Shown here: positions 1-35,300 of the stretch, piece by piece
Position numbering within the stretch: position 1 is the stretch's first letter
Layout of the letters: each line of letters starts with the position of its first letter
Origin: Myxococcales bacterium
GTDB taxonomy: Bacteria > Myxococcota_A > UBA9042
Assembly: GCA_037441385.1 (NCBI GenBank)
Contig: JBBISH010000064.1
Span: forward strand, 1-35,300
Length of the DNA: 35,300 nucleotides
Reading direction: 5' to 3'
Notes under the pieces: generated by a model
Told to the model about the DNA's origin: nothing
Databases searched by the model: none
The model's input: only the letters and a program-made list of their open reading frames with translations
Translations under genes and position numbers: made by a program

Positions 1-3000
1 GGGTTGCTGTCGTCGCAGTTCTTGGCCGCGCCGGGTTTGCACGCGGCAGCCGCGCAGGTGTCGCCGGCCGAGCAGGCGTTGCCGTCGTCGCAGGGCGCGG
101 TATTGGCAGTGCTTTTGCACGCGCCGCTGCTGGGGTCACAGGCGTCGTCGGTGCAGGGGTTGCCGTCCGAGCAGGCCAGGATCTTGCCAGGTTTGCAGGC
201 GCCGCCGGCACAGGCGTCGCCGATGCTGCACGAGTTGCCGTCGTCGCAGGCCAAGGTGTTGGCCGTGTTGGCGCAGGCGCCGGTGCTGGCGGCGCAGGCA
301 TCGGTGGTGCACGGGTTGCCGTCGTCGCAGTTCTTGGCCGCGCCGGACTTGCAGACGCCGCCGCCGCAGAGGTCGCCCAGCGTGCAGGCCGAACCGTCGT
401 CGCAAGTAGCCGTGTTCGCTGCAAAGCTGCATTTGCCGGCGGCGCACAGGTTGTCGGTGCACAAGTTGCCGTCGTCGCACTCGCTGGGCGAAGTGCAGTT
501 GCCGCCGCAGCCGGCGATGGGCTTGAAGTTGCAGTTGCCCGTTGCGGAATCGCAGACGTCGCTGGTGCAGGCGTCGCTGTCGGCGCAGACCTTGGCCGCG
601 CCGGCCATGCACACGCCCTGCTGGCAGACGTCGCCAAAGGTGCAGGCGTCGCCGTCGCTGCACGAGGTGGCGATGGGGTTGTGATCGCAGCCGCCGGTTT
701 GCGTGGCGCAGACGTCGTGGGTGCAAGGGTTGCCGTCGTCGCAGCTTTTGGCCACGCCGGGCTTGCACGCGCCTTGGATGCAGGCGTCGCCCTGGGTGCA
801 GGCGTCGCCGTCGCTGCAGGGTGCCGGGCTGGCTACGTTCAGGCATTTGCCGGTCTTGGGGTCGCACGTGTCGCTGGTGCAAGGGTTGCCGTCGTCGCAG
901 CTGACGGCCGGGCCGGCACTGCAGGTTCCGCCCTGGCAGCTATCGGCCACGGTGCAGGGGTCGCCGTCGTCGCAGGGCCCGCTGCTGGCCAGGGCGCTGC
1001 AGGCGCCGGTTTGGCTGTCGCATTGATCGGCGCTGCAAGGGTTGCCATCGTCGCAGACTTTGGCTTTGCCGGGCGCGCAGTTGCCGTCTTTGCAGGCGTC
1101 GCCCAGGCTGCAGGCGTTGCCGTCGTCGCAGGGCGCGGCGGTGGGGCTGTGGTCGCAGCCGCCGTTCAGGCACGAGTCGGCGGTGCACGGGTTGCCGTCG
1201 TCGCAGTTCTTGGCAGTGCCGGGCAGGCAAACGCCGCTGGTGCAGGTGTCGCCCACGGTGCAGGCGTCGCCGTCGTCGCACTTGACGGTGGTGGGGACAA
1301 ACGCGCACTTGCCGCCCAGGCACGCGTCCACGGTGCACACATTGTTGTCTTGGCAGTCCGTCGCGTCTTTGCATGCGCCGCCGCAGCCGGCGATGGGGGC
1401 GTGGCCGCACTCGCCGGTGCTCTTGTTGCAGGTGTCGAGCGTGCAAGCGTCGCTGTCTGCACAGTTTTGCTGCGTACCCAGGCTGCACTTGCCGGCCGCG
1501 CACTGCTCGCCCACGCTGCAGGCATCGCCGTCGTCGCAGGGCTGACCGCTGCTGGCCACATAGGCGCAGGCGCCCGTGCCGGGATCACAACTGTCGATGG
1601 TGCAAGGGTTGCCGTCGCTGCAGGCCGTGGCTGGGCCGGGCGCGCAGCTGCCGCCGCTGCACTGATCGGGGCCGGTGCAGGCGTTGCCGTCGCTGCACGG
1701 CGCGGTGCTGGGCGTGGCGGTGCACTGGCCGGTCTGGGCGTCGCAGCCGTCGACGGTACACAAATTGCCGTCGTCGCAGGGCTTCTTGGCGCCGGAGCCG
1801 CAGAATCCCTGGGCGCAGGCGTCGCCCACGGTGCAGGCGTTGCCGTCGCTGCACGGTCCATTGTTCAGGGCGTGGGTGCAGCCCAATTGGGGATCGCAGC
1901 CGTCGTCGCTGCAGGGGTTGCCGTCGTCGCAGTTGGCGACCTTGCCGGTGCACGCGCCGCCGGTGCAGATGTCTGGGGTGGTGCATGGGGTGCCGTCGTC
2001 GCACGCCAGGCCGTCTTGCTTGGCGCTGAACTTACATTTGCCGTCGTCCAAGGCGCACTTGCCGACCATGCACGAGTCGCTACTGGTGCAGACCTTGGGT
2101 GCGCCCGAGGCGCACGCGGCGGCCTGGCACTGGTCGCCCACGGTGCACAGGTTGTCGTCGTCGCAGGGCGCGCCGTCGTCGTTCTTGTGTTGGCAGCCCT
2201 TGGCGGGCAGGCACGAGTCGGCGGTGCAAGGGTTGCCGTCGTCGCAGCTTTTGGCCTTGGCGCCTTTGCACGTGTCGCCGCTGCAGGCTTCGGACTCGGT
2301 GCAGGCGTTGCCGTCGTCGCAGGGCTGGCCATCCAACACCGTGTTGCTGCAGCCTTTCTTGGGATCGCACACGTCTTCGGTGCAGACCTTGGCGTCGTCG
2401 CAGACGCCGTCGTCGGTCTTGCCGTTGCAGTCGTTGTCTTGGCCGTCGCAGATCTCGCCGCTGGGCGACGGGGCGCTGCAGGTGCTGAGGCCGTCGGCGC
2501 CGCAGGCCCGCTGCCCAGGGCATTTGCCAATGACGTTGCCTTGCGCGTCCTTGGCGACGGCCATGCAACCGGTGGACAGGGCAGCGGCTTTGGCGGCGTT
2601 GCTGCACGTGCAGGCGCCCAAGACGCCATCGGTGCCCGCCTTGGGTGCGCACTGCTTGGCGGTCGCTCCGTCGATGGTGGGCAGGTTCTGGCAGGCAAAG
2701 CCGCTTGGGCACTCGCTGTCGCCAGTGCAGACTGCGCCGCAAAACGCGCCCGCGTCGCCGTGGACCACGCAGACAGCCGCGCCCTGCCCTGGCGCCGCGC
2801 ACGCTGCCGAAGTGGTGCACGGGTCGCAGAGCTTGCCCCACTTGGGCACGCAGATGCTCTGCACGTCGCCGCCGGCGCCGCTGACCTGGGCACACTGGAA
2901 GTCGGCCGGACAGTTGGTGGTGCAGGTGGTGGCGCAGCGCTTGCCCTCGGGCGTGTCGATGCACAAGCCGATGTCGCAGTCCCCATTGACCTTGCAGGCG

Positions 3001-3263
3001 CAGCCGCCGCCACCAGGACAGCTACCTTCCGGCACATCCTTTTCTGTATCCGCGGGTTGCGCGTCATCAGCGACTTCTGGCGCATCGTTGGGTGGGACAA
3101 TGGAATCGTCGCTGGTAGCGTCGCTGGCCGCAGCGTCGACCTTGGCCACGGTCGCTGGGGCGGGGTCTTCCCCGCAACCCGCCGCAAGCAAAGCCAAGGC
3201 AAGGGCAGGCAGGACGCCAAGCGGGCGGTACGAGCGACACAGACCAAAGGGGAAACGTGGCAT
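1..3263 (-). CDS. Large cysteine-rich repeat lipoprotein (3' end outside window, >1080 aa)
   Basis: Translated by hand from ATG 3263 (GGAGG RBS): MPRFPFGLCRSYRPLGVLPALALALLAAGC (lipobox), an acidic linker, then many C-D-D-G-N-[PA]-C-T-x-x-D-x-C repeats and one EICDGQDNDCNGKTDD MopE-type motif (~2405-2460). No stop seen before the window edge, hence absent from the ORF track. Confidence 0.9.
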   Translation of the reverse strand, partial: MPRFPFGLCRSYRPLGVLPALALALLAAGCGEDPAPATVAKVDAAASDATSDDSIVPPNDAPEVADDAQPADTEKDVPEGSCPGGGGCACKVNGDCDIGLCIDTPEGKRCATTCTTNCPADFQCAQVSGAGGDVQSICVPKWGKLCDPCTTSAACAAPGQGAAVCVVHGDAGAFCGAVCTGDSECPSGFACQNLPTIDGATAKQCAPKAGTDGVLGACTCSNAAKAAALSTGCMAVAKDAQGNVIGKCPGQRACGADGLSTCSAPSPSGEICDGQDNDCNGKTDDGVCDDAKVCTEDVCDPKKGCSNTVLDGQPCDDGNACTESEACSGDTCKGAKAKSCDDGNPCTADSCLPAKGCQHKNDDGAPCDDDNLCTVGDQCQAAACASGAPKVCTSSDSCMVGKCALDDGKCKFSAKQDGLACDDGTPCTTPDICTGGACTGKVANCDDGNPCSDDGCDPQLGCTHALNNGPCSDGNACTVGDACAQGFCGSGAKKPCDDGNLCTVDGCDAQTGQCTATPSTAPCSDGNACTGPDQCSGGSCAPGPATACSDGNPCTIDSCDPGTGACAYVASSGQPCDDGDACSVGEQCAAGKCSLGTQQNCADSDACTLDTCNKSTGECGHAPIAGCGGACKDATDCQDNNVCTVDACLGGKCAFVPTTVKCDDGDACTVGDTCTSGVCLPGTAKNCDDGNPCTADSCLNGGCDHSPTAAPCDDGNACSLGDACKDGNCAPGKAKVCDDGNPCSADQCDSQTGACSALASSGPCDDGDPCTVADSCQGGTCSAGPAVSCDDGNPCTSDTCDPKTGKCLNVASPAPCSDGDACTQGDACIQGACKPGVAKSCDDGNPCTHDVCATQTGGCDHNPIATSCSDGDACTFGDVCQQGVCMAGAAKVCADSDACTSDVCDSATGNCNFKPIAGCGGNCTSPSECDDGNLCTDNLCAAGKCSFAANTATCDDGSACTLGDLCGGGVCKSGAAKNCDDGNPCTTDACAASTGACANTANTLACDDGNSCSIGDACAGGACKPGKILACSDGNPCTDDACDPSSGACKSTANTAPCDDGNACSAGDTCAAAACKPGAAKNCDDSN

Positions 3264-3828
3264 GGGCGGCCTCCAGCGGACCAGTGTGGCCACGCCGCAG
3301 TCTTGGCAGTGTGGCCGATCCAGTGGGCACGCGACAAGGGGATTTGACGAGCGTCGCCAGTGCGGCGAATGCTCGACTTGGGGCACTGCAGGGCGACGCC
3401 GAACGCGAGGTCCGTTTCCGCTAAGAAACTGAGTAGAAATCTGCCCTTGACGCGTCTCGCAGGGCGGCGTAGGCTTTGATGTCACGGCCGGAAGGTCCGG
3501 CCGAGCGGTGGCGATGGCGACGCACGGCGCGCTCCGCCAAGGCGGTTGCGGCTCGCGCCCACCGCCACAACTGTGGGCATCATGGGTTGCAGGTAGATTG
3601 CCCCCAGGTACAAAGACGACGCGAATGGATCCCGCTGGGGTGGATGTGCATGGATCGCTGCGTCCCGCTTGACCGGTCCAGGTCGGTTCGGACTAGGCCG
3701 GGGGCGAGCGGGCCGCGGGCAAGATGGGCTGCGTTGGCGGCATGCCATGGGCAGCGAGTGGTGGGCCGGACCTTCAAGAGCGGATTGCTTTTGTATCGCG
3801 AGGTGGACATCCCAGGCGAGGGATAGCG

Positions 3829-7410
<3,582 letters not shown>

Positions 7411-7420
7411 TGCGGAATGC

Positions 7421-7843
7421 GTCCGAGTCGGACCGAAGGCTCGGGCAATTCTTCCTGCCTTACCGGTTGCCTACTCTGCCTCCACGTCGAAGGACCCTCA
7501 CCCCCGGCCTATGGCCGACCCCTCTCCCACTGAAGTAGGCGAGGTGTAAAGAGAAATTGCATTGCCCGTCGCCCAAAGCGTTGGGAGAGGAGGGGTCCCC
7601 GCGGTGAGCGAAGGGAGCGAGTGGCGCAGGGAGAGCGGGGCTGCCGCGGCAGGCGGCGGGGTGAGGGCTAAGTGCCGCGGCTTGCACAGGTTTCCAATAC
7701 ACTCAGGGTGCTAGTAGCTGTCCGGTAAGGCAGGCAATTCTTCGGGCCCGCACCGGGGTCCCCGCCTGATTCCCCACCTAATTTTCAACAGTTGTAGAAC
7801 GGTTCAGAAAGCCGTACAGGCTAGTATCAGGTGGGGTGCGTAT
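7421..7843 (+). repeat. Repeat family B copy 1 (~135-bp unit, interrupted by MITE A1)
   Basis: GTCCGAgTCGGAcCGAAggCTCGGGCAATTCTT...CGGGCCCGcACCGGGGTCCCCGCCTGATTC...GGTTCAGAAAGCCGTACAGGC...ATCAGGTgGGGTGCGTAT matches the reverse complement of 21561-21938 and part of 33711-33755. Confidence 0.8.
7454..7734. mobile_element. MITE family A copy 1
   Basis: TIRs CCTGCCTTACCGG / CCGGTAAGGCAGG. Exact 8-bp direct repeat CAATTCTT at 7446-7453 and 7735-7742. No credible ORF inside. Confidence 0.88.
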
Positions 7844-7856
7844 CCGGCAATCGATG

Positions 7857-7912
7857 CCTGGCACGAGACACCTGGCGCGAGACACCTGGCGCGAGACAAC
7901 TGGCACGCGACG
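7857..7912. repeat. 14-bp tandem repeat x4
   Basis: CCTGGCACGAGACA, CCTGGCGCGAGACA, CCTGGCGCGAGACA, ACTGGCACGCGACG; it abuts the stop codon of the 7913-9103 gene. Confidence 0.85.
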
Positions 7913-9103
7913 CTACGGCAGCAAATTGTAGAGAATCCGCGCACTCACCTTGACGGGCGCCACGCCCCCCGGCTTGGTCACCGTGACGTGGTAGGCGATG
8001 CCATTGCTGCCCGCCTCGTTCTTGGCAGCTTGGTCGACAAAGGCCCAGAAGAACTTGTAGCCCTTGCCATTTTCTTCGGGGTGCAGGACAGAGATCGAGC
8101 TCTCGACCACGGTGTGATTGAAGTAGCCGATCACCGTGCCGAATTGGATATTCAGCATCTTGGCATCGTTCAAGGTTTTTTGCTGCGCGTCGGCGTCGTT
8201 GGCAAAGCGGAACTCCAAGAACATCTTGGCGTGGGTCATCTTGTCGGCGTCGAACTTCTGGGCGCGATCGTAGGTGCTGAGGGTCATGGTCGCGGCCTTG
8301 TCGTCCAAGACCGTGCTTTTCTTGCAGTAGTTGGGACCCGAGGTCGCCGGCCCGTAGTCCTGCTCGCCCTCCCAGCCCATGTGCGCGCCGATGAGCGGCA
8401 CGTCGACCGCGACCACGCCCAAGTCCGGGTGCTCCCACACATCGCCCGCGATGGGGTTGGTGGCCAGGCCCGGCGGGATGCCCTCGCCCACCAAGGTGAG
8501 CGCCCCCTTGAAGTGGCGGGTATTGTGAACCACGCCGGCGGCGGTCGCCACGGTCTCGGCGTCGCCCACCAGGGTCAGGTCCAACGTCGCCGTGGCCTTC
8601 AGCGGCGTATCGGTGGGCGACAGCTGGAAAGTGCCCGCACCTTGGTAGGTTTTCTTCTCGCCCACTGGCGGCCGCAAGTCGAACGTCACCGGCGGGTCCA
8701 AGGTCACCGTGGTAAAGCCCGGATCCTCCACGCCGGCAAAGGTCAGTTGCGTGGCCGTGGGTTTGCGCACCAGGGTCCGCGCGCCCTTGGTGCCGTCTTT
8801 GCCCAAGTCGGCCGGGCTGGCGATGTCGTAGCCGGCCTTGACGATGTCGAAGCTGACGCCGCCGATGGTCTTGCTGCCGATGATCCCCGAAAAGAAGCGA
8901 TCCGCGTTGACAAACGGGTACTTGCCGCGCATCGAGAAGGTGGTGCGGGGCGAGACGCCGCCGAACGGCGCCTTGGGATCGCTGGGTACCACGCTGTCGC
9001 CCGATCCGCTGGACAGGCCGCCGCCACCGCCAGAACTGGCGTCGCAACCCACCAAGAGTACTAGTGCTATTCCGACACAGGCCAACGACCACCGGCCGAC
9101 CAT
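7913..9103 (-). CDS. Lipoprotein of unknown function (396 aa)
   Basis: GGAGG RBS; signal peptide with LLVGC lipobox; Gly/Ser linker; beta-rich body; GC-rich third codon positions. Confidence 0.85.
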   Translation of the reverse strand: MVGRWSLACVGIALVLLVGCDASSGGGGGLSSGSGDSVVPSDPKAPFGGVSPRTTFSMRGKYPFVNADRFFSGIIGSKTIGGVSFDIVKAGYDIASPADLGKDGTKGARTLVRKPTATQLTFAGVEDPGFTTVTLDPPVTFDLRPPVGEKKTYQGAGTFQLSPTDTPLKATATLDLTLVGDAETVATAAGVVHNTRHFKGALTLVGEGIPPGLATNPIAGDVWEHPDLGVVAVDVPLIGAHMGWEGEQDYGPATSGPNYCKKSTVLDDKAATMTLSTYDRAQKFDADKMTHAKMFLEFRFANDADAQQKTLNDAKMLNIQFGTVIGYFNHTVVESSISVLHPEENGKGYKFFWAFVDQAAKNEAGSNGIAYHVTVTKPGGVAPVKVSARILYNLLP

Positions 9104-9210
9104 AGGGCCTCCTTGCAGTGTCGCTCACCCCGTGCCCAGTCTAACCTGGGGTCAGAAACGCGGCAGATCCCTGTCTCCCGGATTTGCCACAGCTTGGCCA
9201 CGTCCGGCGA

Positions 9211-9555
9211 CTACGGGGCGGCGGCGGCCGGCGTGTCCCCGTCCAGACCCTGCCGGCCCCGGTGGTGACCGTGACGGCAGTGGCCCATCGCCTCGCGGAA
9301 ACGCTGGCGTTCTTCGTCGCTCATCTTGGCCCAGCGGGCGCGCCGGTGCATCCACCCGCGGTGACCAAAGCCGCCCGACAGGACCCGCGCCAGCAGCAGC
9401 AGACCCAAGGCGTGCGGGAAGTCGATCGGCTGGGCACCAGTCACAAGGCCCGGAACCAGCCAATTCCACAGCAGCATCACGCCGCCGCCCAAGCCCGACA
9501 CGGCCACCGCGACAAACACGAAGAACTTGACGAAACGAAAGAAACGCGAAGGCAT
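9211..9555 (-). CDS. Small membrane protein associated with the ECF sigma factor
   Basis: Two hydrophobic segments (VMLLWNWLVP...ALGLLLLARVLSGG) and a charged tail WAKMSDEERQRFRE; directly downstream of the sigma gene; GGAG RBS before ATG 9555. Confidence 0.8.
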   Translation of the reverse strand: MPSRFFRFVKFFVFVAVAVSGLGGGVMLLWNWLVPGLVTGAQPIDFPHALGLLLLARVLSGGFGHRGWMHRRARWAKMSDEERQRFREAMGHCRHGHHRGRQGLDGDTPAAAAP

Positions 9556-9573
9556 ATTCACTCCTGTGCGCTG

Positions 9574-10152
9574 CTAGAGCGCGTCACCGTTGTCTTGAAG
9601 CGCGGCCAGCCGGCGGCGAAGGTGCTGCACGGCATAGCGTTTGCGCGCCAGTAGGGTGTTCTGATTGACCCCCGTGGCCTCGGCCATGTCGCGGAACGAC
9701 ACGCCGTCGACCTCGTGGGCCAAGAAGACGTCGCGCTGCTCGGGCGGCAGCTCGTCCAGCGCCGCCTCGATCTCGGCCAGCAGCACGGCGCGGGCGTATT
9801 CCGCGTCGGGACCACCCCGCGGATCGGGGAGTTGCCGCTCGAGCCAGCTGCCGTCGCCGTCGTCGTCCTCAGGCAGCGGCAGCTCCTTCTTCTTGCGGAA
9901 CCGGTCGACGATGCGGTTGCGGGCGACGCGAAACAGCCACGCGCCCACTTGCTCGACGGGCTCCGAGACCAGCACGGTCTCGACCAATTCCGCGAACGTG
10001 TCTTGGACCAGATCCTCGGCCTCGGCCGCGCTGCCCAGCCGCTGCCGCGCAAAGGCGGTAAGGCGGCTGCGCTCGCGGACAAAGACCGCGGTCAGGCGGC
10101 TTTGGGATTCGGCGGTTTGTGCGGAGATGTGTGCGGAGATGGCGGCGTCCAT
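9574..10152 (-). CDS. ECF RNA polymerase sigma factor
   Basis: Region 2 AEDLVQDTF...AWLFRVARNRIVDRFRK and region 4 LDELPPEQRDVFLAHEVDGVSFRDMA...RKRYAVQHLRRRL. Confidence 0.93.
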   Translation of the reverse strand: MDAAISAHISAQTAESQSRLTAVFVRERSRLTAFARQRLGSAAEAEDLVQDTFAELVETVLVSEPVEQVGAWLFRVARNRIVDRFRKKKELPLPEDDDGDGSWLERQLPDPRGGPDAEYARAVLLAEIEAALDELPPEQRDVFLAHEVDGVSFRDMAEATGVNQNTLLARKRYAVQHLRRRLAALQDNGDAL

Positions 10153-10265
10153 GCGGGGAAGACGAATGACCGGCGGGATTATTGTAGGACGTTGCAGGAA
10201 AAGTGCAGGGCGGGCAATTTTCGGCGGTTTGCGGGGACGACCCTTCCCACGGGGTGGCGGTGGAG

Positions 10266-10549
10266 CGGCTACGGAAGGCGGATTCGACTTTGGGCGTCCC
10301 GGTCCGGCGACGAGGGTGCTGGCGGGGTCGGCAAGAACTTGCGCCGGCCCGTCGCGCTCCGGCCGCCGGTCGAAGAAAGGTCTGGCGAGAGTCGAAGTTG
10401 CTTGCTCCCGGCGGTGGCGACGCTCTGTCGCGCCGCCACCCCTCCGGGGCCTGGATCGCTGACGCGGAACTGCCTGCTATTCGAGAGATCGTCGCTAGAA
10501 ACGTTTGGATTCACCTGGACTTGGCTAACAAGTTGCGGCGCCGGAACTT
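10266..10549. repeat. Structured repeat family C copy 1
   Basis: TTTGGGCGTCCCGG...GCGCCGGCCCGTCGCGCTCCGGCCGCCGGTCGAAG...GGTGGCGACGC-loop-CGCGCCGCCACC...GGATCGCTGACGCGGAAC...CTTGGCTAACAAGTTGCG; recurs five more times (one partial). Confidence 0.9.
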
Positions 10550-10605
10550 GTTGGCGGGTGGTGCGTACTGGCGGACACAGAGGGGCGGCCGGCAGCACAG
10601 ACAGT

Positions 10606-10950
10606 TTCATTCCGGCGCCGGAATGAACGGGTTGAGCGGGCGACCGCCGGAGGGCCACGTCAAAGGATGCAATTTGCCGTCGGTTTCATCGGTTCGGCCT
10701 ACGGTCGGCAAGTCATCGAAGCGGTCGCGGTACAGGCGGCCAAAGGCGACTTGATTCGTCTGACGCGAAATCTCAATGACGACGTTGGCGCCGCCGGTCT
10801 GGCTGGGTGCGGAGCGCTCGCTGGGCGGGCAACTGACGAGGGCTTGCCAGAGCTGGTTGGTCGGGACGGTCGCGCCGCGATTGCCACGGTCGTCGCGGTT
10901 GTAGTTGGTCGTGGTGTAGAGCTTGACGGTCCGTTCGAAGTACGCGGGCT
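10606..10950 (-). repeat. Repeat D copy 1 (coding-like segment ending in a 22-bp palindrome)
   Basis: Closely similar to 16584-16930. Minus frame reads KPAYFERTVKLYTTTNYNRDD...FGRLYRDRFDDLP...FIPAPE*. Perfect palindrome TTCATTCCGGCGCCGGAATGAA at 10606-10627. Confidence 0.8.
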
Positions 10951-11049
10951 TTGTTATGGATTACCTTGAGGTTGAAGGGGCTTGCGGAGTTGTACCGGTC
11001 TCGGGGAGCGTCGGTTTGCCTGTCAACCTCTGGCAAATGACCGCGCTCT

Positions 11050-11078
11050 GGTCTGCGAGCAGCAATGCTCGCAGGACC
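11050..11078 (-). terminator. Hairpin downstream of the immunity gene (possible terminator)
   Basis: CTGCGAGCA-GCAA-TGCTCGCAG stem ~35 nt after the stop at 11111; no clear U tract. Confidence 0.35.
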
Positions 11079-11110
11079 ACAGGCTCCGCCACTGATACGC
11101 AACTGACGCA

Positions 11111-11443
11111 TCAGCACTTCCATGCAGAAAAATCAGGGAGTTGACCGAATTTGACCTCCGGCAGGGAACTCAACTCCTCTGCCGTGAATTCATCCTCTGG
11201 ATTGTCGTCAAGCCAGAACGCGAACTCGGAATCTGCCCAACTCCAAGCCTGCGATTGGCCCGCTGCCTCAAACAAGTTTCGTACGTAACTGTTTGCTACC
11301 GTCTGGCCCCAGGTGAGAGCCTGGGCCCGGTCGGCAGCGAAGACGAAGAACGCGCCTGACCATTCGTCGTCCCAGCCGTGGTCACGATTAGCCTGCAGCT
11401 GTTCGGGAGTGCTGTAGCCAAATCGAAACAAGAACTTTCCCAT
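11111..11443 (-). CDS. Putative immunity protein for Rhs-CT 1
   Basis: 110-aa acidic/aromatic ORF starting 12 nt after the toxin stop, with GAGG RBS. This is the standard position for a polymorphic-toxin immunity gene. Confidence 0.75.
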   Translation of the reverse strand: MGKFLFRFGYSTPEQLQANRDHGWDDEWSGAFFVFAADRAQALTWGQTVANSYVRNLFEAAGQSQAWSWADSEFAFWLDDNPEDEFTAEELSSLPEVKFGQLPDFSAWKC

Positions 11444-11455
11444 CGGCCGTGTCCC

Positions 11456-12949
11456 TCAGGGCAGTCTAGGTGGAATCGGCCGTCCAGTGGGCCCGATTCT
11501 TGGAGTTTGCGAACTTCCTCTGAGCTGGATTGCCTCGCCCCATGTGCTAACCGTGTCCCCGGCCTTGTTCCACGGCCGAGAGAGCATCTCGGCAGGTAAT
11601 GGGTCTCCAGGTTGACGGATGACAACAGGAATTTCGCGCATGTTCTGCTCCAGGGCAACTGCCGCCCTAGTGTGATCGACGGTGACGAGACCATCGACCG
11701 TCGCGACGACATCTGCAGGAGGACCGATCCAGCCTTTTTCGCTCATGAATCTCCGTATGATTCCGGCACGACCACTGCCACCGGCTGACGACTGGCTCCA
11801 TCGGAGGACCTTGGGATCGAGGAATTCGACCTTTGGAACTGACCCAAATGGACCAACGGAGGCCATGAAAGTGGAGGCCTCTCGGCCCAACATCATACGC
11901 GAAGCCATGCGGCCATACCGCACTAGGTCCAGTTGCGCGTCTGCCGCACGGTGGTCTGGAGAATCCTTCACGATATGGCAATAACTGCAGCCGTGCCCAG
12001 CCTCCGCGACCTCGGCCAGGCGCAGATTGCCCGCTCGCGCTTCGTTGCCAGCGACCATGTTCGCGTAGTGATCGCGTGGCCAGTTGGCCTGCAAGCGCAC
12101 GCCAGCCGGCCCCACCATGAATTCGTTGGGATTTGGCGGTCCGACAAAGTCGATCTGACTAGGTGTGGGGCTCGAGTGAAAAGTGCGGGTACGAGGCTGC
12201 GCATCGGAATGCCCTGATGCCCCGGCGCCCGAAAGCTGTGCCCGCAGCGACTGGTACACAGCGTCGGGCAATGCGGGGTCCCGCCCATCCGGGTCCACCC
12301 GAGAAACCGGATTTCCCGAACAAAACTCATACCCACTGCGCCCAGCCTGAAAAACTGGATCCCCAGCCGTCCACCTCCCCAACCAAGCCGCAAAGTACCG
12401 AGCCCCAAAGTAATACAGCCCGTTCTCGCTATCGCACTCCTTACCCGCATACCGATACCGCTTGACCGAAAACCCCGAATACCCCGACGCCGCAAACGCA
12501 TACGCCGTCCCGCCATACGGGTAATACTCTTCGCGAGTTAGCACCTGTCCAGAGTCCGTGGTCTCCAAGCACGAACTGCCCAGGTGGTTGCCGAGCTGGT
12601 AGCGCAGTACTGCCGCCGCCCCCGTGCTCGCCCCGGCCTCGATGGTCTTGACCTCAAACCGCGCCAGGCACCCGCGATCGTCCATCACGGCGAGCGTCTG
12701 CCACTCGACCCAGACCGAACCGCCCGAAAGGCTCTGCGAAATCTCAAAGCCGCCCGGCAAATACACCGTGATCTTACTTGGGGTTAGCGTGTAGCCGCTC
12801 AGGCTCCCGTACCGCTTGACCACCCGATTGCCACCGCCGTCGTAGCTGTAGCGGGCCACGGCGCTGCTGCTCGCGTAGGTCTGCTCGAGCCGGTTGGCGT
12901 AGTTCCACTTCAGGCCCGGGTTGTTGCCTGCGCCCGGCAAGTGCGGCAT
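11456..12949 (-). CDS. Orphan TcC/Rhs core plus C-terminal ParB-like toxin domain
   Basis: Rhs core motifs YQLGNHLGSS, EEYYPYGG, RYRYAGKECD, GLYYFGARYF, NPVSRVDPDG (cleavage motif). Tip LRWSQ...GWIGPPADVV...DGLVTVDHTRAAVA...TWGEAI resembles ParB-like polymorphic toxin domains. Confidence 0.85.
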   Translation of the reverse strand: MPHLPGAGNNPGLKWNYANRLEQTYASSSAVARYSYDGGGNRVVKRYGSLSGYTLTPSKITVYLPGGFEISQSLSGGSVWVEWQTLAVMDDRGCLARFEVKTIEAGASTGAAAVLRYQLGNHLGSSCLETTDSGQVLTREEYYPYGGTAYAFAASGYSGFSVKRYRYAGKECDSENGLYYFGARYFAAWLGRWTAGDPVFQAGRSGYEFCSGNPVSRVDPDGRDPALPDAVYQSLRAQLSGAGASGHSDAQPRTRTFHSSPTPSQIDFVGPPNPNEFMVGPAGVRLQANWPRDHYANMVAGNEARAGNLRLAEVAEAGHGCSYCHIVKDSPDHRAADAQLDLVRYGRMASRMMLGREASTFMASVGPFGSVPKVEFLDPKVLRWSQSSAGGSGRAGIIRRFMSEKGWIGPPADVVATVDGLVTVDHTRAAVALEQNMREIPVVIRQPGDPLPAEMLSRPWNKAGDTVSTWGEAIQLRGSSQTPRIGPTGRPIPPRLP

Positions 12950-13271
12950 CGAGCTCGTGTTTCCGGCGTTGTCGTAGGTGTAGTTCGCCGTCGTGCCGCC
13001 GATCGTATCGCTGCTCAGCCGACTACTGTCCGACGCGTAGCTATTTGATCGCGTCCACGACGCCGGACTCTGCCCCGGAACGAAGTGCTGAACTTGGCTC
13101 AGATTTCCGTCCGCGTCGTAGGCTAACTGCTGAATATAGTTGCGAGCAGCCGTCCCCGAGGGTGGGGGAGCGGGCCCAAACCCCGTGCCGCTCGGCCGTA
13201 TTCATTCTTGTTCTTGGGCAGCTGGGCACTGGATCCTGACTGTTTATCGCGGCTTCGCGCCCTGTCGCCGT
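12950..13271 (-). pseudogene. Degenerate upstream Rhs fragment of cassette 1
   Basis: Matches 15408-15711 (TATGREAAINSQDP...YDADGNLSQVQHF). Frameshifted by a 24-nt segment at 13195-13218. Confidence 0.8.
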
Positions 13272-13287
13272 AGAACAGGTGGCGTGG

Positions 13288-13530
13288 TTTGGGCGTCCCG
13301 GGCCGGCGACGGGGGCTGCTGGCCGGTTCGTGAAGGGCTTGCGCCGGCCCGTCGCGCTCCGGCCGCCGGTCGAAGAAAGATCAGGCAGGAGTCGAAGTTG
13401 CTTGCTCCCGGCGGTGGCGACGCTACCCCGCGCCGCCACCCCAGCGGGGCCTGGATCGCTGACGCGGAACTAGCCGCGTTTCGAGAGATCGCGGTTAGAA
13501 GTGCACGCAAGCACGACGACTTGGCTAACA
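13288..13530. repeat. Repeat family C copy 2
   Basis: Same core as copy 1; ends at TTGGCTAACA and lacks the terminal palindrome. Confidence 0.88.
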
Positions 13531-13555
13531 CTCACATGTGGGCTGCGGAGGGGTA

Positions 13556-14143
13556 CTAGCCGTGACTGGGCGCCCCGCCGCCAAGGCGAAGCCAGTGGTG
13601 CCGCGCCACCTGCACGTCGGTCTTGTACGTGCCGGCAAGTCGCTCAATCAGCGCGGCGACCCTTTCCCGTTCTTCGGGCAATGCGTGCTCCAGCAAGGCC
13701 TCGATGTCCGCCTCGTCCTGCCGCCGCTGCCGGTGCACCACCGCCACCAGCTTAAAGAGCAGCAAATACGGCAAGGTCACCACCGGCACGCTGACCATTG
13801 GAAACAGCTCGATCTTCTCGGCCTGGGCACACGCTTCGGCCTCAAGGCCAGTTGCACCAAGCAGCAGGTCGACGCGGACTTGCCCGCTGATGAGGCGCAT
13901 CGCGGCTACTTCATTGGTGCCGTCCACGGCGAGCAGGGCATCGATGGCCAACCCGCGCGCAGCCAGGCTGCGGCCCAGAGAATCCACTGCGCTTGGCTGC
14001 ACCGCCACCGCCAAGTCGATGTCGCGAGTGAAGCGCGGCTCGCTGCGCGCCGAGACAGCCAAGCCGCCAATCAGCGCAAAGGGCACGTGCAATTCGGTCA
14101 AAACACGGCAAATATCGCGGAGAGCGGCAGCAAGCGCTGTCAT
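13556..14143 (-). CDS. MenT1-like (Rv0078A-like) nucleotidyltransferase toxin
   Basis: FALIGGLAVSARSEPRFTRDIDLAV, VDLL, LLLFKL and RRQDEADI closely match M. tuberculosis MenT1 as recalled (WALVGGFAVSARSEPRFTRDVD). ATG 14143 overlaps the upstream stop (ATGA). Confidence 0.87.
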   Translation of the reverse strand: MTALAAALRDICRVLTELHVPFALIGGLAVSARSEPRFTRDIDLAVAVQPSAVDSLGRSLAARGLAIDALLAVDGTNEVAAMRLISGQVRVDLLLGATGLEAEACAQAEKIELFPMVSVPVVTLPYLLLFKLVAVVHRQRRQDEADIEALLEHALPEERERVAALIERLAGTYKTDVQVARHHWLRLGGGAPSHG

Positions 14144-14391
14144 GTCTGGGCCGTGTGTGGGGCGGAGGGCAACTCCGCGTCGGCGGCTAGCGCCACAACA
14201 TGAACGGCCGGCCATTTCTCGGCGGGCGCGCCAAGCAGCCAGGCAGACAGTTGCATTTGCGCGCCCTCGACGCCAAGCGCTCGCTCCAGCCGCAAGCGCA
14301 CCATGGCCACGCCGTCGTCGTACATTTCTAGCGCCTGCAGTAGCTTGGCGGCGGCAGGCTCTTGGCGAGAGGAGTCGCGGTCAGGGCGCAC
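14140..14391 (-). CDS. MenA1-like (Rv0078B-like) antitoxin
   Basis: AAAKLLQALEMYDDGVAMVRLRL resembles MenA1 as recalled (AAQKLRLALDMYEVGEQMQRMRL). GTG start with GGAG RBS; translationally coupled to the toxin. Confidence 0.8.
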   Translation of the reverse strand: MRPDRDSSRQEPAAAKLLQALEMYDDGVAMVRLRLERALGVEGAQMQLSAWLLGAPAEKWPAVHVVALAADAELPSAPHTAQT

Positions 14392-14556
14392 GGCCAAGCT
14401 CCAAACGCCCGTAACGGCGCCAGGATAGTGTACCGTGGGGGCCGTGGTGGCGCTACCTCGAAGGCGACACCCCAGCGCGTCGTAAACCAGAATCGGCGTC
14501 ACTGCTTGGGTGCGTAACGCCGCATCGGTCTCGCTGTCGCTCGATTTGCCTTGAAA

Positions 14557-14840
14557 CGGCTACGGAAAAGGGAGTGGGGTTTGGGCGTCCCGGGCCGGCG
14601 ACGTGGGTGCTGGCGGGGTCGGGAGGGGCTTGCGCCGGCCCGTCGCGCTCCGGCCGCCGGTCGAAGGAAGGGCAGGCGAGAGTCGAAGTGGCCTGCTCCC
14701 GGCGGTGGCGACGCTCGATCGCGCCGCCACCCCGAGAGGGCCGGGATCGCTGACGCGGAACTGCCTGCTGTTCCAGAGATCGTCGCTAGAAACGTTTGGA
14801 TTCACCTGGACTTGACTAACAAGTTGCGACGTCGCAACTT
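14557..14840. repeat. Repeat family C copy 3
   Basis: Same core; ends in the perfect palindrome AAGTTGCGACGTCGCAACTT (14821-14840). Confidence 0.9.
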
Positions 14841-14912
14841 GCCTGGCATGCGGCTGCCCTGTGTTGGGTCGGGCAGTTGGTCTGACCGCGGTCGTTGGCA
14901 AGTCTCAGCGAG

Positions 14913-15185
14913 CTAATGGGGCCACCCGCAAATGATCGCAACCGCTTCCCAGACAAAAACAAGGGCAAACACCGTGGTGGCGAGACTCATTAGCTGCGTA
15001 AACCTACGAAACTCAACCTTGCTCATGTCACGTGCGGCGTGTTCAAAGTTGAACACGGGCTCGTCGGTCCGACGAGCCCAATCTTGAAATCGCTCGCCGT
15101 ACCTCAACATAACGAACGCCGAAGCCAGTCCAAGGACCGCACCGCCAACGCACCCGAGAAAGTCCTTAAATTCTGTATTAGTCAA
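14913..15185 (-). CDS. Putative 2-TM membrane immunity protein (90 aa)
   Basis: TTG 15185 overlaps the TGA of an upstream toxin-tip remnant (TTGA). Hydrophobic helices FLGCVGGAVLGLASAFVML and LATTVFALVFVWEAVAIICG. Confidence 0.6.
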   Translation of the reverse strand: MTNTEFKDFLGCVGGAVLGLASAFVMLRYGERFQDWARRTDEPVFNFEHAARDMSKVEFRRFTQLMSLATTVFALVFVWEAVAIICGWPH

Positions 15186-15390
15186 TTCTTCGTCGCCTCG
15201 GGCCAACTCAGTGCCCCGAACCAGCCCCATTCTGAGGCGTAGTGAAGCCCGAATCCAACTTCTGGCGGCCACGCGCCAGCTTGGTTTTCCGTCCCGAGCG
15301 AGAGATCCGTGCCGATGCCTAACCCGACAGAAGGGCCTAGACTGAATCCCGTCAGACGTTTCTGGGTCTCGCCTGGCGTGGCGGGCCGCC
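15182..15390 (-). pseudogene. Remnant of a Gly-rich Rhs C-terminal tip
   Basis: Alternative frame RPATPGETQKRLTGFSLGPSVGLGIGTDLSLG...GFGLHYASEWGWFGALSWPEATKN*, fused out of frame to the Rhs fragment at MPHLPG. Confidence 0.5.
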
Positions 15391-16210
15391 CCCGGCAAGT
15401 GCGGCATAGAGCTAGTGTTTCGGGCGTTGTCGTAGGTGTAGCTCGCCGTCGTGCCGCCGATCGTATCGCTGCCCAGCCGACTACTGTCCGAAGCGTAGCT
15501 GTACGATCTCGTCCACGACGCCGAACTGTCTCCTGGAACGAAGTGTTGAACTTGGCTCAGATTTCCGACCGCATCGTAGGCGATCTGCTGCTGGTAGTTC
15601 CTCGCGGCCGTCCCCGAGGGCGGGGGAGTGGGCCCAAACCCGGTCCCGCTCGTCACCCAGCTGGGCACAGGATCCTGACTGTTTATCGCAGCTTCGCGCC
15701 CAGTCGCCGTCACCAGCCGGTACAGCGGGTCGTAGGTATGGTCCCAGTCCGGCGGTTGCTGCTGGTTGTCGAAATAGCTCGGCCCAATCCCATCATCGTG
15801 GACGTGGACGACGTTGCCGACCGGGTCGTACGTCAGCTTGAGATCCTGCAGCACCGCCGAGTCGCCGCTCCGCACGGTCTGCTGCCGCACCAGCCGGAAG
15901 GTCGGGCTGTCGTACGTCAGCGTAGAACTCGTGGTATTGCCGTAGCTGATCCCCGTGCGCTGGCCCTTGGCGTTGTACGAAATCGACGACACGACCGTGC
16001 TGCTCGACTGCCCCGTTCTCCCAACGACTACAGAAACCAATAGCCCGCGCAGGTTGTAGGTCTTGGTCACCGTCGTCAGGTTGATCGAGGTCTGCGACGT
16101 CACCCGCCCCAGCGCGTCGTAGCTCGTCGCCGTCGTGTACGGGCTTCCCAGATTCGAGCCCGGCACCGAGCTCCACGCGGTGATCGTGGTCTGATAGTTC
16201 GGGTCGCGCG
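15391..16210 (-). pseudogene. Internal TcC/Rhs YD-repeat fragment (cassette 3; Rhs core deleted)
   Basis: YDALGRVTSQ, YNAKGQRTGISYGN, LQDLKLTYDPVGNV, YDPLYRLVTATGRE, YDAVGNL, MPHLPG. No own start; homology with the other cassettes stops at 15391. Confidence 0.85.
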
Positions 16211-16213
16211 AAA

Positions 16214-16510
16214 CGGTTACGGAAAGGGGTTGCTGCGTGCGGCGTGGGCTTTGGGCGTCCCGGGCCGGCGACGAGGGGTGCTGGCGGGTCGCGGATGACT
16301 TACGCCGGCCCGTCGCGCTCCGGCCGCCGGTCGAAGAAAAGTCTGGCGAGAGCCGAGGTGGCTTGCTCCCGGCGGTGGCGACGCTAGCCCGCGCCGCCAC
16401 CCCAGCGGGGCCTGGATCGCTGACGCGGAACTGGCTGCCTTTCGAGAGTTTGGAGTTGGAAACGCCCGAAATCACCTGGACTTGGCGTACAAGTTGCGGC
16501 GCCGCAACTT
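16214..16510. repeat. Repeat family C copy 4
   Basis: Same core; perfect palindrome AAGTTGCGGCGCCGCAACTT at 16491-16510. Confidence 0.9.
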
Positions 16511-16583
16511 CTTGGACGGCGGCTCTGGTCCCTTGCGTGGTCGTGCGTGTGCTGGTCACTGGCCGTGTCGTTCCGGCTGTGGT

Positions 16584-16935
16584 TTCATTCCGGCGCCGGA
16601 ATGAACGTGTTTGGCAGGCGACCGTCGGAGGGCCAGGTAGAGGGATGCAATTTGCCGCCAGTTCCACCGGGTCGGCCCACACTGGGCAAGTCATCGAAGC
16701 GGTCGCGGTGCAGGCGGCCAAAGGCGACTTGATTCGTATGGCGCGAAATCTCAATGACGACGTTGGCGCCGCCGGTCTGGCTGGGTGCGGAGCGCTCGCT
16801 GGGCGGGCAACTGACGAGGGCTTGCCAGAGCCGGTTGGTCGGGATGGTCGCGCCGCGATTGCCGTGGTCGTCGCGGTTGTAGATGGTCGTGGTGTAGGGC
16901 TTGACGGTTCGTTCGAAGTAGGCGGGTTTGGGCAT
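16584..16935 (-). repeat. Repeat D copy 2 / possible 116-aa ORF
   Basis: ORF MPKPAYFERTVKPYTTTIYNRDD...FIPAPE with GC3-rich codons; duplicate of 10606-10950. Confidence 0.7.
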
Positions 16936-17013
16936 TTGGGTGCTCGGCGTGGTGGTAGTTGCTTGACCTTGCGGTCATCGTGGGCGGTGTGGACTTCGTG
17001 GTCAAGGCGTGGA

Positions 17014-17092
17014 CCGGCCCGTCGCGCTCCGGCCGCCGGACAAGGGCGAATCCTGAGCAGAATTCAGCGGGGCCTGGATCGCTGACGCGGAA
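17014..17092. repeat. Repeat family C copy 5 (internally deleted)
   Basis: CCGGCCCGTCGCGCTCCGGCCGCCGG...CAGCGGGGCCTGGATCGCTGACGCGGAA. Confidence 0.8.
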
Positions 17093-17188
17093 TCCTAGCC
17101 CCACCCTGGTCTGCGACACGTCAGCGAGCCGACCACACGGAGTATGTCGGTATGCGCCAACATGAGGACACCGTTCCACGCCGAATAC

Positions 17189-17566
17189 CTAGCCCGAGTG
17201 TCGCTCGTAGCCAAGGCGCCCCCGCCCTGGAAGCCGTGACTCCCACTCGCACGCCACCACGACCCGTATTCCCTTCGAGTGCAATCCCTCCATAAGCGAC
17301 GAGATAACCCTTAGAAACTTGTCGAGGTCAACAGAGTCGCTGACGGCTTCAATATCAAGCGCGAGCGGGAAGTAGATGAAGTCGTCGGATTCTACCTTGG
17401 CAGGGCCTCGACAAATATTCTCGTTCCGATCAACATCTATCTCAATCCCGCTCGCCTCGATTGTCCAACCGTCAATACTTCCGTTTACCGCCTTGGCGAC
17501 CAACTCAAGGACGCTGGTGCGGTCAAGGCCTCCATCCACATACGCTTTGGCAAACCTGGCCACCAT
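17189..17566 (-). CDS. Putative immunity protein for Rhs-CT 2
   Basis: 125 aa, starts 3 nt after the toxin stop. FIYFPLALDIE...GIRVVVACEWESRLP pattern resembles small proteins seen downstream of polymorphic toxins. Confidence 0.75.
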   Translation of the reverse strand: MVARFAKAYVDGGLDRTSVLELVAKAVNGSIDGWTIEASGIEIDVDRNENICRGPAKVESDDFIYFPLALDIEAVSDSVDLDKFLRVISSLMEGLHSKGIRVVVACEWESRLPGRGRLGYERHSG

Positions 17567-17569
17567 GGA

Positions 17570-19048
17570 CTACCTCAATGGGATGTACGGCCCCTGGTCA
17601 AATGGCCCGCCGATTCGAATGACCGAAATGTCGACTCGCATGCTGAACTCCTTGGCTAGCGATCGACGTAGTCCACGGAGCCCGGCTTCACCCGCCTGGA
17701 TCTTACCGGTCGCGCTGGCGTGTTGCATCGTGCGCTCCAGTGCCGAACCTGAATTCGGCGTTCCAAATCGACTCTTAAGGAACGCGTCGAACTTGTCGGA
17801 CGAGAGGCGGACTGCAATGTCAATGTCGGACGAGGCTCCGGCGGTACCGCTCGCGCGGCTTCCATGAACGGCTATGTCATCACCGATTTGGCCGACTCCG
17901 CGACGCACAAGAGTCGAGAACTCTGCGAATCTTTGGCTGCTCAGTCCTTGCGGGGCCTTCGATACCCGAATGGCCAACACCGCAATACGCCTCGTGACTT
18001 CCTTCTCCACCCTGCCAATCGTCGGAGACGGAGAACTGCGGCCTGCTGCAGCAACTAAACCTTCGACAAATCCAATGAGAATGCCGCCTGCAGCCACCGA
18101 GGCATCCGATGTCGCCTGAGAGACGTCCCCGTGCTTGGCTTCAAGCGCGGCCTTGGCCGCTAGTTGCCCTGATTCGGCCGTGCGGATTCGAGTCTCGTTG
18201 GCCCCCTGGAGCAACGCCTCCGCGCCGACGCCCAGCGCGAGGGCCACAGCACCAGATGCTCTTTCAAGCATACTGCTGTCCTGCGACGCGGCGGCCCGGG
18301 CCGACATGCGGTTGGCTGCCTGGACTGCGGCCAGAGGGGCCCAATCGTGCGATACGGCTATCGCGGGCAAGCGAACATCCACCGCCCCATCCGGATCCAC
18401 CCGAGAAACCGGATTCCCCGAACAAAACTCGTACGAACTGCGCCCAGCGTGGAAAACCGGATCCCCAGCCGTCCACCGCCCCAACCAGGCCGCAAAGTAC
18501 CGAGCCCCAAAGTAATAAAGCCCGTTCTCGCTATCGCACTCCTTGCCGGCATACCTGTACCGCTTGACCGAAAACCCCGAATACCCCGACGCCGCAAACG
18601 CATACGCCGTGCCGCCATATGGATAATACTCTTCGCGGGTTAGCACCTGCCCAGAGTCCGTGGTCTCCAAGCACGAACTGCCCAGGTGATTGCCCAACTG
18701 GTACCGCAGCACCGCCGTCGAGTTCAGCGTCACTCCCGCCTCAATGGTCTGTGCCTCGATCCGGGCCACGCAGGTTCGGTCGTCCATCACCGCCAGCGTC
18801 TGCCACTCGGTCTGAACGGCGCTACCTAAGGTGCGGGTGATCTCGAACCCGCCCGGCAAATACACCGTGACCTTACTTGGGGTTAGCGTGTAGCCGCTCA
18901 AACTCCCGTACCGCTTGACCACCCGATTGCCGCCGCCGTCGTAGCTGTACCTGGCCACCGCGCTGCTGCTGGCGTAGGTCTGCTCCAGCCGGTTGGCGTA
19001 GTTCCACTTCAGGCCTGCCGTACCGCCCGAACCAGGCAAGTGCGGCAT
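17570..19048 (-). CDS. Orphan TcC/Rhs core plus C-terminal Pol-beta-type nucleotidyltransferase domain
   Basis: Core nearly identical to 11456-12949 up to NPVSRVDPDG, then an unrelated tip with IAVHGSRASGTAGASSDIDIAV...RVDISVI (hGS-DxD-D). Confidence 0.85.
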   Translation of the reverse strand: MPHLPGSGGTAGLKWNYANRLEQTYASSSAVARYSYDGGGNRVVKRYGSLSGYTLTPSKVTVYLPGGFEITRTLGSAVQTEWQTLAVMDDRTCVARIEAQTIEAGVTLNSTAVLRYQLGNHLGSSCLETTDSGQVLTREEYYPYGGTAYAFAASGYSGFSVKRYRYAGKECDSENGLYYFGARYFAAWLGRWTAGDPVFHAGRSSYEFCSGNPVSRVDPDGAVDVRLPAIAVSHDWAPLAAVQAANRMSARAAASQDSSMLERASGAVALALGVGAEALLQGANETRIRTAESGQLAAKAALEAKHGDVSQATSDASVAAGGILIGFVEGLVAAAGRSSPSPTIGRVEKEVTRRIAVLAIRVSKAPQGLSSQRFAEFSTLVRRGVGQIGDDIAVHGSRASGTAGASSDIDIAVRLSSDKFDAFLKSRFGTPNSGSALERTMQHASATGKIQAGEAGLRGLRRSLAKEFSMRVDISVIRIGGPFDQGPYIPLR

Positions 19049-19428
19049 CGAGCTCGTGTTTCCGGCGTTGTCGTAGGCGTAGCTCGCCGTCGTGCCGCCG
19101 ATCGTGTCGCTGCCCAGGCGACTACTGTCCGACGCGTAGCTGTACGATCTCGTCCACGACGCCGAACTGTCTCCTGGAACGAAGCGCTGAACTTGGCTCA
19201 GATTTCCGAACGTATCGTAGGCGATCTGCTGAAAACAGTTCCGCGCCGCGGTCCCTGACGGCGGGGGAGCGGGCCCAAACCCCGTGCCGCTCGGCCGTAT
19301 TCATTCTTGTTCTTGGGCAGCTCGGCAGCGGATCCTGACTGTTTATCGCGACTTCGCGCCCTGTCGCCGTCAGCAACCGGTACACCGGGTCGTAGGCATG
19401 GTCCCAGTCGGGCGGTTGCTGCTGGTTG
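19049..19428 (-). pseudogene. Degenerate upstream Rhs fragment of cassette 2
   Basis: QQQPPDWDHAYDPVYRLLTATGREVAINSQDP; carries the same 24-nt frameshifting segment at 19294-19317. Confidence 0.8.
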
Positions 19429-19459
19429 CTGAAGTTGCACCACCGAGCGGCAACAGGGA

Positions 19460-19604
19460 TCCCGATCGGGACAGTATCCCAGGCCGCAGCTGGCCAAAGA
19501 CACCGCCAGCGCCAGATTCTTCCCTTTCGGGAATATCCTGTGTACTCTGCCGGTCAAGAGGCGGCCGCCAGGGCCGCTCAGGTGGCTTCCATGCCCGATC
19601 GGGA
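19460..19604 (+). promoter_or_regulatory. Putative HipB-type operators (three palindromes) and promoter
   Basis: TCCCGATCGGGA 19460-19471, TCCCTTTCGGGA 19521-19532, GCCCGATCGGGA 19593-19604; TACTCT -10-like hexamer near 19543. Confidence 0.65.
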
Positions 19605-19815
19605 ATCAATCGGCAGCTTCGTGCGCCACCGCCGCCGCGCCAACCGCATGACGCAGCGGCAACTAGCCGAATTGGCCGGCGTAGGGCTGCGCTTTCTGTC
19701 TGAGCTAGAGCGGGGCAAGGCGACGGTGCGCGTCGACGCCGTGGACCAAGTGCTACGCGTGTTTGGCAAGCAGCTGGGCGTGGTCGACGCGCCGCGACCG
19801 GATGAGGCGCTGTGA
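19591..19815 (+). CDS. hipB: HipB-like Xre HTH regulator (y4mF family)
   Basis: IGSFVRHRRRANRMTQRQLAELAGVGLRFLSELERGKATVRVD; stop overlaps the next start. Confidence 0.85.
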   Translation: MPDRESIGSFVRHRRRANRMTQRQLAELAGVGLRFLSELERGKATVRVDAVDQVLRVFGKQLGVVDAPRPDEAL

Positions 19816-20147
19816 TGGGGCGGCAGGCGCGGGTGCAGCTAGATGGTGAACTGGTTGGGCACCTTGAAGAAACTGCTGACGGCTACGTCTTTGCCTATGC
19901 CGCCGCTTGGGTCGCTCGCGCCGACGCGCGTCCGGTGTCGCTGACCCTGCCCGTTCGCCTTGCGCCCTATCGAAGCCCACGTCTGCACACCGCTTTCGCG
20001 AACTTGTTGCCAGAAGGCTGGTTGCTGGATTTGTCGGTCGCCAAGCTCAAGATTTCTGCCGACGATGTCTTTGGCTTGCTGCTCGCGGTCTGCCGCGACT
20101 GTGTGGGGGCCGTGGAGATCGTGCCCCTGGGCGGGGAGGCACCGTGA
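19812..20147 (+). CDS. hipS: HipA N-terminal-domain protein (HipS-like antitoxin)
   Basis: YVFAY, PVSLTLP, FANLLPEGW (conserved Trp), DCVGAVEI. Confidence 0.82.
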   Translation: MMGRQARVQLDGELVGHLEETADGYVFAYAAAWVARADARPVSLTLPVRLAPYRSPRLHTAFANLLPEGWLLDLSVAKLKISADDVFGLLLAVCRDCVGAVEIVPLGGEAP

Positions 20148-21076
20148 CCATCTGCCCGCTTTCGCTGGCTATTCTGCCGGATAGCAAGAGCCACGACGCC
20201 GCTGCGGCTCGGCGCCTATTTGGCGGGGACCGGATACCGACCGTCGACCTCGATATGGCGAAGCTGCATACGGTCGGCCTGGCGATGGTGGGCGTGACCT
20301 CGCTGTCTGGCGTGCAGCGCAAGCTGTCGCTCGGCCTTGATAGCGCACGCATGACGCTGCGGCTGCAGACTGAGGGCCGCCAGTTCATCGTAGTGCCGCC
20401 GACCGACCGCTTTGCCGGCCTGCCCGCCAACGAGCATGTGACGATGCGGATCGCCGCGCGCTGCGGTCTGCAAGTGCCCGAGCATGGCCTTTTGCAGCTA
20501 GGCGACGGCACCTTGGCGTACATCGTCGCTCGCTTTGACCGCCCCGTGGCCGGCGGCAAGCTGGCGGTTGAGGATTTTTGTGCGCTTTCTGAGCGCTATC
20601 CGGCCGAAAAGTACCGTGGTTCCGCTGAGCTGTGTGCGCGGGTGGTGCGGCGCTTTGCGTCGGAGCCGGGCATCGCGCTGCGCGACCTTTTTCGGCAGTT
20701 CTTGTTTGCATGGTGGACGGGCAACGGCGACCTGCACCTCAAGAACCTGTCGCTGTGGACCGACGGCACCGGCAAGGTCGGCCTGTCGCCTGCCTATGAC
20801 TTGTTGAATACGCGGCTGTTTTTGCCCGACGACGAGTTGGCGCTGTCGATTTGCGGCCACAAGAAGGAGCTCACGCCGCGGATGTGGGGCGAATTCGGCG
20901 CATATTGCGGTCTGCCCACGCGGGCCATCGCGAGCGTTGCCGGTGGCCTTCTTGCTGCGCTGCCGGATGCCTGTGCGCTGGTCGAGCGCTCGTTCTTGGT
21001 GGAGGCGCAACAGCAGGCCTACGTAGAGCTTTTGAACAAGAGGACTTTGCTGCTGGCCGAGCTTGCGCACCGATAG
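20144..21076 (+). CDS. hipT: HipA-family kinase domain (HipT-like toxin)
   Basis: P-loop TSLSGVQRK, NEHVTM, ARFDR, EDFC, GNGDLHLKN, LSPAYDL; GTG 20144 overlaps the upstream stop. Confidence 0.85.
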   Translation: MTICPLSLAILPDSKSHDAAAARRLFGGDRIPTVDLDMAKLHTVGLAMVGVTSLSGVQRKLSLGLDSARMTLRLQTEGRQFIVVPPTDRFAGLPANEHVTMRIAARCGLQVPEHGLLQLGDGTLAYIVARFDRPVAGGKLAVEDFCALSERYPAEKYRGSAELCARVVRRFASEPGIALRDLFRQFLFAWWTGNGDLHLKNLSLWTDGTGKVGLSPAYDLLNTRLFLPDDELALSICGHKKELTPRMWGEFGAYCGLPTRAIASVAGGLLAALPDACALVERSFLVEAQQQAYVELLNKRTLLLAELAHR

Positions 21077-21112
21077 TGAAGGTTCGGGGTGACCGGGGAG
21101 GATTGGCAGTGG

Positions 21113-21466
21113 TTGGGCGTCCCGGGCCGGCGACGAGGGTGCTGGCGGGGTCGGCAAGAACTTGCGCCGGCCCGTCGCGCTCCGGCCGCCGGTCGAAGAA
21201 CGATCAGGCGATAGTCCAAGTGGCTTGCTCCCGGCGGTGGCGACGCTCGATCGCGCCGCCACCCCAGCGGGGCCTGGATCGCTGACGCGGAACTGCCTGC
21301 TATTCGAGAGATCGTCGCTAGAAACGTTTGGATTCACCTGGACTTGGCTAACAAGTTGCGACGTCGCAACTTCTTGGACGGCAGCGCTGGTGCTTTGCGC
21401 GGTCGTGCGTGTGCTGGTCACGGGCCGTTTCGTCGCGCCCGTGGTTTCATTCCGGCGCCGGAATGA
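21113..21466. repeat. Repeat family C copy 6 plus extension shared with copy 4
   Basis: Core plus palindromes at 21353-21372 and 21447-21466. Confidence 0.9.
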
Positions 21467-21560
21467 CAGCTTCGTGCCGGTGAACAGCGCGCGCCGTTTT
21501 TGGGGGGCTCGCTACGGGGCCCATCTACCCAATATCACAACGACATCCCAAACCCGTGTA

Positions 21561-21938
21561 ATACGCACCCAACCTGATTCGCCTGCCTTACCGGTTGCCT
21601 ACTCTGCCGCCACGTCGAATGGCCCTCACCCCCGGCCTCCGGCCGACCCCGCTCTCGCCGTGAAATTGAGTCACGGTGAGCGAAGCGAACGAGTGGCGCC
21701 AGCGGCGCCGGGAGAGCGGGGCGGCCGCCGCAGGCGGCGAGGTGAGGGCTAAGTGCCGCGGTTCGCACAGGTTTCCAATAGAACTAGGGTGCTAGTAGCT
21801 ATCCGGTAAGGCAGGCTGATTCGCGCCTGTACGGCTTCTCTGAACCGGTCTGCAACCGGCGAGAATCAGGCGGGGACCCCGGTTCGGGCCCGAAGAATTG
21901 CCCGAGTTTTCGATCCGATTCGGACGGAATTGGTATAG
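21561..21938 (-). repeat. Repeat family B copy 2 (interrupted by MITE A2)
   Basis: Reverse complement matches 7421-7843 once the MITEs are removed. Confidence 0.8.
21582..21815. mobile_element. MITE family A copy 2
   Basis: Same TIRs; exact 8-bp direct repeat CTGATTCG at 21574-21581 and 21816-21823. Confidence 0.88.
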
Positions 21939-21958
21939 GGGCACCAACCGCGAAACCT

Positions 21959-22150
21959 ACGGAAGACCACCTGCATGTGCTGTGCGCGCTGCCGTCGACC
22001 CTGGCGGTGGCGGAAATGAGACGGCACCGAATTCGCTCCGCGGGCAGGGCGGTTACGGCGCCTTCTCGCTTTCTGCTGGCGAGGTACGCGCAGTCGAGGT
22101 CTAGGTGCGGAATCAGGAAGCCCACCACCGCGACCACGACTTGCGGGGCG
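21959..22150 (+). pseudogene. IS200/IS605-family Y1 (HUH) transposase remnant
   Basis: TEDHLHVLCALPSTLAVAEM (HUH), then a deletion/frameshift, then QGGYGAFSLS...V*VRNQEAHH. The TAG at 22102 sits where the catalytic Tyr (YxxNQ) belongs. Confidence 0.75.
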
Positions 22151-22520
22151 ATTGGGAATGGCCAGGAACCAGACGTCGGCGTAGGCCGACGGCGCCATGA
22201 TAGCCCGATAATTCATTATCTGGGTCAACAGGTTAGCCAAGAATTGAGCCGGAACTGCCGAACATCCCCGACGAAATAACCGCGACGGTGACGGAGCGGA
22301 TACCCTATGCAGATCACAGACTTCGAACTCGCCCGGAGCCGGTCTTGCAGGTCGTCCGAACCGGCGGTCCGCGCTATTGGACTTTTTAGTTCCAATAGCC
22401 GGGTTTTGGATTTAGCGGCAGCTGGGGTGCGGCGCCCCCAGGTCGATCCACAAAACCGCGGCAGCAGTGCTGGGTTGCGCGCCATAGGCGCGACGGCTGC
22501 CCGCGTCGATCACCTGATCG

Positions 22521-22781
22521 ATGGGCGCACTGTCTGCCATCGCTACGCCAGCTGGCACCGAGGCCCCGCCGCCCCGGCCGGCGTGTACCTACGAGCGCCG
22601 CCAACCCGAAGAAGGTGCCCTGCACCGTGCAGTTCGCCAGGGCTGGCCAGAAGTCCAGGCCGACATCCGCGAGCAGACGGGCGGCAAGCTGCCGGAGTAT
22701 CTGCACAAAGCCGTGTGCTCGGCTACGCCGAGCCGTGCAGTTCTTGCACTTGTCCCGCGCAGGTTCTGCACGGTCGCTTGA
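22521..22781 (+). pseudogene. IS91/ISCR-family transposase N-terminal remnant
   Basis: YERRQPEEGALHRAVRQGWPEVQADIREQTGGKLPEYLHKAV resembles the YERHRPE...LPxYV N-terminus; truncated before the Zn-binding cysteines. Confidence 0.6.
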
Positions 22782-22838
22782 CGCGCGCAAGGTGCCCAGG
22801 CATGGTGCCCAGGCGCGACAGGGCGGCAGGAGGATCTG

Positions 22839-23519
22839 ATGATCGCAAAGAGCTGCAGGCACTTGCGAAGGGTCGTCGCCGGCATAGCCCTGGCCCTGTC
22901 GGCGTGCGCCGAGCCGCGCCTGCCTGCCGTCGCCGACGCGGTGTTGGCACCCACCAACAGCCCGCTGAGTACCGAAAACACCCAAGCGGAGCTGGTGTTC
23001 CAAGCGGCGACGGCCCCGGCCAGGGTTCCGCCCGCCCGCACCGCGTCGCACGACCGGGCCCGGCCTGCGCCACCTGCCGCTGCGCCCGAGCCAGCCAAGA
23101 CCCTGCCCGCCGGACGACCGCCAGAGGCGACGGTGCCGTCCGCACCACCACCACCTCCTCCACCTCCGCCGCCACCACCGCCACCGCCGCCCCTGCCGGT
23201 GGCCGTGCCCTCGCGCCCCTTTGCCGAGCGCGGCGGAGTGGGCATCGTGGCGGCCAAGCGCATCGACGGACCCATCGTGGTACAGAAAGTGGTGCCCGAC
23301 AGTCCCGCCGCGCGCGCCGGAGTGCGGGCGGGCGATATCGTCCTCCGCGTGGGCCCTTTCAGCATGGTCAATGTCCCGGCGGTGGACGCCACCCGCCGGC
23401 TGCGCGGGCCGCCAGACTCGCGCGCGGAAGTCGAATTGCAGCGCCCAGACGGCAGTCGCTACACGGTGACGCTGGTGCGGGTCGATTGGGAAAAACTCTA
23501 TCCCGGGCAAGTGTATTGA
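22839..23519 (+). CDS. PDZ-domain lipoprotein with poly-Pro linker
   Basis: AGGAGG RBS, LALSAC lipobox, long poly-Pro run, GGVGI...VVPDSPAARAGVRAGDIVLRV...LRGPPDSRAEV. Confidence 0.85.
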   Translation: MIAKSCRHLRRVVAGIALALSACAEPRLPAVADAVLAPTNSPLSTENTQAELVFQAATAPARVPPARTASHDRARPAPPAAAPEPAKTLPAGRPPEATVPSAPPPPPPPPPPPPPPPPLPVAVPSRPFAERGGVGIVAAKRIDGPIVVQKVVPDSPAARAGVRAGDIVLRVGPFSMVNVPAVDATRRLRGPPDSRAEVELQRPDGSRYTVTLVRVDWEKLYPGQVY

Positions 23520-23589
23520 GGCCACGCGATTGGACGACGACGCGCGCGGCACGTAGCCTGCGCCTCTCTCACCCCCCAGCGAGGACGAA

Positions 23590-23955
23590 ATGGCGGACAA
23601 GAAGACCTACACCGGCGGCTGCCACTGCGGCCAAGTGCGCTTTGAAGTGGACCTGAACTTGGGCACCGTCTACGCCTGCAACTGTTCGCTGTGCAGCAAG
23701 ATGGGCTGGCGCCTGGCGTTTGTGCCCGAGTCGGACTTTCGCCTGCTCCAAGGGCAAGCCGCGCTGAGCGACTACCAGTTCAACAAGAAGCACATCCACC
23801 ACTACTTCTGCCGCCACTGCGGCGTGCGCTCGTTCGGCCAGGGCCACGATGGCAGCGGCAAGCAGACCTACTCCATCAACGTGCGCTGCCTGGACGACGT
23901 GGGCGAGACGGCCGACGACCTGCCCCTGCACCGCTTTGACGGCAAAAGTCTGTAG
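23590..23955 (+). CDS. GFA/CENP-V family protein
   Basis: GGCHCGQVRF, CNCSLCSK, HYFCRHCG, SINVRCLD. Confidence 0.93.
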   Translation: MADKKTYTGGCHCGQVRFEVDLNLGTVYACNCSLCSKMGWRLAFVPESDFRLLQGQAALSDYQFNKKHIHHYFCRHCGVRSFGQGHDGSGKQTYSINVRCLDDVGETADDLPLHRFDGKSL

Positions 23956-24020
23956 CTCTGGCAGATCCCGCGGCCGCTCCCTGCGTCTCATGGTTGGCGC
24001 CGCTGGCGCCGCGGAGGCCC

Positions 24021-24689
24021 ATGGCGCGCAACCTCGTATCCGTGCTGCTGGTTGTCTTGTGCCTGCTGCCGGCGCCGCTGTGGGCCAAGCCGCCCGAGCC
24101 CGCCAATTCAGCGATCCTGGTCGTGTTGCAGCGGGTGGAGGGCAACCTGGTCGACAGCGCCTACGTGCCGGTGGCACGGGTGGACGAGCGACGCGGCATC
24201 TACCGCTTTGACTGTTCGGCCATGGCGAATTGGGTGCTGCGGCAAGTCGCACCGCGGGCACGGCGCACCGTCAAGGAAGGCCGGCCGGCAGCTCGCGATT
24301 TTGTCGCGGCCGTCGAACGGGCCCGCAGCGACAAGCCGGTGCAGGGGTGGTTGCGCATCGAGCGCCTGGCCGACGCCCAGCCGGGCGACGTGTTGGCCTG
24401 GCGACGCCCGCCGTGGTTTCCTTCGCACAATACCGGCCATGTGGCGTTTGTGGTCAAAGCGCCTGTGCCGGTGCCGGGCGGCTATGTGGTGCGCATCGCC
24501 GATGCGACGTCGCTGGCTCACGAGCACGACAGCCGCCAGAATACCGGTGGTTACGGCACGGGCGACCTGGGCATCGCCGTCGATCAAGCCACGGGCCAAG
24601 GCAGCGGCTATGGCTGGTTCGGCGCCGCGTCGCTGGCGGCGGGCTACGTGATTCCCACGCCGATTTGGATCGGCCGGGTGTACCGCTAG
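24021..24689 (+). CDS. Secreted NlpC/P60/CHAP-like protein
   Basis: Signal peptide, FDCSAMANWVL (Cys), QPGDVLAW, NTGHVAFV (His); GGAGG RBS before ATG 24021. Confidence 0.65.
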   Translation: MARNLVSVLLVVLCLLPAPLWAKPPEPANSAILVVLQRVEGNLVDSAYVPVARVDERRGIYRFDCSAMANWVLRQVAPRARRTVKEGRPAARDFVAAVERARSDKPVQGWLRIERLADAQPGDVLAWRRPPWFPSHNTGHVAFVVKAPVPVPGGYVVRIADATSLAHEHDSRQNTGGYGTGDLGIAVDQATGQGSGYGWFGAASLAAGYVIPTPIWIGRVYR

Positions 24690-24889
24690 GCGCCCAGCCG
24701 ACTTGGGGCCCACGCGCCGGGCTGCCGCGCAGACCTTGCGCCACGCACGACTGTCGCAGCATGATGGCAGGGGTGGACCACCGAAGCGCCCTGGACTTGC
24801 TCGATCTGCCCGCTGGCTGCGAACGCGACACGGTGCGGCGAGCACGCCCAGTGCCGCGCAAACCCGCGCACCCGCCTGAGCAAGCCGCC

Positions 24890-26008
24890 CTACTTGTGCC
24901 AGGTCAGCACGGCGGACGACAAGGTCGTCTCTTCTTTCCAGACATTGCGCACCACGACCTTGGCGTCGAACGTGTAGTGCACGGTGTTGGCAAAATCCTC
25001 GCCCGCCGGCAGCGTGAACGCGCCCGTGATCCAGGTCGTCTTGCCCACGCTAAAGGCCGTGCCCAGGTCGACTTCGTGCAGGCGCCGTTCCATCGAGCCG
25101 GTGTCGGCGTTCCAGTACAGGATGATGTTGCCGCTCTGCCCTTCGGCCGGACCCTGCAGGCGGCAGCCGACGTAGACCTTGCCTGGCCCGTCGATATGGG
25201 TCTCGAAGCCCGTGGCGCCCTTGCCGCCGGCCGGCAGCGCCTTCTTGGAGTAGACGCACATCACGTTGCCGTTGTCTTTCTTGCCCAGACCGCCGTTCTC
25301 TTTGAATTGCTTGGCAAGGACCGGCTCGTAGGCCTTGGCGACGTCGTGCCCCAGGGTCCGCAGCTTCTCGTTGGCGACGCGATCGCGGTCGCGGAACATG
25401 TCGAACATGTAGTTGCGCGCCCAGATCACGTCTTCGCCCATCGCCCCGCGGACGATCTTCTCTTGCACGCCGAACTCGGCTGCTTCGGCTTCGTGGTAGA
25501 GCTTGGTGGCCTCGTCGCTGGTGGCGGGGTCGCTGCAGCCATAGGTGCGGTCTGCGCCGTCGGGGCTGGTGATCGTGCAACCGCACGACTCGGGCGGCCG
25601 AGCGTCGAATTGGTGCCAGGCTTCGGCCATCGACTTGGCATCGGCCAGGGTATCGGGGGCTGCGCCCGTAAACTCACCGAGCCGACTGCGGATGGCCGCC
25701 AGTTCCGGCTTGCAGCCCTGAGACGCGCCGCCCGCGCCGCCCCCCGCCTTGATGACCCGCGAGCCGCTGGTGGGCTGGCCCGAGGCCGCGCGACCGGAGC
25801 CAGCAGCCGGTGTTGCGGCGGCGTGATGTTCGGCTGGAGCCGCCTCACCCCCGCTCTCGGCCGGGGCGCTCGATCGCGCCGCACCCGTGCTACCCAAGTT
25901 GAGGCGCCCACCGGACACGCTGTTCAGGGTTGCGCAACCCGTGACGCTGGCCGCAACCAGGGCTGTGGCAGCAGCCGCACTCCAAAGCATCTTGATTTGA
26001 TTATGCAT
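24890..26008 (-). CDS. Lipoprotein of unknown function (372 aa)
   Basis: GGAG RBS, MHNQIKMLWSAAAATALVAASVTGC lipobox, Ala/Gly/Ser linker. Confidence 0.8.
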   Translation of the reverse strand: MHNQIKMLWSAAAATALVAASVTGCATLNSVSGGRLNLGSTGAARSSAPAESGGEAAPAEHHAAATPAAGSGRAASGQPTSGSRVIKAGGGAGGASQGCKPELAAIRSRLGEFTGAAPDTLADAKSMAEAWHQFDARPPESCGCTITSPDGADRTYGCSDPATSDEATKLYHEAEAAEFGVQEKIVRGAMGEDVIWARNYMFDMFRDRDRVANEKLRTLGHDVAKAYEPVLAKQFKENGGLGKKDNGNVMCVYSKKALPAGGKGATGFETHIDGPGKVYVGCRLQGPAEGQSGNIILYWNADTGSMERRLHEVDLGTAFSVGKTTWITGAFTLPAGEDFANTVHYTFDAKVVVRNVWKEETTLSSAVLTWHK

Positions 26009-26271
26009 AGTTACTCCATCATCACGCTTATGCAGCGGCGAGTTGGCGACCCCAACGGTGCAGCGAAGCCTGCTGCACTCGTGACCCGCCCGAGGCTGAA
26101 GCATCGCGCCGGCGTCGGCCCAGTCAAATTTGCCGATCAATGGACGCCGCGCAAGGGGGGTGCCCGGATCCACGCACCGCTGGCGCTGCCGGTCAGGTCG
26201 ATCTGCGTTGACCGCGCGTAGCGACCATCGTACTGTAGCCAACCGATTCCGCAGCCAAACGAGGTCGTCGA

Positions 26272-26913
26272 ATGCCAAGTCCCTGGTCGCCATCGACGCC
26301 CGCCAGCGTACTGGGCCTGGCGCTCACCCTCAGCGTCGCCGCGGGGTTCGCGCCCGCCACTGCCCAGGCGCGCTGCTTCGACTTTGCCACCAAGATCGTC
26401 GCGCCGCTCAAGCCGGCCCTTGCGGCCGCGGAAAAGGGCGATGCTTATCGGGCGGGCGAGACGAGCGACGGCAAGATCTGGACGCAGCTGCGCGGCTCGG
26501 TCGCCAAGCCGGCGCAGCAGATCCTGGCCTTCTTGTTGAATCACGATAACTTGCGCGACCCCGAAGTCGACGAGATGCAGGTCAAGAAACGGGAATCGAG
26601 CCTGTACCTTGCCCGGCACACCATCGCCTACGAGGTCCGTCCGTTCCCCTTGGTCAAGATCCGCTGGACCGAAGAGTGGGGTTATGCCGCCGACGGTCCG
26701 GCCGATGCCCCCACGGCCTGGGTGGTTTCGTACGAAAAAACCGAAGGAACTGACCACATCCAGCACTTCTGCGGGAGCATCGTCCTGCGGCGCTTGGCCG
26801 ACCAAGTGACCGACGTGTACCAGTACGAGGAGTCCAAAATTGACCGGCACGACCAAGCTGACCAGACCAAGGGCATGCGGACCCTGCTGGCCAAGCTGAG
26901 GAAGGCGCTTTGA
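26272..26913 (+). CDS. Secreted START/SRPBCC-like protein (paralog of 28560-29225)
   Basis: Signal peptide; WTEEWGYA and SYEKTEGTDHIQHFCGSI align with WQEAWRYA and RSQKIAGTTFIKRLEGQI. The fold call is tentative. Confidence 0.6.
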   Translation: MPSPWSPSTPASVLGLALTLSVAAGFAPATAQARCFDFATKIVAPLKPALAAAEKGDAYRAGETSDGKIWTQLRGSVAKPAQQILAFLLNHDNLRDPEVDEMQVKKRESSLYLARHTIAYEVRPFPLVKIRWTEEWGYAADGPADAPTAWVVSYEKTEGTDHIQHFCGSIVLRRLADQVTDVYQYEESKIDRHDQADQTKGMRTLLAKLRKAL

Positions 26914-27572
26914 AGCTTGCCGCCGCACTGGCCGTGGCCGGTCTTTGGGTCGCGGCAGCGGCGGCGGCGGACCCGTGTGCGCCCTTGGCCGGCGCGGCCA
27001 CCGAGCTACAGGACCGCGACCCCCAGGCGCGCATGGACTTTTTGGTTCACGCGCTAGAGGGCGAGGCACACCGAGCGCGCGTCTACGACACCGCGTGGCG
27101 AGGAACCTACGCGGCACTGACGGTGGGCCAGTTGGCGGTGGCGCCGCTGCTCGACGGCAACGATCGGCTGGTCGACCTGACGGGCGCGGCCAGCTCGCTG
27201 GTGGGCGTGATCGCCCTGACCGTGGCGCCGCTCGACGTCATGAGTGATGGCCACCAACTCGGCGCCCGCGTTCAACAACAGGTGTCCGAGCACGGGCTCT
27301 GTCCGGCTCTGGCCCAGGTGCAAGAACTGCTGGTGCGCGACGAACGCGACGAGCGCGAGTGTGTGGGCTGGCTGGAGCACGCCGGCAACGTCGCCTTCAA
27401 CCTGGCACTGGGCGCTTGGATCGCCTATGGGCTGCACGACAAGACCTCGGGCTGGATCAACGCCGTGGCGGGAACGGCGGTGGGCGAGCTGATGTTCGCC
27501 ACCCAACCGCGGCGGTTGACCCGTGTCCTGAGCCATTACCGCACGGGCCGGCTTGCCGGCGATGCACCGTAA
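26910..27572 (+). CDS. Membrane protein of unknown function
   Basis: TTG overlaps the upstream stop; signal peptide and several hydrophobic segments. Confidence 0.7.
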   Translation: MKLAAALAVAGLWVAAAAAADPCAPLAGAATELQDRDPQARMDFLVHALEGEAHRARVYDTAWRGTYAALTVGQLAVAPLLDGNDRLVDLTGAASSLVGVIALTVAPLDVMSDGHQLGARVQQQVSEHGLCPALAQVQELLVRDERDERECVGWLEHAGNVAFNLALGAWIAYGLHDKTSGWINAVAGTAVGELMFATQPRRLTRVLSHYRTGRLAGDAP

Positions 27573-27593
27573 CTCTTGGAATAGAGGAGGCCT

Positions 27594-28550
27594 ATGGTCC
27601 ACGAGCGCAACGCCGCCATCGATCTGTTTCGCGGACTGGCGATCTTCGTGATGCTGCCGGTCAATTTTGCCGAGCGAATTCGCGCTGTTCCCGCTTGGTT
27701 CAAGCACGCACCCGACGTCGGGCTGACCATCGCCGATTTGGTGGCCCCCTGCTTCGTGTTTGCCATTGGCCTGACCGCGGCGCCGGCCCTGCAGCGGCGT
27801 CTGCAGCGCGACGGCGGGCAAAAGACCTTCGAGCACGTGCTCAAGCGCTCGATGGCCTTGGTCGGCATCGGCGCGTTGTTCAGCCAAGGGGAGTCGAATT
27901 ACGGCTACGCGCACGAGATCGGGCAATGGGGCACGCTACAGGCGATCGGCACGGCGGTCGCGCTGTCGGCCCCCACGCTGTTTTTGAAGACCTGGCAACG
28001 ACTTGCGGTGGCACTCGCGCTGCTCGCGCTCTACCAGTACCTGGTCGAGACCCTGTGGCTGCAGACCGTCGTGGCTTCGTCGCACGCGGGCATCCAAGGG
28101 TCGCTCAGCTGGGCGGCGTTGATGATGTTGGCGACGGTGTATGCCGATCTGTACCGCGAACAGCGGCTGCGCGCCTACGGGCTGTTGGTGCCGACCATGG
28201 CGGTGGCCGCCCTGGCGCTGGCGACGATCTACCCGATCAGCAAGCACCGGATGTCGATCAGCTTCGATCTGCTGGTGTCGGCCGGGGCCGCCAGCGTGTT
28301 TGCCGCCACGGATTGGCTGGCGCGCCACCGCCCCGGCGCCGGCAACTTCCTGGTCGTTTGGGGCAAAAACCCCCTGATCATGTACTGCTCGCACCTGTTC
28401 TTGCTGGGCGCGTTTCTGGAGCCGCCGTTTCCGCGCTGGCACGTCGAGGCGCCCTTGTGGCAGGCGCTGATCCAAGGCCTGTGCTTCATGCTGGTGCTGG
28501 ACCAGTGGGCGCGCTTCTTGGCCCGGCGCAACATCTTCATTTCCCTGTAG
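27594..28550 (+). CDS. HGSNAT-like (DUF1624/DUF5009) membrane acyltransferase
   Basis: RNAAIDLFRGLAIFVMLPVN, WFKHA...GLTIADLVAPCFVFAIG, GTLQAIG, PISK, WGKNPLIMY; GAGGAGG RBS. Confidence 0.85.
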   Translation: MVHERNAAIDLFRGLAIFVMLPVNFAERIRAVPAWFKHAPDVGLTIADLVAPCFVFAIGLTAAPALQRRLQRDGGQKTFEHVLKRSMALVGIGALFSQGESNYGYAHEIGQWGTLQAIGTAVALSAPTLFLKTWQRLAVALALLALYQYLVETLWLQTVVASSHAGIQGSLSWAALMMLATVYADLYREQRLRAYGLLVPTMAVAALALATIYPISKHRMSISFDLLVSAGAASVFAATDWLARHRPGAGNFLVVWGKNPLIMYCSHLFLLGAFLEPPFPRWHVEAPLWQALIQGLCFMLVLDQWARFLARRNIFISL

Positions 28551-28559
28551 GAGATCCCG

Positions 28560-29225
28560 TTGGAGATCGCTTTGTTGTCTCGCCTGTTCCGATCGAGCCG
28601 GGTGCAAGCCCTGGCGACCAGTGCGTGTTGGCTGACCGTTGCTTGTACAGCTGAGACGCCGCTGCCGGCAGGTGTGACGCCGCTGGAAGCCAACACCGCG
28701 CCGGTGCCCAGCCAACCTGGGGATCCGTATCCAGAAACGCAAGCAACGGTGACCGGTTCGACCGCCGACTACGACTGGGCGCACGGCCAAGGCTACATCG
28801 CGGCGTCGCCCGGCGCGGTGTGGAAGGCCCTGCACGACCCCGAGGTGGTGGTCGATCGGCACGGCACCAGCGCGCATTCGGTCACGTCGAACAGCGAGCC
28901 CCAGTATTCGTTCAGCTTTCGCATCGACTACCAGGCCGGCGGCGTCGAGTGGCAAGAAGCCTGGCGCTACGCCGTGCAAGCGGGCAGCGAGGCGGCCCCG
29001 GAACAGGCGATGATCCGGTCGCAAAAGATCGCGGGAACCACGTTCATCAAGCGGCTGGAAGGGCAGATCACGGTGCTCGCCGTTGCCGGCCACCCTGACC
29101 GCACGCTGGTCCAGCAGGTTGCCCATATCAAGGCGGTGGGGTCCAACGCCCAGACCGCCAAGAAGACGCTGGACGACCAGTTCTCGAGCTTGCTCGCCAA
29201 GGTGAAGGGCCAGCCGCTGCCGTAG
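28560..29225 (+). CDS. START/SRPBCC-like lipoprotein
   Basis: LTVAC lipobox; IAASPGAVWKALHDP is SRPBCC-like; paralog of 26272-26913. Confidence 0.65.
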   Translation: MEIALLSRLFRSSRVQALATSACWLTVACTAETPLPAGVTPLEANTAPVPSQPGDPYPETQATVTGSTADYDWAHGQGYIAASPGAVWKALHDPEVVVDRHGTSAHSVTSNSEPQYSFSFRIDYQAGGVEWQEAWRYAVQAGSEAAPEQAMIRSQKIAGTTFIKRLEGQITVLAVAGHPDRTLVQQVAHIKAVGSNAQTAKKTLDDQFSSLLAKVKGQPLP

Positions 29226-29244
29226 CTGCGGGCGCCTCTTTCCC

Positions 29245-29581
29245 CCTGCCTTACCGCTTGCTTACTCTGCCGCAGCGTCGAATGGCCCTCACCCCCGGCC
29301 TGCGGCCGACCCCCACTCCCACTGAAGTGGGCGAGGTGTAAAGGGAAATTGCATTGCCCCTCGCCCAAAGCGGAGGTTGTTGCATAAGGGTCGAATTCGG
29401 GTGCTTTCGCCGTGCAACCGATTGAATGTATTGGCGTCAGAATTCTGCGAACATACCTTTGCAACAGTCTCAGCGTTGGGAAAGGGGCGGCCGCCGCAGG
29501 CGGCGGGGTGAGGGCTAAGTGCCGCGGTTCGCACAGGTTTCCAATAGAACTAGGGTGCTAGTAGCTAACCGGTAATGCAGG
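29245..29581. mobile_element. MITE family A copy 3
   Basis: Slightly degenerate TIRs (CCTGCCTTACCGC / CCGGTAATGCAGG). 10-bp direct repeat with one mismatch: CCTCTTTCCC / CTTCTTTCCC. Confidence 0.82.
29373..29471. mobile_element. 99-bp IS5-like MITE nested in A3
   Basis: Absent from A1, which reads AAAGCGTTGGG. Flanked by AGCG direct repeats; imperfect TIRs GAGGTTGTTGCATAAGG / CCTTTGCAACAGTCTC. Confidence 0.75.
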
Positions 29582-29638
29582 CTTCTTTCCCCACATTGAG
29601 CGCGGAAGCCGGCTCCCGGCCAGGTGTTTTGCCGCCGC

Positions 29639-30550
29639 CTACAGCGCCCCCGCCGCCCGCAACTGCGCGACCTCGTCGACCAAGAACTGCCACACCGCGC
29701 GCACCCGCGGCACTTCGCGCACCGCCCGGTGGCACACCATCCACAGGTCACCGGCCGGCAGGGCCGCCACCAGCGCGGCGTCGTGGGGCAGCAGCGGCAC
29801 CGGCACCAGCCCCAGCTGCTGGCCTTGCGGCAGCGGACACAGCACCGCCCCCAGACCGGCCCGCGCCGCCGCCAGCTGAAAAGGCACGGAATTCGAACGC
29901 AAAACCACCGCGCTCTCGGGTGCGTGGGCCGCCAACCAGCGCGCCTCGGGCAGGTGCTCGAACAGGCGGTCCCAGCCCAACCACGGCAGCTCGCGCAGCG
30001 CCATCGGTGGCAGGGTCTGGGCCCAGTGTGGTGCGCCCATCACCGCCAACTGGGCCTGCAGCAAGCGCACCGCCACCAAGTCGCCGTGCTCGGGCCGGCG
30101 GGTCCGCAGCGCCAGATCGGCCTCGCGGCGCGCCAGATCGACAAAAGTGGTCGAGGCGTCGATCTCGAGCTGCAACTGAGGATGCCGACTCCGCAACTTG
30201 GGCAGGATCGGCAGCAGGAGCGACTCGGCCACTCCGGGCGGCATGGTCATGCGCACCGGCCCGGCCACCGCCACCTCTACCCCGCTGACGGCTTGGGCAA
30301 ACGACAGCACTGCCGCCTCGGCCGCCTCGGCGCTGGGCAGCAAGGCTTGCAGGGCAGCCGTGGCGACCAGACCATCGCGCCCGCGCTGGAACAGCACCAG
30401 GCCCAGGTCGCGCTCCAGCTGCGTCAGGCGGCGGCTGACGGTCGCGGGGTCCAGCCCCAGTTGCTGCGCGGCGGCGGTCGCCGTGCCAGAACGCTGACAT
30501 TGCAGCAACATCGCCAGATCGTCCCAGCGGAACGGTGCGGGGTGGGGCAT
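29639..30550 (-). CDS. LysR-family transcriptional regulator
   Basis: WDDLAMLL...AAAQQLGLDPATVSRRLTQLERDLGLVLFQR; DLARREADLALR; start at ATG 30550. Confidence 0.92.
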   Translation of the reverse strand: MPHPAPFRWDDLAMLLQCQRSGTATAAAQQLGLDPATVSRRLTQLERDLGLVLFQRGRDGLVATAALQALLPSAEAAEAAVLSFAQAVSGVEVAVAGPVRMTMPPGVAESLLLPILPKLRSRHPQLQLEIDASTTFVDLARREADLALRTRRPEHGDLVAVRLLQAQLAVMGAPHWAQTLPPMALRELPWLGWDRLFEHLPEARWLAAHAPESAVVLRSNSVPFQLAAARAGLGAVLCPLPQGQQLGLVPVPLLPHDAALVAALPAGDLWMVCHRAVREVPRVRAVWQFLVDEVAQLRAAGAL

Positions 30551-30691
30551 CGGCCGATCCTTGCGCCTGCGCAACGCAGAGCCGGGATTCTGCGTTTTAC
30601 CCCCAACAGGCGCAACCATGCGGCGGCGACGCCGCGCCCACCGCTGGGCCAGCTGGATTGCCGGCCACCCGTCCTGCAGGTACGCTCGGCC

Positions 30692-32575
30692 ATGTTCCGC
30701 CAAGTGGCCGTCCAGGAGATGCCGTTGCCTCAACTCTGTCGCCGCGCGTTTTGGCCCCACCTGGCTATTCTAGTTCAATTCTTCTGCATTTCGGTGCTGA
30801 CCAGCTGCTTTCGCTCGCCCGGCGCCATCCAGCGCGACTACGTGGCCGAGAACCTGCAACCCGTGCCCCTTGAGGCCAACCCCAACGTGCCGCCGCCGCA
30901 AAATCCGGGTCTGCGAAAGGAGTTGCGGGTGCATGTGCGGGTCAGCTCGGCGTATCGGCGCGAAAATCGCGAGTGGGAGGGCCGGATTCGCCGCACCTTC
31001 GCTCGCGCGTCGGCCTATACCCAAGCGGAGTTTGGCGTGGGCCTAGACGTCGTCCAGCTCGAGAAGTGGGATCGCGACGACTCCGTCACCGAGCCGCTGG
31101 AGGACTCGCTGACCGCCCTGCAAGCCCTGGATCCAGCTACGGATTGCGACTTGGTAGTGGGATTCGTGGGCGCCGACGCCTATTCGACCCAATACCACGC
31201 GGTGGGCGAGGCGCGCACCCCGGGCCGCCACATCGTCTTGCGCGGGACCGAGAGCATCGCCTTTCGCGACTGGCAGACGCGGGCGCTGAGCGCGCTGGAC
31301 GACGACGAGCGCGATCGGCTGTACGAGGCGATCAAGGCCCACACCGAAGTCCTGGTGCTGGTTCACGAATGGGCGCACACCCTGGGAGCGCCCCACGATA
31401 CCGAGCTGCGCCTGGTCATGTCGCAAACCTACAGCCCGCGCGCGCACGCGATGTCGTCCGCCACCATCGAGGTGGTGCGCCGTGGGCTGGCGGCGCGCCT
31501 GGCCGATACGCCCGAAGCGCGCAAGTCGGCGCAAGTCGAGCAGCAAAAGGCCATCGCGAGCCACCGCGGCGAGTTGGAGCCGGAGTCGCGGTCTTCGGTG
31601 GAAAAGGCCCTGGACAAACAGGCCAAAGCGCCGGCCGGGCCGGTGAATCGCGGCCCCGAGCTGGGGCGCAACGACCGCTGGGAGTTCAACGCCGCGAGCG
31701 ACCTGCACAATCAGCGGCGCTATGCCGAGGCGGCCGAGCGGTTGCGGCCCCTGGCCGAGCGCTTGCCCACGCACCCGCAGGTACAAGTGCTGAACTGTCA
31801 AGTACAATCAGGTGCACTGCCGGGCGAAAAGGCCACGGCCGAGGTGTGTCGGCGCGCCTGTGAGTTGGATTCTGGCTTTAGTGCCTGCGCAATGGCGGTG
31901 CAAGCGATGCGAATGGCCAATCTGCGCAAAGACTTGCCTGGCGCGGTGGCGATCCTGCTGCAGCGGGCCAAGGCGCTCCGCGAGCCGGCCGAGCTGGCGC
32001 TGGTGGCCCAAGTGCTGCTGGGTGCGGGTTGGCTGAGCGCCGCCGAAGCGTCGCTGACCGGCCTGGGGCTGGTGCCAGCCGCCATGCAAGTCCGCAGCGA
32101 GATTGAGCGAAGGCGGCGCTGGTCCGGGTTGCCAGTGGGCGAGCTGCCGCCCGAGCGCGAGTCCGACTACCTGGACGTTTTGGCCCGCAGCACCGCCAAA
32201 GGGCGCGATCGCGATACGAGTTGGCCAGAAGACGCCAAACCGTTCTTGCAGGTGCCAGGCCTGCTGGTGGTGGTGGCCGAGCGGCTGGCGGTGCAAGGCA
32301 AGCTGGCCCAGGCGCGCCAGGATTGCGGCAAGGCATTGGCCAAGTACCCGCAATGCTTGACAGGGCAGTACCTTGTGGCGCGCATCGACCTGGCCGAGAA
32401 GCATTGGCCCGAGGCAGTGGCGCATCTGCGGGCGGTGCTGGCCGGCGACCCCAGCTACGAGCCGGCCTGGCGGGACCTGGCCAAGACCCTGCCCAACGCG
32501 GGTCAGGCGGCGCAAGTGCAAGAGCTGCGAACGAATTACCGAAAGCAGTTTGGCAAAGACCTGGATGAACCGTAG
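30692..32575 (+). CDS. Zinc metalloprotease (metzincin-like) lipoprotein with TPR-like C-terminus
   Basis: VLTSC lipobox, HEWAHTLGAPHD, Met-turn LVMS, helical TPR-like repeats. Start uncertain (30692 or 30719). Confidence 0.82.
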   Translation: MFRQVAVQEMPLPQLCRRAFWPHLAILVQFFCISVLTSCFRSPGAIQRDYVAENLQPVPLEANPNVPPPQNPGLRKELRVHVRVSSAYRRENREWEGRIRRTFARASAYTQAEFGVGLDVVQLEKWDRDDSVTEPLEDSLTALQALDPATDCDLVVGFVGADAYSTQYHAVGEARTPGRHIVLRGTESIAFRDWQTRALSALDDDERDRLYEAIKAHTEVLVLVHEWAHTLGAPHDTELRLVMSQTYSPRAHAMSSATIEVVRRGLAARLADTPEARKSAQVEQQKAIASHRGELEPESRSSVEKALDKQAKAPAGPVNRGPELGRNDRWEFNAASDLHNQRRYAEAAERLRPLAERLPTHPQVQVLNCQVQSGALPGEKATAEVCRRACELDSGFSACAMAVQAMRMANLRKDLPGAVAILLQRAKALREPAELALVAQVLLGAGWLSAAEASLTGLGLVPAAMQVRSEIERRRRWSGLPVGELPPERESDYLDVLARSTAKGRDRDTSWPEDAKPFLQVPGLLVVVAERLAVQGKLAQARQDCGKALAKYPQCLTGQYLVARIDLAEKHWPEAVAHLRAVLAGDPSYEPAWRDLAKTLPNAGQAAQVQELRTNYRKQFGKDLDEP

Positions 32576-32692
32576 CCGTGGGGCCGGCCCATCCTTGCAC
32601 CCGTGCAACGCAATCTTGCGCATCTGGTTCTTTACCCGCAACCATGCAACGCTAGACTTTGGGCAGGTGGCGCACCGCCCCAGGAGAAGTAG

Positions 32693-33628
32693 ATGTCGAA
32701 CCAGCCCCTTCATGTGATCTTTGGCGCCGGCCAGGTCGGCGGTCTGTTGGCCAGCCAACTGCGCGCCGCCGGGCTACCCGTGCGGGTGGTGCGCCGGCAG
32801 GCCCAAGCCAGTACGGATCCTGGGTTGCAGGTGGTGCAGGCTGACGTGTACGACCGCGACGCGGCGGTGCGAGCGGCGGCGGGGGCCAGCGTGGTCTACC
32901 ACTGCGTCAACGCGCCCTACCACCAGTGGGCCACGCAGCTGCCTCCGCTGCACCGGCACATCGCGGCGGCGGCCCAAGCGGCGGGCGCGCGGCTGGTGCT
33001 GCTGGACAACGTGTACATGGTCGGCCAGACCACCGCGCCGTTCGCCGAAGACGCGCCCGAGCAGCCGTGCAGCAAGAAGGGCGTGATCCGCAAACAGCTT
33101 TCCGACGAACTGCGCGAACTGGCGCGGCGCGGCGAGCTGCGACTGACCATCGGCCGGGCCAGCGACTTTGTTGGGCCGGGGGTGACCCAAGGCGCCATCC
33201 AAAATCCGCGGGGGATCGAGCAGCTTCTCGCCGGCCGCACCGTGGACTTGCTGGGCAGCCCGGACCAGCCGCACAGCTGGAGCTACGTGCCCGACGTGGC
33301 GGCGGGGCTCGCCGCGCTGGGCCAGGCGGACAACTCGGTCGAAGGCGAGGTGTTCCATCTGCCGGTGCTGCCTGCAGAAACTGCCCGCGAGCGGTTGCAG
33401 GGCCTGGCGACCGAGCTCGGCGTGGGGCTGCAGGTGCGGGCCATGCCGGCGTGGCTGCTGAGCGTGTTTGGCTGGTTCTCGCCCATGATGGCCGAGTTTG
33501 GCGAGATGCGGTACCAGTTCGATCGGCCGATGGTGCTGCGCGACGAAAAGATCCGCACTCGACTGGGGTTGCAGCCCACACCGCGCGCCCAGCAACTGCG
33601 CGAAACGGCGGCCTCGTTGCGCAAGTAG
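32693..33628 (+). CDS. NAD-dependent epimerase/dehydratase family protein
   Basis: HVIFGAGQVG Rossmann motif, DNVYMVG, GRASDFVGPG, HSWSYVPDVA. Confidence 0.9.
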   Translation: MSNQPLHVIFGAGQVGGLLASQLRAAGLPVRVVRRQAQASTDPGLQVVQADVYDRDAAVRAAAGASVVYHCVNAPYHQWATQLPPLHRHIAAAAQAAGARLVLLDNVYMVGQTTAPFAEDAPEQPCSKKGVIRKQLSDELRELARRGELRLTIGRASDFVGPGVTQGAIQNPRGIEQLLAGRTVDLLGSPDQPHSWSYVPDVAAGLAALGQADNSVEGEVFHLPVLPAETARERLQGLATELGVGLQVRAMPAWLLSVFGWFSPMMAEFGEMRYQFDRPMVLRDEKIRTRLGLQPTPRAQQLRETAASLRK

Positions 33629-33710
33629 GGGTCTGGACAGGTCCGCAGATCGTGCCTACGCTGGCCGCCTGGGCAACACCACAGGCGGGGCGCGATGGGC
33701 AAGAACCCTC

Positions 33711-33755
33711 TACCGGTTCCGTCCGAATCGGATCGAAAACGCGGGCAATTCTTCG
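33711..33755 (+). repeat. Repeat family B copy 3 (left part only)
   Basis: TACCGGTTCCGTCCGAATCGGATCGAAAACGCGGGCAATTCTTCG matches B2. Confidence 0.78.
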
Positions 33756-33899
33756 CCTGCCTTACCGGTTGCCGACAGCCCGGCGGTTGCGCCAATCGGC
33801 GAAGGCCGGTTTCTTGAGTGCGAGCCCGGGGTTTCAACCCCGGGTCGCCGTCGGGCCTGAAACTCAGTCACGATCACTGTAGCTAACCGGTAAGGCATG
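33756..33899. mobile_element. MITE family A copy 4 (different interior, no TSD)
   Basis: CCTGCCTTACCGGTTGCC ... GTAGCTAACCGGTAAGGCAT; the interior holds the palindrome CCCGGGGTT-TC-AACCCCGGG (33825-33844). Confidence 0.75.
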
Positions 33900-34318
33900 G
33901 ACCGGACATGTCCCCTGAATCACAACGGTTTCATCGCCTTTGCACGCCATGAGTCCGGCCATCGCCGCCGCCATCAGCTTGTCCAGCCCGGCCGGCGCTG
34001 CGGGTGAGCAGGGGGGTGCCGCAATCTGTCGCGGCAGCGATGGATGCCACAAACAACAGATGGCGCAAGAACTTACGCGTCATGCTTCCTCACTAGGCCA
34101 CAGACAAGGCGGGCGACCTCGCCACCGCCACCACAGGGGCCGTCGCCCCAACCCCGACCGACTATGCCAAAGGGCCCGCGCCGCCGTCGACCCGGCGGAA
34201 CCCGACTGGGGCCGGTGCCAGCAAAAACTGGGCGGGCCTCTCCGCGTGCAGGGCGTTGACAGCCAGCACCGGGGCCGCAACCATGCAACCGGCGTCGGCG
34301 TGGCGCCCCAAGGCCGCT

Positions 34319-35188
34319 ATGCAACCCGTCCTGAGCAACTTGATCGACCAACTTGCGCTCGAGCGCCTGGATCGCGACATCTTCCGCGGCCACAGCCAAG
34401 ACCTGGGCTGGGGCGCGGTGTTTGGTGGGCAAGTGCTGGGCCAGGCGCTGTCGGCGGCGGCGCAGACCGTCCCGGCCGACCGACCGGTGCATTCGCTCCA
34501 CGCCTATTTCTTGCGCGCCGGCGACCTGAAGCGGCCGATTCTGTATCAGGTCGACCGCATCCGCGACGGCCAGAGCTTTACCACACGCCGGGTGGTCGCC
34601 GTGCAAGAGGGCGCGGCGATTTTTAGTCTGGCGGCCAGCTTCCAAGTCATCGAAGACGGATTCGATCACGCCGACGCGATGCCGCAAGTGCCAGGGCCGG
34701 ACGGTCTGCTGTCCGAGCGCGAGTTGGCCCTGCGTCTGGGTGACAAGCTGCCGGCAGGGCTGCGGGCTGCGGCCACGGCGCTGCGGCCCATCGAGATGCG
34801 ACCGGTGGTCCCGCGCAACCCGCTTCGCCCCGAAAAGGCGGAACCGCTCCGGCACATCTGGCTCAAGGCCATCGACGATCTACCCGACGACGACGCCCTA
34901 CACCGCTACCTGCTCGCGTACGCCTCGGATTTCTCGCTGCTGGGCACCAGCTTGGATCCGCACGGCGTGTCGTGGCTCAGTCGCGGCCTGCACATCGCAA
35001 GTCTGGATCACGCCATGTGGTTCCATAGGCCGCTGCGGGTCGATCGCTGGCTGCTCTACGCCATCGACAGCCCCTCGGCCAGCGGCGCCCGCGGCTTGGT
35101 GCGTGGGCGATTCTTTGACCAGCAGGGCAATCTGGTCGTCAGCGTCATGCAAGAGGGGCTGATTCGGATGCGGCCGCCCGAGCCCTAA
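34319..35188 (+). CDS. tesB: Acyl-CoA thioesterase II
   Basis: VFGGQVLGQAL, VHSLHAYFLRAGD, RDGQSFTTRRV, LAYASD, ASLDHAMWFHRP, QEGLIR. Confidence 0.95.
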   Translation: MQPVLSNLIDQLALERLDRDIFRGHSQDLGWGAVFGGQVLGQALSAAAQTVPADRPVHSLHAYFLRAGDLKRPILYQVDRIRDGQSFTTRRVVAVQEGAAIFSLAASFQVIEDGFDHADAMPQVPGPDGLLSERELALRLGDKLPAGLRAAATALRPIEMRPVVPRNPLRPEKAEPLRHIWLKAIDDLPDDDALHRYLLAYASDFSLLGTSLDPHGVSWLSRGLHIASLDHAMWFHRPLRVDRWLLYAIDSPSASGARGLVRGRFFDQQGNLVVSVMQEGLIRMRPPEP

Positions 35189-35218
35189 CCAGATGATGCC
35201 AAGGGGCCGCGGCGGGCA

Positions 35219-35300
<82 letters not shown>

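Follow-up and report, generated by a model that had tools for sequence, protein, structure and literature searches.

What separates the toxin, immunity and toxin-antitoxin (TA) genes that crowd this 35.3-kb stretch of Myxococcales DNA (the window), and does the separating element take part in assembling the array? The original prediction described six copies of a ~250-bp structured repeat, here called repeat C, in an integron-like layout. Repeat C is a non-coding, hairpin-rich element present as five full copies (C1-C4 and C6) and one relic (C5), all on the plus strand between 10.29 and 21.38 kb. Six sites on one strand are thus confirmed, but the site at 17014 is only a relic, and the repeat measures ~180 nt in its conserved core and ~270 nt including the 3' tail. 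The copies and the modules between them are:

10288..10560, plus strand: C1, full copy; island boundary toward an ECF sigma gene; tail continues to hairpin TCATTCCGGCGCCGGAATGA at 10607-10626
10610..10957, minus strand: copy of ORF X, no known family; 84% amino acid identity to 16585-16935; stop codon within the 10607 hairpin
11111..11443, minus strand: small ORF directly after Rhs tip A; putative immunity gene by position only, no family match
11456..13271, minus strand: Rhs module A, 5'-truncated; intact ORF 11456-12949, then frameshifted Rhs remnant to 13271
13287..13553, plus strand: C2, full core; 3' tail divergent and without the 20-bp palindrome; adjoins a broken Rhs 5' end
13556..14502, minus strand: AbiEii/MenT-like module; AbiEii nucleotidyltransferase 13556-14215, Rv0078B-like antitoxin ORF 14140-14502
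14579..14848, plus strand: C3, full copy
14913..16229, minus strand: Rhs fragment B with RHS repeat; core interrupted after 'MPHLPG', continuing into a C-terminal hydrophobic ORF
16249..16518, plus strand: C4, full copy; adjoins a broken Rhs 5' end; tail continues to a hairpin at 16585-16604
16585..16935, minus strand: ORF X, 116 aa, no known family
17002..17092, plus strand: C5, relic; 26-base core and GGGGCCTGGATCGCTGACGCGGAA block retained, 5' part degenerate
17189..17566, minus strand: small ORF after Rhs tip C; putative immunity gene by position only, no family match
17570..19438, minus strand: Rhs module C, 5'-truncated; ORF 17570-19048, then Rhs remnant to 19438
19426..21076, plus strand: HipBST (HipB 19426-19815, HipS 19812-20147, HipT 20144-21076); the sole module in the same sense as repeat C
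21111..21380, plus strand: C6, full copy; the other island boundary; C1-like/C4-like mosaic; tail continues to a hairpin at 21447-21466

A direct-repeat search recovered the full copies as a family of five members of ~300 nt (D2, starts 10290, 13290, 14581, 16251 and 21113), 66-84% identical to the reference copy, and a second family with a 41-nt core and six members (D14), the additional one being 17006-17046. An exact 26-base core occurs six times on the plus strand (10344, 13344, 14635, 16305, 17014 and 21167) and not once on the minus strand; chance is ruled out for six such one-strand cores in the window. The co-oriented sites are 0.7-4.2 kb apart. Profile searches of the window returned no further copy below E = 0.06, the remaining 24 kb being empty of copies, and a few weaker rows (E above 0.06) are reverse-strand matches to the palindrome within repeat C. 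The conserved left edge of the full copies falls at 10288, 13287, 14579, 16249 and 21111. In C1, C3 and C4 a short, partly conserved motif, CGGYTACGGAARGG, is found 10-40 nt left of this edge, so that the earlier placement of starts at 10266, 14557 and 16214 can be defended. The relic retains two blocks, 17002-17051 and 17065-17092, and the stems between its 26-base core and the GGGGCCTGGATCGCTGACGCGGAA block have been swapped for a short hairpin.

All six copies lie inside an island of lower G+C and GC3 than its flanks, which we read as being of foreign origin. As predicted, the intervals hold conflict modules: three 5'-truncated Rhs modules, an AbiEii/MenT-like pair and HipBST. The intact ORF of Rhs module A carries an Rhs_assc_core domain (TIGR03696) at residues 142-222 followed by a 270-aa tip without match in family and PDB searches, which leaves the ParB label originally given to this tip only putative. 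The equivalent ORF of module C has Rhs_assc_core at residues 141-221 and, in agreement with the nucleotidyltransferase proposed for it, an NTP_transf_2 domain in its tip. Neither of the small ORFs following these tips matched any family, and PDB searches with small ORFs likewise gave no match. Modules A and C are arranged alike (C, hairpin, X, small ORF, tip, Rhs core) and are 87-93% identical. The Rhs fragments lack the N-terminal delivery part and most YD repeats, reach at most ~620 codons and have frameshifts upstream; no full-length rhs gene was found within the window, although one may lie outside it. The pair originally named MenA1/MenT1 shows the AbiE/MenAT-type layout of an AbiEii-family nucleotidyltransferase (E = 1.7e-12) with an antitoxin gene upstream, the Rv0078B antitoxin match scoring 24.5 bits, under the Pfam cut-off of 27.1. 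HTH_3/couple_hipB, Couple_hipA and HipA_C domains in three adjacent genes bear out HipBST beside the module with the nucleotidyltransferase tip. Repeat C was also correctly placed against broken Rhs 5' ends, at 13271 and ~16210-16229.

The ~180-nt core of repeat C comprises four separate hairpins and a long-range closing helix, giving five G+C-rich stems. Across 21 copies these five stems are invariant and the hairpin tips and loops hypervariable: 34 of 37 base pairs never vary, and 61 of 74 paired columns are invariant versus 30 of 110 unpaired ones. In total, ~90 positions are identical in all 21 of these copies, drawn from six genomes, whereas the positions next to them have changed to saturation. 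In every one of the 24 copies that retain both flanking arms, the second variable hairpin measures exactly 54 nt. Further, an 11-6-11 inverted repeat, GGTGGCGACGC-N6-GCGCCGCCACC, keeps its geometry in 21/21 aligned copies around a variable central 6 nt. The tail of ~90 nt is lineage-specific and usually ends in a perfect 20-bp palindrome, AAGTTGCGRCGYCGCAACTT. Homology begins at the left edge and runs rightward to ragged ends at profile positions ~153, 182, 193, 270 or later; repeat C showed neither a defined crossover point nor a target duplication nor a sharp right end. One right-end truncation resembles, by eye, a plain microhomology deletion. Because the stems are invariant across six genomes, they would imply a further sequence-specific ligand or an RNA-level role for repeat C, and their being invariant instead of covarying points to sequence recognition, not mere pairing.

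A 22-base core scan combined with a profile search of related genomes identified 25 further copies on 15 contigs of five metagenome-assembled genomes (MAGs) of uncultured Myxococcota. Repeat C is therefore not private to its source genome. The maximum in a single MAG is 13 exact-core matches, and every contig with at least two copies shows co-orientation (20 copies, 5 contigs). By our own tally, 13 of the 25 copies have a PIN, Phd/YefM, AbiE, nucleotidyltransferase, HTH, DUF4160 or Rhs-tip gene within ~1.5 kb. The placement of repeat C at module junctions, beside TA-type genes and Rhs tips, recurs in five other assemblies. At locus L005 a junction of repeat C with a broken Rhs fragment is found again, at a truncation point that differs from those in the window, and at locus L017 the order Rhs tip, small ORF, C returns, with Rhs_assc_core again preceding a variable tip. 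Some copies, the majority of them at contig ends, stand beside ordinary genes (GH127, AI-2E transporter, Tag glycosylase, CotH and an outer-membrane efflux protein). Among 21 annotated neighbour genes, 16 are antisense to repeat C and 5 sense (own tally). The left-flank motif of C1, C3 and C4 is also common to MAG copies. It should be noted that one repeat C copy contains a group II intron in the reverse-complement sense of repeat C, and that other repeated intergenic pieces, U and x, border TA modules in MAGs without repeat C.

The copies in the window carry a record of exchange. C6 is identical to C1 across the first variable hairpin (32/32) and the 3' domain (60/60), and from the palindrome onward it matches C4 at 28/30 positions versus 23/31 for C1. 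C2 and C4 agree at 65/66 positions of the P4-P6 block and differ elsewhere. Generally, the site pattern among window copies runs in long blocks. Between Rhs modules A and C, ORF X with its hairpin is 92% identical, compared with only ~77% for C1 and C4 next to it. The copies are clear mosaics of one another, which shows that repeat C copies have recombined, and the exchanges still visible resemble those of ordinary homologous recombination or gene conversion. Two comparisons of shared modules across genomes placed the module breakpoints 70-80 nt outside C, contrary to the expectation that they would lie within it.

We hypothesize, at somewhat less than even confidence, that repeat C is a junction module serving as the recombination substrate of the array, and that it probably helps to shuffle toxin, immunity and TA modules. 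Sitting between self-contained conflict modules (orphan Rhs tips with their small ORFs, and TA pairs), co-oriented copies would recombine with each other, and such exchange could remove 'C + module' units by looping out, or duplicate, replace or insert them. This model would explain both the joining of repeat C to Rhs fragments broken at different points and the two near-identical copies bounding the island. The original proposal of a recombination or capture site is thus upheld as to recombination between copies, which the mosaics record, but no defined crossover point was seen, and neither the window nor the 310 ORFs of related loci (~97 kb centred on repeat C matches) yielded a recombinase, transposase or HUH gene, where a gene co-occurring with repeat C had been anticipated. 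A more far-reaching version, which we regard as rather unlikely, is that an undescribed cassette-exchange system in an uncultured Myxococcota clade uses repeat C as its recognition site. A trans-acting enzyme, encoded at another place in the genome, would read the folded, sequence-invariant structure in the form of single-stranded DNA or of RNA and would excise and insert 'C + module' units. If true, such a system would build arrays of orphan Rhs toxin tips and TA pairs and would be a functional analogue of integrons unrelated to attC/IntI.

The integron comparison itself can be judged directly. An attC site has an R'' box (RYYYAAC) at one end and an R' box (GTTRRRY) at the other and is typically shorter than ~150 nt. 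A RYYYAAC...GTTRRRY pair in attC order, 40-220 nt apart, was absent from all five full copies on either strand, and no integron integrase domain (intI) was detected in the window or related loci, in line with the predicted lack of integrase and attC. The single-hairpin attC fold was rejected for the multi-hairpin, ~180-nt core and ~270-nt full length of repeat C, attC being described, in the account of integron structure given there, as a single imperfect palindrome folding to one hairpin with extrahelical bases (PMC4889954). That account defines CALINs as two or more attC sites on one strand within 4 kb without intI nearby, so the absence of a nearby integrase would be permitted (PMC4889954). 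The layout is CALIN-like in its co-oriented sites and lack of an integrase family, in its small, seemingly promoter-less modules including TA pairs, and in sites that are more alike within than between genomes (PMC4889954), and the intron in one repeat C copy recalls described group II intron-attC associations (PMC7923331). However, the sites fail as attC: they lack its core motifs, are longer and keep their stems invariant across genomes, homology runs rightward from the left edge to ragged ends, module orientation is mixed, no cassette boundary is defined and some neighbours are ordinary genes. It is very improbable that repeat C is an unusual attC in a CALIN served by an integrase elsewhere in the genome.

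Alternatively, repeat C could be a structured RNA element travelling with the modules, as a small RNA, 3'-UTR stabiliser or terminator/insulator, with recombination as a by-product. Such a role would suit an architecture of four hairpins, their basal stems invariant and their tips free, under a long-range closing helix. It would also suit the retention of both long-range-helix strands in the relic, whose interior is replaced by a short hairpin, the 26-68 nt that separate the tail palindrome from the convergent gene's stop codon at C2 and C3 (C2 being listed without the 20-bp palindrome), and the intron inserted in one copy. Against this, 0 of 37 pairs change on both sides, folding energy barely beats dinucleotide shuffles (mean z -0.96 on the plus and -1.76 on the minus strand), no promoter or terminator consensus occurs within repeat C, and its upstream flank is not conserved across lineages. 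The array belongs with known repeat-punctuated cassette arrays; repeat C itself matches no Rfam 15 covariance model at gathering threshold (best stray scores 8.5, 16 and 19.7 bits versus thresholds of 100, 60 and 90). With stems that suggest sequence recognition, an RNA element is an unlikely explanation. We consider it quite unlikely that repeat C is a non-autonomous mobile element (MITE-, REPIN- or PATE-like) mobilized by a transposase in trans, preferring intergenic accessory-island DNA and co-oriented by a strand-specific, replication-linked mechanism. REP/REPIN and MITE repeats are non-coding, hairpin-forming, intergenic and multi-copy, have conserved stems and free loops, and break short-read assemblies. 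Repeat C shares these traits: several copies occur per genome, 12 of 15 MAG contigs end within ~1 kb of one, and subterminal hairpins, copies beside unrelated ordinary genes and strict co-orientation within contigs would also fit. It differs in an apparently low copy number (at most 13 exact-core matches in one MAG), clustering in conflict islands, larger complex fold and diverged variable parts, the 20-40% difference among window copies there arguing against a recent burst. Right ends are ragged, the hairpins at the two ends differ from one another, no pair of empty and filled sites came to light, no terminal inverted repeat or target-site duplication was seen in the flanks by eye, and neither RAYT nor transposase occurs in the window or the 310 locus ORFs. 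If repeat C were a functionless remnant, derived from a single ancestral intergenic region that spread with the modules through tandem duplication and unequal crossing-over, this would account for the common arrangement of modules A and C, the shared left-flank motif and pieces U and x. As Rhs modules A and C are plain paralogous duplicates, part of the array could stem from segmental duplication alone. Such a remnant is nevertheless improbable given ~90 invariant positions amid saturated neighbours, a 54-nt hairpin of constant length despite sequence turnover, and the flanking of unrelated modules (MenT-like, HipBST, PIN/Phd and YhcG).

As a recombination substrate, repeat C can be compared with two further kinds of array. 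Xer/dif sites consist of two 11-bp arms around a 6-bp centre and are bound by XerC/XerD; we know of no similarity of repeat C to dif sequences. In Acinetobacter pdif modules, as these reports outline them, short recombination sites bound accessory modules including TA pairs and shuffle them without an element-encoded recombinase (PMC6449649, PMC13141974, PMC7399989). The 11-6-11 inverted repeat of repeat C has the geometry of a Xer site; in contrast to pdif sites, those described here are chromosomal, in one orientation and embedded within a much larger conserved element, and their central 6 nt varies between copies. Orphan rhs-CT/immunity arrays are described downstream of rhs genes in Salmonella, Serratia and E. 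coli (PMC3967940, PMC3150448). As characterized there, they resemble this locus in having 5'-truncated fragments that end in Rhs_assc_core and lead into a variable tip with a small ORF downstream; several such units follow one another on the same strand, with core homology usable for recombination. Here, a 180-270-nt hairpin repeat separates the fragments, TA modules are interleaved, and repeat C also flanks modules without any Rhs.

A direct-repeat search of the window located five copies of repeat C, a hairpin-rich non-coding repeat, each about 300 nt long (starting at 10290, 13290, 14581, 16251 and 21113) and with 66-84% identity to the reference copy. A 41-nt core at 17006-17046 marks a sixth site. 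On the + strand there are six exact matches to a 26-base core, against none on the − strand; the originally noted shared orientation holds for all six sites, but only five of them (C1-C4 and C6) are full copies. The sixth, C5, is a relic of which the 26-base core and another block of 24 bases remain, a short hairpin replacing the stems in between. Profiles built from the window copies, or from window and related copies together, revealed no additional copies in the window. A continuation of C1, C4 and C6 by about 90 nt reaches a second hairpin, TCATTCCGGCGCCGGAATGA.

Modules between the copies of repeat C (domain matches, except for ORF X)
10610-10957, − strand: ORF X, 116 codons, no family
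11456-12949, − strand: end of an Rhs core (TIGR03696) and a variable tip of no known family
13556-14502, − strand: AbiEii-type nucleotidyltransferase and Rv0078B-like ORF
14913-16229, − strand: RHS repeat fragment, breaking off into a hydrophobic ORF
16585-16935, − strand: ORF X, 116 codons, no family
17570-19048, − strand: end of an Rhs core (TIGR03696) and a nucleotidyltransferase tip
19426-21076, + strand: HipB, HipS and HipT

Most of the predicted conflict modules were recovered by these matches, namely the Rhs protein with a nucleotidyltransferase tip, the HipBST system and a MenA1/MenT1-type pair, represented by the AbiEii-type nucleotidyltransferase with its Rv0078B-like partner. The label ParB given to the first Rhs tip is unverified, because this tip has neither a Pfam family at E ≤ 1 nor a meaningful PDB sequence match. 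Frameshifted Rhs remnants prolong both Rhs core ORFs, to 13271 and to 19438. The small ORFs following the tips in the window have no family match and are presumed, by position only, to be immunity genes. ORF X occupies, in both Rhs modules, the space between C and the small post-tip ORF. Its two copies share 84% amino-acid identity, its stop codon falls inside the perfect hairpin TCATTCCGGCGCCGGAATGA, and it may represent either an additional immunity gene or an orphan fragment. The antitoxin-like ORF at 14140-14502 overlaps the AbiEii ORF (13556-14215 from its first ATG) by 76 nt; the true toxin start is probably located downstream of this ATG. The G+C content of the region from 10.2 to 22.3 kb is 58-67%, compared with 62-74% in the flanks, and the GC3 filter is passed by the genes on either side but by none of its own ORFs, which points to a candidate foreign origin.

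The anatomy of C was derived by aligning 21 cores drawn from six genomes, across which about 90 positions are invariant. The invariant blocks pair with one another, forming five helices.

Paired stems of repeat C
P2: CGGGCCGGCG with CGCCGGCCCG, encloses a variable hairpin
P3 (long-range): TCGCG.TCC with GGA.CGC.GA
P4: GCCGCCGG with CCGGCGGT, encloses a second variable hairpin
P5: GGCG.CGC with GCG.CGCC, 6-7-nt loop
P6: CCCC with GGGG, 2-4-nt loop

The first variable hairpin measures 52-53 nt and is collapsed to a 3-nt loop in one metagenome-assembled genome (MAG), while the second is exactly 54 nt long in all 24 copies with both arms. P5 can be extended to an inverted repeat of 11-6-11 geometry, in which the six bases at the centre vary between copies, and a perfect 20-bp palindrome closes the tail in most full copies. 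Pairing is found in 99.5% of cells, and 61 of 74 paired columns are invariant versus 30 of 110 unpaired ones. Covariation is uninformative because the stems themselves are invariant (34/37 pairs), with no pair among the 37 of the five helices changed on both sides. RNAalifold, applied to both strands of the five window copies, yielded 4 and 0 compensatory pairs. Folding is slightly better than that of dinucleotide shuffles (mean z −0.96 on the + strand and −1.76 on the − strand). Raw folding energy is lower for the + strand in 17/21 copies because this strand is G-rich, and the two strand signals thus conflict, raw energy favouring + and the weak shuffle z-scores slightly favouring −. A coding function was rejected, as loop and hairpin length differences are not multiples of three.

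Relatives were sought in species-representative genomes using a 22-base piece of the core. Of 17 matching contigs, 15 stem from five Myxococcota/'Deltaproteobacteria' MAG assemblies (CAISBR01, JBIKTV01, CAIXGW01, CAXNCS01 and JACRCU01); the other two, from Streptomyces, were discarded as chance matches because they span only about 25 nt. A profile search identified 23 copies on the 15 MAG contigs, and two further short variants were detected by the exact core only (25 in total). Repeat C, which the original prediction proposed to search for in related genomes, therefore extends to a clade of uncultured Myxococcota. All copies are co-oriented on each multi-copy contig (window, 6; L001, 4; L005, 3; L011, 3; L019, 4). 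In 12/15 MAG contigs, about 1 kb or less separates a copy from a contig end; C therefore breaks MAG assemblies and its contexts are often cut off. Plasmid and phage collections gave no blastn match to C.

Pfam scans of 310 ORFs from the 15 hit-centred MAG loci revealed toxin- or toxin-antitoxin (TA)-type genes next to C, including PIN, Phd/YefM, AbiEi/AbiEii, Xre-type HTH, YhcG nuclease and DUF4160 proteins, as well as nucleotidyltransferases of the DUF6036 and NTP_transf_2 families. Rhs fragments beside C were added by tblastn and NCBIfam. On contig L005, such a fragment begins some 20-55 nt away from C's left edge, and its tip is 36% identical to that of the first window Rhs module. L017 shows the order Rhs_assc_core, tip, small ORF and C. 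By our own tally of these hit-centred fragments, 13 of 25 MAG copies have a TA-type or Rhs-tip gene within about 1.5 kb. Ordinary genes adjoin other copies, most of them at contig ends, and encode GH127, an AI-2E transporter, Tag glycosylase, CotH and an outer-membrane efflux protein. Annotated neighbours are antisense to C in 16 of 21 cases, again by our tally, and sense in five, the latter including HipBST in the window and a Phd-PIN pair (L006, L016).

The only mobile-element protein in the MAG loci is a group II intron reverse transcriptase. At L018:1912-4164, a C copy is interrupted within its P5 hairpin (profile position 147/148) by an intron of about 2 kb, which contains an RT/maturase ORF (2320-3960, +) and an Rfam RF02001 match (2120-2291, +). 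The intron is antisense to C(+), i.e. in the same sense as most neighbouring genes, and sits just after a small CCCC/GGGG hairpin, read on the intron strand.

TA modules of one MAG group are also flanked by further repeated intergenic pieces, in some cases in the absence of C. The AbiEi/AbiEii pair of L016 is bracketed by 792-nt direct repeats (434-1225 and 2664-3455, 92.7% identical) composed of intergenic modules 'x' and 'U', without C; C is thus not the sole repeat bracketing TA modules there. In one MAG group, module 'U' immediately adjoins C on its left side (L011:8956-9334 and 10987-11324, L006:898-1327, L010:4055-4484). In this module, the 3′ terminus of an ORF encoding an acidic tail (...FDELPADEWAA*) precedes a conserved, promoter-like TTGACG-17 nt-TAGGCT site facing the next gene.

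Raw site counts show that recombination between C copies has occurred, in line with the predicted role of C as a recombination site: the window copies are mosaics in which informative sites fall in long runs and are not interspersed. Over the first variable hairpin and the 3′ domain, C6 matches C1 at every position (32/32 and 60/60). Its second hairpin is unique among window copies, and from the 20-bp palindrome onward it resembles C4 (28/30) more closely than C1 (23/31). Similarly, C2 and C4 agree at 65/66 positions of the P4-P6 block, loops included, and differ strongly elsewhere. The two Rhs modules with core ORFs (11456-13271 and 17570-19438) are paralogues of identical gene order. ORF X plus hairpin is 92% identical between them versus about 77% for the adjoining C1 and C4, and repeat and neighbours therefore have different histories. 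The originally noted abutment of C to broken Rhs 5′ ends was seen at 13271 and at about 16210-16229 in the window, and again in L005, with the left edge of C joined to three different Rhs positions, as expected if units of C plus a module were joined via C. One crossover joining a resident C with the C of an incoming or looped-out segment would leave C beside whatever adjoined it on that segment. In two cross-genome comparisons (the HTH gene in L011 versus L016, the Phd-PIN pair in L006 versus L016), the breakpoints lie 70-80 nt outside C and not within it, contrary to the original expectation. The homology ends of C are ragged (profile positions ~153, 182, 193, and 270 or beyond), and a truncation common to L014 and L016 resembles, by eye against an L011 copy, a deletion between GCCGCC microhomologies.

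We consider C most likely to be a conserved junction module used in exchanging and rearranging conflict modules. The strict invariance of its stems would call for a sequence-specific partner or an RNA-level role. Less likely, C may be a regulatory or small RNA. Rfam at gathering and permissive thresholds gave no match to C in the window, six loci and single copies, a tRNA/tmRNA scan found none, and no sigma-70 promoters or terminators were assigned to C, scan totals being at or below shuffled expectation. A non-autonomous mobile element would be another, less favoured reading. The 35.3-kb window holds no integrase, transposase or HUH protein and the 310 MAG-locus ORFs include no recombinase family, and the recombinase or HUH gene sought beside C was thus not found in either set. 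C might also be a duplication relic, again a less probable explanation.

The array is similar in layout to integron/CALIN arrays, as described in PMC4889954, to pdif modules and to orphan-Rhs arrays, but C lacks the attC features and probably belongs to none of these site families. An aberrant attC is the least likely of the rival readings, as C is devoid of attC boxes; the originally noted absence of integrase and attC holds for the window. No literature was found on the core sequence, and the titles and abstract openings retrieved for orphan Rhs/myxobacteria and integron/CALIN/Myxococcota do not describe C.

To our knowledge, no mechanism yet accounts for the gain and loss of new toxin tips and immunity genes at Rhs and other polymorphic-toxin loci, and we know of few systems besides integrons and Xer modules that assemble small accessory modules. 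As a junction module, C, with its many invariant positions, located at module junctions, joined to Rhs genes broken at different points and recombining, would offer a concrete handle on toxin-tip exchange. The repeat may in addition represent a new structured non-coding family in a barely studied clade. Even if only a recombination-prone intergenic relic, C still records the way in which conflict islands of Myxococcota are assembled.

The island insertion point lies directly upstream of an ECF sigma operon; 138 nt separate C1's left edge from the start of the sigma factor gene (9211-10152, −). The small ORF after it has no significant family match, seems membrane-associated from its sequence and is a possible anti-sigma factor. 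R2, another family of intergenic repeats (~130-280 nt, 75-94% identity), is present three times in the window (7454-7735, 21582-21816 and 29245-29582), once directly after C6 at the island edge, and has a relative at L011:5545-5646; it contains CCCTCACCCC...GGCCGACCCC motifs. At 3-3485 (−), 156-nt tandem units that dominate the window's repeat output encode a large Cys-rich protein of at least 14 Dicty_CTDC repeats, and relatives of this gene adjoin C-bearing regions in L016 and L019.
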